From the IMG/VR virus record IMGVR_UViG_3300046501_000246: 64,000 nucleotides of DNA, one strand, 5' to 3'. The DNA is from a virus. The position numbers and the translations under genes are program-made. Shown here one piece after another: positions 1 to 64,000 of this stretch. The notes beneath the pieces were generated by a model, which saw only the letters and a program-made list of their open reading frames with translations, searched no databases and was not told the DNA's origin. Every line of letters begins with the position of its first letter. Positions within the stretch are counted from its first letter, which is position 1.

Positions 1-373
1 TGATCAACGCAGCCTTCATGACAGGGTCTTGAATGCTATCCAATCTTTCGCGTTGCAACTTAGCATATTCTCTTGCTTGGTCCAGAACTTCGTTCTTCAT
101 TTCTACTAAATGAGGAGGCATTTCATAAGGCTTAGTACTAATAACAACAGGCTCAGGAATCTCAACCGTCATAGGGTAAACTTCGACAACTTTAAATTTT
201 CTATCTTTGTTTTTTGCTACCCACTGAACGATCTCTTCATATGTCATGACAAGATAATTCACAGCATTATCACCGTTCCACCATCCCTCGCCATCACAAC
301 CAATATTCGTGTCAAACAGAACGACGGCAAAATGCTGGTCTGAAGGAAATCTTTTACTAATAGGAATAGTCAT
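1..373 (-). CDS. Hypothetical protein, partial (runs off the left edge)
   Basis: Hand-translated, not in the ORF track: ATG at 373, open to base 1 (MTIPISKRFPSDQHFAVVLF...QDPVMKAALI); same strand as downstream block. Confidence 0.7.
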   Translation of the reverse strand, partial: MTIPISKRFPSDQHFAVVLFDTNIGCDGEGWWNGDNAVNYLVMTYEEIVQWVAKNKDRKFKVVEVYPMTVEIPEPVVISTKPYEMPPHLVEMKNEVLDQAREYAKLQRERLDSIQDPVMKAALI

Positions 374-440
374 ATATAAATACCGCCTTGATCAATTATT
401 AATGGTGTGTTACACATCTTGATACATGACAATTTGAGGG

Positions 441-569
441 CTTCCTTAGTATTTCTCAGTAATCAAAGTAGTAGTTTTAGGTCAGTTACTACTTTGAGAG
501 GAGTATCTAAGGGAGAAGCGAGCGGGGCGACGTGACGAGAGTTGTAACAGTTTCTTTCGTCACGTCGTC
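441..569. repeat. Two adjacent inverted repeats in an intergenic gap
   Basis: Imperfect IR 441-515 (core caaagtagta/tactactttg) and an 11-bp perfect IR cgacgtgacga (528-538)/tcgtcacgtcg (557-567). Confidence 0.6.
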
Positions 570-950
570 TTAAGCTGGTACAGCCAAGCCTGCATACCGC
601 GCTGCCCCAATGAGGCGTTGTTTCATATCTTCGGGGCTTTTGGCAAAATCATGAGCCTGCTGTAGCTCACGAATAAGTGTGAGTTGTTGGTCGGAAAGAT
701 TATTCACAAAGTACTTCACGCCATTAACAGATATCCTTTCAAATTCTTCTTTGTAATCAGCATCTGGAAGGATATGCCCCGCAGCGCAGCGGCAGCCATT
801 AGCGCCTCGATACCTGCACTGAACAAAACTTGGATCAATGTCCCACATCTCATCTACCTGCTCAGGCACGACAGACTTGATAAAACCCTGCTTCTCAAGA
901 GCGGTAAACACCGCGTCAAAAAGTTCTTGTTCATTCGAAAATTGTGTCAT
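570..950 (-). CDS. Phage hypothetical protein, tandem paralog A
   Basis: 126 aa; QELFD..QG..CRYR..CAAGHILPD pattern shared with the next gene. Confidence 0.8.
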   Translation of the reverse strand: MTQFSNEQELFDAVFTALEKQGFIKSVVPEQVDEMWDIDPSFVQCRYRGANGCRCAAGHILPDADYKEEFERISVNGVKYFVNNLSDQQLTLIRELQQAHDFAKSPEDMKQRLIGAARYAGLAVPA

Positions 951-1272
951 CTGGAATCTCCAATTTGTGGCGCTGAGCTAACTTTTGAAGCCTCCAACGC
1001 ATTTCCTCAATCATCATTGATTCATCGTGAATCTCTTGAGCTTCTTCAATGAAATCTAAATGCTCCATTCCCATAAAAAAGTCAAGTTCCCTAATGGTTA
1101 AACCTTCCATTTTTCGAGCCGAATACACTTCATCTGGAATTAACCAACCTCCGACGCACTTTAACTTTCTTCGTTTATTTCTGTAACGACAATCGTAGCC
1201 TATAGTGCTTTGACGAAAGCCTTGAGATTTCATTCCGAGGTAGATAGTGTCGAAGATTTCTTGTTTAGTCAT
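931..1272 (-). CDS. Phage hypothetical protein, tandem paralog B
   Basis: 113 aa; QEIFD..QG..CRYR..KCVGGWLIPD. Confidence 0.8.
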   Translation of the reverse strand: MTKQEIFDTIYLGMKSQGFRQSTIGYDCRYRNKRRKLKCVGGWLIPDEVYSARKMEGLTIRELDFFMGMEHLDFIEEAQEIHDESMMIEEMRWRLQKLAQRHKLEIPDDTIFE

Positions 1273-1516
1273 TTAGTTTGGCTTCCGCGAAGCTCATCTC
1301 GTCTACAAGAATTAGATTTGAATCAGTTTCGATCCACGCCCTAGCGCCACAATTAAGCTGTGAGCCATCATAAACTAGTTTAGATGGGCCATCGATAATG
1401 ACTTCTCTGGCGTATCTCGTCTTGCCTCGGTCCTTAATGGTATAGACAGGCCTATTTCCACCATCTTTTGCATTTGCTGCGATGAAATGTCTGTTGACAT
1501 GAATGATTTTAGTCAC
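1265..1516 (-). CDS. Conserved phage hypothetical protein
   Basis: 83 aa IIHVN..PVYTIK..CGARAWIET; overlaps both neighbours. Confidence 0.75.
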   Translation of the reverse strand: MTKIIHVNRHFIAANAKDGGNRPVYTIKDRGKTRYAREVIIDGPSKLVYDGSQLNCGARAWIETDSNLILVDEMSFAEAKLND

Positions 1517-1677
1517 TTATCACAATATCCCATGTAATAGGCCCAAACAACGTTCTTTCCAAAGAGAATAGAATTACCTAGTCCGCAGTGGTAACTCGCT
1601 ACGCCTTTGGCATAGAGACCGAAACCGGCGAGAATAATGAATATAGTAATTCCAACAACAGGTAAAATATTACGCAT
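1513..1677 (-). CDS. Small membrane protein
   Basis: Probable ATG at 1677 (MRNILPVVGITIFIILAGFG), one hydrophobic segment. Confidence 0.55.
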   Translation of the reverse strand: MRNILPVVGITIFIILAGFGLYAKGVASYHCGLGNSILFGKNVVWAYYMGYCDK

Positions 1678-2548
1678 AAGGTTTAATAATACCTTCTGAG
1701 AGTGCTGTTTTAAAGCGGTCAACATAATTTTCGTTATACATTTCTAACACGGTAAAGTAATTTTCCCATGCGTAGGTCCGCCACCAACCAGAGGCAATGC
1801 TGGTGCACACTTTTTCAAGCGCTGTAGTAAATGACTTATACCGATCAGGCTCAAAATTAAACGGAATTTGGCTACGTTCTAGCGCGAGCGTCAGGCTTTC
1901 CTCTAAAACAGTAGCTAGCTTAATCTCTTCAGGCTGAGCCATGAATTTCTCTTTCGAGCAAAACACTTCCGCTGCATCATCTTTAATAAGTTCGAATGCA
2001 GGCGTCGAGAATGTTTTTACAGATTCATGAATCGTATCATGATCGTAGATATAAGGAACTTCATCATTACTGAAAAAGTTTTCTTTATTTCTCTTTAAAC
2101 TAGGATGACCGTAATCGTAAGTCACTTTGGATCGGCGCTTGAGCCAATCTGTCAGACTTTCAGGAACTGTAGCTCCAAGCATTCTCAAGTACCAGATATC
2201 TTTCATAGTTTTAAGAAAATGAGGGCTATTTTTAAGAAACCTATGCGACATTTTAAGTGTCAGAAGCAGATTAGGCTCAGCGATCAAATGCCCATCGTGT
2301 TGAAGACGAGCTAAATCGTAATCCTTATCGCTTATAAACATTAATTCTTGACCCGTTTCCGACGTGTCAAATTCCACCGGATCAGACCCTTGCATGAAAA
2401 TCGTCTCGCCAAATTTTGTAGGCTTGACGAGAACGATTTTATCACTATTTACTTCTTTAAAAAGTTCTAACTCACCGGGAGTTGCGATATAGTCGATATC
2501 ACTAGGGACCCGACCGAAATCAAATGCTTGAGAACCGACTAAAAGCAT
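1670..2548 (-). CDS. Pol-beta-type nucleotidyltransferase-like protein with C-terminal helical domain
   Basis: N-terminal hGS..DxD signature (LLVGSQ...PSDIDY); strong aggag RBS. Confidence 0.55.
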   Translation of the reverse strand: MLLVGSQAFDFGRVPSDIDYIATPGELELFKEVNSDKIVLVKPTKFGETIFMQGSDPVEFDTSETGQELMFISDKDYDLARLQHDGHLIAEPNLLLTLKMSHRFLKNSPHFLKTMKDIWYLRMLGATVPESLTDWLKRRSKVTYDYGHPSLKRNKENFFSNDEVPYIYDHDTIHESVKTFSTPAFELIKDDAAEVFCSKEKFMAQPEEIKLATVLEESLTLALERSQIPFNFEPDRYKSFTTALEKVCTSIASGWWRTYAWENYFTVLEMYNENYVDRFKTALSEGIIKPYA

Positions 2549-2595
2549 AACATTACTCCTTTAATAACCTTCTTTAAATTAATTTGAGGAAGGTT

Positions 2596-2733
2596 TTAGC
2601 AGCTAGAGCCTTCCCAAGAAGTCCAATCGTCATAAAGTTCAGCGTCTTCGATTGCTTCCGCGATAGTGGTGCGCTGCTCTTCGGTAAGCTCTACGCCGGA
2701 ACGAAGTAGTTCAAGGGCTTCAGTCTTTGTCAT
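2596..2733 (-). CDS. Small protein, 45 aa, paralog of the C-terminal half of 2761-3048
   Basis: Hand-translated MTKTEALELLRSGVELTEEQRTTIAEAIEDAELYDDWTSWEGSSC; aaaagga RBS. Confidence 0.75.
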   Translation of the reverse strand: MTKTEALELLRSGVELTEEQRTTIAEAIEDAELYDDWTSWEGSSC

Positions 2734-2760
2734 AATATATTTCCTTTTTAAAAGTTAATG

Positions 2761-3048
2761 TTAGCACATGGATGATGAAGATACCCAACCGCTTCGGTTG
2801 TAATAATTGTTGTCATCTTCGTCAATTATTTTGGCAATATTTTTACGCTGTTCCGCGCTAAGGTCCTTGCCCGACCTTAGAAGTGCCAGTGCGTCATCCT
2901 TAGACATACGCTCTGGATAATATGTACCGCCCATGCCGTAGGCTAAATCGAAATGAAAGGTTTCGCCGGTACTGTTTGCAATTTCTTCTGCCTCAGTAAT
3001 AAGAGACAGGGCTTGTTCTAGTAGTTTTTCAATTTCTGCTTTAGACAT
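2761..3048 (-). CDS. Phage hypothetical protein ending in WVSSSSMC
   Basis: 95 aa ORF in the minus-strand block. Confidence 0.8.
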   Translation of the reverse strand: MSKAEIEKLLEQALSLITEAEEIANSTGETFHFDLAYGMGGTYYPERMSKDDALALLRSGKDLSAEQRKNIAKIIDEDDNNYYNRSGWVSSSSMC

Positions 3049-5281
3049 TAAATATTTGTTCCATAATTTTTAAAATATTTTCTCTTGGATACTCAGCCAC
3101 TAAGGCGTCACAGTCCATCATATCGTCAACTCTGCGATCAAGAGGAAGCGCCGTAAGTTCAGGCCCATAACCGTTACGGCAGGCATTTTCCCAAGATTCT
3201 TTAATTAATTCAAATAATTCATTCTTCATAAAAATCTTTAAAACACTCTTCACATAAAACTTTTCCATTACCATCCTCGATAAATTCGAGAACGGCGCTT
3301 TCCATCCACCACCCGCAATCGGAGCAGCACTCAATGCTAGGGCGAGCGTTTAAAAGCTCGTCTTCCCAATCCAGACTTTCGTCTAGGTCCAAAGCCTCGC
3401 ATGCCATAACTATGGTCTGACACGTACCGCCAAGGAAGAAGGCCATAAGCTCCCTGTCTTCCTCAAGACTCGGCATGAGCTTCAACTTCTTTCATGATAA
3501 GATCGATCATGTCTTCCTTTATCCGACCGCTGCAATACGCCCGCATCACGATGTATAATTCTTCCATCGTCAGCTTATCCAAGTCTTGGCGATTGATCGT
3601 GCCGTCATGCTTGATAACTATTCGCTTCCCGTTTCCCACGGCAAGCATCGTGCCGTGGTACATCTTCTTGAACGCCATTTATAGCAGGCCTTTTTTGCCG
3701 GTCAGCTTCTCGATGGCGTACTGCTTCTTTGCCTCATCCATCGCAGTGATGGAGCACGCCTCGTTGATCTTATAGACCGGGAGTTGTTTCATATATTTAG
3801 GCATTTCGGTGACGCAGTTGTCGAAAATGTTTTTCGCAATCTGCTGCGTCCTACCCTCTTCGGTCTGCGGCAGGCCTAAACTGTCTCGGTAGACATAAGC
3901 CATCGAACCTAGTAAAGGGATGGCTAATACGACAAACGGCATTACAATCTTTCTATTCATGGCAAGTCCTCCTATGTTATATACTAGAAGGACACTACAC
4001 ATGATTCTTCAACGCAAGTCAAGTATTAAATTTCGTCAATTTGACGATGGCCAATACCAGCAGCGATAAGATCATTAATTAGTTGTTCCTTGGATTCATA
4101 TCCAAGCGTGGTGAAGGCGCTACCACTTTCGTCATCGATTGTAGCGGTAAAGCCATGAAATTCACCCTCTTCATGGTTAAACTCAACCAAGACAGCGACA
4201 GTTTCGACAACAGCGTCTATCTCCATGAGAGCTTCCTCGATCTCATCAAAATTTGCTGGCACTGGATCGCCAAAAAAATTCCTCTTCATTCACCGGTCTC
4301 CTTATCTCTCAGTTCATCAATGGCTTCTTGAACATCATCCATAGATCGATATTCGCCATTTAAAAAGAAACGTTTAAAAGGCCTGTACCACACTTTACAC
4401 ATAATTACGTATCGGCGCGGCGCTAAGGCATGGATAAAATATTTTACCATGATACGCGGATTACGTAATTCCCTTCTTCGATCCAACCCATATTGGCGGC
4501 ATAAGTCATGACAACCCGACGACTACGCTCCATGCTAAGCCAACCGGTACTTAAGAATTCATCAAGAACATTTTGATCCCATTGATCAAGTTCTTTTCTC
4601 TGAACCAAAACGGCATAATCTGAATAATTATTTGTATCGCCAACCTCAACAGATTTGCCAATTTTCTTGGAAAGATAAAGAGCTAGGTCGAATGCATTGA
4701 CGTAACTCGTTACCCTAATCTCCATCTTCAAGCCGTTACCCTCCACGACTCGCCCTCCTCTGATTCTTTAAACAGGTCGAAATCCATGGCATCAAGATAT
4801 CCTGATTCCCAATCTTGATATTCGTCCTGAGACATTTTGTAAGGATTTTCGCCCCGGTCAGACCCAAAGAAATATGCGTCCCAACCTTCTTCAAACGCTT
4901 TGCTCTCCACTTTCCAATTCCTCCTTTTCTTCTCCTTCAACTGAAACGATGTTAACGTTTTTAGCAAAGTATCTGATTCCATTTGACAAGTCAATAGTTA
5001 TACCGTCTGGATAACGCTTAAACAAAGTGCCTTCATATTGGTCTCGATGATAAGCGTCCCAAACGATTGCAGTGGCCATGTCAATAACGCCTCGCTAATT
5101 CTAGTCTAATAATTTCTATCTTAGATGAAGAAGCTAGGCTCTCACCAATTTCAGCGCCATGATCCTCAAGAGCCATCTGCCATTCCAGTGCTGACCGCAG
5201 CTGAGCCGTCGTCATGTCGGAAGCTTCACGACTAAGCCTCTGGCGTCGTTCTTCCCTTGTCTTGTCGTAATAACTCATCAA
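3041..5281 (-). CDS. Run of about 10 short hypothetical CDS
   Basis: Abutting or overlapping ORFs 3041-3334, 3219-3485, 3463-3678, 3679-4002 (N-terminal TM), 4026-4289, 4286-4486, 4444-4746, 4728-4994, 4891-5079, 5081-5281; several starts uncertain. Confidence 0.65.
3994..4022 (-). promoter_or_regulatory. sigma70-type promoter
   Basis: TTGACT (4022-4017), 17-bp spacer, TGTAGT (3999-3994), followed by an aggagg RBS. Confidence 0.6.
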
Positions 5282-5691
5282 AGCATCCCCTTCACAACTT
5301 TCGAAGCAGTTTTGCCGTCATATTGACCGGCATAATGATCTTTGAGATATTTCATCAAAGAACCCATTACCTTCTCTGTACCACTTTTTTCGAGAATGTC
5401 AAGGATTTCTTGCTCATTAAGTTGCTTAGGCAGGAAAGATTCGATGATAGCCTTCTCCTTAAGTGACTTAGCGTTCTCAGGCACGACGAGCAAAAATTCA
5501 ATTGTCTTCTTTTCAAAAGATTTAAGAACCTTGACCACGTCCTCTTCTGTCACGACCTTTATGCCATCAACCATTTTAGCGTTAGATTCGATCTCACCAA
5601 TGATGGTTGACAGGAAGGCCGATGTTTCAGTGTCGCGAGCCTTGCGACTGTCCAGAAAATGTGTACGAATTTTGGTCAGAGTGTCAGACAT
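5278..5691 (-). CDS. GatB/YqeY domain protein
   Basis: Start reassigned to MSDTL (ATG 5691); LSTIIGEI, EKAIIESFLPKQL.E.EI, MGSLMKYLK...GQYDGKTAS..V are typical of YqeY. Confidence 0.8.
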   Translation of the reverse strand: MSDTLTKIRTHFLDSRKARDTETSAFLSTIIGEIESNAKMVDGIKVVTEEDVVKVLKSFEKKTIEFLLVVPENAKSLKEKAIIESFLPKQLNEQEILDILEKSGTEKVMGSLMKYLKDHYAGQYDGKTASKVVKGML

Positions 5692-5920
5692 TGTTTTCTC
5701 CTCTAATGTTGTGATCAGCCACGGCACGTGCCGCATCATCAGCGTTTAAAAAGATAGCAACAAGTTCTCTGGACCGACCCTCGTCATAGGGATAAAAATG
5801 TCTAAAAACTTTGCGCTTCTCTTCCCTGTCATATTCCTCCCACGTATTTTTATCAAACTTTCGGGTAATATTTGTGACAAGGAGACTTCCTTGATACCAA
5901 ATGTCTTTATTTGTCGTCAT
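5684..5920 (-). CDS. Hypothetical protein
   Basis: 78 aa, 4-bp overlap with the upstream gene. Confidence 0.7.
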   Translation of the reverse strand: MTTNKDIWYQGSLLVTNITRKFDKNTWEEYDREEKRKVFRHFYPYDEGRSRELVAIFLNADDAARAVADHNIRGENNV

Positions 5921-6666
5921 TTATCTTTCAAACCCTCGCCATTTACTGGATTACATGTAGCACTCAACAAATGAGGATAAATTTCCCAATTGCGCATCAG
6001 GAGCTTTAACCTGAAGCCGTATGACGTTGTGGTGCAGATATTAAGGCCGGGGGGAACGGTGGCACTGACATAATCGCTGTAGAACAGACCATGGCTATGC
6101 ATCAAGCTCCACAGGTGGTTGAACAGCGTCCCTTCGATTCTAAAATAGATGGTGTCATTCTCATCCAACGGTAGGCGTGTCGCGCCTTGCACTGAGTGAA
6201 TGTTATTTTCCGAATCAATTTCTTGACTATTGTGCAAGTAAATTTTTTCATTGACTTTTGCGGTCAAACCATAACTCACCGCCTCACCGGCAAAGAATAT
6301 CATGGGCCACAGGAAGAACCAGACAAAGATCACTGAACCAGTGAGAAGCATCCCGGCCCTCACCTTGGAGAACCGGAGATTTTCAAATTCGTCACGCTGA
6401 TACACGACAAGGCTCCAAAGGCGTCTGTACTGCTTCAGGAGCTTCCAGAACGGCCAACGAACAACTTTCCATGTCGGAATACCAACGTTCCAGAACGACC
6501 ACTGGCACGCCGCTACGACCTGAAGAATGAACCTGTGGAACATGTTCAAATCTTCCGACATGCGCTCGACGCGAGATTCCGATTTTACCTTGGCCCTGTC
6601 TAGCTCAATTTTTTCCTGAGTCTCGCGAGCCCTGCGCATTTGCTCAAGAAGATCATTGTCAGCCAT
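5917..6666 (-). CDS. Membrane protein with a C-terminal Cys-containing extracytoplasmic-type domain
   Basis: 249 aa; Trp-rich amphipathic region, TM LLTGSVIFVWFFLWPMIFFAG; start overlaps the ATPase stop by 1 bp. Confidence 0.8.
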   Translation of the reverse strand: MADNDLLEQMRRARETQEKIELDRAKVKSESRVERMSEDLNMFHRFILQVVAACQWSFWNVGIPTWKVVRWPFWKLLKQYRRLWSLVVYQRDEFENLRFSKVRAGMLLTGSVIFVWFFLWPMIFFAGEAVSYGLTAKVNEKIYLHNSQEIDSENNIHSVQGATRLPLDENDTIYFRIEGTLFNHLWSLMHSHGLFYSDYVSATVPPGLNICTTTSYGFRLKLLMRNWEIYPHLLSATCNPVNGEGLKDK

Positions 6667-8663
6667 TATTGCTCCTTCTCCACCTTAAATGATTTTGTTT
6701 CAGTATCATACTTTACAGAGAGATTACCTGTAAAGCCATCGATGGCAAAATCAGCGAAAATAGGCTCAAGATTGGTTTCGATGTATCCCGGCAAGCCGCG
6801 AGCCCCAATGACAGGGTCATAGTGATCGGCGCAGAAATTCGTGATCGTTTGTCCCTGAATAGTGATAACAATCCCTTCCTCGCCATAGACGCCAGAAATT
6901 TTATTAATTTCGCGCATAACAATATGTTCGATATGTTCCACTTCAAGCTTTCTGAAGCAAACAATGTTCTCACGGCCCGCAAATCTGTTAAGGAATTCAG
7001 GACGATAGGTATTGTTTAGGTCTTCATACGCAAGAGTTTCAGCCTCCTCCCACGTCAATTCCTCATTGAGGAAATGGGGCTGACCAATATTCGTTGTCAT
7101 GATAATGATGGAATCTGCGAACGATACGGTACGGCCCAAGTTATCAGTGAGACGCCCATCAGAAAGAATCTGAAGGAAGAGATTGAAAATCTGAGGATCA
7201 GCCTTTTCAATTTCATCGAAGAGAAGAATCTGATTAGGATTGGTTCGCATCAAGTTGGTCAAAACACCACCAGCCTCAGCCAGTTCATAGCCGGGAGGCG
7301 CACCGATAAGCTTTGCCACGGCATGCTTTTCCGAGTATTCCGACATGTCGAAGCGAGCCAGCGATTTCTCACTACCTAGGAGGATTGAGGCCAAAGCCTT
7401 TGCAATTTCGGTTTTACCAACGCCAGATGGACCGAGAAACATGAACGAAGCTTGCGGAGATTCCTTATTACGACGCACGGCGCGAGCCACTTTGACCGCA
7501 TTTGCCAACTTACCAACGGCCTGTGCTTGCCCGAAGATACGCTGACCCAAAGCGTTCTCAAGACCCTTCAGCTTTTCACGCTCGTTTTCATTAAGCTTCG
7601 ACGCCGCAATTCCTGAAATCGTGGAAAATTCTTCCGTCACCATTTCTTTCGTCAAGCGTAGATCGGCATTAATTTGAAGTTTTAACTTATCAAATTCTGC
7701 CTTATTCGCATCAACTACTTTTTGGAATTCTTTAATAGTTTTGCGAAGTTCCATAACGGCGGGAGGCTCAATCCCGATATTGAAACTGTCGCCCTTGTCC
7801 TTGATTTCCTTCAGCTTTTGCTCAATATTTTCTTCAAGATTGGCGATTTCGATTTCGCCGTCTCTTTTGTTTTTATTAAATTCTCGTAGCTTTGCAGAAA
7901 CAGTTTCGTCTAGACCGGCGTGAGCCTTGAGACGATAACTGGCAAGTGCACGATCCAGAAGTGTGACGCTACGCTCTGGCTGAGCACGGCTGAGACCCGG
8001 ATCGCGGGTACGATATTTGTTCGTAAGTGTAATCGCCTCAAGAATAGCGTCATCGTTGATTACAATCTCGTGATACTTTGACAGACCTTCAGCTGTCTTC
8101 GTGACGATTTCATGAAGCGCCTCTTTGACAGGCTCAATCACGTCCATCATTGTGAAACATTCCTTCAGGTCACTATGAACCCTCATGACAGTTTCAGCAT
8201 CTTCGTCGCGCGTTTCAAAGATAACCTGAGTCAGGTTCCGCTTAACGGACGACATTAGGTCATTAATGAAATGAACCGCGCCATTGTTACGGCAAGCCTC
8301 AATGAAATCACGCGTATCTTCGATGATCAGAATAGAATCAGGCGTCTTTTCGAGACGAGCCATGATCTTTCGGAAATCTTCACTCGTCTTGTTGGAATCG
8401 CCGGATGAGAAAAGACCATCGGTATCTAGCCAGAACAATCGCTTCGCCACGATATCAAATGGCGCGTCTGGATCAGCCTTCCTCATCTGAAGTCCAAGGC
8501 ACAGCGCGGTAATACCTACACCACCGGGACCGACAAGCACGACAGAGTTAGCCGCGCTGCGCATCAAAATAGCGCTGAGCCGGTCCAAGTCGTGATTTCG
8601 ACCCACGAGATTGAATCCTACGTGCTGTGCCAGATATTCAGAACCACGAATCAGGTAATCCAA
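6666..8663 (-). CDS. ClpA/ClpB-like AAA+ ATPase lacking the N-domain
   Basis: D2 has GPSGVGKTE, RFDMSEY, GAPPGY, LFDEIEKA, QILSDGRLTD, RPEFLNR, GARGL; D1 is degenerate; TTG start with aggag RBS. Confidence 0.9.
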   Translation of the reverse strand: MDYLIRGSEYLAQHVGFNLVGRNHDLDRLSAILMRSAANSVVLVGPGGVGITALCLGLQMRKADPDAPFDIVAKRLFWLDTDGLFSSGDSNKTSEDFRKIMARLEKTPDSILIIEDTRDFIEACRNNGAVHFINDLMSSVKRNLTQVIFETRDEDAETVMRVHSDLKECFTMMDVIEPVKEALHEIVTKTAEGLSKYHEIVINDDAILEAITLTNKYRTRDPGLSRAQPERSVTLLDRALASYRLKAHAGLDETVSAKLREFNKNKRDGEIEIANLEENIEQKLKEIKDKGDSFNIGIEPPAVMELRKTIKEFQKVVDANKAEFDKLKLQINADLRLTKEMVTEEFSTISGIAASKLNENEREKLKGLENALGQRIFGQAQAVGKLANAVKVARAVRRNKESPQASFMFLGPSGVGKTEIAKALASILLGSEKSLARFDMSEYSEKHAVAKLIGAPPGYELAEAGGVLTNLMRTNPNQILLFDEIEKADPQIFNLFLQILSDGRLTDNLGRTVSFADSIIIMTTNIGQPHFLNEELTWEEAETLAYEDLNNTYRPEFLNRFAGRENIVCFRKLEVEHIEHIVMREINKISGVYGEEGIVITIQGQTITNFCADHYDPVIGARGLPGYIETNLEPIFADFAIDGFTGNLSVKYDTETKSFKVEKEQ

Positions 8664-8692
8664 AATTTTTCTCCTTATAAGTTTAGATGTAA

Positions 8693-8731
8693 TTAAGGCG
8701 CTATTTAAAGCGCCTTAAGTTACTTTGTCAA
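8693..8731 (-). promoter_or_regulatory. Promoter whose -10 box is the loop of a 10-bp inverted repeat
   Basis: TTGACA (8731-8726), N17, TTAAAT (8708-8703); IR ttaaggcgct (8693-8702)/agcgccttaa (8709-8718). Confidence 0.6.
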
Positions 8732-8744
8732 GTGAAAGAACGTT

Positions 8745-10391
8745 TTAAATCTTGAATGATGCGTTTTCGGCAGGCTTGGGCTCTTCCGGCTTCTCAACCT
8801 TGATCGAAGAGTGGACCGCAGCGTTATCCTTGACCGCATCCTGAACCGACGAAGCGATTTCGCGGATCGCGACAAGGTTCTGTTCAAGCTCAGCTACGTT
8901 TTCGCGGGTGATTTCGGTAGCCTTCTGAACCACCTCACCATATGCACCAAGGTCTTCCATGGCTTTGACAAGTTCGTCATTCACATCACCCGTTGCCAGA
9001 GCGACACGCATGCTTTCCTTCATCGCGATTTCGTTCGTCGCATCGCTCATCTGAACCATTGTGTCACGCGCAATGGCAGAGCTTTCAGCGATTGCGGCTT
9101 GACCCACGGCCTGAAGCACGACAGAAAGTCGATCAGCGACACCAGCGACACCTTGGGTATGCATCTTGCGCACCTTTTCGACCTGAGACGAGTTGGCATC
9201 TGCCATGGTCTTGATACGCACGGACTGAGACGAAAGATCGGCAAAGGTCGTTTCGGTATCGACGGCAGAACTGGACAAGACAGTGAGATGATCGTCAATG
9301 TCGCGAAGTTCGTTGTCGCGCTTCATCTTTGTGATCATCGATTCTTCTTCGGCAGGGGTCGCAAGAGTTTCGCGCTTCGTCTTGATTTCCGAGCCAGCTT
9401 CCTTAATGCCTTCACCTAGAATGGCATATGCAGAAATCATGGACTGGTTCGCATCGGTAAGATTGTCGATTTGCTCACCCATGCCGCTAAGACTACCGCG
9501 AATACCACCGAGAGCAGACTTAGAAACTTCAACGAATTTCTTAGCCTTTTCAACAGTGTTAGCTGAATTCCGCTGATGTTCTTCCGCCGAAAGGTCAAGC
9601 ATGGCGCGGATCGTTGCCTTGGCCTTGCCAAATTCCGAGTCATCTGCCACAGAGACCGGAGCTTGAGCCGAGACAGTTGTCAGTTCCTGTTCCAGCCTGA
9701 TAAGATTGTCCTTGGCCTGAATGATAGAAATTTCATTCAGTGCAATCTTTTCGCGCGAAGACTGGCGAATCCCAAGCAGGCCGAACAGAGCTTTGTCTTC
9801 GCTGAGTCGTGCATTTTCGTTGGTCAACTCATCGATTAGCTGCTGCGTTGATGTGAAACGCTGTTTGATATTTTCGACCTTTAGATTATATTCCGTTTCA
9901 ACGCTGCGGTCGTTACGGATATCGGAGAAGATTTCATTCGTCTTCCCTTCTTTGCGCACCACGTGCATAGCATTAATGATTCCAAGAATTGGCTCCATCG
10001 CTTCATTGAATTCGATCAGGCCGTCATTCATTGTGGTATAAACTTGCTGAAGCTGCGCCGTTGTGTTGGTATTGGTCACATCGATGATGTTACCAGCCAT
10101 TTGCTCGCGCTTAAGCTGAAGGAATTCCTTGAATTCATCCAGAGCCTTAATCGTAGCCTTGTTTTCTTCCTTCGTACCAACGGTAGCAAGCGTTTTCGCT
10201 ACTGCTTTCTGCTTATCTTCGGGTGAAAGAGCAGGATCGAGCACGATCTTATAGAACGTGTTCGTTGCAATATTTTCGGCGCGGGTATCTTTTGCCGTTT
10301 CGGTCTGAACCGTCTTAGCCTTGACGCCGGTAATTTCCGCGATTCGTGCCTGACGTGCTTCCTTAAGCTTTGCTGCTCCAAAATCACTCAT
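8745..10391 (-). CDS. Long alpha-helical/coiled-coil protein (possibly TelA/KlaA-like)
   Basis: 548 aa, heptad-rich, internal KALFGLLG segment; aggag RBS. Confidence 0.75.
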   Translation of the reverse strand: MSDFGAAKLKEARQARIAEITGVKAKTVQTETAKDTRAENIATNTFYKIVLDPALSPEDKQKAVAKTLATVGTKEENKATIKALDEFKEFLQLKREQMAGNIIDVTNTNTTAQLQQVYTTMNDGLIEFNEAMEPILGIINAMHVVRKEGKTNEIFSDIRNDRSVETEYNLKVENIKQRFTSTQQLIDELTNENARLSEDKALFGLLGIRQSSREKIALNEISIIQAKDNLIRLEQELTTVSAQAPVSVADDSEFGKAKATIRAMLDLSAEEHQRNSANTVEKAKKFVEVSKSALGGIRGSLSGMGEQIDNLTDANQSMISAYAILGEGIKEAGSEIKTKRETLATPAEEESMITKMKRDNELRDIDDHLTVLSSSAVDTETTFADLSSQSVRIKTMADANSSQVEKVRKMHTQGVAGVADRLSVVLQAVGQAAIAESSAIARDTMVQMSDATNEIAMKESMRVALATGDVNDELVKAMEDLGAYGEVVQKATEITRENVAELEQNLVAIREIASSVQDAVKDNAAVHSSIKVEKPEEPKPAENASFKI

Positions 10392-11409
10392 AAATTTTCT
10401 CCTTTAGTTCGTTAACTTTCATCTTCTGCCCATGCATCCAATGTTTCGTGGTCTGTATATGACCTTTTCTTACACACTTTGCAACATATTTTTTGAATTC
10501 CCCGAAAGAAAATTCACTTGCAGTCCGAACGACATAACCTTCATGATCGTCCCACGATAAGACTATGTTTTTAATGAGTTTTTCGTCATATACGCCTCGG
10601 TACAGAGTAGGCACTGGAACAATGTTTAAAAGTTTAAACCATTCCAAAGTCTCATCCCACGAAAGGCAAACATTTTTATCGTTCCAGATAGAGAAGCCGT
10701 AAAAATAAGTTTCGAGATTATCGTAACCGATGGAGTGCTTGGCAAAGAGGTTTTCACCGCATACTCTCCAACGCTCAGGAATGTCTATGGCAATGGAACT
10801 CCAAAAGTTTTTAACCCAATTGCGACTAGGATGATTTCGACCATCAAGACTTCTGGCGTGAATATAATCATTATAAAGCGTAGTGTTTTCGCCATCCATT
10901 TTCTCTGTTACAACAACTTCCATACCGCTGAAAGCGGTCATGTCTTTCAACATTCTGTCATCCTCATTCATCCCCGGTGACCAAGGAACATGAGTCGTGC
11001 GAGGATATTTGACATAATGGGTGAACAATGGGAGCTTATCATGTAGAATCTTTTGAACCGATTCATCAAAGAAAAGCTCTCCGATCAACCTAGTTCCGTT
11101 AGGCAGGATAGGATTTCCCCATTTGTCGTAGACCTGATCGTCATAGAAATGTTCAGGGATAACTTTCTTTGTGATCCCCGCGTATCCCCTGATTTCTTCC
11201 ACCGAAATGTCTGTAGCCTCACAAGCGATGTGATGGATTCCACAGACGCTGGCACCATTTTCTAAGTAGTAACCACCCTCGGCAAACAATCTGCGTTCTA
11301 AGATGTGATGAGCATCAAGTTTTCCGCCTATTCCGCATACGACACAGCGATGACCATCTCTGGCAAAGACGCCTTCTCTGAAATCATCTCGTGTCAAAAG
11401 CTTAGCCAC
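10384..11409 (-). CDS. HNH domain fused to an ATP-dependent RNA ligase family domain
   Basis: N-terminal CVVC..AHHI..VCGIHH; C-terminal KYPRTTHVPWS, EKMDGEN, GENL, EGYVVR, KCVRKGH. Confidence 0.8.
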   Translation of the reverse strand: MAKLLTRDDFREGVFARDGHRCVVCGIGGKLDAHHILERRLFAEGGYYLENGASVCGIHHIACEATDISVEEIRGYAGITKKVIPEHFYDDQVYDKWGNPILPNGTRLIGELFFDESVQKILHDKLPLFTHYVKYPRTTHVPWSPGMNEDDRMLKDMTAFSGMEVVVTEKMDGENTTLYNDYIHARSLDGRNHPSRNWVKNFWSSIAIDIPERWRVCGENLFAKHSIGYDNLETYFYGFSIWNDKNVCLSWDETLEWFKLLNIVPVPTLYRGVYDEKLIKNIVLSWDDHEGYVVRTASEFSFGEFKKYVAKCVRKGHIQTTKHWMHGQKMKVNELKEKIYE

Positions 11410-11736
11410 TTAATCTGCCTCCGTTGGATATTTAAAATTCATGTATCCGTCTAGATATTCGTGAATGTTTGCCGCCCCGATAGGATTTTGACTATGGACG
11501 TACCACTCAAAATCTTCTCCGATCACTGTTCCGCCCCGATCTTCGTCTAGATCAACAAGATACTTGGCACACTCGTAACCGTCAAGACTATCGTCACCCA
11601 AGTCATGGTCAAAGCTGATAAAATTGATAGGCTCCTTGGCATAAAGAAGCGCATCAACGAATTCACCATAGCTCCTCACAATGACAAAGTCACGATAGTT
11701 TGCAGGAAGCCGTTCGTCATCAAGAAAAATATTCAT
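11410..11736 (-). CDS. Cyclic-phosphate processing receiver (cREC)-like domain protein
   Basis: IFLDDER.P, ISFDHDLG, GYECAKYL, HSQNPIGA motifs. Confidence 0.8.
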   Translation of the reverse strand: MNIFLDDERLPANYRDFVIVRSYGEFVDALLYAKEPINFISFDHDLGDDSLDGYECAKYLVDLDEDRGGTVIGEDFEWYVHSQNPIGAANIHEYLDGYMNFKYPTEAD

Positions 11737-11739
11737 AAT

Positions 11740-12490
11740 TTAAGTCACCGCGAAGTAGACGCACCAAGTCAGAAGTGAGACGATGGTAGCAAGCATTCCA
11801 AAAAGCAGAGTATAAAAACCTTCCGTAAATTCATCCACCTTAGCAGCGATCGGAAAGATTATAGCGAATGCGTAGAAAAGTATAGTAAGCAGGGCAGGAA
11901 TGCCCCAATAACCAATAACAATTGTCACTTCAAAAGTCCCTTCTTCCACTTTTTATATTCTTTAATATAGTTCTCTGGTACGATAGCGACCATAACGCCT
12001 CTAGCGTCCCGAAACAGAGCGTCTAGCTTTCCGTCAATGACTTTGGCCTGAGAAATCTCCCCGCCTTTGTCGCGCTCCAATGCTTCTACTCCACCATCTT
12101 CAGTTACGAGCCAGATGTATTCAGGACTGGTGGTCAAGGCTTAAGCTCCAAAGTTCTCATTAAACGTGCATAAGGATTTTCGGTCTTCAATAGATTAAAT
12201 CCCTCCGCAGCAAGAGCCATAGTAGCATAAACCTGACTAACGAAATACTGCTGATCTATGTTTCCGTCGTAAACTAAATTTACAAAACCTCTGACAGGAG
12301 GAGTGATTTCCTTAATAAGCCCTTTTTCAAAGTCTTCGTCAGAGAGGTAAACCGCACCAAACGCAGGCGTTTTGTCATACCTAGTGGTATGATGAACAGC
12401 CACACCGCCAGCTGCGTAACGCGCCAAACACTGCATTTCAAGTGGATTAGCAGAATAAGTATAAAACTTATTAACCTCAATCATGTCCAA
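11740..12490 (-). CDS. Three short hypothetical CDS
   Basis: 11740-11949 (membrane), 11925-12137, 12134-12490. Confidence 0.6.
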
Positions 12491-12876
12491 TAAACTCCTT
12501 TAATTCCGAAAGCGTCGATAGCTTTCTGGCAACCTTGACAGGGTTTAGACATACCAATATTGCCTCCACCCGTCAATCTCATAACGTATAGGTCACACCG
12601 TTTTAAAACGTCGGAACCATATTGATTAATAGTTTTGATAATTGCGTCGATCTCGGCATGGAGATAAATTTTATATTTATCAGTTTGATATTTCAGCATA
12701 ATAGGATGAGTTTTTAATTGATTCCTACCGATGGAAAGGATTTGTTTTTTGTAAACAATGGCAGCGGCATGCCTGTGCTGATCGCAGTCTGTAACAGTTT
12801 CAGCTGCCTCAAAAAGTTTATTAAAAACAGTTTCATTCTTGGCCTTAGTATTAAAATAATTCACTTCGCGAGCCAC
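12481..12876 (-). CDS. Zn-dependent cytidine/CMP-dCMP-type deaminase
   Basis: HAEIDA and SKPCQGC catalytic motifs; RHAAAIV..GRN. Confidence 0.8.
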   Translation of the reverse strand: MAREVNYFNTKAKNETVFNKLFEAAETVTDCDQHRHAAAIVYKKQILSIGRNQLKTHPIMLKYQTDKYKIYLHAEIDAIIKTINQYGSDVLKRCDLYVMRLTGGGNIGMSKPCQGCQKAIDAFGIKGVYWT

Positions 12877-13243
12877 GTCCCGACTTTATAAGGAATGTAA
12901 CAGACCCACCAAATTGGCCAAACAATCATTATGAAGAGAAGCCCAACTAGAGGAATAGGATCACAGTAGTCATTCCAATTTAGATCGAAAATATTCTTCA
13001 TCATTCCGAATGAGAAAAAATAGCCAGCGACATAAGCCACCAAAATAATTAAATTTGGCAAATCCATTAATATCCACTCCATTCCGCAATCTTCTTACCG
13101 ATAAAGTAAGGCAACGCAGCAACAATTACGACGGGCCACAATACCGAAGCCCAAAATACGTCTGGCAAGCCTTGCCGATTTAGGTAACCGGCAGAAACAA
13201 AGATGCCAAAGGAATATATGATAACGAGTATCCAAAAGGTCAT
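12861..13243 (-). CDS. Two tandem small membrane proteins
   Basis: 12861-13082 and 13067-13243 (ATG 13243), each with two TMs and WP..PY..G. Confidence 0.65.
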
Positions 13244-13244
13244 A

Positions 13245-13809
13245 TTAGACTCCAAAATAGAGACGGTCGTAAATCGAAGCGGCGCGGAACTTGGTGAAGT
13301 TAAAATCACAATCGATTTCTTCTTCCCAATAACCGGTTCGATAAAAATGAATGGTAAAGCCTTCGATGACGTACCATTCACCCTCGACCAGCCCATCATC
13401 CTTGACACTAAAAATTTCTTTTAGAGTGTAATCCAGCCCGCAGCCATAGCTGTTTTCATATTCTGCCGCGCCACCTTCGTATTGAATCTCATAAATATCC
13501 CAATCATCGCCGTCAACATATTCTATTTGGAACAGGATCGTTGAAGGCTCGGCAGGATTAGGGCACTCATATTCATCTTCGTCAATAGGTTCAAACACTT
13601 TAATTTTTACTTCGACCACTTACTTCTTCTCCCGGCATGATAATGCCCCAATAAACTGTAAATATGTCTATATTTCCGAGTCGTTCCATTTTAAGGCAGT
13701 GAACCTTACGAATCGTGTTCGCCGTGCCTACCTTAAATTCAAATCCGGGTGCAGCGATGCAGTTACCGATTTCGCCACGCCACTGCTCATGCTTGATTTG
13801 ATAGACCAT
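13245..13809 (-). CDS. Two hypothetical CDS
   Basis: 13245-13619 (acidic) and 13600-13809. Confidence 0.65.
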
Positions 13810-13923
13810 TTATTACTCCATCATAATTTTATAGGTTGATCGTGCAAAGTTTTCAAACTCTCAAGGCTCACTTTGTCATTCCTTTCCCAACCTTCTTCTA
13901 GGGCGAGAATGTACAACGAAAGT

Positions 13924-14361
13924 TTAAGTTTTTTTGGCTATGATTGCTTCCATAGCTTCTGCGTCACCTTTGACAGCCATACGTCTTTTTAAATCGTGAT
14001 TACCCGGAGCAGGAGGCGGAAGTTTACCACCATGTTCAGCTATCCTAGTTTTGAATGTCTCAAAATCTTCGACGCCTCGATGATGATTACAACGTGAATG
14101 GCTGAGAGGAACGTTACTACAAGCATTAGTACCGCCTTCGGATTTTAAATGCTTATGCTCAAATGTAGCATCACTTTTCGAAGGCCTACCTTTACTCGTA
14201 CCGAGCCGGATCGTCATAGGCTTGTGACACAAGCAACACAACCCATCTTGTTGCTTAAACAGCTTGGCCTTTTTTCTGTGCCGATTTCTCGCCCATTTTG
14301 TAGGTATGGAAGGAATAAAGGCAAGATAGTCTTTAAGCTGCTGTTTCTGTTCCGGCGTCAT
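13924..14361 (-). CDS. HNH endonuclease
   Basis: CCLC..ATFEH..GG.N..N..SHSRCNHHRG. Confidence 0.8.
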   Translation of the reverse strand: MTPEQKQQLKDYLAFIPSIPTKWARNRHRKKAKLFKQQDGLCCLCHKPMTIRLGTSKGRPSKSDATFEHKHLKSEGGTNACSNVPLSHSRCNHHRGVEDFETFKTRIAEHGGKLPPPAPGNHDLKRRMAVKGDAEAMEAIIAKKT

Positions 14362-14372
14362 GTCACTCCTCT

Positions 14373-15014
14373 TTAAACTTCGTCCGCCTCTGCGAATGGT
14401 CTTGTTCTTAACGCGGCGCAGACACCTTCAGTGATTTGCCTACCAGTTGCGCCTAGGATAATACGTTCAACTAATTTCATCATATTATCATTGGATCGAT
14501 ATGGCAAGCCTAAATTCACACAAAGTGACACTAATTCGGCCTTCCACAGCAAATTAAGCATGGCCCTCGTATTAGGAGTGTTATAAAGTCCTTTAATTTT
14601 CCACGTCTGATCCATATAACGATTTGAATTCCTTAATGGCTCAGGATAAGGCCAGACAAAGTCTTTGACATGACTGCCCAAAATAGCGGTAAGTGCATCA
14701 CTTGGATCATAACGCGAACCTGCACCGTTGGCATAAATTTTCTCGACAAAAAACTTTTTATCGAGGACAAGGAACGTCTGATGTGAGCATTGACTAAATG
14801 CTTTCCATTGATGATCCAAACGCTTCAACACGTCCTTCTCACTCTTGATTTCAAATAATAAAATTTCAGAAAGCCCTACCACGGCTAAATCGGCGCGCGG
14901 GCTACCAGTTCCTGCCGTATTCAATTCGTGAATGATTCGGGAATTGGGACGAAGCTGTCTGACTTTATCAATTACTGTATTTCTAATTTCTCGCTCTACG
15001 AAGCTGCCTGACAT
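14373..15014 (-). CDS. PD-(D/E)xK nuclease-fold protein (sce7726/MmcB-like)
   Basis: HEL..RADLAV..FEIKSEKD.L.RL..Q motif. Confidence 0.65.
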   Translation of the reverse strand: MSGSFVEREIRNTVIDKVRQLRPNSRIIHELNTAGTGSPRADLAVVGLSEILLFEIKSEKDVLKRLDHQWKAFSQCSHQTFLVLDKKFFVEKIYANGAGSRYDPSDALTAILGSHVKDFVWPYPEPLRNSNRYMDQTWKIKGLYNTPNTRAMLNLLWKAELVSLCVNLGLPYRSNDNMMKLVERIILGATGRQITEGVCAALRTRPFAEADEV

Positions 15015-15240
15015 GTTTTGGATAAATCTCTTTTTGATATTTTGCGTAAAATTGCATTATGTTATATGAAGTGACTTTGGAAGTGTCTTCACCTATAACG
15101 GTTAACCAAGTGGCTAAGTGTCTTCCGATCTCGTAACGTGGCCCTGTGAAATAATCATAATCATCAAGGCGGGAAGGTAAATCATTTAACTTGTCGTTAA
15201 AGCCAGCGAACATGGCGTCATAAACTGAATGAAGTGACAT
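14983..15240 (-). CDS. Hypothetical protein, first gene of the leftward block
   Basis: 85 aa; ATG immediately downstream of the divergent promoter. Confidence 0.65.
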   Translation of the reverse strand: MSLHSVYDAMFAGFNDKLNDLPSRLDDYDYFTGPRYEIGRHLATWLTVIGEDTSKVTSYNIMQFYAKYQKEIYPKHVRQLRRARN

Positions 15241-15251
15241 TAAAAATCCTA

Positions 15252-15301
15252 TTGACTTGCTAATAGAAAGGTGTCATAGAGGATGAATAACAAAAAGTCA
15301 A
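15252..15301. promoter_or_regulatory. Bidirectional promoter with overlapping -10 elements
   Basis: Plus: TTGACT 15252-57, N17, CATAGA 15275-80. Minus: TTGACT 15301-15296, N17, TATGAC 15278-73. Lies at the strand switch. Confidence 0.75.
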
Positions 15302-15320
15302 GCCGAATTAAGGGGTATAA

Positions 15321-16610
15321 ATGATTTTGAAAGTTTCACAGCATGCCCTATATCGGTACATGGAGCGCGTCTTGAAGTTTGATTTTTCCGAACTTCGACT
15401 TCTGTTTATGATTGAGCGTGGTCTTCCGTCATTAAATCACATTATAGATTCAGATTTCATCTCGTGGTGCGAGCATGAAATTGAAGGCCTCGGAATCTTC
15501 AGAGATAAATTGTCTAAGCGCGTCTGGAAGTGTATGTCGGCGCAGCAGAAAAACATGGCAAAAAATAACGGACATGTCGAAGAGCGCGTACCCGACCCCG
15601 AAAATAAGGTAGGCTACGTCGTAAAAGATAATACCATTATCACCGTTCTCACAAAGGGGTAAAAATGTACGTTTCAAGCATGGGACCGAGAAGCAAACTT
15701 AAGGAAGTTTATATCGATGGAGAGCGTTATATTAGTGACGAACTTGAAAATCAGCTAAAATGGCTCAAGAGTAGGAGTGAAGAAATTTTTCACGGCTCGC
15801 TCGATGACCGCCAATCTCTTACAAAACTTTATCAAATTATAGGGATGATCTCAATTGAAAATAATTAATTATTTTTGTTACGGTGTTACGCTTTCTATTT
15901 TAGGTGTGCTGCTTTATAACTACCAACTTACTTGGGCGATTGTGCTCCTTTTGCTAGGAGCAAGTTAATGACCGTACCTGAATTACTCGCGCCCGTATTT
16001 TTCGTTATCTCTATGTCATTGATAATGATTTGGTTCTGCATCAAACTCGAAAATATGATTACCAATGAGAAAGCCCTTAGCGCCTTGTCGTGGGCTTCCC
16101 CACTCTTTATCGTGGTAGCGCCAATCAGTTTAACTTTTTATTATTTTGGCGCAAAATGAAATACCGTTTTAGAAATTCTAAACCTGTCGGATTTGTTGAA
16201 GTCAAATACGGCAGCATCACTCTTTACAGTAATAAAGATATTGAAAAAGGCGCTGCATGGGTAAAGTTGCATTGTAAGTTGACAGACACGGAATTAGATG
16301 CAATGATCGCTGAATATGAAAAGGAGGGTTGAAAATGAATGAAGAGCTAACTCTGGATCGTTACGCCGTTATGGATGATTTCGCAATTCCTCATCCCACT
16401 GGCAAGTTTGTCCTATTTTCGGACGTTGCTGTTTTGATCGACCGTCTCTGCAAAGTGATTGAGGCGCACAATGGAGCGGCAAACAGCCCTGCAAATGCTG
16501 TATTCTTTGACGAAACAATTCCTCCTGAAGTCTGGTACGCCGTAGTTGATAGAGACCTCGCTATTTCAGCCGAAGTCTGGACCGAGTTTGCCAAGGCAAA
16601 CGGAGTTTAA
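15321..16610 (+). CDS. Run of short hypothetical CDS
   Basis: 15321-15662, 15665-15868, 15932-16159 (TM), 16090-16332, 16329-16610. Confidence 0.65.
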
Positions 16611-16620
16611 ACTCTAGCCT

Positions 16621-16968
16621 ATGTCGAAGCAATATAATTTATCAAAACTAGATAGAGCTTTTGTCAAAGTCTATCGAGAGGAAGCTCTATTGAGCCAAGA
16701 CAAGAAGTGCTGCTATTGCCACGATCTTTTAACGTTTAAAAGCGTCACAGCGGAGCATAAGCAGCCAAGAAGCAAGAATGGGTCCGACGCTAAGGAAAAC
16801 ATCGCAGGCTCTTGTAGGGCTTGTAATGAGGCAAAGGGAGCCATTACAGACGCCAAGTTCAAGAAACTTATTAAAAGTTTCCCATCCGGCATGAACTACA
16901 AGATAATTTTGACATGGTCGCGCCGAAGGATCAATTTGGCACTAGAAAGGTTTGAAAAGGGATGGTAG
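16621..16968 (+). CDS. HNH endonuclease
   Basis: CCYC..TAEHKQPRSKNG..NIAGSCRACNEAKG. Confidence 0.85.
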   Translation: MSKQYNLSKLDRAFVKVYREEALLSQDKKCCYCHDLLTFKSVTAEHKQPRSKNGSDAKENIAGSCRACNEAKGAITDAKFKKLIKSFPSGMNYKIILTWSRRRINLALERFEKGW

Positions 16969-17462
16969 GGATCAGAAATGCAACCATTGTCACGGTAAAG
17001 CCTTTAATTCCCAACTATGCCAAAGCTATTTTAGGGCCGTGTGCATTTGGCATCGAGCCACCTGCTGACACAGAATATAGGAGACCTGTTATGACAAAAC
17101 GTACCCACGAAGAAGTAATAGAAGCGCATCGTATCGCCATTGGCGCGACAAAGATTCACGTGGATTACAACCTCAACTCTGATCCAGAAGAGCTTGCGAA
17201 GGAGTTGGAGCGAGGTAACAACGTCATTCAGATGTTTAATGCAATCGACCCTCTCACCAAAGCAGAAGCTAAGATTGAGCGTTACGAAAAACTCTTGCGC
17301 AGTCTCACTAAACTAGGTCAGGCGAGCTTTGACGAATGGGATAAAATGTCTGAGGGCGAGACCCTTTTGAGGCAAAAATTGTTTGGCATGACAGAATTTG
17401 CTACGCACGAGAATACAAAGCATACCATTGAATTTGCTAAGAGAAAAGGTGTAATCTCTTGA
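16962..17462 (+). CDS. Hypothetical protein (start uncertain)
   Basis: ORF track; MTKRTHEE is a likely internal start. Confidence 0.55.
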   Translation: MVGIRNATIVTVKPLIPNYAKAILGPCAFGIEPPADTEYRRPVMTKRTHEEVIEAHRIAIGATKIHVDYNLNSDPEELAKELERGNNVIQMFNAIDPLTKAEAKIERYEKLLRSLTKLGQASFDEWDKMSEGETLLRQKLFGMTEFATHENTKHTIEFAKRKGVIS

Positions 17463-18301
17463 CCAAAATTTCATGGCTAATCGACAATTACATGTTTGAT
17501 CGCAGTCCGCTGTATCGGAACATGGATGAAAATTTTAAAGAATTAGGCATTCCTTATTACTATGCCCAATATATTCCTTTCGCTGACGCGAAAGACCAAG
17601 ACTATGGCCCTTTCAAAGATGGCGATCCTGTCGTCATTTATGGAACAATCAACTTCGTCAAGAAGTGCCCACGAGTTTTCGCCCCCGGCGCTTATGGCTA
17701 CACTCAGAATCGTCAGTGTAATGTCTACATGACGAACATTCCTCATGACTGGTTCCTCAACTCTGACTATATCATGCTGACATGGGGCGACCTGAAGGCG
17801 AGATGGCAATCGATTTACGAACTGCTTCAGTGTTATGAAATTTTCATTCGCCCCATGAGTGGCGATAAGAGTTTCACTGGCCAAGCCATCTTCTATAGCG
17901 ATTTCCTTTTCGAAGCTAATTCGACGCAGCAATTAACTGCTGTTACGGATGAAACAATCGTCATGATTGCGAAATCGAAAAAGCATGACATTAAAGGCGA
18001 ATTTCGATTCATCATAGGTGCTGGCGAAGTTATTGCCGGTTCGGAATATCGTTGGGATGGAAATCTGGATATTCGCAGAGATTGGCCAGCGGAATGTGAA
18101 GAAGTCGCAGCAGCTGTGGCACGCCTGCCATGGCAACTCGACACGGTCTACACCTGTGACGTTGCACTAATGGCAGATGGTGTTCCTAAAATTGTTGAGC
18201 TAAATGGATTTGCAAGCGCCGGTTGGTACGCCGCAGATCAAAAGAAAATTATATCAAGAGTCACAGAAATTGCAGAGGCTGAATATGGCGAAAACATTTG
18301 A
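17459..18301 (+). CDS. ATP-grasp domain protein (R2K/DUF4343-like)
   Basis: IFIRP..GDKSFTGQ, EFRFII, GSEYR, TCDV, IVELNGFASAGWY. Confidence 0.75.
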   Translation: MTKISWLIDNYMFDRSPLYRNMDENFKELGIPYYYAQYIPFADAKDQDYGPFKDGDPVVIYGTINFVKKCPRVFAPGAYGYTQNRQCNVYMTNIPHDWFLNSDYIMLTWGDLKARWQSIYELLQCYEIFIRPMSGDKSFTGQAIFYSDFLFEANSTQQLTAVTDETIVMIAKSKKHDIKGEFRFIIGAGEVIAGSEYRWDGNLDIRRDWPAECEEVAAAVARLPWQLDTVYTCDVALMADGVPKIVELNGFASAGWYAADQKKIISRVTEIAEAEYGENI

Positions 18302-20102
18302 TTACGTTATAGCTCGCCATTGGGACAATGGTTCTAAGTGCATCTATACCTATCATACTCAGGTTCACCACGGCTCGATAGAGAGTGCCAGAATTTTACT
18401 GGATTACGTCAAACTTAGAAGTCCAGAACACAACGATTACAAAATTTATAAAATTAATTATGAGGAAGTGGAATAGTGAAAAAGATTATTTATTATAATA
18501 GATCGTGGCGCGGTGAATCTATAAAAGAACTAACGGTCCAAGAGGCTGTGGAAAAGCTAATAGATGACAAACACGATACCTATTCAGATTTGGATAGTAA
18601 TAACAGTAGGCAGATAGAAGCATTGACAAGCCTTGTCGCGTATATGGCTCAAGCCTTGTACGACGCAAAAGTTTTTAGCGATGAAGACATTGGTGTACTA
18701 TTTTCACATTACCCTTTTGAAACGAGTGATATTTAATGGGAAGTTTTAATAAAGTTTGCGGTATCACTGGTATGACGATTGGATGGGGCGAGCCGTGTTA
18801 CGTGACACGGTTGGAACGCCAGAAGCATGTGTATCGTACCGGCGCTATAGTTTTCAACCCGGATCAGGAATGGCAACCCATTTCTTTCCCACAGCTAACG
18901 TCATATTATGACTATGGCTCAGTGGCGGAAGATTTCAAGCCTAATCCTCTCAATGAATTCCTCGGCCTCAAGATTGAAAATGATGGAGAAGATAGGACCA
19001 TTGATACGGATGACCTTGGCGCGAAGTATAGCATAGCTGATACTCTATTCCTTATTCATCCACAGGTCTACGAGAAATTTAGCTCTAAAGTGATCGATTC
19101 TGGCGACCTGTTCAACTATCGGCGCGAAATCTTCGAACAAGGTCCATCTTATTTCATTGACGCGTTCGAAGACGCTAAGAAGATGACGGAATCCGAACTC
19201 CCTGACAATCCTGTCAAACATCACATGTTCCATATGTATCTAGAGAATTCTCACGCCTTTGGCTGGACTCATAGCAAGATTGGTTGGAAAATTTTTAATA
19301 AAATCACCGCTGCTAAATCCTACGAACCTCTGGATCATGCCGTGAGCCTAGGGCTCGCCCATGAGCTTTATAAGCAATTCATTTTTGAGACCAATATGGA
19401 TCAGATGTGGAAACACTACAGGCCTTCGAATTATGGTGGCCAGTACGACAACTATGAGACCTATCTCGAATTGGCTGATGTGATGATTGAAATCGCGGCA
19501 GAGAAGCGGCTCAAGATCGATGCCGAAGATGGCGATTACGAAGATGGCGAAGGCTTGTAATGGCTAAGTGGTCGATACAGGTTCACTATCAAGCTCAAGA
19601 CGACGCTGGCAAAACGTTTCGCGCCACTGCCGTTTTCCAATGCGAAGCGGACGACATACCAACGGCATATCGAGTCGCGGCTGACGCGTTTGGTTCAGAC
19701 AAGAAGCTAGGCGCTATCATCCCCGGCCATCATTTGAGGTTCCCCTAACAATGACGAATAGTAGACCAAAACCATGCCCTCCCGGAAGGAAGGGTATCCC
19801 TAATATTTTTATCACTATATGGAGAGTGTTGCGTGGCAGTTCCTGTTGATTTTCCCGGTGCGAATCTAACTCTTGGCCCGCCGAAAGGTATGACTGAGGA
19901 AGAGGTTCGAAGCATGCCGGTCCATCACGTCGATAATTACTACATTTCTTGTTGGTATTTGTCAGATGTAGAGATAGAAGAAATAGTCAGGACGCGTTGC
20001 GTGTGGCAAAGTTTGATGGGTCAAGGTGCGCAACCAAGCTTCGTTAGCGGTTCCTTAAATGATGTAATCGAGCTGGTTTACGACCAAAACAAGGCTGATT
20101 AG
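18285..20102 (+). CDS. Run of five hypothetical CDS
   Basis: 18285-18476, 18476-18736, 18736-19560 (274 aa), 19560-19748, 19833-20102; stop/start coupling. Confidence 0.7.
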
Positions 20103-20274
20103 GCGAAGTTCCAGATATCTGTCGAAAATAAATCCAAGCATTTTCAATGGCTTATAAAAAAGTAATCAAAAGAGGTTACTTTTCACGGAACATTTCTTTA
20201 TGTTATCCATTATTCCGTCAGACAAACGCAAGGGGCGGTGTCACAAACAACGGAAACGAAACAGGAGAAATGTC

Positions 20275-20688
20275 ATGGCTAATGTTAATAACGAACTCGC
20301 AACGATCAAGGTTAACGAAATTGCTTGGGGTGGCCGTGCCGCCGCTGCACTGAAGAATGGCGGCTTTCTGGACAAGACGCTTGCCGATCTCGATAGCATG
20401 AAGGATGACGAACTTCTGTCGATCAATCGCATGGGACGTGGTTCTCTTGGTGAAATCCGGCAGAAGATTGTTCAGGCCGGTGCGAGGGCTCGCGAAGAAA
20501 AGATGAAGCAGGAAATGGCACGTAACACCACGTCCGCCTCTGCTGTCAAGGAAAATGCAGTAGAAGATCGCCAGATCAGGGTGAAAACGAATACCTTGGA
20601 GGATAAGGTCATGGAATTCGCCAAAACACACCCTTCGATCATCAACTCGATCATCAACGAAGAAGTGATTCTGGTTCCCAAACTGTAA
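20275..20688 (+). CDS. RNA polymerase alpha-CTD-like domain protein
   Basis: Start at ATG 20275 with aggaga RBS; RAAAALKNGG..TLADL..DELLSINRMGRGSLGEI matches the alpha-CTD pattern. Confidence 0.6.
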   Translation: MANVNNELATIKVNEIAWGGRAAAALKNGGFLDKTLADLDSMKDDELLSINRMGRGSLGEIRQKIVQAGARAREEKMKQEMARNTTSASAVKENAVEDRQIRVKTNTLEDKVMEFAKTHPSIINSIINEEVILVPKL

Positions 20689-20696
20689 CATTTCTA

Positions 20697-20756
20697 TTGA
20701 CATTCACGATACGTTCTGCTATTAAACCTCCTTATTGCAAAATAAGGAGGTTTTTC
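20697..20756 (+). promoter_or_regulatory. Promoter overlapping a terminator-like hairpin that contains the next RBS
   Basis: TTGACA 20697-702, N17, TATTAA 20720-25; 13-bp stem 20724-36/20741-53 with GCAA loop, then TTTTT. Confidence 0.75.
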
Positions 20757-20757
20757 T

Positions 20758-21319
20758 TTGGCTACAAAATTCTTTTTCAAAAACCTCCCGGCCTACCAAG
20801 AAGGGCATTTCGCCCTAGTCAAAAATCCAGACGATGGATTGTGGTATAATTATCACATACAATCAGGATTAAAGGCGATGTGGATCATCGCTCCTTTCAA
20901 GCAAAAGCGTGATGTACTTGTTTATGCTCAGAGTTTGAACGAATCACCGATAGACTGGCATGTCAATAGTGAGATTCAACTACTTGAGAAGAATGATGTA
21001 GATCGTGTACACACTATTATGTCGCGAATTTCTCGCGCCATAAAACAAGACCTTGGCCTAGATTAACGGGGGATTTCTGAGAATGGCTCGCTTTACTGCA
21101 TTTGTGACCTATAGAAAAACAGACGACGTAAATGGTAACACTGTCATTGACTATGACGAAGACGGACAACTAAGCGCGGAGCTAGAAAAAAGACACATAA
21201 GCCTATTCAACATCGTTGGCGAAATCAGGCTTATGTATAACGGTCATATGGGAATGCCTATCTCAATGGCTCAATGCTTCGCAGATGGAGATTTTGTACC
21301 CACTGGCATGCATCACTAA
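20758..21319 (+). CDS. Two hypothetical CDS
   Basis: 20758-21066 (TTG start, aggagg RBS) and 21083-21319. Confidence 0.7.
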
Positions 21320-21333
21320 AATACCAGAAATCC

Positions 21334-21374
21334 CCCTCTCCTTTGCAGCTGTTAGCAGGGAGAGGGTCTTTTTA
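21334..21374 (+). terminator. Rho-independent terminator
   Basis: Stem ccctctcc/ggagaggg followed by tctttttattt. Confidence 0.6.
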
Positions 21375-21392
21375 TTTAAAGGATAACATTTT

Positions 21393-21791
21393 ATGACTAT
21401 TAGAAATAATTGTGAATGGCTTTGGAACGGCGTACTTCATGCAACGGCTTCGGTGGATGAAGATGGCGTGATTCGCCTTACAATGACTGGCGGCTATGAT
21501 CCAACGGATAAATATACCAGACTTGGAGATAGTTGGATTTGGGGCGGTTCGGTAGAAGATTTTCTTGAAGCTTGGGTTTTTGTCAAAGAAATCGAGCCAG
21601 AAGTGGAACAGACACCTTTAGCTGAAACATGGCTCATTGTTTGCCGATTCCGCGACGGCGTTGATTTCAATGATGGGCTTTATTTCAGCCGTGAAGAGGC
21701 GCAGAAAGCTTATGACGAAGAACCTTACGACATTGCCACAGGCGAGCGCGTAGAACTACTCGACATTGTCAGGGTGCCATATTATGGCTAG
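21393..21791 (+). CDS. Hypothetical protein
   Basis: 132 aa with RBS. Confidence 0.7.
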   Translation: MTIRNNCEWLWNGVLHATASVDEDGVIRLTMTGGYDPTDKYTRLGDSWIWGGSVEDFLEAWVFVKEIEPEVEQTPLAETWLIVCRFRDGVDFNDGLYFSREEAQKAYDEEPYDIATGERVELLDIVRVPYYG

Positions 21792-22428
21792 GCAGCTGAC
21801 CCGCGTCATTGGCGATTGTCATGGCAAATATAGACGTTTCAAAAATATCATCAGAAACGCATCTAGGTCTATTTGTGTGGGCGATATGGGTGTCGGATTC
21901 AGATATTATGACGCGGGCCGCGAACTTAGGCACGCAGCCAATCCTCCTCATGATGCAATGGTGAAACGCAACTGTCGATACATACGTGGAAACCACGATA
22001 ACCCTAACGTGTGTCGTAATCAATCTCAGTGGATTCCAGATGGCACGGTCGAAAATGATGTAATGTATATCGGTGGCGCTCTGTCTATCGATATCCATCT
22101 CAGAACTGAGGGCTTGTCGTGGTGGGCCGATGAAGAATGCTCGCTGGCTCAGCTGAATCATTTTGTAGACGTGTACGACATGGTCAGGCCTCGCGTCATG
22201 ATTTGCCACGAGTGCCCCGAAAGCATCGCGGACACGATCATGAAAGGTCACAACAAAAATAAAATCTTAAGACCGTCGCGGACTAGGCAGGCCCTTCAAG
22301 GAATGCTGGAAATTCACAGACCAGAAATATTTTTATTCGGTCATTGGCACGTCGATATCGATCAAGTCATTGATGGCACTAGATTTATTTGCTTAAACGA
22401 ACTTAGTTATATAGATTTGGAACTATGA
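21766..22428 (+). CDS. Calcineurin-like metallophosphoesterase
   Basis: GDCHG, GDMG, RGNHD, CHE, FGHWH. Confidence 0.9.
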   Translation: MSGCHIMARQLTRVIGDCHGKYRRFKNIIRNASRSICVGDMGVGFRYYDAGRELRHAANPPHDAMVKRNCRYIRGNHDNPNVCRNQSQWIPDGTVENDVMYIGGALSIDIHLRTEGLSWWADEECSLAQLNHFVDVYDMVRPRVMICHECPESIADTIMKGHNKNKILRPSRTRQALQGMLEIHRPEIFLFGHWHVDIDQVIDGTRFICLNELSYIDLEL

Positions 22429-22994
22429 AAATAGAATTAACTCAAGATATCCTAAAAGAACTGATACATTACGAACCTCATACTGGCCATTTTTATTGGA
22501 AATTCAGAGACAAAAAATGGTTTGACAACCCAACTGGACCGGGATCAGCTAGTTGGAACAGTCGTTATGCCTATGCTAGGGCTTTTACTTCAAATGATAA
22601 AGATGGTTACAAACTTGGGACCATTTTCACAAAAGGGTATAGAGCGCATAATATTGCTTGGCTCTATGTTTATGGTTCATGGCCGAATGGAATCATTGAT
22701 CACATCAATGGGAAACCTTGGGATAATCGAATTGAAAATCTACGAGATGTGACTAAAATTGAAAATGACCAAAATAAATCTTTAGCCAGAAATAACAAAA
22801 GCGGAATTATAGGTGTAGATTTTTGGCCTTCTGCCTCCCCTCCTAAACAATGGGTAGCACGTATTTCAACAGGAGACGGCAAACGCAAATTTTTAGGTTA
22901 TTTTCTAACTAAAGAAGAAGCAGCTGAATCCAGAGCTAAAGCAGAAATCGAGTATGGCTATCACGAAAACCATGGAAAACGAAAATGTCAGTAA
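22425..22994 (+). CDS. HNH homing endonuclease with AP2-like DNA-binding domain
   Basis: YRAHNIAW..IDHINGKPWDNRIENLR; C-terminal SGIIGV..WVARI..LGYF..EEAA. Confidence 0.9.
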   Translation: MKIELTQDILKELIHYEPHTGHFYWKFRDKKWFDNPTGPGSASWNSRYAYARAFTSNDKDGYKLGTIFTKGYRAHNIAWLYVYGSWPNGIIDHINGKPWDNRIENLRDVTKIENDQNKSLARNNKSGIIGVDFWPSASPPKQWVARISTGDGKRKFLGYFLTKEEAAESRAKAEIEYGYHENHGKRKCQ

Positions 22995-23209
22995 TTGATT
23001 TTAATCTTTTTAAAGCCAAAGTTGAAACTAATCCTAAACTTTATAACAAAGAGACGGAAGAATTTTGCTACACCATTGAGTATTTTCACGACGGCAGGAA
23101 ATTTGTGACCGACCTGTGGGCCAAGACGTGGACCGACGCGGAACTTAAATTGAAGTCAATTCAAGATACAGCGGTTGTGGTAGGAAAATTAGTTGAGCGA
23201 GAGGATTGA
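22985..23209 (+). CDS. Hypothetical protein
   Basis: 74 aa. Confidence 0.65.
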   Translation: MSVIDFNLFKAKVETNPKLYNKETEEFCYTIEYFHDGRKFVTDLWAKTWTDAELKLKSIQDTAVVVGKLVERED

Positions 23210-23234
23210 CACGTGCTCACAATCATTTTACTAA
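23206..23234 (+). promoter_or_regulatory. sigma70-type promoter upstream of pnuC
   Basis: TTGACA 23206-11, N17, TACTAA 23229-34. Confidence 0.65.
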
Positions 23235-23302
23235 GCATCATTGTCTATTTATTGGTTGAGATAAGAGACAGAATGAAAAAGTAAACCGCAAAGGAGATTT
23301 AG

Positions 23303-23950
23303 ATGAATAAATATTGGGCTAGCTTGGGTTGGGGCACAAACCTTACCATTATCACTTATGTAATGGGCGCGGCACTTGGTCTCGTTGATGTGCATAATTT
23401 TAACTATGTCGAATTCTTTGCAATTTGGACCAGTTATGTCTGCACTCTGATGTGCGTGTTCCAAACGAGATGGAATTACCCGCTCGGCGCGGTTTCCACC
23501 ATTCTTTATGCCATTTTGTCTTACAGAGCCGATCTACCTGCGGTCGGCCTGTTCAACATCCTCCTATCGATCAACCTGATTTATGGCTGGTTCCGCTGGC
23601 GCAGCGATGACGTGACCCGCCCCGTTACTAATCCGAATGCGGCTTGGTGGCTCGGATATGTCGGAATCGGGCTTGCCACTTATTTGATCCTGACCATCGT
23701 CAATGGATATTTCGGCTACGAGCAGACTTGGGTAGATGTTACGACAGCTGTAGTCTATGCCGTGGCTCAAGCCATGCTCGACAATAAGCATCGCACATCG
23801 TGGGCCGTATTCTTTGTCCTCAATGTCTTGTCGATCTACCTATACTTCAAGCAGGAAGCTTATTTCGTGGTGATCCAGTACATTTACTTCCTCGGAAATA
23901 CACTTTATGGTCACTTTGAGTGGCGTAAATCTGAAGAAGTCTTCAACTAA
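23303..23950 (+). CDS. pnuC: Nicotinamide riboside transporter PnuC
   Basis: Multi-TM; WNYPLG, YGWFRW, D..T....AQ.ML..K...W..F, YGHFEW. Confidence 0.85.
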   Translation: MNKYWASLGWGTNLTIITYVMGAALGLVDVHNFNYVEFFAIWTSYVCTLMCVFQTRWNYPLGAVSTILYAILSYRADLPAVGLFNILLSINLIYGWFRWRSDDVTRPVTNPNAAWWLGYVGIGLATYLILTIVNGYFGYEQTWVDVTTAVVYAVAQAMLDNKHRTSWAVFFVLNVLSIYLYFKQEAYFVVIQYIYFLGNTLYGHFEWRKSEEVFN

Positions 23951-23954
23951 ATGA

Positions 23955-23983
23955 TTGACAGTAGCCCCTAACGGGGCTACACT
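23955..23983 (+). promoter_or_regulatory. Promoter with a hairpin filling the spacer
   Basis: TTGACA 23955-60, N17, TACACT 23978-83; IR gtagcccc/ggggctac 23961-80. Confidence 0.6.
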
Positions 23984-24008
23984 TCTATCTAGAACAAAGG
24001 AGGGTGTT

Positions 24009-25370
24009 ATGAAATTTCTAATAATTTATGGCCTTATCGCTTTTGGGACGTGGGCCGGATATGACAGAATTTATAGAGAAGCTTGCCCGTCAGAAAAGTT
24101 TTCATACGGGCCGGTCATGGCAGGGATTGTGTGGCCCTTCTTCGCCGGTCTAGCAATTACTAGCGCCACGACCGATAGAATTTCAAAACCAGTCACATGC
24201 GGAAATCTTTTTTAAAAGGAGGAATGTCATGCGTTTGAATAAAAAATGGACCACGGCGCATCTCCTGAATGTTGCCCTATCATCTCCCAAGTTCAGCGCT
24301 GATGTGAATTCCGGTGAAGATGTAATTTCCGTTGACGTTGATAAAAACACAGGCTTCGTGACTTGGTGGCATAATTATGTCAGAGTTACGGAAGGCGATA
24401 TTGCGAATGTATTGGCTCGATGGGCCGTGGAAGGAGTTTAAATTTTATGACAAGAGACGAAGTTAAAGCGAATCGAATCAAGTGGGCCAATTTCCTTCTA
24501 AATAAAAAGAGGAAGAAAGCTATTAGTGTTCTTGATAAAGGCGACGGTGCTAGATGCTGCTTAGGTCATGGCGCGTATTGCTTAGGCGTGCCGCGCCGCA
24601 ACATAGTTAATGGACTGGATAATGCGTGTTTCGAATATGGAGATGAGGACGCAGCATATTCCGCTCCTTCTGAATTGGTAGAGCTTGTCGGACTGTGGGA
24701 CAGTGATGGCATGACTGAAGGCGAGGATTTAGTTATTAATGGTCTTAACTTTTCTTCATTAGCTGGTGCCAATGATGCTGATAGACATTATGCCTTTGAA
24801 ACAGGCGTTGAAAGCAGCGAAATAAACATCACTCCTCAAATGATTGGGACATATCTCCTCACCGTGATCGAAGGCGGCGATGACACTCCGTTTCGCCCAC
24901 TGTCGGAGTACCCTGAATGAGCGCTGGTAAAGCATCGATTTGCCATTGGGATTTGAGGGCCAGATTCTTCACCAAAGAACAAGCCGTTAAAGCTATTAAA
25001 CTTTTACTTGAGGAAGATATTGATTTCGATATTGCGTATTCAGTTGAAATGGGTGATAGTCTGAATCGAACTGCTTATATCATCGATATTGACGGAATGT
25101 CTTGGGCCAATAATCTTGAAACCGTGGCACAAATTTTAAAAGAAGTAGATCACAAATATGAATGAGTCTGAGCTACGCGAAAAGATTATTAAAGTTTTAG
25201 GACCAGAGCTATATGGCGCGTATGACTGCATCCGAGTTTGGGAAGCTTGGTCATATGGTACGATGAGTCAGGATGATTTTGTTCCAGTTGAAGATCGGCT
25301 AGGCGAGATTGCTGAGAGCTTATTAAAGGAGATTTTGGGTGACAACTACGACGGGACTGACAGTAATTAG
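24009..25370 (+). CDS. Five hypothetical CDS between pnuC and the nadR-like gene
   Basis: 24009-24215 (TM), 24229-24441, 24420-24920, 24917-25165, 25158-25370. Confidence 0.65.
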
Positions 25371-26355
25371 CGGCTTGCTTCCAACTCGTGGTCATCAATA
25401 TCTAATTGATTTTGCATCTAAATTCGTTGATCGACTCCACGTCATAGTCTGTATCAGATCGTTTGAGCCTCGTCTCACGCTGGATCGTGCCGAAGTTTTA
25501 GCAAAACATTATGCCGGTACGAATGTAACAGTTCATGAGCATTACGCCGACGATGCGCCTCAAAATGACGATGGCACGACGGAGTTTTGGGACTATTGGG
25601 CCAATCTTGTAGATAAAGCCGTCACTAAACGCAAAAAGATTGATTATTTCTTCGCCTCTGAAAAGTATGGCGCTCGATTTGCTGAAGCTCTTGGCGTCAC
25701 TTTTGTTCCTGTCGATATTGGCAGGGAAATCCTGAGCGTCACAGGAACGCGTGTGAGACAAAATCTCGCTGAGAATTTTAAATATATCCTCCCCGAATAC
25801 CAAGGCAAATTGGCAAAAACGGTTTGCCTCTACGGACAAGAATCGGTAGGCAAAACCACAATGTCAAAGTGGCTCGCCACGAAGCTTGAAGGCCGTTGGA
25901 TTCATGAATGGGCCAGACCTTATCTTGAAGAAGTCGGCGCTGAAGTCACGGATGAAAAAATGTTAAACATTGTGCGTGGTCAGTACGCTGTCATGGTTTC
26001 CGCACCTACTGCATTGTTTAATATAAGAGATACTGATCTCCTTTCAACCATTGGATATTATAAAATCTACGGCGGTAAAATGCCTGAAGAACTTATCCAA
26101 AAATTTAACTTGACAAAAAGCGATCTTTATGTAATGTTAAATGACAATATCCCTTTCGAGCCCGATCCTTTGAGATATGGCGGAGATAAGAGGGAAAGTG
26201 AGATGCAGTTCTGGATCGACCTTCTGGACGAATATGACTGCAAATATCATGTCGTGGAAAGCACTGACATTAAGAAACAGCGCAAAGAAGTTGTAGAAGC
26301 TGTTTACGATTTTTTCACTGATCTACGAGAGATAGAGGAATTCATTCGTGACTGA
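25339..26355 (+). CDS. nadR: NadR-like NMN adenylyltransferase/ribosylnicotinamide kinase
   Basis: N-terminal (T/H)xGH motif PTRGHQYLID; VTGTRVR; P-loop GQESVGKTT; HEWARPY, RDTDLLST, PFEPDPLRYG. Confidence 0.8.
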   Translation: MTTTTGLTVISGLLPTRGHQYLIDFASKFVDRLHVIVCIRSFEPRLTLDRAEVLAKHYAGTNVTVHEHYADDAPQNDDGTTEFWDYWANLVDKAVTKRKKIDYFFASEKYGARFAEALGVTFVPVDIGREILSVTGTRVRQNLAENFKYILPEYQGKLAKTVCLYGQESVGKTTMSKWLATKLEGRWIHEWARPYLEEVGAEVTDEKMLNIVRGQYAVMVSAPTALFNIRDTDLLSTIGYYKIYGGKMPEELIQKFNLTKSDLYVMLNDNIPFEPDPLRYGGDKRESEMQFWIDLLDEYDCKYHVVESTDIKKQRKEVVEAVYDFFTDLREIEEFIRD

Positions 26356-26861
26356 ATACAAAAAAGGTGACAAAGTTATCTTTGTCGATCCAAATCACAG
26401 GTACGGTGGCTGGAATTTTACGGTAGGAAAGATCTACACCGTTGGTGGAAAGTTTTTCCAAGATTTTCCTGACATGTTGGGAATTGAGGCTGACGACTCT
26501 GGTAATCCTAATGGACACGAGTTTGAGTTTTTCGTCTCCGCTCCTGCCGATGAGCAAACGTTCTGTTCTTGGTGGAACAGCTATTATCCTCAAGAATATG
26601 GCCACAACGCCGAATTTAGAAACATTGTGGAACGCCACGCCGAAGCGGCATATCTGGCGGGAAAGAAGTCAAATGCCGTCACATAGCTTATTTTTTCTTT
26701 GGCTTAAGTTACTCTTTATCGATCTCGTATTCTGTGCCGGTATTTTCTTTGGAATATATGGTCTCGCCTTATATTTAGATGTCACGGTTCGTGACTTCGT
26801 TCCACTACTAATCACCGCATTCGCAGTCTATAGCGCAACGGCGCGTTACAAGGAACTTTGA
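26348..26861 (+). CDS. Hypothetical protein and small two-TM protein
   Basis: 26348-26686 and 26673-26861. Confidence 0.6.
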
Positions 26862-26862
26862 T

Positions 26863-27270
26863 ATGAACTACAAATGGCTTACCTTCAACTGCGTCTCGCT
26901 CTTCATCATGGCATTTCTGATCCAATTTTATGACGCAGCTAACTTTATCTGGACCATGGATAAGACTCACATCACGCTGGTAATTCTGGCACTTTATGTG
27001 ACCTGTTCGGCCTATTTAGGGATTATGGGTGATAAAATCAACTTTAAAAAAATTAGATTTCATCTAAATCGCTTTACGATGTGGGGCCTGATTGGCACCA
27101 TGACAGGCCTTATTCTAATGTTCATGGGCGCTGACGATATGGAGGCTTTTAGACAGAATATCTTGACCGAAGTTGGTCCAGTTTTCCTCACTGGCTTGTT
27201 TGGCCTAGCCAGCAGCATTGCCCTTGATTATCAGATCGCGCTATGCTTCGATAATTATGACGAAGTTTAA
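26863..27270 (+). CDS. Miniature MotA/TolQ/ExbB proton-channel family protein
   Basis: Four hydrophobic segments; signature WGLIGTMTG and FLTGLFGL. Confidence 0.7.
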   Translation: MNYKWLTFNCVSLFIMAFLIQFYDAANFIWTMDKTHITLVILALYVTCSAYLGIMGDKINFKKIRFHLNRFTMWGLIGTMTGLILMFMGADDMEAFRQNILTEVGPVFLTGLFGLASSIALDYQIALCFDNYDEV

Positions 27271-27290
27271 TTTTTGAAAGGAAGAGCCTA

Positions 27291-27875
27291 ATGAAAGGCC
27301 CTGTCAAAATTGCATACATTGATGTACTTCAATGCCTTATAGCAGTATTTTTCGTTGTAATTATTCTCTCTACGCCGAAGAAGGAAGAATCAAAGGGAAC
27401 GATCATTGATCCGTCTCAATTCCTAGTCGAAATGACGTGGACCGATGATAGTCCAAACGATGTTGATCTCTGGATGAGTAATCCAAATAACGACATTGTC
27501 TACTATCACACCAGAGAAATCGGCGGCATGACCCTAGACACAGATAATCTAGGCAGAAATAATACTTTTACTGACCCTAGCGGCAACCTAATTGTTAATC
27601 ACACACGCCGAGAGGTAGCCAGCATTAGAGTAGTCATGGCAGGCACTTACACCGTCAATGTAATGCTTTTTGATAAACCAACTAAAGGACCAGAAACGGT
27701 CAAAATCAGGGTCTTCAAGCTAAATCCTTATAAAGATATTATTGAAAAAGTGGTTGTACTGGAAACTGTTAAACAGGAATCCACTATTTTACAGTTCGAT
27801 ATCGACAAGGATGGCAACTTTATTAGTAAGTCTGAAGATGAACAGATTTCTCTCTTTGCGAGGCTAAAGGCATGA
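27291..27875 (+). CDS. MotB/ExbD-like single-TM protein with a YfaP/DUF2135-like periplasmic domain
   Basis: TM with an acidic residue (AYIDVLQCLIAVFFVVIIL); W.D..NDVDLW..P, LDTDNLG, GTYTVNV. Confidence 0.6.
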   Translation: MKGPVKIAYIDVLQCLIAVFFVVIILSTPKKEESKGTIIDPSQFLVEMTWTDDSPNDVDLWMSNPNNDIVYYHTREIGGMTLDTDNLGRNNTFTDPSGNLIVNHTRREVASIRVVMAGTYTVNVMLFDKPTKGPETVKIRVFKLNPYKDIIEKVVVLETVKQESTILQFDIDKDGNFISKSEDEQISLFARLKA

Positions 27876-28339
27876 TCATTCCATCTATCATCATTCTTGG
27901 ACTTCTACTTGTTACAGTTTTTGTCGGCTTCCGATATAATTGGAAGCTCTCACTGGCTATTTTCATTCCAATGCTTTATCTCGGTTATTGGACCGTAGCC
28001 ACTCAGGTTCCAAAATACTTTGGCTATGCCGTGCCAATCAATTTCGCTGAAATGGAAAACCAAGCCCTAATGATCAGCGGTTATGACGGCGGTAAGTCTA
28101 TCTACCTTCTCATCATAGAGAAAGGCGTCAAGGAACCACGTCTCGTCAGCATGCCAAATAATGCTGAAAATAGGGCAATATTTAACCAGCTTACCAAAAA
28201 AATCAAGAACGGCCAAGCCGCCATTATTAAGAAAAACAATAAAAAAGGTAAAATGGGCAAAGGTGAAGGTCAATCCAGTATGGGCGATATCGAAGGCGTA
28301 GAGATGAAGGATCAAAATATCCTTCAGAAGGAAGGATGA
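27872..28339 (+). CDS. Two-TM membrane protein with a basic soluble domain
   Basis: 155 aa; ATGA overlap with the previous gene. Confidence 0.7.
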   Translation: MIIPSIIILGLLLVTVFVGFRYNWKLSLAIFIPMLYLGYWTVATQVPKYFGYAVPINFAEMENQALMISGYDGGKSIYLLIIEKGVKEPRLVSMPNNAENRAIFNQLTKKIKNGQAAIIKKNNKKGKMGKGEGQSSMGDIEGVEMKDQNILQKEG

Positions 28340-29048
28340 TCGTGAAACCTGCATATTACTTGATTGAAAACTGTAAGTGCGAAGCCTATGTCCAAGAAAT
28401 TGCGGTCTGTATTTTCTGGCGCAGATGGTATTGGAAGGCTAAATTTTATTACGAAGGCGAATGCACTCCGTATGACATTTTTGATGGAACAGAATTAACA
28501 GAGCAAGAAGCAATCGACTCTTGCCTCAGTAAATATGGGGAGTTGTTTCCTTCCGATGACTAAAGCTGTTGTAGTTTATCAAGCTGGCGACGAGAAACAT
28601 AGTATTCAAGTCGCCTTAAGTAGGCGAGATGGAAAGACTTTTGTTAGAGAATTTAAGCGCCATACCAGATTCGGAAAGAAGTGGGATACATGGCGCGAAA
28701 CATCTTTTCCTGAAGTGATTGCACTAGGATTTGAAGAATTTAAACGCGTCGATAAAGGTGTCAAAGTTGTCTTACCTATTCCCATTACTACTTAGTGTTG
28801 GCGTCAATATTACATGTTTCATGGCTTTTGCGGCATGGAAGATGGGCCAAACCCCTCGTGACAGAGTAAGACATAAAGTCCGAGGCTCTTATTACGAAAT
28901 CATAGGTTTTGCCACGGTCCAAACCGCTGATGCACTTAAAGATGACGATAGAGTTTTTGTTTATCGAGATATTGACTCTGACGAAATGTATGTTAGAAAA
29001 GATAGTGAATTTGCAGATGGAAGGTTTGAATTAATCAATGCCAAGTAA
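28336..29048 (+). CDS. Three short CDS, the last DUF1653-like
   Basis: 28336-28563, 28535-28795, about 28842-29048 (RHK.RGSYYEIIG..VYR..YVR..EF). Confidence 0.6.
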
Positions 29049-29532
29049 TTTAAAAACTATGATCCTCGTCAAAGCTGCTCTATCTGGCCAATACGACAAG
29101 CAGAAAGTATCTAAGTACGATCACTGTGTCAGGGTTTCTAATAATGCATTAATGCTGGTGAAGCGTTACGACATTGCGGACGAAAAGCTCGCAAGTGATA
29201 TTTATCAAGTCGCACTGCTCCACGACGTACTTGAAGATAGCGATATTACGGCTTATGATCTCCATCTCTATGGATATAGCAATGCCATTATCGACGCGGT
29301 AGAGCTTTTGACTCACTATAACGAAGATGGAAGTTATTCAGACTATATCGATACGCTCTGCGCCAGCGGTAATATCACTGCTCTGATCGGCAAGCTGGCC
29401 GACAATATGGATAATACATCAATTGGACGCAATGCTGATCTTGATGATAAGTTTAAAGCCTACCTCAACAAGAGGTACGCTGGTGTGAGAGAGAAGCTTG
29501 AAGCAGCGATTGAAAAGGTTTTATCAGCATGA
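29038..29532 (+). CDS. HD-domain (p)ppGpp hydrolase-like protein (Mesh1/SAH type)
   Basis: YDHCVRVS, ALLHDVLEDS, VELLTH, KLADNMDN. Confidence 0.8.
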   Translation: MPSNLKTMILVKAALSGQYDKQKVSKYDHCVRVSNNALMLVKRYDIADEKLASDIYQVALLHDVLEDSDITAYDLHLYGYSNAIIDAVELLTHYNEDGSYSDYIDTLCASGNITALIGKLADNMDNTSIGRNADLDDKFKAYLNKRYAGVREKLEAAIEKVLSA

Positions 29533-32293
29533 AACTTTTAAAGGAACATATCGAGTATTTTTTGGCTCAGGGCGCATTAAGCCCCGGAACTATACTTAAA
29601 ATTTTTACTGATTTAAACTTCAATAAAAGAGATGTTCAAACTATTATTCACAGTGGTTTTGATCGCGGTTATTGGCACTTAGATAAAAACATGTACGTGT
29701 CACTAGGGCCGTGGATTGGCGAAGTAAATGACTGAAGCTCAGATTAAACACATGGTTAACCGGTTTCTGACATGGAAACTGCCTGAAAACTTTAATCCAG
29801 ACGCAGGAATTAGCTTTAAGCCAGATTTTAATGAGAACACTCCGTGGCCCAAGAAGCATCAACCCTATGGCACCAATCTGCTCGACGCGGTTCAAGCCGA
29901 AGCAATGGTCCGTCACCTTCTTGAAGGAATTGAATAATGTGGCCCTCCGATCCTCTGACACAAGTCTTCGCCGTGATAGCATTGTATTTCACTGTGAAAT
30001 GGATTTTAATAATTATTAACAACAAAATTAATGGTACGAAAGACACATTCGAATGACAAATAATGTAAGTTCTTCATCTTCAAGTGGTATTGGTTTCGTC
30101 GGTCTCCTCACCATTCTTTTCATCGCTCTGAAGCTAACCGGCTTCATTGCTTGGTCTTGGCTATGGGTACTGTCTCCGCTCTGGATCGCGCCCCTAGTAA
30201 TTATCGCAATTCTCGTTCTTCTATTTCTAATCGCTCTTAAAATTGATGGTTCAAAAAGACGATGACTCTATTAGATTATTATTTACTTTGGGCCGGTTCG
30301 GGGCTTTTGGGCTGTGTCATAGGATTCTATATAGATTATTATCTAGGGAATGACTCTAGATTAAAGGATTTGCTAGGATTTATCACTCTTGCTCTAATTA
30401 TTGGACCTTTTGTTGCCGTGATGGCTATATCGTATTTCTGCTCAGAATTTAAAATTTTAGACAGAGTAATCATCCGTGGAAGGAAGAAAAATAATGACTG
30501 AGCATAACCACAAAGAATTGCGCGCCAAGTGGACCGCTGCGCTGCGATCCGGCGAATATGAGCAGGGCAAGAAAGACCTATGCACCCCTGACGGGGCATA
30601 TTGCTGCCTCGGTGTGGCTGGTAAAGTCATTGGACTGAGTGACTATGAGTTACGAGATATCCGCAATATGTCTGTTAACCCTTACGCGCTTGTGGCTAAA
30701 ACTTTTGGCCTTCGTGACGTGTTAGGGGAGTACAGCACGAATGCTTTGTTCCGTCACAACGACGTGGAAGGCTTGACCTTTGCCCAAATCGCGGATATAA
30801 TCGACGCCGAACCAGAAGGTTTGTTTGTTGATTAAAGGAGAACCAGACATGATTATCACAGCCCTCGTGCTAAGCGCTAACATCCTCTTCATCCAGAACG
30901 GGGAAATTAAGGTTGGTAAAGTGGTCAAGAAGTCTGGCTCTATTACTTACGTGCAAGATTGTGAAAACGAATCTCAGATTTACCGCATCCCTGTTCCTCG
31001 CGGGCAGGTCGTAGGTGCATATCGCGGCACTTGTGCCGACTTCAGATCATTGAAAAGGGAACTTAGGTGACGGTGGATTTTTGGAGCCTTTTTGGCTGGT
31101 GGTTTTTTGTAGGAATTTGTGAATATTTAGGCCTTACATTGTATGCCTTTGTTATGTTCGCCGTCTCTGAACGTTATTTTGGACTAGGCGGCGCAATTCT
31201 TGTCGGTTACACGGTTTGGTGTTCAATTTTTATTCTGCCAATTGCTTGGCTATGTTACGGATTTTATTTAATTGGTACACAATTTTAGATTAAGGCTTCG
31301 GCTACTGGTTCGCCGTTGGGCCTATCCATATTACGACTGTGAAAATTGCATCGGCATGATAGAACATGGATGTTACTGTTCGTATTACGACGCTTATAGT
31401 CCCGGCTCAGGTGATATTCCTTGGTGGGCCAAAATTTTAAGAAAGATTTAGTTTATGAAAATTGTTTTAGTAAGTGGCGATGATTGGGAAGGTCTGTATA
31501 TAAACGACTGTCTTATCACCGAAGGTCATAAAGTCACTGTGAGAGAAGTTGTTCAGGCTATTTCTGAACGCTTGATTCGTCTAGACATTACGTATGAATG
31601 GAAAGAAGCTGACTATGAATGGCTTCATGTCCGAGGCGACTTACCCCAAGAACTTAAGAAGGTTAAATTTTTAAATGACAACGTATAAAGAATATCTAGA
31701 ACTTGCGGACAAGTTTTTCGCCGCGAAACGCGAACTTAAAGGTAGCCTCATCGAAGAAGGCATTACCGGTGTCCTGACCAATGTTCATTTCAAGACTCCC
31801 GGCCTTCCCATGAATGGCGCTCGTTATCCGAATCTTGGTGGCACGATTGAGATTGACACGAAGGGTCGATTTCTCGGCGGCGAGGTCATTTCTACAAGCA
31901 AAGTAGAAAAGATTTATGTCGAGAATGGCAGAACTTTTGCCAAGACCCATTATTCACTTTATGAATTAATTGATTTTGATCCCGAAACTATTCCAGAGGA
32001 CTTCCGTTATGCCTTCCAAGACCTTTGATAAGGAACAGCTTAAGCTGGTGATTTGGGAAGATTCTGAATTACTTGAACTGATTAAAGACGATATCACTGA
32101 CACTGGCCGCTGGTCCGTACATCATGAAATGGTTTTCAAAGACGTTGAGACTGGAAAATTTTACTTGACAAATTATTCTATTGGTGCTACAGAACAACAG
32201 GATGAGCGCCCATTTGAATATGGTCCAGATGAAATTGAATGCGACGAAGTTGCTCAGGTGGAACGCACTATTTTAGTTTACGAAAAAATTTAG
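29529..32293 (+). CDS. Run of short hypothetical and membrane CDS
   Basis: 29529-29735, 29728-29937, 30053-30265 (TM), 30262-30501 (TM), 30494-30835, 30825-31070, 31067-31288 (TM), 31272-31451, 31455-31688, 31675-32028, 32009-32293. Confidence 0.65.
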
Positions 32294-32304
32294 AAGGAGC
32301 TTAA

Positions 32305-32448
32305 ATGTCTAAAGTTAATGAAACGCGCACCGAAAAGATGAAGAAGAAGAGCACGGAAGAGCTTAAGGCAATTATCCAGAGCGGAAGCCTTAGCTCAGCT
32401 GCGGCGGAATATGAAATGCAGCGCAGAATGAAGGGTGGTGGGAAGTAA
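32305..32448 (+). CDS. Small basic protein, 47 aa
   Basis: Hand-translated MSKVNETRTEKMKKKSTEELK...GGGK; aaggag RBS. Confidence 0.7.
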   Translation: MSKVNETRTEKMKKKSTEELKAIIQSGSLSSAAAEYEMQRRMKGGGK

Positions 32449-32495
32449 GAAGCTTCCCCACTTAAGTCACAACAACCACTGAAAAGGAACTAAAT

Positions 32496-32639
32496 ATGTT
32501 TATCCTCGATCTTATCCTCCTCGCCCTTGTTGGTTATGCCGTTTATACTGCGTATTCAACTTACACTGAACGCGGAAATTCTGTTTCCCCTCTCGATGAA
32601 TACCTTGGAGCTTTCTGGAAGAAGCTCCTGCGTAAGTAA
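32496..32639 (+). CDS. Small single-TM protein, 47 aa
   Basis: Hand-translated MFILDLILLALVGYAVYTAY...WKKLLRK; aaagga RBS. Confidence 0.7.
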   Translation: MFILDLILLALVGYAVYTAYSTYTERGNSVSPLDEYLGAFWKKLLRK

Positions 32640-32662
32640 TCTAGCCTTTGATTTTACTTATG

Positions 32663-32700
32663 AAAGTCCTGTCAAGCCATTGTCAGGACTTTTTATTTTT
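32663..32700 (+). terminator. Rho-independent terminator
   Basis: aaagtcctg/caggacttt stem followed by a long T tract. Confidence 0.7.
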
Positions 32701-32721
32701 TAAAAATGGACCTAGAAAGTA

Positions 32722-32750
32722 TTGACTTTTTTGGTTTTTTGTGCCATATA
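32722..32750 (+). promoter_or_regulatory. Promoter for the primase-helicase gene
   Basis: TTGACT 32722-27, N17, CATATA (GCCATATAAC). Confidence 0.65.
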
Positions 32751-32776
32751 ACAAGCATGTGAAAAAAGGCATAATA

Positions 32777-35700
32777 ATGAAGATTACTGAAGACGAGCTT
32801 GAAAGGCTTGTTGCTGGTTTATTTGGTGACGGTCTTACTCAGGGCAATATTGAATTTTTTAATGATAAAGACGACGTTCCGCTTCAAACTCGCGATTTAG
32901 ACGAAGTCATTGATTTTGATCCCACTCACATCAGCTTAGAAACGACGGCCAATGAGCTTGTAGGCTTTGGCCTGCCCGCAGATGAAGTCCCTAGTCACTT
33001 CCCCGCACCTTCAGCTGAAGGCGGCGGTTTGAAGCTATGGTTTTACGAAAGCGCCATTGATGGTGATCTCATTCCCCAATATGGCGAGCCTGTCGTAGAG
33101 ATTCCTCTTATTTCCTACACCTTCAACGAAGACAATTTCTACGAGACGTTTGATTTCGAGGAAGTAGTCAAGGATTCTAAGCTCCTATCCAAGGTTGATA
33201 AATCAACAAAAATCTCTATCGCATTGGCTCCCACTGCTGCGGCTAAGAAGGGCGGCTGGAAAAACGTTGAAGGCACCTTCGGCGGCGTTATTGAAATGCT
33301 TACTCTCCACCAAGAGGGTAAGAAGGATGGAACTTGCTTTCTTCAAGGCGAATTGGCCGGGAATGATCGTTCCGGTAACGCTCTGGTCAAAAACTATTTT
33401 ATCGGCTTCGATCTGGATACAGGTGAAACCGCCGAAGAAATTGACGCCCGTTTGGCTGAGACTGGCCTAGCTTATGTGCGATACACGACTCACTCGCATA
33501 TGAAAGACGAATCTGAAGTGAAGCGTGATGCTTTTTTCAGATGGAGCGGAAGAGATGCAACAAAGAACGTTGAAATCAATCTTCTCAGGAAGTACCTGAT
33601 CTCTGAGAGAGGTTTCCTCCCTCGCGTTGTTGAAACTCTCGACATTATCGAAGATGCTAAGGTGTCACAAGAGGGCACACTGACGATTATTAGGCACAAG
33701 CAGATGCCTAAACATCGTATCATTTTCTTCCTTTCAGAGCCTTTTGTCTTCCAAGGCAAGGCCAATCAAAGAGAAGAACAGAAGGCGTGGAAAGAGCATT
33801 ATCACGGCTTAGGCACTGAGTTAGGCTTTGTGTATGACCATTCATGCACCGATCCGGCACGTCTATTTTATATGCCGCGCCATGCCAAAGATAGCCCATA
33901 TGAAACTAGATTCGTAGACGGCGAATATGTTGATCTACGCTCTTACGACCGCATCGAAATGAAGCGCGGCGACAAGTCTGATGCGAGTAACGCTTTCCAA
34001 GACGCAGGTAAGTCACTAGGCGCGAAGGGCGAAGGTCTTTACGTTGATGGCTACAACTTGAAGCGTTGGATCGCAACAAGAGACTGTGAGATTGTTGATC
34101 TCATTGAAGAGTATTATCCAGACGCTATTAGAACGCCGCGTACCAATGGTCCCGGCTTCCATATCGAATGCCCTTTCGAAGATGAGCATAGCAAGGCAGG
34201 CGGCGCAGGAACTTACGCTATTAACGCCTCAGACGGCGATACTGGCTTCATGATTCACTGCACCCATAACTCATGTGCGGGCCGAAACAAATTAGAATAT
34301 GTGCAGGGCATGGTCGAGCTTGAATGGTTCACGGTTGATGACCTTCAGGACGAACGCTTTTGCCCTAGCCTTATCAGGGAAGAGCCTGAAGAAAAAAGTG
34401 ACGAAAAGAAGCCGCTAACTCAAGCCGAAGTTAACATTCCAGCACTGATTGATTCAATATCGCAAGCCAGTCAAAAAGACGACGTAATTGATATTGTAAG
34501 GCAGATTGGCCGTTTAGACGATTTAGATGAGGACGATTTCGAGGTTTACCTTTCAAAAATAAGTAGAAAGACAAAAATACCTAAGAAAATTCTAAAGAAG
34601 CATCTCCCAACTAAATACGAAAAGACTGAGGAAGACAAGAATAAAAAGCTTGACGAATTGGACAAAAGGCTTCACAAATACAATGAACGATATGCCATGG
34701 TCGATACTGGTTCTAAAGTAGTTATCATGGATTCCCATAAAAAAGATATGACTTTTACCGGTCGAGATGACTGGAAAGCCCTTAAAGCGAATGAGAAAAT
34801 TTTGATCCACGAAGGAAATGAACCACGATTGGAGCACGTTTCAAAGCTTTGGCTCGAATGGGAACAGCGCCGTACCTATGAAGGTGTCACGTTCGATCCT
34901 CGTCCCAATCCTGATCCTTCAAAGTTTAATCTTTTCAAGGGTTTTGAGACAATTGCCCGAAAAGGTAATTGGGACAAGCTCAAAAATCACATCTTCGAAG
35001 TGATTTGCCATAATAATGAAGAGCATTATCTATGGGTATTGACGTGGCTCGCACACATCGTTCAACGTCCTTGGGAAAAGAAGGGCTCAGCCATTGTTGT
35101 GCGCGGCCTAAAGGGTGTCGGTAAGTCTCTTGTCTTCACTATCTTCCAAGACATTATGGGCAAGTACGGCATGAGTTCGGCCAACGCGTCTCACATTACG
35201 GGCCAATTCAACTGGCACTTTAGAGACAAGCTGTTCATGATCGCTGAAGAAGGTCTATTCGCCGGTAATGCCAGAGAAGACTCAATCCTTAAAGAACTGA
35301 TTACAGGTTCGTCTCTTCTCATGGAGCCGAAGGGTATCGATGCGTTCCAGATGGAAAACTATCTTCGCATCGTCATTATCTCAAACGAAGAATGGGTCGT
35401 CAATGCTTCATCCGATGAGCGTCGATATTTTGTGACTGAAGCTTCAGACAAATATAAAGACGATATCGTTTACTTCAAAGGCATCATTGAACAAATGGAA
35501 AATGGTGGCAAGGAAGCGATGATGTATGACCTTCTTCACTTTGAGCCACAGGGATCAGCTGGTTGGGACGTTCTGAGACAGCCTCCAAAGACTGATGCTT
35601 TGAGACAGCAAGTAACACAATCAATGCATGTTTGGGAGAAGTTCTTTGTCACTCTCGTAGAAAATATGGGCATTGATGAAGTATCTTCACAAGATTTAGA

Positions 35701-35977
35701 TAAGGTAGAGTTAGATTATGGCATAGATAATTGGGTAGACCCTAAAATTCTTAGACAACATTATTATAATAGTTTGAAAACATCCCAATCCAGATATAAA
35801 GCCGATCCAAAAACATTCCAAAAGCTAGCCGATCAATACTTGCTCGCAAAAATGGTTAGAAGGAAGAGACAAAATAACGAAGTTTGGATGAAACTACCTC
35901 CTCTAGAGACTATTATGGACCACATTCAAAATAAATTAAAAATCAAACTTGACATGATTAACATTACGGAAGAATAA
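32777..35977 (+). CDS. AEP-type primase/Zn-finger/SF3 (D5, DUF5906-like) helicase fusion
   Basis: FDLD, YTTHSH, DHSC.DPARLFYMP; CPFEDEH..CTHNSC; RGLKGVGKS, AEEG, IISN, DERRYFV; start moved to ATG 32777. Confidence 0.8.
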   Translation: MKITEDELERLVAGLFGDGLTQGNIEFFNDKDDVPLQTRDLDEVIDFDPTHISLETTANELVGFGLPADEVPSHFPAPSAEGGGLKLWFYESAIDGDLIPQYGEPVVEIPLISYTFNEDNFYETFDFEEVVKDSKLLSKVDKSTKISIALAPTAAAKKGGWKNVEGTFGGVIEMLTLHQEGKKDGTCFLQGELAGNDRSGNALVKNYFIGFDLDTGETAEEIDARLAETGLAYVRYTTHSHMKDESEVKRDAFFRWSGRDATKNVEINLLRKYLISERGFLPRVVETLDIIEDAKVSQEGTLTIIRHKQMPKHRIIFFLSEPFVFQGKANQREEQKAWKEHYHGLGTELGFVYDHSCTDPARLFYMPRHAKDSPYETRFVDGEYVDLRSYDRIEMKRGDKSDASNAFQDAGKSLGAKGEGLYVDGYNLKRWIATRDCEIVDLIEEYYPDAIRTPRTNGPGFHIECPFEDEHSKAGGAGTYAINASDGDTGFMIHCTHNSCAGRNKLEYVQGMVELEWFTVDDLQDERFCPSLIREEPEEKSDEKKPLTQAEVNIPALIDSISQASQKDDVIDIVRQIGRLDDLDEDDFEVYLSKISRKTKIPKKILKKHLPTKYEKTEEDKNKKLDELDKRLHKYNERYAMVDTGSKVVIMDSHKKDMTFTGRDDWKALKANEKILIHEGNEPRLEHVSKLWLEWEQRRTYEGVTFDPRPNPDPSKFNLFKGFETIARKGNWDKLKNHIFEVICHNNEEHYLWVLTWLAHIVQRPWEKKGSAIVVRGLKGVGKSLVFTIFQDIMGKYGMSSANASHITGQFNWHFRDKLFMIAEEGLFAGNAREDSILKELITGSSLLMEPKGIDAFQMENYLRIVIISNEEWVVNASSDERRYFVTEASDKYKDDIVYFKGIIEQMENGGKEAMMYDLLHFEPQGSAGWDVLRQPPKTDALRQQVTQSMHVWEKFFVTLVENMGIDEVSSQDLDKVELDYGIDNWVDPKILRQHYYNSLKTSQSRYKADPKTFQKLADQYLLAKMVRRKRQNNEVWMKLPPLETIMDHIQNKLKIKLDMINITEE

Positions 35978-35982
35978 CATAA

Positions 35983-36234
35983 ATGCGTAGGTCACTATTT
36001 CAGCAGTACATTATTGAAAATCTAGACGACATGTCGGAAGCTCTTGAGGGCTATGAAATTGATGAATTTCATGTCTCAATTGATTATGATAAAGAAGAAG
36101 GCTATCGAGCATATTTTTGGCTCACAGCAGACGGCGAACCACTCGCGGAAACAGAAGGTTGGGGCAAAGATAAGAACCAGCTAATTCAAGATATTATTTC
36201 TGTTTTTGGCGAAGAAGTCGATATCGTATTTTAA
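35983..36234 (+). CDS. Acidic hypothetical protein (distant paralog of 4026-4289)
   Basis: 83 aa. Confidence 0.7.
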   Translation: MRRSLFQQYIIENLDDMSEALEGYEIDEFHVSIDYDKEEGYRAYFWLTADGEPLAETEGWGKDKNQLIQDIISVFGEEVDIVF

Positions 36235-36244
36235 TTTTTGAGAA

Positions 36245-36285
36245 AGAAGATTCCACTTGACAAAAGTGGAATCTTCTGTTATAAG
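36245..36285 (+). promoter_or_regulatory. NAD operon promoter with a 14-bp inverted repeat centred on the -35
   Basis: TTGACA 36257-62, N17, TATAAG 36280-85; agaagattccactt (36245-58)/aagtggaatcttct (36264-77). Confidence 0.75.
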
Positions 36286-36323
36286 TTGCACGTTAAATGA
36301 AATGGCAAGAGAAGGAGTTTCAA

Positions 36324-37388
36324 ATGCCGGGTATTAAATACGACTATGGCGTCTTCATTGGACGTTTTGCTCCCATCCACGACGGCCACGTCAAAGTAAT
36401 GATGGAAGCGCTTGCGAAATGCGATTATCTTATCGTAGTTTGCGGTTCCGACAACTTGGCGCGGAACACAAGAACCCCCTTTACAGCTTTGGAACGTCAG
36501 GAAATGATTCGTATCGCTACGAATCACGACGAACGGATTCTGCTCACAAGTGTTGGTGATTATCCGTATAACGATAATCTCTGGCTCGCGGAAGTTCAAC
36601 ATGCCGTAAATAGCGCGATTCGTAATCATGAACCAGTAGCGAAATATACAAATCGCGGTTTCAAGGATTACACTCATTCCATCGCGCTCGCCGGTATGTC
36701 GAAAGACGAGACTAGCTTCTATTTGAAACTATTTCCTCAGTACGAGTCAATAGCCGTTAGTCCAGCGGATTACGAAGGCGAAGTGCTTAGCGCTACAGCT
36801 GTTCGAGAATACCTTTTCGCTGGTAACATCGCAACAGCGCCTCACCTTGATCCGAGAGTGAAAACCGCAATCGGTAATCATATTAAGGTTAAACCCGAGA
36901 TTTGGGAAGGTCTGCGATCTGATTGGGAATATGAGAAGGGATATGAAGCGGCATGGGGCCGTGGTCCACACACCACGGTAGACAGCGCAGTGATTCAAGC
37001 TGGTCACATTCTCCTTATTAAACGTGGAAATGATTATGGCCGCGATCTGTGGGCCATGCCGGGAGGCTTCGTTAATCGCGAACGTCTGATTCATGCCGCT
37101 GTTCGTGAACTGCGTGAAGAGACAAGACTGAAAGTACCTGAAAAGGTTCTGTTTGGATCATTGCAAGCCTCTAAGGTTTATGACAACCCTTTCAGGAGCA
37201 ACAGAAGTCACATCATCTCTCATTGCTTCAAGTTTGTTCTTGAAAATGTGAAGGCTGGATTGCCTGAAGTGAAAGGGTCCGACGACGCGAAACATGCTCA
37301 GTGGATTCCTATTTCAATGCTGCCCACTATGCGTGGTCAGTTCTTTGAGGATCACGAACAAATTATTAATGATATTATCAACGCATAA
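36324..37388 (+). CDS. nadM: Bifunctional NMN adenylyltransferase/ADP-ribose pyrophosphatase (NadM-NUDIX)
   Basis: FIGRFAPIHDGH, TPFT..ER, LSATAVR; Nudix box GGFV..RELREET; GSDDA; start at ATG 36324 after aaggag. Confidence 0.9.
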   Translation: MPGIKYDYGVFIGRFAPIHDGHVKVMMEALAKCDYLIVVCGSDNLARNTRTPFTALERQEMIRIATNHDERILLTSVGDYPYNDNLWLAEVQHAVNSAIRNHEPVAKYTNRGFKDYTHSIALAGMSKDETSFYLKLFPQYESIAVSPADYEGEVLSATAVREYLFAGNIATAPHLDPRVKTAIGNHIKVKPEIWEGLRSDWEYEKGYEAAWGRGPHTTVDSAVIQAGHILLIKRGNDYGRDLWAMPGGFVNRERLIHAAVRELREETRLKVPEKVLFGSLQASKVYDNPFRSNRSHIISHCFKFVLENVKAGLPEVKGSDDAKHAQWIPISMLPTMRGQFFEDHEQIINDIINA

Positions 37389-37405
37389 GCGAAGGAGTTT
37401 CTAAT

Positions 37406-38830
37406 ATGCTACTTACACGTTCACTAATTACCAGTACCGACAATTACAAATTTAGCCATCCGTTTGTGGTCCGAAAGGATATTACAGGCGCTACCTCTTA
37501 TATCGAAGCGCGCAAGACGGCTTACACCGACGAAATCGTCTTCTTCGGCCTTCAGGCTTGGATCAAGGAATATCTGACCAAGAGGTTGTCTTGGGTTGAT
37601 ATTGACAGAGCGGAACGCCATGCCAAGTCGGCAATGGTCCCGTTTCACCGCAAATTGTGGGAACGTGTCGTCAATGAATATGGCGGTTATGTTCCGGTAA
37701 AGATTGAAGCTTTGGCCGAAGGCACTGTCGTTAGTCCCGGCGTTGTCGTGGTCCAGGTCAGTTCCGATGCTATGCCTGAAATCGTAGCTGATATCGAGAC
37801 TAGTTTGCTTCGTGCGATTTGGTATCCTAGCACGGTCGCAACACTGAGCCGCAAAATCAAGCAAACAATCGCCAGTGCTTATAAATACACGTCCGATCTT
37901 GACATTAAAGACCCTATGACACTGGCTTGCGCCCTCAATGACTTCGGCGCTCGTGGCACATCATCCGGTGAAACAGCAGCACTTGGCGGATTAGCGCATG
38001 CCATTAACTTCCTCGGTTCCGATACTGTCGAAGCAATTGGTGCGGCTGAAGATTATTATGAACATGATCTTGAGCGAGATGGTCCTGTTATCATTTCAGT
38101 GCCAGCTACCGAACATAGCGTAACGACTATGAATGGCGAAGCAGGGGAATCTGCCTTCGTTGGACGTGTAATTGATACGTTTACCGAGATGGGATATCCA
38201 ATTATCTCAATCGTTGGAGATAGTTACGATCTTGACCGCTTCGTGTCTCAGTACATCGGCATGGATCATAAGGAAAAGATTGAGGCTCGTGACGGCTGGA
38301 TCGTGGTCCGACCTGATAGTGGTGAACCGACCGAAATCGTACCTCATGTTCTAGAACTTCTGGATGAAAAGTTTGGCAGCACGATCAACTCTAAGGGCTT
38401 TAAAGTATTAAATCCTAAAGTTCGTGTCATCCAAGGCGACGGCGTAAATCTCAATTCTATTGAAGATATTCTTGAAGCTGTGGAAGATTTTGGCTTCTCA
38501 GCCGAGAATATTTGCTTCGGGATGGGCGGACAGCTTTTGCAGGCTCCAATGCGCGATGATTTCTCTTGGGCCATGAAGACGAACGAAATTCGTATCGGAA
38601 ATGAACGAATCGAGGTTCAAAAGAAGCCTAAGACCGACATGAGCAAGTCGAGCAAGGGTGGCCGTCAAGCCGTGGTTCACAACGGCACCAAGCTAGTGTC
38701 TGTCAAGTTCAGTGACTTGGCTAATGCTTCACATGGGACCGAGAATTACCTAAAGCCTATTTGGAACACAGGTAAATGGCTGAAGCTACCAATCACGTTC
38801 ACAGAGGTCAGGGCTAACGCTTCGATCTAA
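37406..38830 (+). CDS. nadV: Nicotinamide phosphoribosyltransferase
   Basis: TDNYKFSH, FFGLQ, WYPSTVAT, DFGARG, PATEHS, DSYD, VVRPDSG, IQGDG, FGMGG. Confidence 0.92.
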   Translation: MLLTRSLITSTDNYKFSHPFVVRKDITGATSYIEARKTAYTDEIVFFGLQAWIKEYLTKRLSWVDIDRAERHAKSAMVPFHRKLWERVVNEYGGYVPVKIEALAEGTVVSPGVVVVQVSSDAMPEIVADIETSLLRAIWYPSTVATLSRKIKQTIASAYKYTSDLDIKDPMTLACALNDFGARGTSSGETAALGGLAHAINFLGSDTVEAIGAAEDYYEHDLERDGPVIISVPATEHSVTTMNGEAGESAFVGRVIDTFTEMGYPIISIVGDSYDLDRFVSQYIGMDHKEKIEARDGWIVVRPDSGEPTEIVPHVLELLDEKFGSTINSKGFKVLNPKVRVIQGDGVNLNSIEDILEAVEDFGFSAENICFGMGGQLLQAPMRDDFSWAMKTNEIRIGNERIEVQKKPKTDMSKSSKGGRQAVVHNGTKLVSVKFSDLANASHGTENYLKPIWNTGKWLKLPITFTEVRANASI

Positions 38831-38837
38831 AACATTT

Positions 38838-38860
38838 AGCCCGCTTCGGCGGGCTTTTTG
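38838..38860 (+). terminator. Rho-independent terminator with UUCG loop
   Basis: agcccgc-ttcg-gcgggct followed by tttt. Confidence 0.85.
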
Positions 38861-38877
38861 CTGTCCTGAATGTAGTC

Positions 38878-38902
38878 AAAAAGAAAGCCCGCTGACGCGG
38901 GC
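38878..38902 (-). terminator. Terminator for the convergent minus-strand block
   Basis: gcccgc/gcgggc stem with ttctttt on the minus strand. Confidence 0.75.
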
Positions 38903-38942
38903 CTACACTAGTTTATTGAATTGTTATCGCACTACTTTTGTG

Positions 38943-39204
38943 CTACCAATCCCCATCCTCATCATCTCTCTTACCGGCATAAGCACTGAAATCATCGTCA
39001 TCAGTATTGTTAAGCTCTTCCATAATCGCAGCATATTCGTCCAAAATGTCTGCTTCGCGCTTCGTAACTGGATTACCCATTGATTTCGTTCTCCTTGATC
39101 AGTTCTTTAAGTTCTTTTTGGTAGATTTCGTTGCCTGTCGTATCGTACTTGTGGCAAAGAAAATCTATAATACTTTCAAGTTGGTCTTTTTCTGCGTTAG
39201 CCAT
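38943..39204 (-). CDS. Two tiny CDS (43 aa and an acidic 45 aa)
   Basis: Hand-translated 39073-39204 (MANAEKDQLES...) and 38943-39080 (MGNPVTKREAD...), overlapping starts/stops, aaggag RBS. Confidence 0.6.
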
Positions 39205-39586
39205 AAACTTCTACTAAGTTCCTGATTGCTGTTTTGATGTAGGTGTCGATTTTTGGGGCACGTGTGGGAAGTTCAGAGAGGCCAGTGCCTAGGCCGTCGA
39301 GCGGGACGATGACTGTACCCTTATGGTCGAGATGGCTATAAACCATTTCCATGTCAGCAAGGTAATTCTCTTCAAACAGATCGAAGTCATCATCGCTGAA
39401 AAAGCTGTTATCATATTGAGATGGGAGTTTCTTTGTCGCGATGCCAACGGCATTTGGTTCGCCTCGCATTTCTTTGGCCTGTCCACCCATGCCTTGTCGC
39501 TTAAGGTTGTCTCCGAAGAGATATAGGACGAAGGGGTTAGCTTGAAGATCGGCACGGTAAATGAATTTTTGGTAAATTACTGGCAT
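39197..39586 (-). CDS. Conserved phage protein with an FGDN..G.GGQA..R..PNA.GI.TK motif
   Basis: 129 aa; Gly-rich loops, GLGTG. Confidence 0.7.
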   Translation of the reverse strand: MPVIYQKFIYRADLQANPFVLYLFGDNLKRQGMGGQAKEMRGEPNAVGIATKKLPSQYDNSFFSDDDFDLFEENYLADMEMVYSHLDHKGTVIVPLDGLGTGLSELPTRAPKIDTYIKTAIRNLVEVYG

Positions 39587-39986
39587 TCAATTACTTCCGC
39601 AATTTTGTCAGAATTAATTACAAAAACACCAATCCCGTAAGCCTTGCTCAGTGGAATAATTGTGCTGTCAAATTCGTAGTTATGAGTGTCGAAATCTACG
39701 CCTGCCACAAGCTCTCTGGTTTCATCAGCAAACACGTCAGCCTCTCCTTCAATATCGAACGGCGAGGAGACATACGAAAACACCCCGTCCTTAGTAATCA
39801 TTCTCAGCACTACGTAATATTTCATTCCGACTTTTCCTCATTTTCAATACGTTTAAAACCGTGAACGGCACAATCTTTGTGATACCGTGCCACTATCTTA
39901 CCGTCTGGTCTGATGAAGTCAATAGCTTCGGAGGCTTTAATGTTCCCTTGAACAGGATCACATGTGCAAATTTTTTCTTCAGTCAT
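39577..39986 (-). CDS. Two short hypothetical CDS
   Basis: 39577-39825 and hand-translated 39822-39986 (MTEEKICTCDP...HKDCAVHG). Confidence 0.6.
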
Positions 39987-40000
39987 TATGTTCTTTTATC

Positions 40001-40052
40001 TTGACAAAGTGATTATGCCATGATATCTAGCACAAAATTTAAAGAAAGTCAA
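40001..40052. promoter_or_regulatory. Symmetric bidirectional promoter sharing one -10 hexamer
   Basis: Plus TTGACA 40001-06, N17, TATCTA 40024-29; minus TTGACT 40052-47, N17, TAGATA 40029-24. Confidence 0.8.
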
Positions 40053-40060
40053 TACCTTAA

Positions 40061-40285
40061 ATGATTTTAGCATTTAATAATTTCCAGTGGATTCCCTTCT
40101 TTGAAATTGTCGAAGAGTATGGAGTCTCTGGCCGCGTCATGACTGAACCATGCCCCGTAACCGGCGATCCTATTATTCACGACATAGAAATTGACGAAAT
40201 TTGGGACATGGAACAAAATAAGAACTTGACAAAAGTCGTTGGGCATGATTATATAATCGAGCATTTAAATAATCTTATATTGTAG
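40061..40285 (+). CDS. Hypothetical protein
   Basis: 74 aa. Confidence 0.65.
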   Translation: MILAFNNFQWIPFFEIVEEYGVSGRVMTEPCPVTGDPIIHDIEIDEIWDMEQNKNLTKVVGHDYIIEHLNNLIL

Positions 40286-40292
40286 GTAATTA

Positions 40293-42404
40293 ATGATTTC
40301 TAATAACGCGTTAAGTGCCGACGTGATTGTTCACGGCGCGGCAGACACAGGCAATTTTTCCATCGACGCAAATGGAAAAGCATTCAAAATCCTAATCGAC
40401 GGCCTTTATTCCAATAAAATTCAAGCCATCATCAGAGAGCTAAGTTCAAACGCTTATGACGCTCAAATTGCAGCTGATCGTAGCGACTTCGCTTTCGAGG
40501 TTCAGCTTCCCAATCTCCTTGACCCTATTTTCTCGGTTCGAGACTATGGCACCTCATTGTCTCACGAAGACATTATGGGCCTTTATACCACCGTGTTCCG
40601 CAGCACGAAGGAGAATACGAACCTAGCGATTGGCAAGTTTGGCCTCGGATCGAAGACGCCTTTTGCTTACACCGATAGCTTCACCGTCACTGCGTTTATG
40701 CGCGGCACGAAGCGTGTCTATGGTGCTTACCTTAATCCTCAAGGCATTCCTCAAATCTCGCTCATGATGTCAGAAGACACAAACGAGCTAGATGGCTTGA
40801 TGGTATCGTTCCCTGTCAACTCTAAGGATTGTGAACGCTTCAGGCAGGAGATGGAGCGCGTCTTAGAGGGTTTCGACGTTGTTCCCAACATCCGTGGCGG
40901 CGAGGTAAAACTCAAAACGCGTGGCGAGCCTTTTTATACCGGTTCAAATTTTGAAATCTTTAAAGGCGTCGGCAAGGCCCGCGCCAAGCAAGGTTGCGTA
41001 ATTTATCCCATTGATACTGATGCCTTGGGCAAACTGACCTATGCTCAGAGGGATATTTTAACATCTAATATTCTCATTGATTTTCCTATAGGGCAACTCG
41101 ACGTAACGCCGAGCCGTGAATCTCTCAGCTATGACGACGCAACGATTCAAAATATCGTTGATATGGCTGATTGTGTCAGTGAAGAAATTACCAAGGACTA
41201 CAAGGAAAAGTTCTCCAAAATCAAGACGATGCATGAGGCGCGCTGCTTTGCTGCTGAGCATCAACATTCTGTTATTGCATGTGTCAAGAGCTATATCGCC
41301 CATCTGAGATTTAACGATAAGCCGGTTAACGTGGCATCAGCAATGAATCGCGACAGGATCAGACAAGTCTACAACGTCGCGATTCATTATACCAGCGCTT
41401 ATGATTTTAGAAATAAAAACCTTAAATTTAGTGAGAAGGAATACACAACTAAGTGGAGTGTCGATAGTGATACTATGTTCTTGGTTGAAGATTATACCAA
41501 AGCTAAAAAAGTTAAATTAATTAATGCTAGGGTCAAAAATAATATCGGAGACCACGATAACGTTGTCTGGATCAGAGACTATGGTGCAAGTCCTGAACAA
41601 TTAAGAAAATTAAAAAAGCTTTTAGGTTATCCGCCGAAGTTCTACCGCCTAGAAGATTTCAATCTTCCTGAGCGCGAAAAGCCCGATCCATCATCTTATC
41701 TGCCAAGGATTAAACATAGCGAGGTAAGAGTTGTCGGCTTTGGGATAGGTGATGCTGTCCTAGACCTGAAAAACTTAACGCCTGACACTCGTTATATTAT
41801 TACACACAACGGAAGTTTGTGGGTAGACGAGTCTTACGATAAATACGTTTACAACCACACAATACATAACCTGTTCGAAGATAAGACGAATATTTTTGTT
41901 GTCAAGCAGAAGTCTCTTAATAAGGTCAAAGCGGCTGGCGTGACAAACGCGCTGACCGAGGCTCGCGACGAATTGGCCAAGGGTCTAGATTTCAAGTCTT
42001 TTGTTGAGAAAAGCAATCTAGAAAAGGAAATGAATCATTGGCTCAAAAATTACGCCGAAGAATTAAGCGTTTTAGAATATGAAAATGATACTTCATTCAA
42101 AAAAGTGCTTGACTTTATGCGTAGATATGCTAAGAGCGAGGATGAACAAACAGAGAACGCGAAAAACATTCTGCTTTGGCAGCAACTTGTCCCGCCCCAA
42201 GTTTATAGCGAAAAGATAGCTGAATTCACGATAGAAGTTTCTTCTGATGAGGCCCTAAAACATTGGGTCACAAAGATCAAAGAAGATTATCCGTTGATCG
42301 ACAAATACATTATTTCCTATGATGACGGCACGTTCTTAAATAATTTGAATAATATTTTTAATTATATTAAAATGGTAGATAGAGAGAATGAGCAACATGC
42401 ATGA
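40293..42404 (+). CDS. rIIA: RIIA-like protein (GHKL ATPase N-terminus)
   Basis: LIDGLYSNK..AIIRELSSNAYDA, RDYGT, STK..GKFGLGSKTPFAY, PSRESLSY; directly upstream of rIIB. Confidence 0.88.
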   Translation: MISNNALSADVIVHGAADTGNFSIDANGKAFKILIDGLYSNKIQAIIRELSSNAYDAQIAADRSDFAFEVQLPNLLDPIFSVRDYGTSLSHEDIMGLYTTVFRSTKENTNLAIGKFGLGSKTPFAYTDSFTVTAFMRGTKRVYGAYLNPQGIPQISLMMSEDTNELDGLMVSFPVNSKDCERFRQEMERVLEGFDVVPNIRGGEVKLKTRGEPFYTGSNFEIFKGVGKARAKQGCVIYPIDTDALGKLTYAQRDILTSNILIDFPIGQLDVTPSRESLSYDDATIQNIVDMADCVSEEITKDYKEKFSKIKTMHEARCFAAEHQHSVIACVKSYIAHLRFNDKPVNVASAMNRDRIRQVYNVAIHYTSAYDFRNKNLKFSEKEYTTKWSVDSDTMFLVEDYTKAKKVKLINARVKNNIGDHDNVVWIRDYGASPEQLRKLKKLLGYPPKFYRLEDFNLPEREKPDPSSYLPRIKHSEVRVVGFGIGDAVLDLKNLTPDTRYIITHNGSLWVDESYDKYVYNHTIHNLFEDKTNIFVVKQKSLNKVKAAGVTNALTEARDELAKGLDFKSFVEKSNLEKEMNHWLKNYAEELSVLEYENDTSFKKVLDFMRRYAKSEDEQTENAKNILLWQQLVPPQVYSEKIAEFTIEVSSDEALKHWVTKIKEDYPLIDKYIISYDDGTFLNNLNNIFNYIKMVDRENEQHA

Positions 42405-43374
42405 ACTAGGTTTTATTCTGACCGCAAAAGGCGTCCTTTTGTTTTTTGACGGTAAGTCAGTACCCGTTGATAAGACACATCTTTATTTCGAAGACATTGT
42501 TACCGAACTGAAGAAGGGTCACGGCAATTTTGATGTGGCCCGCGTCAAGGAACTTTCAAATATTCCTGAGACGATCAAAGGTAAACTCTTTGGCGACGTG
42601 ACTGTCACAGATGGCCAGATTTACTACAAGAACAGACCGCTTCACAATACTTTGACCACTAAGATGATTGAAGTCATGAGAGAAGGTTGGGACATTGCCA
42701 TTTGGGCTAACTTCTTGAATAATGTGATGAAGAACCCTTCACAAACTGCTATTGACGAACTGTATCTGTTCCTTGAAGCGGCGCAAATGCCTCTAACATC
42801 AGATGGTCACTTCCTAGCATTTAAGAAGGTAAATAATGACTATACCAGTATTTACGACAACAAAACAGATAACAGTATTGGCTCAAAGCCTTCTATGCCT
42901 CGTGAAACGGTCGATCCCAACCGTAATTCTACTTGCAGCCGTGGTCTACATTTTTGTGCTCATAGTTACTTAACTCATTTTGGTGATGCCTCAAAATCAC
43001 GTGTTGTTGTCGTTAAGATCAATCCCGCTGATGTTGTGGCTATCCCTTCGGATTATGCTAATGCCAAGGGCAGGGCTTGGACCTACGAAGTCGTAAGCGA
43101 AATCGATAATCCCGGCGACGGCGAGCGTGAAAAGCGTTTTGATGTTGCGGTAGATGATTCGTGGGATGCGCCAGAGGAAGACACAGCTGAACTAGCTCTT
43201 GGTGATACTCCTAGTGATCTTCTCTTTGGCGACATTTACACGGCACAGGAAATCCTTGACAAAGTGAATGAAATCGGTTCTATCAGGGGTGCGGGTCGAG
43301 CCCTCAGAATTGCTAAATCCACATTTGGCGATTGGGTCAAGAAGGCGAAGGAAATCACTTCACAGGAGGATTAA
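42388..43374 (+). CDS. rIIB: RIIB-like protein
   Basis: ELYLFL, LTSDGHFLAFKKV, CSRGLHFC, INPADVVAIP.DY..KGR..YEV. Confidence 0.88.
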   Translation: MSNMHELGFILTAKGVLLFFDGKSVPVDKTHLYFEDIVTELKKGHGNFDVARVKELSNIPETIKGKLFGDVTVTDGQIYYKNRPLHNTLTTKMIEVMREGWDIAIWANFLNNVMKNPSQTAIDELYLFLEAAQMPLTSDGHFLAFKKVNNDYTSIYDNKTDNSIGSKPSMPRETVDPNRNSTCSRGLHFCAHSYLTHFGDASKSRVVVVKINPADVVAIPSDYANAKGRAWTYEVVSEIDNPGDGEREKRFDVAVDDSWDAPEEDTAELALGDTPSDLLFGDIYTAQEILDKVNEIGSIRGAGRALRIAKSTFGDWVKKAKEITSQED

Positions 43375-43758
43375 ATGAAATTTCGTTACAAGGTTCTACT
43401 AGGTGTGGCGGCTATCATGGCCGTCACCTACGGCGTGAGATACATATATGTAGCTGCGACGACAACCACAGTCACTGACACGTTCACGCGAGACAGTGAG
43501 CGTGTCTGCTCCCAAGACGATGCTCAGAAGTGTAAGTACATCGCATTTGGGCAGAACGAAACTTACGAAAATACCGATGAATGGGTTTTCCTAAAATATA
43601 ATTCTTCGGACGTAAATCGTTTTCTCGTTAAAGGCGCGACATGCACCATGAAAGTTTATGGTAAGCGCATCAAGTGGCTGTCTTGGTACAGAAACATTAT
43701 CACGGCGGATTGCGCCGATCCTATTAAATTTAGAATAGAGCCTAAACTAAATAAATGA
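43375..43758 (+). CDS. Membrane-anchored protein (DUF1523-like)
   Basis: N-terminal TM; ENTD..KYNSSDV..VYGKR..LSWYRNII. Confidence 0.65.
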   Translation: MKFRYKVLLGVAAIMAVTYGVRYIYVAATTTTVTDTFTRDSERVCSQDDAQKCKYIAFGQNETYENTDEWVFLKYNSSDVNRFLVKGATCTMKVYGKRIKWLSWYRNIITADCADPIKFRIEPKLNK

Positions 43759-43772
43759 GCGCTTCGGCGCTC
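43757..43772 (+). terminator. UUCG hairpin, weak terminator
   Basis: gagcgc-ttcg-gcgctc with a poor U tract. Confidence 0.4.
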
Positions 43773-43800
43773 CCTTCCCGTTTCAAAATTAAGAAAAATT

Positions 43801-44937
43801 ATGATTTATAAAACTTTATATCACCGCGACAATAATGATAATATTCGCATCTGGTTCATGGAGCAAGAAGGTTCAAAATTTCGAACCCACTCAGGCATTG
43901 AAGGCGGCAAGATCGTCATCTCTGAATGGAAACAGGCAAATGCTAAGAACGTAGGCAAGACGAATGCCACGAGCGATGAGAGCCAAGCCACAGCTGAAAT
44001 TGAAGCTCTCTATCAAAAGAAGTTGGATCGCAAATACAGCCTCACGGCTGACACGGCTCAGCGATCAAACTTTGTCCAGCCCATGCTAGCCGATAAATTT
44101 CACGAAATCAAAACTTTTAAAACGAAGAAGACTTGGTTCCTTCAGCCAAAGTTTGATGGCCTTCGTTGCGTCATGGATGAAGATGGCGGCACGTCCCGCG
44201 CCGGTAAGCCTTTCCATACCGTGGAACACCTTGTCACCGATCTGTCTGAAGCCGCATTAAAATATAACGTCACATTCGATGGCGAACTTTATAATCACGA
44301 TTACAAAGAAGATTTCGAAAAAATCGTTTCTCTGGTCAAGAAGCAGAAGCTTTCAAGCCTTAGCGAGGAAGAACTACAAGAGATTGCGGAAAAAGTCCAG
44401 TTCCACATCTACGACGTAATTTTTTGGGACGATTTGGAACGCCCGTATCGAGACAGATTTGATTTTCTTGAAGAGATTTTTGAAGAAGACTTTTTAGATA
44501 TTAAAAATATTAAACTATGTAAGACTATTCAAATCGATGGCCTTGATCTTGAAAGAACACAGCAGGCTCACGACAATTTTTTTGCTGATGGTTATGAAGG
44601 ACTGATGCTTCGTGACGCTGATTCCCCTTATGAATTCAAGCGCTCAAAAGGCCTTCTAAAATATAAAAACTTTGACGAAGATGAATTTGAACTTTTAGAT
44701 ATCATTGAAGGTCAAGGCAATTGGAGTGGCGCTGCCAAAGCAGTCGTTGTTAAAACTCCTCACGGAGAATCCGAAGCCGGTGTTGCTGGCACCTATGAAC
44801 GCAATAAAGACATTTGGGAAAACCCTAAAAAGTATATCGGCGGACAAGTTACCGTTAAATATCAAGGGTATACCAAAGACAATAAGTTGCGTTTCGGTGT
44901 AGTCAAAGCTTTCCATGAAGGCAAAAGAGATTACTGA
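43801..44937 (+). CDS. lig: ATP-dependent DNA ligase
   Basis: PMLA, QPKFDGLRC, DGELY, FHIYD, YEGLMLR, RSKGLLKYK, VKYQG. Confidence 0.92.
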   Translation: MIYKTLYHRDNNDNIRIWFMEQEGSKFRTHSGIEGGKIVISEWKQANAKNVGKTNATSDESQATAEIEALYQKKLDRKYSLTADTAQRSNFVQPMLADKFHEIKTFKTKKTWFLQPKFDGLRCVMDEDGGTSRAGKPFHTVEHLVTDLSEAALKYNVTFDGELYNHDYKEDFEKIVSLVKKQKLSSLSEEELQEIAEKVQFHIYDVIFWDDLERPYRDRFDFLEEIFEEDFLDIKNIKLCKTIQIDGLDLERTQQAHDNFFADGYEGLMLRDADSPYEFKRSKGLLKYKNFDEDEFELLDIIEGQGNWSGAAKAVVVKTPHGESEAGVAGTYERNKDIWENPKKYIGGQVTVKYQGYTKDNKLRFGVVKAFHEGKRDY

Positions 44938-45260
44938 TGTACGGATTAGAAAAAATAACAATACACCAATATCAATACGATGACATGCAACGAAAGATAG
45001 CCAAGCTAAAAGCTCTTGAAGATGCTGGCGTCCAAAATTGGGGCATGTACACCATTGCCTTGGAAGAATGGCAGAAGAAAGTCGATATTGAAGATTCGAT
45101 TCAGACCGCAATCGATGATGTTAACGATCTACTGACTGAAGCCGATATTGATCAACCTGCTGGTTCGGGTTGCGGTTATGCCATTTCTTATGACGAAAAA
45201 GCTATGGCCAAAATTCTTAATTCATTTTATGAACGCCATTCAAAATTAAGGTTACTATGA
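44937..45260 (+). CDS. Hypothetical protein
   Basis: 107 aa; LEDAGVQNW..Y. Confidence 0.7.
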   Translation: MYGLEKITIHQYQYDDMQRKIAKLKALEDAGVQNWGMYTIALEEWQKKVDIEDSIQTAIDDVNDLLTEADIDQPAGSGCGYAISYDEKAMAKILNSFYERHSKLRLL

Positions 45261-45742
45261 CTCAATATTACGCGGGAATCGGGAGCCGTCAAACCCCTGA
45301 CGAGGTTATAGAAGAAATGAGAACCATCGCCGCTATTTTGAGAGAGAACGGTTATGTTCTCAACTCAGGAGGCGCTGATGGAGCCGATACAGCATTCGAA
45401 GATGGTGCAGGCGATCAGAAGCAAATCTTTCTGCCATGGAATGGTTTTAATGGCAGAGAAGACGGTATTGTGGCGGGCGGCAGAACTTTTGCCAAGAAGA
45501 TCGCAATGAGGGTCCACCCTTATTGGGATAACCTGACCCAAGGCGGGAAGAAACTGCATACCAGAAACGTTTGCCAAGTCCTCGGTAACGACTTTAAGAC
45601 TCACGTCGATTTTGTCGTGTGCTGGACTCCAGATGGCAAGCCGAGTGGCGGAACCAGAACGGCCATCGTCATTGCTGAAGAATATAGCATCCCTGTATAT
45701 AATTTAAAGAATGGGAAATTTCCCATTGACAAATTCCTCTGA
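45257..45742 (+). CDS. SLOG/DprA-like nucleotide-binding protein
   Basis: YAGIGSR.TP, SGGADGAD.AFE, GGTRTA. Confidence 0.7.
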   Translation: MTQYYAGIGSRQTPDEVIEEMRTIAAILRENGYVLNSGGADGADTAFEDGAGDQKQIFLPWNGFNGREDGIVAGGRTFAKKIAMRVHPYWDNLTQGGKKLHTRNVCQVLGNDFKTHVDFVVCWTPDGKPSGGTRTAIVIAEEYSIPVYNLKNGKFPIDKFL

Positions 45743-45753
45743 TGTGCTAACTT
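45710..45753 (+). promoter_or_regulatory. Promoter with an 18-bp palindrome overlapping the -35
   Basis: aatgggaaatttcccatt 45710-27; TTGACA 45726-31, N16, TAACTT (GCTAAC). Confidence 0.55.
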
Positions 45754-45790
45754 TTCCTTACATTCACAAAACGGAACAAGGAGACACGTC

Positions 45791-46655
45791 ATGCAGGAAA
45801 TCACTTATCGCGCCGCCCTTCGCAAGCTCATTCTCGCTGGTGGCAACATTATAGGCGCTACCTTCGTGAAGAAAGACGGCAAGATTCGTGACATGACGTT
45901 TCGCCGCAATGTCGCAACTCTGGTCAAGAACAATCCAGACAACGCTAAGAACGACAGCCGCGAGCGAGTACGTCGCGGTTCACTCATTACTGTTGTCGAG
46001 ATGGATGGAACGCAGGACAGGAAGTGGAAGACGGTTAATCTCCGCACCATGACTGAACTTCGGATCAATAAGGAAAGTTATAAAATTAAATGAACCAAGA
46101 ATACATTGACAATGTCGTGGAACAAGTCAAAACTGGTTATTGTGAAGGAAATTGGGACAAAGTTCTGAATCATTTTGGCGAAGAAGCCGCCGATGATCTT
46201 GACTTAATGGCCAAGTTCGATTATGACGAAGTTTACAAAAGAGGTGATGTAAAAGAGTGTGAAGTGTTTTACCACATCGCCTTCGTTCAACGGACGTTGA
46301 TTACGCTCCTGTTCGACATAGCCGAAAACGAAGAAGCTATGACGACTTACGTCTACCTAGAATATTGGGTTTATAAACTATTTGATAAGTGCTCAGGAGT
46401 GGATAAGGAACTATGGCTTCAATAATTAAAAAGACCGCAATCGTATGTGCCGACGTGATGGAATTTGAGGATTTGACTAAGTTCCGTCACAAAGAGGGAG
46501 TAGAAGAATACATTCATGTGGATACGCTTGCCGACCTAGAAACGATTGACATTCTTACAAACGCCGTCTACCTTAGATCGGCTAAAGATTTAGAAGAATT
46601 CACTCAGATCAAGGCGGCAATTGGTGCAAAAGGAGTATCGGAACGATGGCAGTAA
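45791..46655 (+). CDS. Three hypothetical CDS (first possibly SH3/WYL-like)
   Basis: 45791-46093 (FVKKDG.IR.M..WKTVNL), 46090-46425, 46413-46655. Confidence 0.65.
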
Positions 46656-47230
46656 AGCGCGCTAAGATCATCGAATCTAAGGATTTGAAGGTTGTCTTTA
46701 AATTGATAGATTCCACTAAGGATTATAAGACCAAGACGCGCGACAAGGTTGCTGTGCTTCTTAGTGTCAAAGCTGGTCTGCGCGCCGCTGAAATTGCTGG
46801 CCTCCGTTGGATCGATGTTACTAAGCCAGACGGCACTATTGCTGATGTCATGCATATCGGACACCATATCACCAAGGGAGGGAAGAAGGATCGACAAGTC
46901 CCAATTCATCCTGAGTTGAAACACTACCTTGAAATCCTCAGAAAGCAACGCCCTAACGATGAGATTATTCGATTCGGTGACTACAAGGAGACCATGACGC
47001 CGAATGCTATGACGGTTTGGTTCTCCCGCCTGTATCAAGCTGCTGGCCTAGAGGGATGTTCGTCCCACAGTGGCAGGCGTACCTTCATCACATCGGCGGC
47101 ACGGCAGGCAAACCTATACAACGCCTCGCTGCGCGATGTGCAGGACTTGGCAGGCCATGCCAGCTTGACCACGACAGAGCGCTACATCGATCCTAGCGAT
47201 GGCGTGAAGGCTCTGGTGTCCTCTCTATGA
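46646..47230 (+). CDS. Tyrosine recombinase, catalytic domain only
   Basis: GLRAAEI, KGGK.R.VP, HSGRRTF, LAGH..L.TTERY. Confidence 0.9.
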   Translation: MAVKRAKIIESKDLKVVFKLIDSTKDYKTKTRDKVAVLLSVKAGLRAAEIAGLRWIDVTKPDGTIADVMHIGHHITKGGKKDRQVPIHPELKHYLEILRKQRPNDEIIRFGDYKETMTPNAMTVWFSRLYQAAGLEGCSSHSGRRTFITSAARQANLYNASLRDVQDLAGHASLTTTERYIDPSDGVKALVSSL

Positions 47231-47726
47231 CAACGGCAGACGACATTCCAGTATTTGAATACGTCGAGACATTTGAGATCAGCGGGAGAGGGACACTTTA
47301 TTGTGGCCCTTCTCCTTTTGACGACCCGTTGCGTGTCATGGAATGGATCGGAACCAAGGTCATGATCGACGGCGAGATTCGCACGATTCGCGGCACTGAA
47401 ACACTCATGTCATTCATAGGCCCTAGAAAGGGAAGCCCTATCGGCCTGCTTTTTACTGCTGAAAATAAGGAAAATTTATGACTACTGTAACTATTAAAAA
47501 ATTTGATATTTTGGATAGCCTAAACGCAGCTGAAGATTATGGGTATTTCAAACCAATCCTCCTAGAAGAGCTGGTGAAATGGCACGGCCCTATCACTGTA
47601 GCAGAAATTGAATCCTTTGCCGAAAGCTATCTAGAAGAAGACGGCTATGGTGAAGACGACGTAGCGGCTGCTATCGAAAATATTACTTACATTTTTAAGA
47701 TGTATGGGAAAATTATTGATGCGTGA
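47227..47726 (+). CDS. Two hypothetical CDS
   Basis: 47227-47481 and 47478-47726. Confidence 0.6.
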
Positions 47727-48153
47727 TATTATTGTCGATCTAGACGGCACGGTAGCTGATTGCTCGCACCGTCAACATTACGTGCAATCCAAGCCTTCCA
47801 ACTGGAAAGCTTTCGAAGCCGGAATCCCTCACGATCCTCCACATCAGCATGTCATTGATTTGGTCAACACGCTTTATGCCGCTGGCTGGCGCGTCGTGCT
47901 TTGCTCTGGCCGTGGCGAGCAGTCTAGGGATCACACAGAGGAATGGCTGCGGAATAGGGTCAACTATCACGCTCTCTATATGAGAGCGAAGAACGATAGC
48001 CGCCGCGACGATATCGTTAAGATGGAACTGCTGGATCAAATCATTGCAGATGGATTCAATCCTAGCTTTGCGCTTGATGACCGTGACCAAGTCGTTGCGG
48101 CATGGCGAGCCAGAGGTATTCCCTGCTTCCAAGTCGCGCCGGGGAACTTTTGA
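47719..48153 (+). CDS. HAD phosphatase (T4 PNK 3'-phosphatase-like domain)
   Basis: VDLDGT, SGR, MR..D.R.D..VK, DDR..VV..WR..G..CFQVA.GNF. Confidence 0.85.
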   Translation: MRDIIVDLDGTVADCSHRQHYVQSKPSNWKAFEAGIPHDPPHQHVIDLVNTLYAAGWRVVLCSGRGEQSRDHTEEWLRNRVNYHALYMRAKNDSRRDDIVKMELLDQIIADGFNPSFALDDRDQVVAAWRARGIPCFQVAPGNF

Positions 48154-48401
48154 TGGCAGAAATTCCTCAAATTATTATGGAAGCTCTGGCACAAGTTAGC
48201 GACGATGTACCGGTGGCTTATAATAGCGATTGTCTCTATGTCCACGTCCTTAACGAAGACGAAACTGAATATACTGAAATGGGTTTTGGTCTTCACAATG
48301 AGCGTTGGCTACTTTACAGCTGCACCGAAAATATTCCTGAAGGCTGGTGGGAAACCATTCAACTGTACCTCATGAAACATCAATCTGATTGCGAAAATTA
48401 A
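48153..48401 (+). CDS. Hypothetical protein
   Basis: ATG 48153 overlaps the previous stop. Confidence 0.6.
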   Translation: MAEIPQIIMEALAQVSDDVPVAYNSDCLYVHVLNEDETEYTEMGFGLHNERWLLYSCTENIPEGWWETIQLYLMKHQSDCEN

Positions 48402-48405
48402 AAAA

Positions 48406-48732
48406 ATGAAAATGTACATCGCCGTACTTGACGAGTTTCCTGACTACATGGTCCCGACGCTTGTCGCGCACTCCGTGCTAAGTGCTCATCTAGAATTTCA
48501 AAACCAGCCTAGGTATAAGGGCTGGCTCAGCATGTCTTTCAAGAAATGTGTGGTCCGTGTTAATCAGCGCGAATTCGATAAGATTGCTGCGCTAGAGCAC
48601 GTCTACCTCGGTCACGAGAATAAGACTCTTGAGGGTCGCAAGGCTTGTGCCGTTGTGCTTCCTAATTTAGAGGAAGATGATCCAAACGTGCTAAAATTTG
48701 CTAAGTTGTGGAAGCCAAAAGTAAATGATTAA
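48406..48732 (+). CDS. Possible peptidyl-tRNA hydrolase (Pth2-like) phage protein
   Basis: MYIAV..AHS..W...SFKKCVVRV..; fold assignment is tentative. Confidence 0.45.
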   Translation: MKMYIAVLDEFPDYMVPTLVAHSVLSAHLEFQNQPRYKGWLSMSFKKCVVRVNQREFDKIAALEHVYLGHENKTLEGRKACAVVLPNLEEDDPNVLKFAKLWKPKVND

Positions 48733-48821
48733 ATGGTATTACGGCTTAGTTCTTAAGTCTAATAAATCTTTTAAAGAACTACTTAATGACGCGTTGAAGC
48801 GTTTAGAAGAAAAAGAAGAAC

Positions 48822-49355
48822 ATGGGAAAACGTAGTAATTTTGACAAAATACCCAAAGATTATTATAGAACTATTGATCCTAGAGCGGTACAAGCGCTTA
48901 AAGCATTTATACCCTCTGGAACTAAATTCGTAGAACCTTGCGCGGGCGATGGCATTCTCACTAAACAGTTAGCGGGTGTAATGGGCCTAATTTGTGTAGC
49001 GGAATATGACATTGAACCGAATGCGCCTCAAATTAAATCACTTAACGCATTGACAATTGAAGAAAGCCATGTTAGTGATGCAGACCTAATCATAAGTAAT
49101 CCGCCGTGGACCAGAAGTTTGCTCCACCCAATGATCGAAAGGTTTGCATCTCTTCGCCCCACATGGCTTCTGTTTGACAGTTCGTGGCCTTTCACAAAAC
49201 AATCTTCCACATTGATGGAAAAATATTGTACCGATATCGTTGCAATTGGCCGTCTTAAATGGATCGAAAATACAACCATGTCTGGTAAGGATGATTGCTC
49301 TTGGTATCGTTTCGATATAAACAAATTAGGAGGCTGCAAGTTCCATGGCCGTTAG
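48822..49355 (+). CDS. Amino-type (N6A/N4C) DNA methyltransferase-like protein
   Basis: Motif I FVEPCAGDG; motif IV ISNPPW. Confidence 0.75.
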   Translation: MGKRSNFDKIPKDYYRTIDPRAVQALKAFIPSGTKFVEPCAGDGILTKQLAGVMGLICVAEYDIEPNAPQIKSLNALTIEESHVSDADLIISNPPWTRSLLHPMIERFASLRPTWLLFDSSWPFTKQSSTLMEKYCTDIVAIGRLKWIENTTMSGKDDCSWYRFDINKLGGCKFHGR

Positions 49356-50414
49356 AGAAATGAATGAGGTAGAGAAAGCCGAGTGTGAGGCTATCACTAA
49401 GGAGATGCACTCTCAGGCAAGAAATATTTTGAAAGATAAAGAAAAAACTGTGTGGCTGTTTAAACCTAAGCCGCCTGAGCCGGTTGGCTACATAACTACC
49501 CCGATGGGCGAATACCAAACATCAGCCTCAATCGCGAAAGAGGTTCAAGAATTCTTTGATTCGACCCGCAGAGAGAATACGGGAGCAATCGGCGGTCAAT
49601 ATAGTTATATATTTACTGACACGCAGCTAGGCCTCATCCTAGAAATCAAAGACGGTTTTACCAATAGAACTATCAACGCAACTGACTTCAGTGATTTTTA
49701 AGTGCAGAAAGGGAAATGCGAAATGAAGCCTGAAATTTATTACGAAAACAAGAAAGACCGGATCGCCAAGCTCTCGGTACTGGTAAACCTCTCTATCCCC
49801 CGCGCCGCCAAGTATGGCGGGAAGGACCTGAATATCCTTCGTGGTCACGTCCTAGATTTTATCGCGATGACGCCCGACGTTACTGACGATTACACAGATA
49901 CTACGTGGGTCGCATGTTGGAAGACCACTTATGCCCGCATCTCTGACGCGATCCGAGACATTAAGGAAATCGGGGATTATCGCTTGGATCAGAAGCGTAA
50001 GGAACTTGCCACTGTTGCAAATTCTCTTCTGCCACCGCGCCGCGCCGTATTCTGGATCGATTAACAAAGTAGTTTTATTTTATGAAACCCTTTATTCATG
50101 CAAGGTCAAGTGCCGCCAAGTTTGGCGGCACTCCTTCAGATTATATTAAAATTCATGAATATTTCGACAGCACAAAATCAAGTCATGCCGATGTGCGTCA
50201 CAGAGCAATTCTTCATACCGCGTTCGGCATTTATCTAGTGGCAGACGTGTTTGGTCATCATATCACGAACAGTGATGGCAAAACTGTCTCAGTCAGAGAT
50301 ATTGGCGAGCAACACGTTATGGAAGACTTGGGTCGAATCCCCTCAATGTCTGATTATTTAAATCATATGACAATTGAAGATTGGATGATGGGACCGCATT
50401 CACGGACACGATAA
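49345..50414 (+). CDS. Three hypothetical CDS (last DUF6915-like)
   Basis: 49345-49701, 49702-50064, 50082-50414 (HA.SSA.KFGG..IH..RHRA.LH). Confidence 0.65.
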
Positions 50415-50435
50415 GCACTTAGAAAGTTTAATTTA

Positions 50436-51617
50436 ATGAATTACGAATTCCCTCGGATCGTTCACATTCAGCAAGCGCTTGATGCAATCAAAGGCGATGA
50501 AGACCTTTTCTACGTCGTGGAAAAAGATGGCTACACCGTCATTAACTACAAGCTGCCATGCAACAAGACATTTCCGCCTGTTGTAGATCGTAACACTGCG
50601 ATTCGTAGGGAACTTCGTGGCATTAAGTTTGACAGCACAACGGGCGAGACTATATCTCGTGTTTACCATAAATTTTTCAATGCGGGAGAACGTGAAGAAA
50701 CTCTTCTTCCCTCTATCGATATTTCAAAAATCTATAATCGTTTGGAAAAGCTTGATGGGTCTATGGTTCATCCGTTACGAATCAGGGGTGCTCAACGTTG
50801 GGCCACCAAAATGGGTATTACTGATACCTCAATGCAAACCGAGAATTGGCTGGTCGCTAATCATTTTCAGGAAATTATTGAATTTTGCAACGAAGCTATG
50901 GATGACGGCTTTACTCCTATTTTTGAATGGTGCAGCCGTTTGAATAGAATTGTTGTGGATTATCCAGTAGATAGGCTTGTGCTGACTGCTGTTCGCCACA
51001 CCTTTGATGGTTGGTACATGACCTACGACGAAATGGTTAACTGTGACTCGGTAAAAGAATACGGCATCGAAGTTGTGAGCAAAAACGAAGCTCCCCTTCA
51101 TTCTATGGCAGAATATGTTAATTTCATCTACGAACTGAAGTCCGACGAAATGACTGAAGGTGAAGTCCTTCGCTTTCACGACGGCCACATGGTCAAGGTG
51201 AAGACGCAAGATTATATCAATCTTCACCGCACCAAGGATAAGATTCAGAAAGAAAGACACTTCGTCGCTATCCTCTTGGCTCAGCAACTAGACGATCTAA
51301 AGCCATTCATGCTAGCCGAAGATTTGGCTCGTGCAGAGGCTTACGAGATTCAATTAAACAAAAACATTGCAGAGCTTGGCAATACGCTGTTCGGTGAAGT
51401 CAACGCTATTTTGAAGCAGCGCCTTCCGCGTAAGGACTTCGCAATAAATTCAAAGGCTCCTCCATTGATTAAGTCCATCATTTTCCACCTATGGGATAAA
51501 GATTTTCCATTGGATGAGATGGAAGATGAAATAATGAACCGGCTCCGAGAGGCGTGTGAATCTGAGCAGAAATTTGAACGAGTCAAACCCTTAATCTTGA
51601 AAGGATGCGAGTGGTGA
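50436..51617 (+). CDS. T4 Rnl1-type RNA ligase
   Basis: RELRGIKF, HKFFN.GE, EKLDGSM, TPIFEW, EGEV, VKVK. Confidence 0.85.
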   Translation: MNYEFPRIVHIQQALDAIKGDEDLFYVVEKDGYTVINYKLPCNKTFPPVVDRNTAIRRELRGIKFDSTTGETISRVYHKFFNAGEREETLLPSIDISKIYNRLEKLDGSMVHPLRIRGAQRWATKMGITDTSMQTENWLVANHFQEIIEFCNEAMDDGFTPIFEWCSRLNRIVVDYPVDRLVLTAVRHTFDGWYMTYDEMVNCDSVKEYGIEVVSKNEAPLHSMAEYVNFIYELKSDEMTEGEVLRFHDGHMVKVKTQDYINLHRTKDKIQKERHFVAILLAQQLDDLKPFMLAEDLARAEAYEIQLNKNIAELGNTLFGEVNAILKQRLPRKDFAINSKAPPLIKSIIFHLWDKDFPLDEMEDEIMNRLREACESEQKFERVKPLILKGCEW

Positions 51618-52319
51618 AGAAGTTTATAATCTTTGGTCTTATTGCTTTAGGTCTAACGTCTTGCGCCGAAGATGTTAAAGTGGGCGATTATGTATATGCT
51701 CGTAAGTTTAACGGTATGCTCAGCGACGATACTGCTATATTTGGCAAAGTAGTGTCTAAGCAGGAGTGGGGCGTTCAGACAATTGTAGAGACTTGCAACG
51801 GAGAATTTTTCTTCATTGATAATGACAAACTGTCTCTAGATATTTCCGGAAAGACTTGCAAATGAAAAACATTCTAGTTTTAGCAATCGTTGCTTTAGGT
51901 CTAACGTCCTGCATCGATAAGGGTGATTTTGTCTATGTCAGAAGCGCAGAAGGCCCAACTAATTTTGGTTACGTCGTAGGAATGAACCCTGATTCTTTAA
52001 TCTTTGTAAAACTTTGTGACGGCACAGTGATTAGCGCATCTAGCGGCTACATGGCTGAAGCCCCTGACGGGGAAGTATGCCCATGAGCAGCACGGTTAAA
52101 CTTTTAATCTTTGGCCTAATCACTTTAGGCCTCACATCTTGTGGTCCTGAAGTTGGACAGAATGTTTACGTCGGTGCTAAAGGCGGACCAACCCTTTTGG
52201 GAGTCGTTGTTGCTGGTGGATACAATAGGGATTTTTCTGTCGTGAGACTTTGCGATGGCCAAACTTTCTCCGTGAAGACTGACAATCTCATTGTCACTGA
52301 CGAAGTCTGCTCCCAATGA
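51605..52319 (+). CDS. Three tandem lipoprotein paralogs
   Basis: 51605-51865, 51856-52086, 52077-52319; each has lipobox LGLTSC plus V.(T/L)C.G and a terminal Cys. Confidence 0.75.
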
Positions 52320-53870
52320 GTGAGTGCCAAGGTTGCGACACTTGCCCCTTCACTGAGACGGTCGAAACACTTCATTACGAAATACATGTCACTGTAGATC
52401 ACCGTGAGACTTTCGTAGACGATTGCTATGCCATAGGGGTTAAGCCTGTCATCATTGACATGGGCGACGATGTGCCTACTCATTCTATGACTAGCTCGAC
52501 GTTAAAAGATTCAAATGACACTGCGGCATTTGTCACGGCTCACTCCATCGCAAAAGCCTTGGAAGATATTGGTTACGACGTAGAACGTATCAAAATCGAA
52601 ACGGTTCCATGGCACCCTAAAACTTCCAACCCTGAGCCGGAACAATATTTTGAAACGCATTTCGCGTTCAAAGTTGAAGGCGACGGTTACATGCTTAACC
52701 AAATGCTTAAGATGGCGAAATGGCTTCATCCTTCACGTAATCTCTTGAAGAAGGGTGAGGATAGAATTCAGATGGTCACTTACCGAAGGCATGACGTTGA
52801 TTCTAAAACTTATTTAGAATCAATTGACGATATGCAGAAGGTGTTTCTAGACAATCACTTAAAGCTCGACAAAGTGATTACAGAATTCGCCCTCTATGAC
52901 ACAAACGAAAGAATGGACGATCCGTGGTTAAGGTCCAGTTTTAAAAGAAGAAAAGATTAAAATGACTGAATATTTGTACAATCCTGATATGGCTCTTGTG
53001 GACCAGTTTGATTTCCTAAGAGATAACATTCGCCCCACGGCTTATACAGATGCTGCAATTGCCGATGCGATGGAACGACTCTATGACGCCATCGTGCCAG
53101 TTATGCAGGGTTATCGCGACACGTTGGCCGAAGATGATCCCCTTGCGATCTATCTAAATTACTTCACCCGCACCGCCATTGATATTTTGGAGGATGAAAA
53201 TGCTGAACCCGAACTTTATGCAACAGTACCACTTGGAAGCGTCATTGAAGGGAAGTTCACTAAAATCCCTGCTCTGTCTACTGTTCGCATCACTGCTGCC
53301 TCCCCTCTTGGTGATGTTGGCGTCACTCGTAATCTATCAGCATCTCGTGGCTTTGAAACTCGCGTCTTTTGGGACAGCCTGACAGATTACCGCGTAACCG
53401 CTGAAAAGGAAATCAAAAATGAAGTCGAATGAAGAAATCCGTGCCGCCTATTCGCAGTTCCGTTTAGATTATAACGATTATCTAAATTCAGAAGCCCCAC
53501 AAGAAGAGAAGGAAGATATGTTCGAACTTCCCGTTGGTATTAATGTCATTTGGGCCAGTGGCGATGTTAATGCCGTGCCACTTGACCCTGCCGAACGCCG
53601 ATATTTTACTTTCTTTGGAGCCTGATAATGACTGAGACGCCTGTCACTGAAATTATTCTTGTAGATGCAGACACTTATGTAGGCATTTACGTCAACGGTG
53701 AACTTTATTTTTGGGGCGACCGTTACGACCTAGATTTTGATTACGGCCTAGAGTTGGGCGCTGCCAATCCTGATTACAGTCTTACTTACAAAGATGTTGA
53801 TTTTGAGTGGCTAGATGCAATCGGCGGCGGTAATATGCCTGAGAAATTGGAAGATGTTAAATTTGCCTAA
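52316..53870 (+). CDS. Four hypothetical CDS
   Basis: 52316-52960, 52962-53432, 53419-53625, 53628-53870. Confidence 0.7.
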
Positions 53871-54378
53871 GAAATTTTTGATCATGTTAGTCGGCTTACC
53901 CTGTACCGGCAAGTCCACGTTCCGCCAAAGATTGAAGCAAGACTTTGAATTCCTTACCATTTCCTCCGACGATTATATTGAATCGTGGGGCAGGGCGAAA
54001 GGAAAAACTTACAGCGAAGTGTTTCCCGACTATGTCAAGGATGCTACTCACCGTATCGAAGAAGATGCACGTGTGGCTAAAATTAAAGAGCTTGACGTGG
54101 TTTGGGATCAAACTAACTTAACCGTTTCGAAGCGGAAGAAAATCCTTGACAAATTCGATAATTATGTTAAGATATGCGTACATTTTGAAATCGATGTTCA
54201 TTTGGAATGGATGAGACGGTTGTACCGTAGGGCAGGAGAAGAAGGGAAGTATATTCCTTTTCACGTCTTGGAAAGTATGGACCGCTCCTCTGAATATCCA
54301 CAATACTCAGAAGGTTTTGATTGGATCGTAGATGATGAAGATTTTCGTGCCGATTTTGTGAAGGAGTTAATTAAGTAA
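53854..54378 (+). CDS. P-loop kinase (PNK kinase/AAA_33-like)
   Basis: VGLPCTGKSTF, ISSDD, VWDQTNL....R. Confidence 0.8.
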   Translation: MLNLPKKFLIMLVGLPCTGKSTFRQRLKQDFEFLTISSDDYIESWGRAKGKTYSEVFPDYVKDATHRIEEDARVAKIKELDVVWDQTNLTVSKRKKILDKFDNYVKICVHFEIDVHLEWMRRLYRRAGEEGKYIPFHVLESMDRSSEYPQYSEGFDWIVDDEDFRADFVKELIK

Positions 54379-54923
54379 TGCCTAACGTTTACTTCACCAG
54401 TGATACCCACTTGGGCCATGCCAGAATTGTCACTATCGGCGCGGGTCGCCCCTTCAAAACCATTCAGGAACACGACGCCGAATTGATTAAGCGGTGGAAC
54501 GAACGTGTCAAACCTGATGATGTTGTGTTCCATCTCGGAGATTTCAATTACAAGTCTTCTGTTGACGCTGATTTCTATCTGAAGCAACTCAACGGCAGGA
54601 AATTCCTTATCGTTGGAAACCACGACAAGCAAAAGACCATCACAGCTGATGGTTGGGAAGTTGCTCCGCTTCCGTACCAAGAGCTTGAACTGAATGGCAT
54701 GCTGATCACACTTTGCCATTATCCCATCGAAGAGTGGAACGGCTATCACAAGGGCTCGTGGATGCTGCACGGCCATGTCCATGGCATGACGAAAACTGTT
54801 CCGATCAGGAAGAATAGAGTAGATGTAGGCGTTGATAATTTTAATTTTGCGCCTGCAACGTTTGAAGAAATTCAGGAGTTTAATAGAAAGGCTTTAAATG
54901 CCGAAGTACCTGCGTCAAGTTAA
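54378..54923 (+). CDS. Calcineurin-like metallophosphoesterase
   Basis: FTSDTHLGH, LGDF, GNHD, CHYP, HGHVH, DVGVD. Confidence 0.88.
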   Translation: MPNVYFTSDTHLGHARIVTIGAGRPFKTIQEHDAELIKRWNERVKPDDVVFHLGDFNYKSSVDADFYLKQLNGRKFLIVGNHDKQKTITADGWEVAPLPYQELELNGMLITLCHYPIEEWNGYHKGSWMLHGHVHGMTKTVPIRKNRVDVGVDNFNFAPATFEEIQEFNRKALNAEVPASS

Positions 54924-55149
54924 TCAAGAGGTGGAGGCTTTTAAAATTGGAAATGATGGACCTACGCCTGTCCCTGACTGGTTTCCTTCCAATTATGAAA
55001 TAGTCAGAGTTGGCATTGTGTTCGAATCTTCAAAGGGAGATTACAGTTTAGCTCCTTGGGGAAGTTACATAGTGAAATATGAAGGCGAAGATTTATTAGG
55101 AGTAATGAGTGCTCAGACATTTGAGTATCACTTCACTCTAGTTCCATAA
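54898..55149 (+). CDS. Hypothetical protein
   Basis: 83 aa. Confidence 0.65.
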   Translation: MPKYLRQVNQEVEAFKIGNDGPTPVPDWFPSNYEIVRVGIVFESSKGDYSLAPWGSYIVKYEGEDLLGVMSAQTFEYHFTLVP

Positions 55150-55184
55150 CAATAATAAAAACAAAATAGAATAGGAATGGGCAT

Positions 55185-55685
55185 TTGACCACAATCGCAT
55201 TTCGTGACGGCGTACTAGTTTCAGATTCAAAAATTACTGGTAATGGTATTTTTGTGGGGGAATATCAGAAGATTTTTAAACTAACCGTAGAAGAGCAGCT
55301 GTCATGGATCGACAGAATTGTTTTTCGAAAAGAGCCGGAACAAATTGATTATTTGGTAGGCGCTGCTGGTTCAGTTGAAGATTTTAACGATTTTATTGAG
55401 TGCATTTTCTTTGGGGCGCAACGAGAAAAAGCAGAATATGACTGCTCCGTGATTGCCGTCTCCTGCGACGAAAATGATGAATACTCAATCAGGATGTACG
55501 ACGGCACCAATCTAAAGGGCTTCGAAGTCAAGGCAAAATATGCCGCAATCGGCTCAGGTTCCCCCATTGCATTAGGAGCGTTATATCAAGGCGCTACGGC
55601 CGAAGAAGCGGTACAAGCCGCGATGCATCATGACAATGGCAGTGGTGGTGAAATTCAAAAGGTGAGTTTCACAGAAGATGAATGA
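55185..55685 (+). CDS. Ntn-hydrolase/HslV-proteasome-like peptidase
   Basis: N-terminal TT..DG...DS, GAAGS, AIGSGS..ALGA, HD.GSGG. Confidence 0.75.
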   Translation: MTTIAFRDGVLVSDSKITGNGIFVGEYQKIFKLTVEEQLSWIDRIVFRKEPEQIDYLVGAAGSVEDFNDFIECIFFGAQREKAEYDCSVIAVSCDENDEYSIRMYDGTNLKGFEVKAKYAAIGSGSPIALGALYQGATAEEAVQAAMHHDNGSGGEIQKVSFTEDE

Positions 55686-55853
55686 AAAAGAAAGAGACTA
55701 CGGCGAGCTTACCAAATATTTCAATATGCTTCGCGAAGGAAACGCAATCGCGTCTCGGTTCCACAACAATATCATTTCGGAACATAGTGCAAAGACTCTG
55801 TTTGTCAAGATGATTGAAAATATGACGAAGCAGGTTTTGAAAGATAATAAATA

Positions 55854-56619
55854 ATGAATATTATGATTGATTACGACGCGACCTATACAGCTGATATTTC
55901 TCTGTGGAGAATGGTCATACCTATGTTTTTGGACCACGGCCATAAGGTCTATCTAGTCACATCAAGGGGAAGAGACACGCCGGTTGAACTGGTTAATGAT
56001 TTCACTCCCCTAAATATTCCCATCATCTATTGCACGTACCGAGCCAAGAAAAAAGTCTGCGAGGCTCAGGGAATTAAAATTGATATTTGGATCGATGACG
56101 ATCCCTATTACATCGTACATGGATTCATTGAAGATGCTGAAGATATTCAAAACGGACCCGGAGACAGTAACACCGTTTGGCATTTGGCTGGCGGTAAGGC
56201 TTAACCGAGGCGTAAACTTTATTTGGCCCTTCGTGCGCCGCGAGAAATATGAAGACGCGCTGGCACGAAACAGGCAAATCAGCTTTGAATTATATCAAAG
56301 CCTAGAAAATTTGGAAGAGTTGGAAAAGTTTCAATTTACTAAAGGCCAACGATACCTCCCGTTTCCTGATTATGAATATTCGTTCAAGCATCAGGAAACG
56401 GGAGATGAGCGCCCCTTTACCCGAATAAGTTTAAGCGCCAAACCTCTTCAAAGTCATTATCATGTTGATACCTATCGATTAAATTTTGAAGAGAGTTCAG
56501 ACTATATTAAAAATTTATTGATACGCCAAGCCGGTGAACTTTTCAGAAAAAAGGGAGAGGCTGATATGCGTCAAGTTATTGAAAGTTTATCCCAAAATGA
56601 CGACAGGAAAATTTATTAA
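55854..56619 (+). CDS. HAD-like protein and a hypothetical protein
   Basis: 55854-56204 (IDYDATY, VTSR, WIDDDP); about 56200-56619. Confidence 0.65.
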
Positions 56620-57589
56620 ATTCCCTTCTATCGAAGCGTTTTCAAGTGTTAATGCAACGGTTAAAAGACGTTTTGAACTTGACAATCGGCCAAAGGTGGT
56701 GTACCGTGGCAAAGTCAAACTTCACGGAACGAACGCCGGAATTCGCGTCGATCCAGATGGCACAGTGACTTGCTTCAAGAGAACCGGAGTCTGCAACGTC
56801 GAGAACGATAATGCGGGATTTGCTAATTGGGTGGAGACTGTTAAAAAGCAGCTGTTCACGTTCGGCTTCAGTTATGTAATTTATGGTGAGTGGGCCGGTC
56901 CCGGAATCCAGAAGAAAGTAGCTGTATCTCAAATTGAGAAGAAAACGTTCTTTGTTTTCGCCATTTTAAATATGCACACGAATAAAATTGTGGTAGACCC
57001 GGATCGCATAAAGGCGTGCCTTGGTAAAGAAATTTTGCCATTCGAAATTATTCCTTGGGCTAAAGGAACTGACGTAGAGGTCGATTTCCGTCTTCAAAGT
57101 TCAATGGAAGCCGCGACCAAAAACATTTCTTCTTGGGTAGAAGAATGTGACAAGGTTGATCCTTATATTAAAGAGCGTTACGGGATTGAAGGCATTGGCG
57201 AAGGGTATGTTTTTATTCCTCTAGTTGATGAGATGTCATTCGATGTTTACAGCGATTACATTTTCAAGGCTAAAGGTGAAAGTCATCACGTCTCATCTTC
57301 GGAGAAGAAGGTTTCGATCCAAATCGATCCAGCCGTGTTAGAAGGTGCAGCGGCTTTTGCCAAGGAGTTTGTTACTCAAGGTCGCTGCGAACAAGGCGTA
57401 ACTGAAGCTTGCGGCGGGGAAGCCGTGATGAAGAATATGGGCGCTTTCATGAAGTGGATCGGCCAAGACGTGCAGAAAGAATCCGTTAATGAGTTGGAAG
57501 CTTCTGGCCTAGATTGGAAGAACGTTTCTAAAGCCGTAAACCAACAAGCGAGAGATTGGTATATCCTCGCAACTGAGAGGAATTTATAA
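56597..57589 (+). CDS. Rnl2-type RNA ligase family protein
   Basis: KFP.IE.F, KVKLHGTNAG, YGEWAGPGIQK, GEGYV, FKAKG; start at ATG 56597. Confidence 0.8.
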   Translation: MTTGKFIKFPSIEAFSSVNATVKRRFELDNRPKVVYRGKVKLHGTNAGIRVDPDGTVTCFKRTGVCNVENDNAGFANWVETVKKQLFTFGFSYVIYGEWAGPGIQKKVAVSQIEKKTFFVFAILNMHTNKIVVDPDRIKACLGKEILPFEIIPWAKGTDVEVDFRLQSSMEAATKNISSWVEECDKVDPYIKERYGIEGIGEGYVFIPLVDEMSFDVYSDYIFKAKGESHHVSSSEKKVSIQIDPAVLEGAAAFAKEFVTQGRCEQGVTEACGGEAVMKNMGAFMKWIGQDVQKESVNELEASGLDWKNVSKAVNQQARDWYILATERNL

Positions 57590-58458
57590 TGTCTAATGAG
57601 TCTTTTAATGATTACGTACTTTTTGATCTCGAAACCTTGAATCAAGTTCATGGTAGCGACTTTTATAACATTTCTTATGTACCGCCTTCACCCGAAGTAG
57701 TTCGTGAGGCAGGCGAACTTAACGCTCTCGATAATGATTATGCAGTTGTAGGGGATAAGTTCTACGACGCCCTAGCCGGTGAAATTGAAGTAATTTTTGT
57801 TTCTGAGTTTGGCCAGATCGTTGCTAAATTTAGTGACGGCTCTATCTCGCTGTTTGAAAGTGTAGAAGATATTGAGGATGACGGTTTTGTCAAGATTATG
57901 GAAACTGATGGCTGGATCAACGTGATTCGCGACACAGATTTCAACGATATTTTCTTTGACGAAGGCGTTTATGTCACGAAGGATGACGCCGTAAATGCTT
58001 TCGAAGACACTAGGTTGTCGTCTTGGGAACTGCTTGATACGACTTACATCTCGTGGAGCAATATTAAGAATGACTGACAAACCAGAGATTTGGGTAAGTC
58101 ACGGCAATACGGAAAGTGGCGATCCCATCGCCATTCTCCTTTGGCCCAAGATGCCACTTCGTAGCGAAGTAAAGAAAGTTTATATGGAGCTTTATCCTGA
58201 TGAGTACGAAGAAGTTGGCCAAGTTTACTTCGATATCGAACTAGCAAGTTGGGGAAATAAATAATGAGATACGAAGATAGAATCATTATCTTAAAGGGAA
58301 TTCGAGATTTACTTGACGATGCCATAGATATGCACGAGACTAAAATGTATTCTCAAGAGGGTAGAGAATTTGTTGTTGCATTATATGAACAGGCTGACAA
58401 AAATATCGAAATTGCAAAAGAATTTTTGAATACGTTGGAGCCTTGGGACGCGCTATGA
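57589..58458 (+). CDS. Three hypothetical CDS
   Basis: 57589-58077 (acidic), 58070-58264, 58264-58458. Confidence 0.65.
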
Positions 58459-58715
58459 GCAAAGCAAAAATCGGCTATCATCTCACCGAAATCAAGAAGG
58501 GCGTCTTGGGTCAAAGCTCAAAGATTTTAGAAGAAATTCTTGAACTTCAGGATGCGGAACGACAGGGCTGTAGGGTTATGGCCCTTGTTGAATTATCTGA
58601 CATGGTAGGCGCGATTCAGGCTTACCTAGACAACAAGTATCCCGATATGAATCTTGCCGATCTAATGATAATGGCAGGAATTACGAAGCGAGCTTTTGAT
58701 AATGGCCGAAGATGA
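58455..58715 (+). CDS. MazG-like/all-alpha NTP pyrophosphatase-like protein
   Basis: KI.EE..EL.DA...ELSD..GA spacing. Confidence 0.5.
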   Translation: MSKAKIGYHLTEIKKGVLGQSSKILEEILELQDAERQGCRVMALVELSDMVGAIQAYLDNKYPDMNLADLMIMAGITKRAFDNGRR

Positions 58716-58878
58716 TGAAGATTACCAGCGCGTAAGAGAATTACTATTGGAACAGTTGCGCCATCTGGACCAAGAATATAAAATGCGGGCCAGACCAATT
58801 ATAGATAAACTTGCGCAGCTTGAAGCTTATCGACCTTGTTCATTTTTAAGAGAGTTGTCATGGAAGACGATAACCTGA
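58696..58878 (+). CDS. Short coiled-coil protein
   Basis: 60 aa. Confidence 0.55.
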   Translation: MIMAEDDEDYQRVRELLLEQLRHLDQEYKMRARPIIDKLAQLEAYRPCSFLRELSWKTIT

Positions 58879-59411
58879 TCCGGTACGACTTAATCGCCGA
58901 AGCTTTAGATTATTACAAATCAAAAGGTTACGTGGAGATTAATGTTCCTTGGCATGTCAGACCCGAAATTTCGGCGCTGACTTGCCCAAGTCCCGACAGA
59001 GCCTATCCATTTGAGGATGGCGTCTTTGTCGGCTCGGCTGAACAATCTATGATCCAAATGGCTGTGGATGGCGAGCTAGTTGAAGGCGGATATTATGTTT
59101 CTTGCTCGCCATGTTTCAGGAATGAGCCTGTCTTAGATCAACTCCACCAAAAATATTTTATGAAGGTCGAACTGTTTCATTTCGGAACAGACCAAGACCC
59201 TTACAACAAAATCCGCAGAGACGCCTACAACTTCTTTAGAACTTTAACTAATAAAACTATTTATTGGACGTTCGAAAACGAGTCTGAGACAGATACGGAT
59301 TTCGAAATCGACGGTGTCGAAATCGGCTCATACAATTATCGAACCGGCTTAGGCATTACGTGGACTTGTGGTACTGGCCTCGCATTGCCGAGATTTACGA
59401 AGGTGATGTGA
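58860..59411 (+). CDS. Minimal class II aminoacyl-tRNA synthetase-like catalytic core
   Basis: Motif 1 GYVEINVP, GSAEQ, motif 2 CFRNE..H..F.KVE, motif 3 EIGS..GTGLALPR. Confidence 0.7.
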   Translation: MEDDNLIRYDLIAEALDYYKSKGYVEINVPWHVRPEISALTCPSPDRAYPFEDGVFVGSAEQSMIQMAVDGELVEGGYYVSCSPCFRNEPVLDQLHQKYFMKVELFHFGTDQDPYNKIRRDAYNFFRTLTNKTIYWTFENESETDTDFEIDGVEIGSYNYRTGLGITWTCGTGLALPRFTKVM

Positions 59412-59490
59412 TGTTCCAAATTGCTTGGGTAATGTTTGACGGTTCATTTGAACTTGCAAACGAATTTGCCTCATTGAGTGAACTACATGA

Positions 59491-59896
59491 ATGGGCCAGA
59501 AAATGGCCATCGTCAAAATATGTTTGGAGACAAATCTGATGACCATCAAATTATTTGATTATAAGCTTTCTAAATTAACAGAGAAACGAGACGTGGCGAT
59601 GAGTGCCGGTGCAACAGCCGTCGCGTTGAGACTGACATACGAAATTCTTGAACTAATTAATAATGAAAAGACTTTAAGAAAATTAGTATATAATGTATAG
59701 AGAATTTCATTGTAAAATAGTTAGGGACGAACTTCCAAACGAAGAGGGAAGATGGGTTTCCTATATTGTAAAAGAGGGAGAAGATATCCCTACTTATGAT
59801 ACAATTATTAGAAATGGATGCCATATAGTCGCTTTGAGGGAAATCAAACCCGGACCCTCGGATCAGCCGGGGTTTATGGGTCAAGTTAATTTATAA
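59491..59896 (+). CDS. Two short hypothetical CDS
   Basis: 59491-59700 (start uncertain) and 59693-59896. Confidence 0.55.
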
Positions 59897-59899
59897 AAT

Positions 59900-61639
59900 A
59901 TGACAATAAAAATTGACAGACTGAACGGGCTTTATGTTGCGCGATGCACCTATGAAGAACGCTTAATTCTAAAACGCGTAGGCTTTAAATTTAATGGTAC
60001 TCGTTGGGTCACTGAAAATGATGACACGGCTAGGAAGCTTTATGATAACTGCGTCGATGCGGCAAAAGAACGTCTCGATAACTTAGACGAAATCAAGCGC
60101 CAACTCGTAGAGGCTAGTTTCGCAGATGATTATGACGGACACCTTCTTGCACCCGATGGCCTGACCTACCTCCCGTTCCAGCGCGCCGGTATTGCGTATG
60201 CGCTGGAACGCCCTGATACATTGATCGCAGACAGTCCCGGCCTTGGCAAGACGGTTCAAGCCCTTGGCGTTATCAATAACTTATCCGACGTAAAGAATGT
60301 TCTACTTGTTGTGCCTGCCTCGCTCAAACTTAATTGGGAGAAAGAGGCAAAGAAATGGGTCAGACCTGAACTAGGCCTGACCATTGGCACCGCTCATACC
60401 AAACCTAAAATCATTATTGATGCCGAAGGCACAAAGAAATCCATAACGGAATACATTTGGCCCGACGATAATATTGTAATTATTAATTACGATATGTTGG
60501 AGCAGTTTCATGACGAGGTAAGATCGCGCAAGTGGGATGTTCTGGTCTGTGACGAGGCTCACGTTCTAAAAAATAAAGAAGCCCGCAAGACCAAGCAAGT
60601 CATTGGTTACGAGGGAAAGCGTCGTAAAGATAAAATCAGCGCTATTGAAGCTATCAAGAGAATTTTCCTGACCGGCACTCCTATCCTCAACAAGCCGCTC
60701 GACATGTTCTGCGTCATTTCAGCGTTTGGTTTTGAAAACGTATTTGGCAATTACATTAAATTTATCAAGAAGTTTTGCGCCGCGTTTGAAACCCCTTGGG
60801 GCCATTGGGATACGACTGGCACAGACAATTTGGAAGAGTTTCAAGAACTTCTCCGCAGCACGTTTATGATTCGTCGCCACAAGAACGATGTGTTGAAAGA
60901 GCTTCCGCCTAAGCGCAGACAGATTATCACTCTACCTCAAGACGGCCTTTCCAGACTTGTCAAGAAAGAAAAGCAAATCTTTCAAGATAATTTGAAAAGC
61001 CTTATGATCCTAAACGGCGAAAAGACCGAAGCAGATTACGAGGAAATGACTGACCTTCAACTCAGGCATCTTATTGATAATATTCACGAAAGAACAAAAA
61101 ATTTCAGTGATGTAGAAGACTTTGATAATTATGAGGCGACCCACTTCGAAGCCATCGCCAATGCCAGAGAAGAAATCGGCTTAGCCAAACTTCCTATGAT
61201 GATTGAATATATCAGGTCATTGTTAGAGAGTGGCGAGAAAGTAGTTGTGCTGGTGATCCACAGAACTGTGGCCCACAGAATAGCGGATGCGTTTGAAGGC
61301 AGCGTAAAATTCATTGGTGGCATGAGCGACAAGGAGAAAAACGCTTCAGTTGAACGTTTTCAAACCGATCCTGATTGCCGAGTTTTTGTCGGTAATATCA
61401 ATGCGGCTGGCGTGGGCATCACATTGACTGAGGCGTGGAACTTGGTCATGGGAGAGCTTTGTTTCGTACCAGCATTGTTGGAACAGGGCGAAGATAGAAT
61501 TCATAGAATCGGCCAAACCGCGCATGCCCTGATTCACTATCTCATTGTTTCCGGTTCGTTGGAAGAACGGTTGATGGAGATTGTGTTAGAGAAGCTAGAA
61601 ATGATTCACGTCGCATTAGATAGGAAGAAAAATGTCTGA
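59900..61639 (+). CDS. SNF2/SMARCAL1-like helicase
   Basis: LPFQ, ADSPGLGKT, VVPASL..NW, DEAH, LTGTP..N, IRR.K..V..LPPK, GITL.EA, QGEDRIHRIGQ. Confidence 0.9.
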   Translation: MTIKIDRLNGLYVARCTYEERLILKRVGFKFNGTRWVTENDDTARKLYDNCVDAAKERLDNLDEIKRQLVEASFADDYDGHLLAPDGLTYLPFQRAGIAYALERPDTLIADSPGLGKTVQALGVINNLSDVKNVLLVVPASLKLNWEKEAKKWVRPELGLTIGTAHTKPKIIIDAEGTKKSITEYIWPDDNIVIINYDMLEQFHDEVRSRKWDVLVCDEAHVLKNKEARKTKQVIGYEGKRRKDKISAIEAIKRIFLTGTPILNKPLDMFCVISAFGFENVFGNYIKFIKKFCAAFETPWGHWDTTGTDNLEEFQELLRSTFMIRRHKNDVLKELPPKRRQIITLPQDGLSRLVKKEKQIFQDNLKSLMILNGEKTEADYEEMTDLQLRHLIDNIHERTKNFSDVEDFDNYEATHFEAIANAREEIGLAKLPMMIEYIRSLLESGEKVVVLVIHRTVAHRIADAFEGSVKFIGGMSDKEKNASVERFQTDPDCRVFVGNINAAGVGITLTEAWNLVMGELCFVPALLEQGEDRIHRIGQTAHALIHYLIVSGSLEERLMEIVLEKLEMIHVALDRKKNV

Positions 61640-62427
61640 CGATCATGTATTTAAACTTCTTATTTTCATTTTGGCGAAGAGGAATGGCGGAACATTGGTT
61701 ATCGACAAGTTTGACTTGTTGCAATTTTCTCCCTCGGTGACAGAAAGACTTTACTTCAACGAAGACAGGGAACATCAACACTGGATATTGGAAGTCAGAG
61801 ATGTATAGAAAAAGAAGTGAATGCCGGTGCATGTGTCACACATTGGGAGGAATGCACTTCGTTGCGTGTTGCGTCCCTGATGAATATTTCAAAACAGAGG
61901 AAATTAAAGAAGATGAAGTTCAAAGAAAACGTTGAACCACTGGTCACGTCAGAATTTTTCTATGACCTGTTTGATGGCGGCTATATCGAGCCCTCCGATC
62001 TTTTGGTTGCCGAAGATGCGAAGCGCGTCAACGAAGCTGTCAGGCTCATCCTAGAATTTAGGGATAGGTTGGAAGAAGAAGGCATTATGGAATATTGCTG
62101 ATGAAGTTTAGAAAGTATGATAAGACGTGGGTTGATATGGACGCGGATTTTGATTTCTATGGCCTATTAGCCGAAGAGTCAGGCGTCCCACGTCGTGCCG
62201 CAAAGCTTCTTTTTTGGAACGTGGTATACCATGCCAATGACTTGAGGCTAGGCGCGGCGGCTCAGGAAGTTAGAATTGACGAAATCTTGCCAGAGGATGG
62301 TGCTAAATATTCCCTTACAGGGAGCTACGTCAGACCCATTGCAACGCATTACATTATAGAGCGCATGAGAGTTTTGGATAAATTAGGCAAAATTAATTAC
62401 GAAATGTCTGTTGACAGCCGAATCTAA
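61632..62427 (+). CDS. Four short CDS
   Basis: Hand-translated 61632-61808 and 61801-61935 (Cys/His-rich); 61913-62101; 62095-62427. Confidence 0.6.
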
Positions 62428-62439
62428 AACGACTATATC
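62411..62439 (+). promoter_or_regulatory. Promoter for the TAXI-like gene
   Basis: TTGACA 62411-16, N17, TATATC 62434-39 (CTATAT). Confidence 0.75.
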
Positions 62440-62486
62440 AACAATGCGTAAACGAATTCCGCATCAACTAACTAAGGAGATATTGT

Positions 62487-63398
62487 ATGATTAAGAAAAT
62501 GATTTTGGGTGCTGCTCTCGCTCTTGCCACAATGGCTGGAACTGCTGCAATGGCTCAGGAAACCCCCACGCTGAAGTTTTGCTCCGGCACTAAGGGTGGA
62601 GTTTATGACTTTACCGCTGAAGTACTGAAGCAGCAACTTGCCGGTACGGTGAATGTTGTCAACGTCAATACCGAAGGATCGGGAGATAATCTCAAGAAGA
62701 TCGCTAGTGGCGATTGCGATGCATCTATGGCGCAGAGTGATGCTCTATATCTGTATGGCAAGGAAAATCCGAACGCTCTCGATCTGATCGTTCTGGAAAG
62801 TAACCTTTACACCGAGTATTTCCACCTGATTTGTAATCGAAAGTCTGGTGTGACGCAGTTCTCCGATCTTAACAAGAGCACTGTTGTTTACTCTGGTGGG
62901 AAAGACTCTGGCCATGCTATTACGCTTCGTGGCCTCATCGCGGCTGACGTGGAAAATGGCGGCGCGGATTACAAGGAAGTTCCAATCGATAATGGCGGCG
63001 GCGCAGCTGCTTTGATTAAGCTGAACGGCGGTAAGGGTGCTTGCCTCGCTTATACAGGCGCTCCGGGTGGCAAGTTCGTTACTGGTGAAGCATCTAAGTT
63101 CGCTGAAACTCTGGTCCTTGTGCCGGTAGAAGATAAGGACTTCAACGACGCGGAATACACCGACTCCAATGGTGTGAAGCAGTCGGTTTGGACCAACGTG
63201 GTAATGCCTTATAGTTCTTATGGCAAGCTCATGCCTTCCGGTACGTTCGGTCGTAAGGATGTCAATACCATGGGTGTCGCGTCTGAAATCGTTATCTCTT
63301 CGGCATGGTCCACAGCAAATCCCGATGCCTTTGGCGAAGTAGGTCTCTCGATCCCCGACGTGAAGAATTTGGTCCGCTCGACCAAGAAGCTTCAGTAA
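62487..63398 (+). CDS. TAXI-family TRAP transporter solute-binding protein-like
   Basis: Signal peptide ending AMA-Q; SG..GG.Y, TEGSGDN, AQSD, LY.EYFHL, GGKDSG. Confidence 0.75.
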   Translation: MIKKMILGAALALATMAGTAAMAQETPTLKFCSGTKGGVYDFTAEVLKQQLAGTVNVVNVNTEGSGDNLKKIASGDCDASMAQSDALYLYGKENPNALDLIVLESNLYTEYFHLICNRKSGVTQFSDLNKSTVVYSGGKDSGHAITLRGLIAADVENGGADYKEVPIDNGGGAAALIKLNGGKGACLAYTGAPGGKFVTGEASKFAETLVLVPVEDKDFNDAEYTDSNGVKQSVWTNVVMPYSSYGKLMPSGTFGRKDVNTMGVASEIVISSAWSTANPDAFGEVGLSIPDVKNLVRSTKKLQ

Positions 63399-63399
63399 A

Positions 63400-63796
63400 A
63401 TGTTCTCGGACTATAAGATTGAAGGTGAAGGCGGCGAAAGTCGCCTTCATTTTTCCGTTAGGGAAGAGTTGAGAAAGCAGATACTTAGGGCCTCTGCCAA
63501 ATTTATAAGGCCACGGCTTGACTTTGTTTATAACGAAAAAACTCATATGCTGACATATACTATCACAGAAACGGCACATTTAAATGACGAAGAAAAGAAA
63601 TGTTTACGTATGGGTGGATAGACCCACCGCAACCGTCATCGTCCATAAGAATATATCATCATTCTTAGATTTTGAAGGACGATTGACAGTTGAATACAAT
63701 TTCTACAAAGAAGCGCAGTGGGGCGCTGACAAGTACGACAAAGCAGTTTATCCCGCTGGCACTTATCTCAGGTACGAAGTTAGATACGAGGAGTAA
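63400..63796 (+). CDS. Two short hypothetical CDS
   Basis: 63400-63621 and 63584-63796. Confidence 0.6.
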
Positions 63797-63800
63797 AAAA

Positions 63801-64000
63801 GTGAAACAATTGATTCGTCTTGAATTTGGCTCATCGCTTTACGGGACGCGCACTCCTGAAAGCGACACTGATTATAAGGGCGTTCACGTTCCGGAAGCTC
63901 GCGATTTGATTATGCAAGACGCGGCTCGTGTTATCTCCAATTCAACCGGTAGTGATAAGACGAAGAACACTAAAGAAGATGTAGACGACGAAAGTTTCTC
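63801..64000 (+). CDS. Nucleotidyltransferase (RlaP/PF10127-like), partial
   Basis: GTG after gaggag; hand-translated FGSSLYGTRTPESDTDYKGV; truncated by the window edge. Confidence 0.75.
   Translation, partial: MKQLIRLEFGSSLYGTRTPESDTDYKGVHVPEARDLIMQDAARVISNSTGSDKTKNTKEDVDDESF

Follow-up and report, generated by a model that had tools for sequence, protein, structure and literature searches.

Hsp100 motors classically act either as general disaggregases or as partners of proteases. Hsp100 paralogues with a single client, such as ClpV, are rare, and each of them has disclosed a new cell-biological machine. ClpV (TssH) serves one nearby-encoded client, the VipA/VipB (TssB/C) sheath, which it recognises by its N-domain. 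In the Vps4/ESCRT-III and PspA/Vipp1 systems, a helical-hairpin protein with a flexible tail and a short docking motif is combined with an AAA+ ATPase at a membrane. The Plasmodium PTEX translocon unites HSP101 with the EXP2 pore. TelA/KlaB and TelB/KlaC represent a cytoplasmic long-helix protein accompanied by a small membrane protein.

Here, three adjacent genes in a 64,000-nucleotide stretch of giant-phage DNA (the window) were analysed. They encode a long-helix protein (H), a ClpB-derived Hsp100 ATPase (C) and a membrane protein (M). At least 70 species of bacteria and roughly a dozen large phages carry the trio together, which argues that it forms one undescribed machine. As a best explanation, held tentatively, the three genes may encode a single dedicated machine common to phage and Proteobacteria. 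Its motor, a ClpB derivative whose first ring is dead throughout the family, is tied to two wholly unannotated protein families. Once the role of H-C-M is known, hundreds of "hypothetical" genes could be named and assigned a function, and it would become clear how an Hsp100 with one working ring is targeted in the absence of an N-domain; one route by which giant phages control the host membrane could also be explained. The module is tractable in cultured bacterial carriers (Pokkaliibacter plantistimulans, Motilimonas cestriensis, Mameliella alba, Halopseudomonas bauzanensis and Taklimakanibacter albus) and in the cultured phage Atu_ph07.

Organisation and distribution of the H-C-M block

Table 1. 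Features of the H-C-M block, with positions in the window (genes from the ORF list).
Feature	Position	Strand	Description
H	8745-10391	minus	548 aa, ATG start
H-C intergenic spacer	8664-8744	minus	hairpin and Shine-Dalgarno of C
Spacer hairpin	8693-8718		perfect 10-bp stem, 6-nt loop; followed by Shine-Dalgarno of C
C	6666-8663	minus	665-aa Hsp100 ATPase, TTG start
M	5917-6666	minus	249 aa, one transmembrane helix

Sizes and coordinates of the three genes (Table 1) matched the original prediction exactly. It had described the products as a helical protein, an Hsp100-type ATPase and a membrane protein, and each description was borne out: the AF2 model of H is all-helical (mean pLDDT 74.6), C has Pfam matches to AAA_2, AAA_lid_9 (residues 184-283) and ClpB_D2-small, and M contains a single strong hydrophobic helix (residues 107-125). 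The 1-bp overlap reported between the ATPase stop and the membrane-gene start is present as a TAATG junction. A ribosome site for M (GAGAAGGAG) lies inside the C gene, and C and M are predicted to be translationally coupled. The TTG start of C is preceded at 7 nt by an AAGGAG Shine-Dalgarno. The GC enrichment, previously judged by eye, was reproduced in windowed analysis: the block has 47.5% GC versus a mean of 43.5% (sd 1.3%, 4475-bp windows), ranks first among 596 sliding windows, so that no other ~4.5 kb of the window is richer in GC. The block had also been placed among tiny hypothetical genes. This holds downstream; on the upstream side, the 5' neighbour of H encodes a 341-aa HNH-RNA ligase fusion, the stop of which overlaps the H start by 8 nt.

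The spacer between H and C folds with -20.6 kcal/mol (z -3.5) and gives a terminator-like scan match; on the sense strand, no T-run follows the hairpin at its 3' side. Among related loci with H-C spacers of at least 35 nt, 32 of 48 are structured (z < -2). C-M spacing is tight, with a median of 11.5 nt among loci and the 1-nt overlap here. Together, a structured H-C spacer and tight C-M spacing fit a higher production of H than of C and M. The hairpin may possibly be an attenuator or mRNA-stabiliser which sets H above its partners, and the operon order with the stem-loop would suggest an H:C:M stoichiometry.

Neighbourhoods of homologues were searched with respect to the claim that the three genes are one system. 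H, C and M follow each other in fixed order on one strand in ~70 of 78 bacterial loci; the exceptions are for the most part loci truncated at contig ends. All three genes are likewise present, in that order, in each of the 11 IMG/VR phage contigs with enough flank (54–519 kb). Bacterial carriers belong to Alpha- and Gammaproteobacteria, Bdellovibrionota, Myxococcota and others, and the Agrobacterium jumbo phage Atu_ph07, where H, C and M correspond to gp493, gp492 and gp488, is one phage carrier of the same layout. The relationship to Atu_ph07 was detected by protein-level searches only; at the nucleotide level, megablast gave no match for the region in the phage collection. M homologues were located downstream of C in 72 loci. 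A search for a fourth conserved gene across 82 loci returned none, leaving H, C and M as the conserved set. Lack of co-occurrence in other genomes had been named beforehand as the outcome that would speak against a system; the genes do co-occur, and H, C and M are inherited together as a real unit. Order and strand persist down to ~32% identity, across several phyla and phages, while every flanking gene differs. Together with the C-M coupling, this makes it very improbable that the three genes are adjacent merely through common descent or chance. In favour of such an adjacency, small ORFs lie between the module genes in 3 of the 11 phage contigs. The full trio is kept there, and tight coupling of the genes is thus not obligatory.

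The module is distributed patchily over several phyla, and the H tree is discordant with taxonomy. Both features, the presence in lytic jumbo phages and a GC content foreign to the phage surroundings would suit a conflict module that moves between bacteria and phages and serves defence, counter-defence or superinfection exclusion, for example by a membrane-acting H which is held or released by C and sensed via M. In PADLOC, the ring-2 domain of C also gives hits to two candidate-system proteins, PDC-M37B and DolB. These matches are, however, confined to the generic AAA_2 domain, and no defence model is matched by H or M. In bacteria, the module is flanked by ordinary housekeeping genes and not by recurrent defence-island neighbours. 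Its high sequence conservation and uniform lengths are unlike those of fast-evolving conflict genes, and a role in conflict is considered distinctly improbable. No Pfam, PHROG, NCBIfam or PADLOC family was found for H or M, so the original statement that no named phage system has this composition stands.

The ClpB-derived ATPase

ClpB/Hsp104 (TIGR03346) is the best profile match of C. Both are two-tier Hsp100 proteins with AAA_lid_9, a coiled-coil middle domain and an AAA_2/ClpB_D2-small second ring, and both are without a ClpP-docking loop. In C, the middle domain spans residues ~245–345 as a ~100-aa helical insert between AAA_lid_9 and ring 2. This insert is 67 residues shorter than that of the Pokkaliibacter homologue, which shares 49% identity with C. 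Past sensor-1, C is ClpB-like. The best PHROG match is phrog_4871 (1e-170), which is annotated as "ATP-dependent protease".

Unlike ClpB, C has no Clp_N domain detectable by Pfam and begins at the first AAA module; alignments of its relatives to the ClpB model start no earlier than position 175. Ring 1 is degenerate (GPGGVGIT, Walker B IIED, pore loop without aromatic residue). The Walker A lysine is replaced by C, V, I, L or A and the Walker B glutamate by aspartate in 72 of 72 relatives, and the pore-loop tyrosine is missing from every relative as well. Ring 2 is canonical (GPSGVGKT, FDEIEKA, pore loop GYEL, sensor and Arg motifs), and its pore-loop aromatic is retained throughout, phages included. 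C further differs from ClpB in being always encoded with two private partners, and in hosts that retain a true ClpB: canonical ClpB above the curated cut-off is also present in all five module-bearing host genomes tested. The sequence motifs mark C as a specialised ClpB paralogue whose ring 2 alone is predicted to be able to work.

Assignment of C to described families was attempted with curated models. C is not a true ClpB: it reaches 374 bits against TIGR03346 (cut-off 1232; 423 bits for the Pokkaliibacter homologue), and with the middle domain present it still lacks Clp_N and has one competent ring. A ClpP partner of the ClpA/ClpC/ClpX type was rejected because the docking loop is missing from ring 2, (I/L/V)-G-(F/L) tripeptides occurring only at residues 15 and 56. 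ClpV-like disassembly, to which the layout had been compared, found no support as a family assignment, with 297 bits against TssH/ClpV (TIGR03345, cut-off 885). Sheath, Hcp, VgrG and baseplate genes are not conserved nearby, and H is all-helical, unlike TssB/C. The N-domain used by ClpV for client recognition is the domain missing from C. As an Hsp100 paralogue with one client, ClpV serves here as an analogy for C acting on H. In the Atu_ph07 paper, gp492 is listed merely as ClpB and is taken as a chaperone, beside a phage DnaJ and other Clp proteins (PMC6102473). Literature searches on unusual ClpB proteins whose first ring is dead and which have partner proteins found nothing relevant.

The partner proteins H and M

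H is predicted to be soluble and to form a long antiparallel helical bundle. For its unnamed family, a profile search gave 367 representatives at 50% identity. Conservation is concentrated in residues 81–160, 255–300 and 380–500 with a peak at 410–440, and the most conserved stretch is a small-residue (Ala/Gly-rich) helix at 405–445. A glycine-rich, hydrophobic and conserved hairpin tip (FG.GG) is located at ~203–207. From residue 523, a disordered tail leads to a terminal conserved PF(K/G)-hydrophobic motif (SFKI in the window copy). This motif is found in nearly all operon-linked H copies and is absent from two solo paralogues without adjacent C or M. The solo paralogues in Motilimonas have a transposase, an AraC regulator, a VWA protein and MiaE as neighbours, none of which points to a function.

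Structural searches with H returned ties among helical bundles. The best Z in the VIA-align wide search was 11.5, compared to a chance level of ~13 for helical bundles. Foldseek of the H and M models against the PDB gave no match at E <= 0.001, and the H profile against PDB sequences gave chance matches only (E >= 0.02). Among the ties were Cry6Aa (Z 9.7, 219 aligned residues), the XaxAB pore (Z 9.6, 228 residues) and IpaB (Z 9.3). These would be in line with a translocon or pore, with H as the alpha-helical pore-former or translocator, C unfolding cargo or H itself, and M as the membrane platform; such an arrangement would resemble PTEX. The FG.GG tip and the Ala/Gly-rich helix 405–445 of the bundle would then insert into the membrane, and the intact threading ring of C would fit such a function. 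However, these Z values lie below helical noise, with rmsd of 8.5–10.9 Å and on a level with designed bundles. H itself shows no membrane-binding or transmembrane segment (hydropathy maximum 1.31), and most of its relatives are without a TM-grade hydrophobic segment. No signal peptide and no outer-membrane component were found in the conserved set, and the single TM helix of M would make a poor channel alone. A translocon or pore is thus judged improbable.

The hairpin at residues 163–249 of H superposes on Snf7, CHMP4B and Shrub (Z 9.3–9.4, rmsd 1.2–2.2 Å, 72–78 residues), as would arise with any helical hairpin. Like ESCRT-III, H combines a hairpin with a flexible tail, a short conserved end motif and an adjacent AAA+ ATPase gene. 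It is, however, ~2.5 times as long as an ESCRT-III subunit, and C is of Hsp100 type and not of the meiotic-clade type of Vps4. No PspA_IM30 or Snf7 Pfam match was obtained among 29 H relatives, nor was significant similarity of H to PspA, ESCRT-III, TelA or any solved fold. The pore-former and ESCRT-III-like resemblances of H, being fold ties within helical-bundle noise, are not established.

The original prediction had also brought up a TelA-type envelope module. In language-model space, no named clusters lie nearer to H than those of TelA (0.89), and both sets comprise a cytoplasmic long-helix protein and a small membrane protein. Membership of H in TelA (PF05816) was nevertheless not supported. 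At E <= 1, the TelA HMM matched 0 of 29 H relatives, and profile-profile comparison with hhalign gave a probability of 0.1%, the TelA profile being shallow (two sequences). In two genomes with both proteins (G002, G003), the TelA model finds the genuine TelA genes and misses H. TelA systems are also without an Hsp100, unlike H-C-M. A more remote homology is conceivable.

M is predicted to be a single-pass (bitopic) inner-membrane protein with cytoplasmic N-terminus and a small beta-barrel outside (AF2 model, pLDDT 83.5). Residues 1–103 are helical, predicted cytoplasmic and K/R-rich just before the membrane (positive-inside pattern). The TM helix is followed by an outward beta-barrel at 137–245, and the pair Cys211/Cys238 is conserved. 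The barrel is OB-like, with OB domains of SSB, RPA and AB5 B-subunits at Z 6.0–7.5 (84–103 aligned residues) and no match above Z 8. Possibly, M is a distant relative of DUF1523 (PF07509). In hhalign, E values of 2–3e-4 and probabilities of 39–49% were obtained over a YG-x-R ... (Y/F)P motif, the alignment being colinear when relaxed. The Atlas comparison was weak (feature score 0.80, structural TM-score 0.33–0.37), and with hmmscan, 0 of 17 M relatives matched DUF1523 above the Pfam threshold. Both families have a TM helix, then a ~120-aa beta domain that shares the motif. DUF1523 is without the ~100-aa cytoplasmic N-terminus of M and carries a further TM helix at its C-terminus. The literature on DUF1523 assigns it no function.

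Proposed action of C on H

Our preferred reading, which is plausible though somewhat doubtful, is that C remodels assemblies of H at the inner membrane with M as anchor. H would be produced in excess and would build a helical assembly at the inner membrane or close to it, polymer formation being pure conjecture. A hexamer of C would engage H, probably via the PF(K/G)-hydrophobic motif and the free tail that carries it at the C-terminus. Ring 2 would then extract H subunits, by which the assembly is recycled or reshaped, in parallel to the action of ClpV on T6SS sheaths or of Vps4 on ESCRT-III. M, coupled to C in translation, may serve at the membrane as a tether or trigger of the motor, and its barrel may provide a link to the periplasm. 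In the phage, the module could keep or remodel the host inner membrane during an infection cycle that is long in a phage of this size. That H is a client of C is inferred from its disordered tail with the end motif, kept in nearly all operon copies and missing in the two solo paralogues, and from the structured H-C spacer beside the tight C-M spacing. The conserved neighbourhood of H-C-M is compatible equally well with several other mechanisms. A broader proposal, rather unlikely as it stands, is that H-C-M represents an unrecognised membrane-remodelling or protein-translocation machine, widespread among Gram-negatives and also present in phages, in which an Hsp100 with a single live ring drives a new class of long-helix proteins to assemble and disassemble or to insert into the membrane. 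If true, it would be a functional counterpart of Vps4/ESCRT-III or of the HSP101/EXP2 translocon, acquired by jumbo phages as a means of controlling the host envelope.

Alternatively, C could be the unfoldase of a general disaggregase sited at the membrane. H would then be a co-chaperone or adaptor that replaces DnaK and N-domain functions, and M would place the complex at the inner membrane. Such a complex would rescue aggregated or mis-inserted membrane proteins and help the phage to cope with massive protein synthesis. By profile, C is closest to the disaggregases ClpB, ClpK and ClpG, with NCBIfam scores far under the ClpB, ClpA and ClpV cut-offs, and it has kept the coiled-coil middle domain. 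The chaperone reading of gp492 by the Atu_ph07 authors points the same way (PMC6102473). However, the dead ring 1 and the missing N-domain argue against a broad substrate range, the hosts already possess canonical ClpB, and a 550-aa H with its own C-terminal tag, encoded before a stem-loop, resembles a client more than an adaptor. On this evidence, a general disaggregase appears unlikely. Heat-shock promoters were searched upstream of H: the strict alphaproteobacterial RpoH consensus was found in 0 of 78 loci, which speaks against the disaggregase, and a relaxed sigma-32-like pattern (CTGG-N18-CCTATAT), which would favour the disaggregase, occurs in only four closely related loci of one alphaproteobacterial clade.

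Gene arrangement and conserved linkage

The genes for an all-helical protein (H), a ClpB-like Hsp100 ATPase (C) and an inner-membrane protein (M) are arranged head to tail on one strand of the window. The C stop and M start codons have one base in common (TAATG), and a ribosome site (GAGAAGGAG) is located within the C 3' end. The H-C spacer (81 nt) contains a perfect 10-bp hairpin (-20.6 kcal/mol, z -3.5); its AAGGAG site precedes the C start codon by 7 nt. GC content of the H-C-M block was 47.5% vs 43.5% for the window, the maximum among 596 sliding windows of equal length. ORF coordinates, 1-bp overlap and GC excess, and thus every checkable detail of the original prediction of a three-gene block, were reproduced.

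Coordinates of the module, other window genes and features of collected loci
Feature	Sequence	Coordinates	Strand	Description
M	window	5917-6666	minus	ORF, 249 aa
C	window	6666-8663	minus	ORF, 665 aa, TTG start
Hairpin	window	8693-8718		H-C spacer
H	window	8745-10391	minus	ORF, 548 aa
HNH-RNA ligase fusion	window	10384-11409	minus	341 aa
DUF5906 protein	window	32741-35977	plus	1078 aa
NAD-salvage pair	window	36297-38830	plus	NMNAT-NUDIX fusion and NAMPT
RNA ligase gene	window	50436-51617	plus	
RNA ligase gene	window	56534-57589	plus	
gp489-gp491	L001 (Atu_ph07)	5204-6656		unannotated, between C and M
PRPP synthetase and NAMPT	L005	4626-6958		directly upstream of H
Second H paralogue	L081 (Motilimonas)	5911-7455		
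Second H paralogue	L025 (Motilimonas)	2861-4480		
Two-ORF ClpB-like gene	L004	8735-10877		
Two-ORF ClpB-like gene	L012	1677-3826		
Two-ORF ClpB-like gene	L052	5051-6765		
Two-ORF ClpB-like gene	L059	7813-10136		

A word-index search with H yielded 32 relatives, part of them on bacterial chromosomes. Both a 1.5-Mb alphaproteobacterial contig and Pokkaliibacter had H followed by a ClpB-like gene and a 265-299-aa gene, flanked by unrelated housekeeping genes; the third genes aligned with M along their entire length (E 7e-10 and 2e-12). A locus scan with one genome per species gave 78 loci from Alphaproteobacteria (Dongia, Taklimakanibacter, Maritalea, Mameliella, Sagittula), Gammaproteobacteria (Pokkaliibacter, Motilimonas, Vibrio, Halopseudomonas, Alcanivorax, Luteimonas) and further taxa (Micavibrio, Bdellovibrionota, Bradymonadales, Myxococcota and others). 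Profile searches over every ORF of these loci showed the gene order H-C-M, on a single strand, in approximately 70 of the 78. C and M were absent in seven (six contigs ending just after H and one solo Motilimonas H paralogue), and one more truncated contig contained C without M. When all ORFs were clustered, only the H, C and M families (82, 75 and 72 loci) were common to the loci; the next real family occurred in 16. Twelve IMG/VR viral contigs (54-519 kb) carried H, and C and M followed in the same order in all 11 with enough flank. Small ORFs lie between members in three phages, including the Agrobacterium jumbo phage Atu_ph07, with the full set still kept. H, C and M are one inherited unit, and the proposal that they belong to a single system clearly withstands the check on co-occurrence. 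That they form no functional unit is barely credible. The full profile search placed 367 representatives at 50% identity in the H family, almost all of 530-600 aa.

Like Atu_ph07, L103 and L104 have small unannotated ORFs between members; in L104, H is separated from C by a 2.5-kb insert. In the window, H start overlaps by 8 nt the stop of a fusion gene that joins an HNH-type Cys/His domain (residues ~8-117) to an Rnl2-type RNA ligase (PF09414, 2e-31; phrog_24030, 9e-138). No homologue of this fusion was found upstream of H in other loci, and it is outside the conserved module.

Domain anatomy and proposed function

C matched AAA_2 (8e-51), AAA_lid_9, ClpB_D2-small and phrog_4871. It scored 374 bits against the ClpB model (cut-off 1232), was equally far under the cut-offs of ClpA, ClpV, ClpK and ClpG, and lacked a Clp_N domain. 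Among 72 relatives, the first AAA+ ring had C, V, I, L or A in place of the Walker A lysine and never K, Asp instead of Glu in Walker B (72/72), and a pore loop without an aromatic residue. In the second ring, phage copies included, the Walker A and B, sensor and arginine motifs were all canonical and the pore loop had a Tyr or Phe. Because no ClpP-docking tripeptide was found in this ring in the 72 relatives, the database label 'ATP-dependent protease' was not upheld. The middle domain of phage C was 67 residues shorter than that of Pokkaliibacter C. All five bacterial genomes examined also contained a canonical ClpB (1385-1446 bits); C is thus an additional, specialised paralogue. In four loci the ClpB-like gene was present as two ORFs, roughly the dead and the live ring, reflecting a frameshift, an assembly error or a genuine split.

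H was modelled as all-helical (AF2, 29 relatives, pLDDT 74.6), with very long antiparallel helices, a hairpin tip (197-209) carrying a conserved FG.GG, and disordered ends (1-33 and 523-548). Conservation peaked in a small-residue helix (410-440). No Pfam family was matched by the 29 relatives, and sequence and fold searches against the PDB gave no clear assignment. The TelA analogy of the original prediction was not supported: among named families TelA lay closest to H in language-model space (0.89), but in genomes with both, TelA HMMs picked true TelA genes and not H, and profile-profile probability was 0.1%. Nearly every operon-linked H ended in PF(K/G)-hydrophobic (PFKL, PFGL, PFKI; SFKI in the window), preceded by a variable linker of Ala, Pro, Gly and charged residues; in some clades the related DFxQFNK or PFSDFKI took its place. 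This layout suggests a tag for docking or entry. That H is instead the adaptor of a general disaggregase at the membrane is an unlikely reading of the same parts.

None of these endings occurred in the two solo H paralogues. These divergent second copies (27% identity) are found in Motilimonas, in M. cestriensis alone and adjoining a DDE transposase, in M. eburnea 1.4 kb upstream of a complete H-C-M operon.

M was modelled with two helices at the N-terminus, then a transmembrane helix and, at the C-terminus, a beta-barrel (AF2, pLDDT 83.5). Hydropathy gave one strong transmembrane helix (107-125) in M and no transmembrane-grade segment in H; a pore or translocon seems improbable. The 37 residues preceding the M helix include 10 Lys/Arg, placing the N-terminus inside. 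Cys211 (15/17 relatives) and Cys238 (16/17) are conserved, consistent with a periplasmic disulfide. The barrel resembled OB folds (Z 6-7.5). DUF1523 was not matched in M by hmmscan; hhalign of 83 M relatives vs six DUF1523 proteins gave E 2-3e-4 (probability 39-49%) over a common YG-x-R...(Y/F)P motif, and the Atlas gave weak feature and structure matches. Distant kinship is possible and is uninformative, because the literature searched gives no function for DUF1523.

The trio, an Hsp100 paralogue with private partners, is undescribed in the papers and family libraries searched. Our tentative preference is a dedicated remodelling machine. C, working through its second ring only, would grip the free tail of H and pull out or recycle H from an inner-membrane assembly; M would tether or gate the motor. 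Linkage, domain anatomy and topology are established by the data; we infer H as the client, a polymer formed by H and a role in infection.

Expression and descent

H-C spacers of at least 35 nt folded better than shuffles (z < -2) in 32 of 48 loci, and median C-M spacing was 11.5 nt. This would fit equimolar C and M, with H made in larger amounts. Four loci (L010, L011, L017, L028) of one small, closely related clade, and no others, share a conserved CTGG-N18-CCTATAT 35-39 nt upstream of H that resembles an alphaproteobacterial sigma-32 promoter; the strict sigma-32 pattern was found upstream of H in 0/78 loci.

No DNA-level match to the region was found in the phage collection. Atu_ph07 (490 kb) was the sole phage-database source of relatives for all three proteins (H-gp493 47%, C-gp492 55%, M-gp488 51% identity). 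In its description, gp492 was entered merely as a ClpB chaperone and the neighbours were not discussed (PMC6102473). In a midpoint-rooted tree, window H belonged to a fully supported clade of 13 members, the others being Atu_ph07 and metagenomic sequences; further phage-like sequences and an alphaproteobacterial clade (Dongia, Taklimakanibacter, Parvibaculaceae) adjoin it. Among the bacteria, the tree departs from taxonomy. Together with the GC excess, the tree is compatible with horizontal movement, in either direction, between Alphaproteobacteria and their large phages. A conflict system is a rather remote reading of the trio.

Elsewhere the window encodes typical large-phage functions, including a DNA ligase, an SNF2 helicase, NAMPT and NMNAT-NUDIX. 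Two further RNA ligases, one T4 Rnl1-type (PF09511) and one PF09414-type, bring the total with the HNH fusion to three. The largest gene product had DUF5906 (residues 788-895) as sole Pfam match. NAMPT also occurs, with PRPP synthetase, next to H in an unrelated phage-like contig (L005).

Follow-up and report, generated by a model that had tools for sequence, protein, structure and literature searches.

The DNA analyzed here (the window) is a stretch of 64,000 nucleotides, part of a contig of about 181 kb that belongs to a T4-like phage. At positions 26863-28339 its list of open reading frames contains, as described initially, three coupled membrane genes, called A, B and C in the following (Table 1). 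The stop codon of B and the start codon of C share the four nucleotides ATGA, so that the third membrane protein is coupled to B as the initial annotation had stated, and it also follows B in related genomes. A promoter and terminator scan gave no convincing signal inside the trio, and the T4-type late promoter TATAAATA is absent from the vicinity of the module, its two occurrences in the window being the number expected by chance. The trio is set in an early or accessory region, with NAD-salvage genes on one side and small unknown genes on the other, and the phage also encodes rIIA. A DNA-level search of the phage collection returned zero matches.

Table 1 Genes and features of the A-B-C module in the window
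Feature	Position	Strand	Description	Basis
Small two-TM ORF	26673-26861		62 aa, upstream of A; TGA at 26859-26861, one base before the ATG of A	
Ribosome-binding site of gene A	26850-26855		AAGGAA	sequence
Gene A	26863..27270	+	135 aa, 4 TM, minimal MotA/PomA/ExbB-family subunit	ORF
Motif upstream of gene B	27276-27284		GAAAGGAAG	sequence
Gene B	27291..27875	+	194 aa, MotB/ExbD/TolR-like subunit	ORF
Asp11 codon in B TM helix	27321..27323	+	presumed ion-binding residue	sequence, invariance
B residues 44-181	27420..27833	+	periplasmic TerD-fold beta-sandwich	structure comparison
Gene C	27872..28339	+	155 aa, third subunit	ORF

The small two-TM gene does end 1 nt before A, as had been noted initially, and was considered as a fourth component. 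Its only recurrence is in a related contig, L004, with two genes lying between it and A; the closest relative (L003) lacks it and the similar-sized p041 of phage 16-3 gives no match. It is not part of the module.

Subunit A has a cytoplasmic loop of only about 13-18 residues between TM2 and TM3 and a C-terminal tail of about 10. It had been read as a MotA/TolQ/ExbB-like protein devoid of a large cytoplasmic domain, and this description is borne out by the short loop and by profile comparisons. The match of the window protein to Pfam PF01618 is marginal, its 21.0 bits (E 3e-4) lying below the gathering cut-off of 22.9. Relatives exceed this value (L007 with 32.7 bits, L006 with 30.3, L009 with 26.2), chromosomal copies reach 32.8 and 34.9 bits, and 70 of the 81 members of the A family match the Pfam entry. 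When the profile of these 81 members (A3) was compared with the sequences of PDB structures, it detected MotA (4.6e-7), ZorA (4.7e-7), PomA (2.5e-5), TolQ (3.8e-5) and ExbB (9e-3), with matches spanning TM3-TM4, the last two TM helices. An hhalign comparison with E. coli TolQ reached 89% probability (E 2.3e-6) and placed T79 on TolQ T145. Other resources were less informative: the PADLOC ZorA models match window A weakly (E 2.6e-4), NCBIfam offers sub-threshold MotP and MotB hints only, and PHROGs assigns neither A nor C nor the small upstream ORF to a family. Sequence comparison thereby establishes A as a member of the MotA/TolQ/ExbB superfamily that lacks the large cytoplasmic domain.

The residues lining the presumed pore can be followed across the family. 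The structure of the E. coli proteins shows TolR Asp23 beside a polar ring that consists of TolQ T145 and T178 (PMC12215075). The pore Thr of the penultimate TM helix (TolQ T145, ExbB T148), embedded in a G-x-x-G-T motif, is present in A as T79 within the TM3 motif GLIGTMTG, and G75, G78, T79 and Q124 are kept in all 138 A sequences. The TM4 column of TolQ T178, ExbB T181 and PomA T186 is occupied by Thr in 136 of 138 relatives and by Gly111 in window A, whose TM4 motif is FLTGLFG (T110, G111); the neighboring T110 is kept in 134/138. Judged from this alignment, the pore Thr of the last TM helix is a feature of the A family and not of the window protein. The window clade deviates at further well-kept positions, namely N69 and D122 in A and Q14 and C15 in B. 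The kink prolines of the last two TM helices (TolQ P138 and P187, MotA P173 and P222) have no conserved counterpart in the A family: the column seven residues before T79 holds L, V or I, and any Pro in TM4 occurs in just 3 of 138 sequences. The family has invariant residues of its own (D33, Q124, W5), which differ from those of host stators, and the identity of A to any host-type stator is very low.

Subunit B is composed of a short basic N-terminal tail, one TM helix (residues 4-27), a 16-residue linker and a periplasmic beta-sandwich, and its structure model has a pLDDT of 89.4. The basic tail argues for an N-in orientation. The TM helix reads KIAYIDVLQCLIAVFF and contains Asp11, the residue on whose conservation the initial reading hinged; all 120 unique B sequences have it, as do all 13 of a smaller set. 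With hhalign, Asp11 falls in register with MotB D32 and TolR D23, at a low probability because the segment is short. B carries the conserved intramembrane Asp of MotB, ExbD and TolR, near the cytoplasmic end of its helix. The B gene adjoins or overlaps A in every locus with an A-family ORF.

The domain beyond the membrane had been described as YfaP-like and as neither OmpA-like nor ExbD-like. The negative half of this description stands, with no OmpA or ExbD Pfam matches and a fold that differs from the ExbD/TolR domain, while the likeness to YfaP is weak and the fold is that of TerD. In VIA-align comparisons of the model, the best matches are the TerD structures 2qz7_B (Z 10.0, rmsd 3.7, 130 aligned residues) and 2kxt (Z 9.4, 138 aligned), the next-best match after TerD having a Z of 6.4; Foldseek likewise finds TerD (E 7.5e-4). 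On this modeled structure, we assign the periplasmic domain of B to the TerD fold. The weak resemblance to YfaP/DUF2135 comes from an hhalign match to the E. coli protein (75.8%, E 2.3e-5, 84 columns), with which B has the pattern W..D.DL..P.G ... PGxYxV in common, from DUF2135 clusters at 0.89 in an atlas feature search and from two homologs named YfaP by JGI. Pfam profiles run on 74 B members gave zero matches to TerD, one to DUF2135 (E 0.012) and six to PPC, and PHROGs gave a weak match to an unknown family only. Ribosomal S6 matches of the narrow B profile (A2, E 0.02-0.4) were judged to be chance. The MotB_plug entry of Pfam is matched by 4 of 74 members (best E 9.5e-4), and the model has no helix at residues 28-43 that would correspond to the plug helix of MotB and PomB.

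Within the sandwich, seven positions are invariant (W50, D57, D59, L82, D85, G88, E108), and D86 is kept in 116 of 120 sequences. The acidic residues among them (D57, D59, D85 and E108) may, by their conservation, form a site for Ca2+ or another metal. TerD proteins are regarded as cytoplasmic and lack an anchor in the membrane, whereas the domain of B, which has their beta-sandwich fold (2qz7, 2kxt), is membrane-tethered and periplasmic.

Subunit C starts with a TM hairpin (residues 2-19 and 24-50). Residues 65-121 form a small beta-beta-beta-alpha-beta domain, from which a disordered linker rich in Lys and Gly (124-138) leads to a short C-terminal strand that is conserved. The model of C has a pLDDT of 71.9. 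Its N-terminal tail is acidic and the loop between TM1 and TM2 basic, a pattern that suggests an N-out/C-out topology. In five viral loci of one clade an intact GH24 lysozyme is fused to the C-terminus of C (E 3e-49), and the atlas contains an 86-member viral cluster of similar architecture, a 297-aa protein with a Phage_lysozyme domain. Because of both the charge pattern and these fusions, the small domain of C probably faces the periplasm. The fold of C resembles only generic helical hairpins in VIA-align (Z <=7), and Foldseek lists nothing below E 0.2, with weak OB-like rows. DUF4811 was proposed by the atlas feature search at 0.77, which is below a trustworthy level.

The trio is conserved well beyond the window. 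Relatives were found with a subgroup alignment (A6), and among the 172 loci fetched, 168 were scorable. The order A-B-C is found in 148 of these 168, against the absence of synteny elsewhere that the initial annotation would have taken as a refutation, and in 17 further loci the C behind A and B escapes the seed profile. Across loci A and B typically overlap, the gap between B and C is 0-1 nt, and the trio is retained down to 23-27% identity of B. This conserved order, together with the invariant Asp11 and the invariant residues of A, marks the module as more than a chance arrangement. We found no published description of the trio in the literature.

Carriers include Rhizobium and Sinorhizobium phages and many marine viral contigs, and among phage types the trio occurs in lytic T4-like phages, in 68-kb phages and in the temperate rhizobial phage 16-3. 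It is also present on the chromosomes of SAR116, Ca. Levibacter, Geminicoccaceae and others, where it forms a three-gene island amid unrelated metabolic genes. Since bacterial chromosomes carry it as well, the trio is not specific to phages, and the notion of a phage speciality has to be given up. Genes for Pal, TolB or TonB-dependent receptors were not linked to it at the loci examined. Most likely the trio is a self-contained accessory cassette that is exchanged between Alphaproteobacteria and their phages.

How does this cassette relate to known ion-driven systems? In MotA and PomA the TM2-TM3 loop carries the torque-generating domain that contacts FliG. A has a short loop at this place and lacks the conserved prolines of TM3 and TM4, yet the four-TM, N-in topology is common to A, MotA and PomA, and the 5:2 ion-driven rotary stators PomAB and MotAB (8gqy, 8brd, 6ykm) give the best profile matches among solved structures. 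PomA GMIGTL and LLTTLYG resemble the G-x-x-G-T of TM3 and the T-T-L-x-G of TM4 in A, MotB KIAYADFM...MAFF resembles KIAYIDVL...AVFF of B with the Asp in register, and the genes for the two subunits adjoin and are coupled. Unlike MotB and PomB, B has neither the plug helix nor the OmpA-like peptidoglycan-binding domain, but a TerD-fold sandwich instead; the trio further differs from the flagellar stators by the lack of a flagellar context and by the presence of C.

ExbB and TolQ have three TM helices and are N-out, whereas A has four, is N-in and is without cytoplasmic helices. The domain of B has another fold than those of ExbD and TolR. In overall composition, however, ExbB-ExbD-TonB and TolQ-TolR-TolA (PMC12215075) are likewise three genes, for a channel, an Asp-bearing single-TM partner and a third membrane-anchored protein. 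This third protein reaches the periplasm through a low-complexity linker, as C probably does, and the output of Ton/Tol, like that proposed for the trio, is on the periplasmic and not the cytoplasmic side. Single-TM TolA and TonB dock on the edge of the motor through an SHLS/His motif (PMC12204202); the A7 consensus of C has no conserved His or Ser pattern of this kind. C also differs from TonB and TolA in having a two-helix hairpin instead of a single TM helix, and its soluble part has no fold match to their C-terminal domains.

The core of the anti-phage system Zorya, ZorAB (8qyd, 8qyh; PMC11946911), is recognized through ZorA by profile A3 as well as MotA is, and both Zorya and the trio are non-flagellar and linked to phage-host conflict. 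A lacks the long cytoplasmic tail of ZorA, B lacks the ZorB-type peptidoglycan-binding domain, there is no ZorC or ZorD, the trio's neighbors being NAD-salvage and small unknown genes, and the trio is carried by the phages themselves. A further parallel are TolQ-like motors with vWA 'transpore-helix' force transducers (PMC12204202), also recently predicted and uncharacterized motors of the MotA/TolQ type with an unconventional periplasmic output protein. Their partner is a vWA protein, while here it is a TerD fold plus C; the report on them makes no mention of TerD, DUF2135 or lysozyme.

We consider it reasonably probable that A, B and C form one inner-membrane complex of the MotAB/PomAB/ExbBD-TonB/TolQRA kind, which would work as a proton-driven motor reduced to a minimum and would act on periplasm or cell wall. 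In it, the TM helices of B, presumably a dimer, would be enclosed by a ring of A subunits, presumably a pentamer. Protons or another cation would pass via Asp11 of B and the polar Thr/Gly faces of TM3 and TM4 of A, and this flow would drive a movement of A relative to B. Very little of the complex is exposed to the cytoplasm (about 13 residues in the loop of A, 6 in the N-tail of B and 5 in the loop of C), and because almost nothing of the three proteins is found on that side, the output must be periplasmic. It could be transmitted by the TerD-fold sandwich of B on its 16-residue linker, perhaps in a Ca2+-dependent manner, and also by C, with its small domain, its conserved tail and a flexible linker rich in Lys, all of which would extend toward the periplasm and the peptidoglycan. 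The logic would be that of a miniature Ton/Tol-type energizer in which C takes the place of TonB or TolA.

Within this scheme the 5:2 stoichiometry, the ion flow and the rotation are presumed, C would bind the motor, and the target would be the envelope or the peptidoglycan. A benefit for the phage might be envelope stabilization, superinfection exclusion or modulation of lysis; effects on the proton motive force and on superinfection, as brought up initially, are pure conjecture. When a complex of four A, one B and one C was predicted and C was scored as the partner, the score was 0.00 (mark 0.32); run without controls, this prediction is neutral on binding.

Some properties of the three proteins sit uneasily with a motor. 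For A these are the sub-cut-off score against PF01618, Gly111, the deviations of the window clade and the missing TM3/TM4 prolines. For the partners they are a B without OmpA/ExbD domain or plug and a C without fold match or SHLS/His motif.

Could the ion path serve no mechanical work at all? A and B might form a plug-less, MotAB-like channel that lowers or tunes the proton motive force of the host as a regulated cation leak, with C as its regulator. Such a leak might time lysis, stop motility or keep the DNA of competing phages out of the cell. MotAB deprived of its plug leaks protons and arrests growth, and B likewise has no plug helix between its TM helix and the beta-sandwich; neither a cytoplasmic nor an obvious peptidoglycan-anchoring domain offers torque something to act against. 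The T4 rII genes protect against the membrane-depolarizing Rex exclusion system, and rIIA is encoded by the same phage. ExbD and TolR, however, also lack the plug of MotB and are nevertheless parts of working motors. Both B and C have strongly conserved periplasmic domains, that of B with an invariant cluster of acidic residues, and this argues for a periplasmic task beyond gating. A constitutive leak would be costly to the free-living bacteria in which chromosomal copies persist. We therefore regard a leak as improbable. The lysozyme fusions direct attention to a related possibility, in which A-B would depolarize the membrane like a holin or pinholin and C would tether or activate a cell-wall hydrolase. 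The fused GH24 domain appears intact in the five viral loci, the atlas cluster has a similar architecture, and all functional mass lies on the peptidoglycan side. Yet the fusion is confined to a single clade, and the trio has early, replication and accessory neighbors; genes for an endolysin, holin or spanin do not adjoin it in the window or at the other loci. In Rhizobium phage RHph_N3_19 a GH24 lysozyme of 166 aa is encoded separately, 17 kb away from the trio, the bacterial chromosomes carry the trio as an isolated island, and the helices of window C are strongly hydrophobic, unlike signal-anchor-release domains. A lysis device is accordingly very unlikely.

That A alone, or A with B, might mix into the MotA, ExbB, TolQ or ZorA rings of the host and poison them is suggested by its nature, as it is just the membrane core common to these proteins, and by the weak PADLOC matches to ZorA. 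Such a decoy, close to the jamming of host motors envisaged initially, is hardly credible: the module brings its own B, which always lies beside A, and usually C; the residues D33, Q124 and W5 invariant in the A family are not those of host stators, to which the identity of A is very low; and the cassette is found in bacterial chromosomes without any phage context.

Returning to the preferred reading of a periplasmically acting motor, a far-reaching version of it can be formulated, which we think rather unlikely in its entirety. No smaller ion-driven rotary motor would then exist in nature, and none would have been found on phage genomes before. The trio would be a MotA/MotB core without cytoplasmic part whose rotation is coupled through a Ca2+-binding TerD-fold domain and a tethered C to mechanical or enzymatic work on peptidoglycan, and phages would use it to protect or reshape the envelope of the cell they infect.

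If A and B constitute a working unit of the 5:2 type, the 135-aa A would represent the minimal membrane core of this motor class and, if so, would be useful for structural and mechanistic studies of the conversion of ion flow into rotation. An output through a TerD-fold domain and C has no equivalent among the stator, Ton, Tol, Gld and Zorya systems described so far and suggests an undescribed envelope function. Rhizobiophages, both lytic and temperate, carry the trio, as do many marine viral contigs and abundant marine Alphaproteobacteria such as SAR116, so that it may matter for the interplay of phages and hosts in soil and sea. A tractable genetic system for the trio is provided by genes p038-p042 of the temperate Sinorhizobium meliloti phage 16-3.

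Genes A, B and C, three coupled membrane genes that we call the trio, are best read as encoding an ion-conducting complex of the MotAB/ExbBD type. This reading draws on homology, on an invariant Asp of B that would face conserved Thr and Gly helices of A, and on fixed gene coupling. The three ORFs lie where the initial annotation placed them. Purine-rich ribosome-binding sites precede A and B, and the B stop and C start codons overlap as ATGA. A small two-TM gene does end 1 nt upstream of A as first described, but it does not belong to the module: it recurs only in one related locus (L004), with two inserted genes between it and A, and is not found in the closest relative of the window (L003).

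Coordinates of the trio, its neighbours and related features (window unless a locus is named)
Feature	Location	Strand	Remark
A	26863-27270	+	135-aa ORF
A, residue 111	27193-27195		G for T
B	27291-27875	+	194-aa ORF
B helix, residues 14 and 15	27330-27335		Q + C for F + N
C	27872-28339	+	155-aa ORF
Two-TM ORF	26673-26861	+	62 aa
PnuC-type transporter, NadR-like enzyme	23303-23950 and 25339-26355	+	just upstream of trio
NadM-Nudix protein, NAMPT	36297-38830		9 kb downstream of trio
164-aa protein	29038-29532	+	
rIIA homologue, then 328-aa ORF	40293-43374	+	
Two-TM ORF, second copy	L004:2450-2635		
C-GH24 fusions	L081:735-1622, L085:2982-3869, L092:3670-4569, L084:2657-3553, L078:3684-4534		C-terminal lysozyme
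Trio of phage 16-3	L176 = NC_011103.1 22651-24512		interrupted
Proteostasis neighbours of trio	L171:580-1230, L048:1905-2414, L019:4142-4459, L010:4429-6882		
Volactin-family gene	L151:2650-3654		Geminicoccaceae

The window comes from a large T4-like phage and encodes RIIA, primase, helicase, DNA and RNA ligases, NAMPT, a NadM-Nudix protein and a Lon-like protease; the contig with the window proteins measures about 181 kb. The trio is flanked on both sides by NAD-salvage genes, including an NMN transporter of the PnuC type (Pfam E 3e-30) and an adenylyltransferase/kinase resembling NadR (phrog_3462, E 4e-69). The rII genes of T4 protect against membrane-depolarising exclusion, and the rIIA homologue (phrog_612, E 3e-119) thus adds to the genes of this phage that bear on membrane energetics. 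The 164-aa protein encoded about 700 nt further downstream than the trio is kept in L003 and L004 and weakly resembles an HD domain (E 1.2e-3, below cut-off).

Taken alone, window A just misses the curated cut-off of Pfam MotA_ExbB (21.0 against 22.9 bits, E 3e-4, residues 72-120) and weakly matches PADLOC ZorA models, while PF01618 is matched by 70 of 81 aligned family members. The family profile aligns the last two helices with the solved structures of MotA (4.6e-7) and ZorA (4.7e-7), and also matches PomA, TolQ and ExbB there; PomA and MotA are nearest in sequence and topology. An hhalign comparison with E. coli TolQ (89% probability) places T79 on TolQ T145. In E. coli structures T145 and T178 of TolQ form a polar ring beside the essential Asp23 of TolR, a role played in the Ton motor by T148 and T181 of ExbB (PMC12215075). 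All 138 unique A sequences have G75, G78, T79 and Q124; D33 is found in 130 and T110 in 134. The column of TolQ T178 and PomA T186 holds Thr in 136, with Gly111 in the window. At further positions nearly invariant elsewhere, the window subclade has N69 instead of E/D and D122 instead of K in A, and Q14 and C15 in the B helix; this joint change would fit a direct A-B contact.

In a column check, the A family shows no counterpart of the MotA, TolQ and ExbB kink prolines. The distribution of charges agrees with a four-TM, N-in arrangement like that of MotA. The cytoplasmic loop spans only about 13-18 residues with no domain, so that the proposed MotA/TolQ/ExbB-like subunit without a large cytoplasmic domain is borne out. 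All 158 cluster representatives from an exhaustive HMMER search measure 92-175 aa and hence define a distinct 'mini' family.

The proposed single-TM partner with its conserved-position Asp also holds. The B helix KIAYIDVLQCLIAVFF resembles that of MotB, KIAYADFMTAMMAFF, and Asp11, kept in 120/120 unique sequences, aligns in hhalign with MotB D32 and TolR D23, though the short segment keeps the probability low. The B model (74-sequence alignment, pLDDT 89.4) has a helix (4-27) joined to a beta-sandwich (44-181) by a linker of 16 residues in which no plug helix is seen. Structure comparison relates the sandwich to TerD proteins (Z 10.0 and 9.4; next row 6.4), as does Foldseek, while Pfam TerD matches none of the 74 family members. 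The YfaP-like domain proposed initially is partly retained: hhalign with E. coli YfaP (75.8%, E 2.3e-5, 84 columns), DUF2135 clusters close by in an atlas feature search (0.89) and two homologues named YfaP by JGI speak for it, but DUF2135 matches a single B member and the fold is that of TerD. Invariant D57, D59, D85 and E108, with nearly invariant D86, suggest a candidate metal site.

In the C model (pLDDT 71.9) a TM hairpin precedes a small beta-beta-beta-alpha-beta domain, from which a disordered linker rich in Lys and Gly leads to a short terminal strand; fold and family searches gave no match. In five viral loci of one clade, marine T4-like contigs, C runs on into a GH24 phage lysozyme (E 3e-49) whose E...D...T catalytic pattern (FEG..AYQDS.GVWTIGYGHT) seems, on visual inspection, to be intact. 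These fusions, with the acidic N-tail and basic inter-helix loop of C, point to a periplasmic location of its soluble part.

Distinctive for the trio is that almost nothing lies on the cytoplasmic side. Any work would thus have to be periplasmic, with output through the TerD-fold domain of B and through C, a logic shared with Ton and Tol and unlike that of the flagellar stator. The C-lysozyme fusion suggests that this output reaches peptidoglycan. A lysis device is nonetheless improbable: phage RHph_N3_19 encodes its endolysin separately, 17 kb away from the trio, the context of the trio is early or accessory, and chromosomal islands carry it in bacteria without phage context. The genes might instead encode a regulated leak channel, which we regard as unlikely, or decoy subunits, to which we give very little credence. 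For the MotAB/ExbBD-type complex itself, we infer stoichiometry, rotation, ion type, the docking of C and the benefit to the phage. Literature searches found no published description of the trio. Recent surveys of MotAB relatives treat diverse 'generic ion transporters' (PMC12505986) and a survey of periplasmic force transducers treats vWA transducers (PMC12204202); neither a TerD-linked B nor the present C appears in them.

The trio is syntenic elsewhere: of 172 loci fetched, 168 were scorable for gene order and 148 read A-B-C. In 17 loci A-B is followed by a 2-TM ORF missed by the C profile, and six are truncated at a contig end. Overlap of A and B is almost universal, and C abuts B, in line with the coupled third membrane protein first noted. 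Pattern scans, which used one marine subgroup of B, detected 247 viral stretches and 103 in bacterial species genomes. By tblastn the same order occurs in several types of Rhizobium and Sinorhizobium phages, every copy annotated hypothetical: 68-kb phages, T4-like Pootjesviridae of about 155 kb, one 171-kb phage, and temperate phage 16-3 and relatives. In 16-3, A (p038), B (p040) and C (p042) are separated by p039 (96 aa) and the two-TM p041 (61 aa), and a trypsin-like periplasmic protease gene (p036) lies just upstream.

Introduced as a phage version, the module is also chromosomal in a complete Ca. Levibacter genome, SAR116 single-cell genomes and Geminicoccaceae megabase contigs. Unrelated metabolic genes on both sides indicate that these copies are not inside prophages. 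In a FastTree of B, viral contigs hold most of the diversity and bacterial copies form two or three nested clades (midpoint rooting only).

Many marine viral loci have a ClpP-like protease or Hsp20 directly upstream of the trio, ClpS directly downstream and ribosomal protein S21 close by, an arrangement that may stem from synteny within a lineage and not from a link in function. In one Geminicoccaceae lineage A has grown to 253 aa; there, about 1.6 kb upstream of the L151 trio, in which A starts at 5238, lies an actin-like gene of the Volactin family (Pfam E 6e-74). A contig assigned to a Legionellales MAG (L148) probably derives from a mis-binned phage and not from a bacterial chromosome; its trio lies amid small ORFs and one of 887 aa, all on the same strand, and this 887-aa ORF belongs to a neighbour family present in 36 loci.
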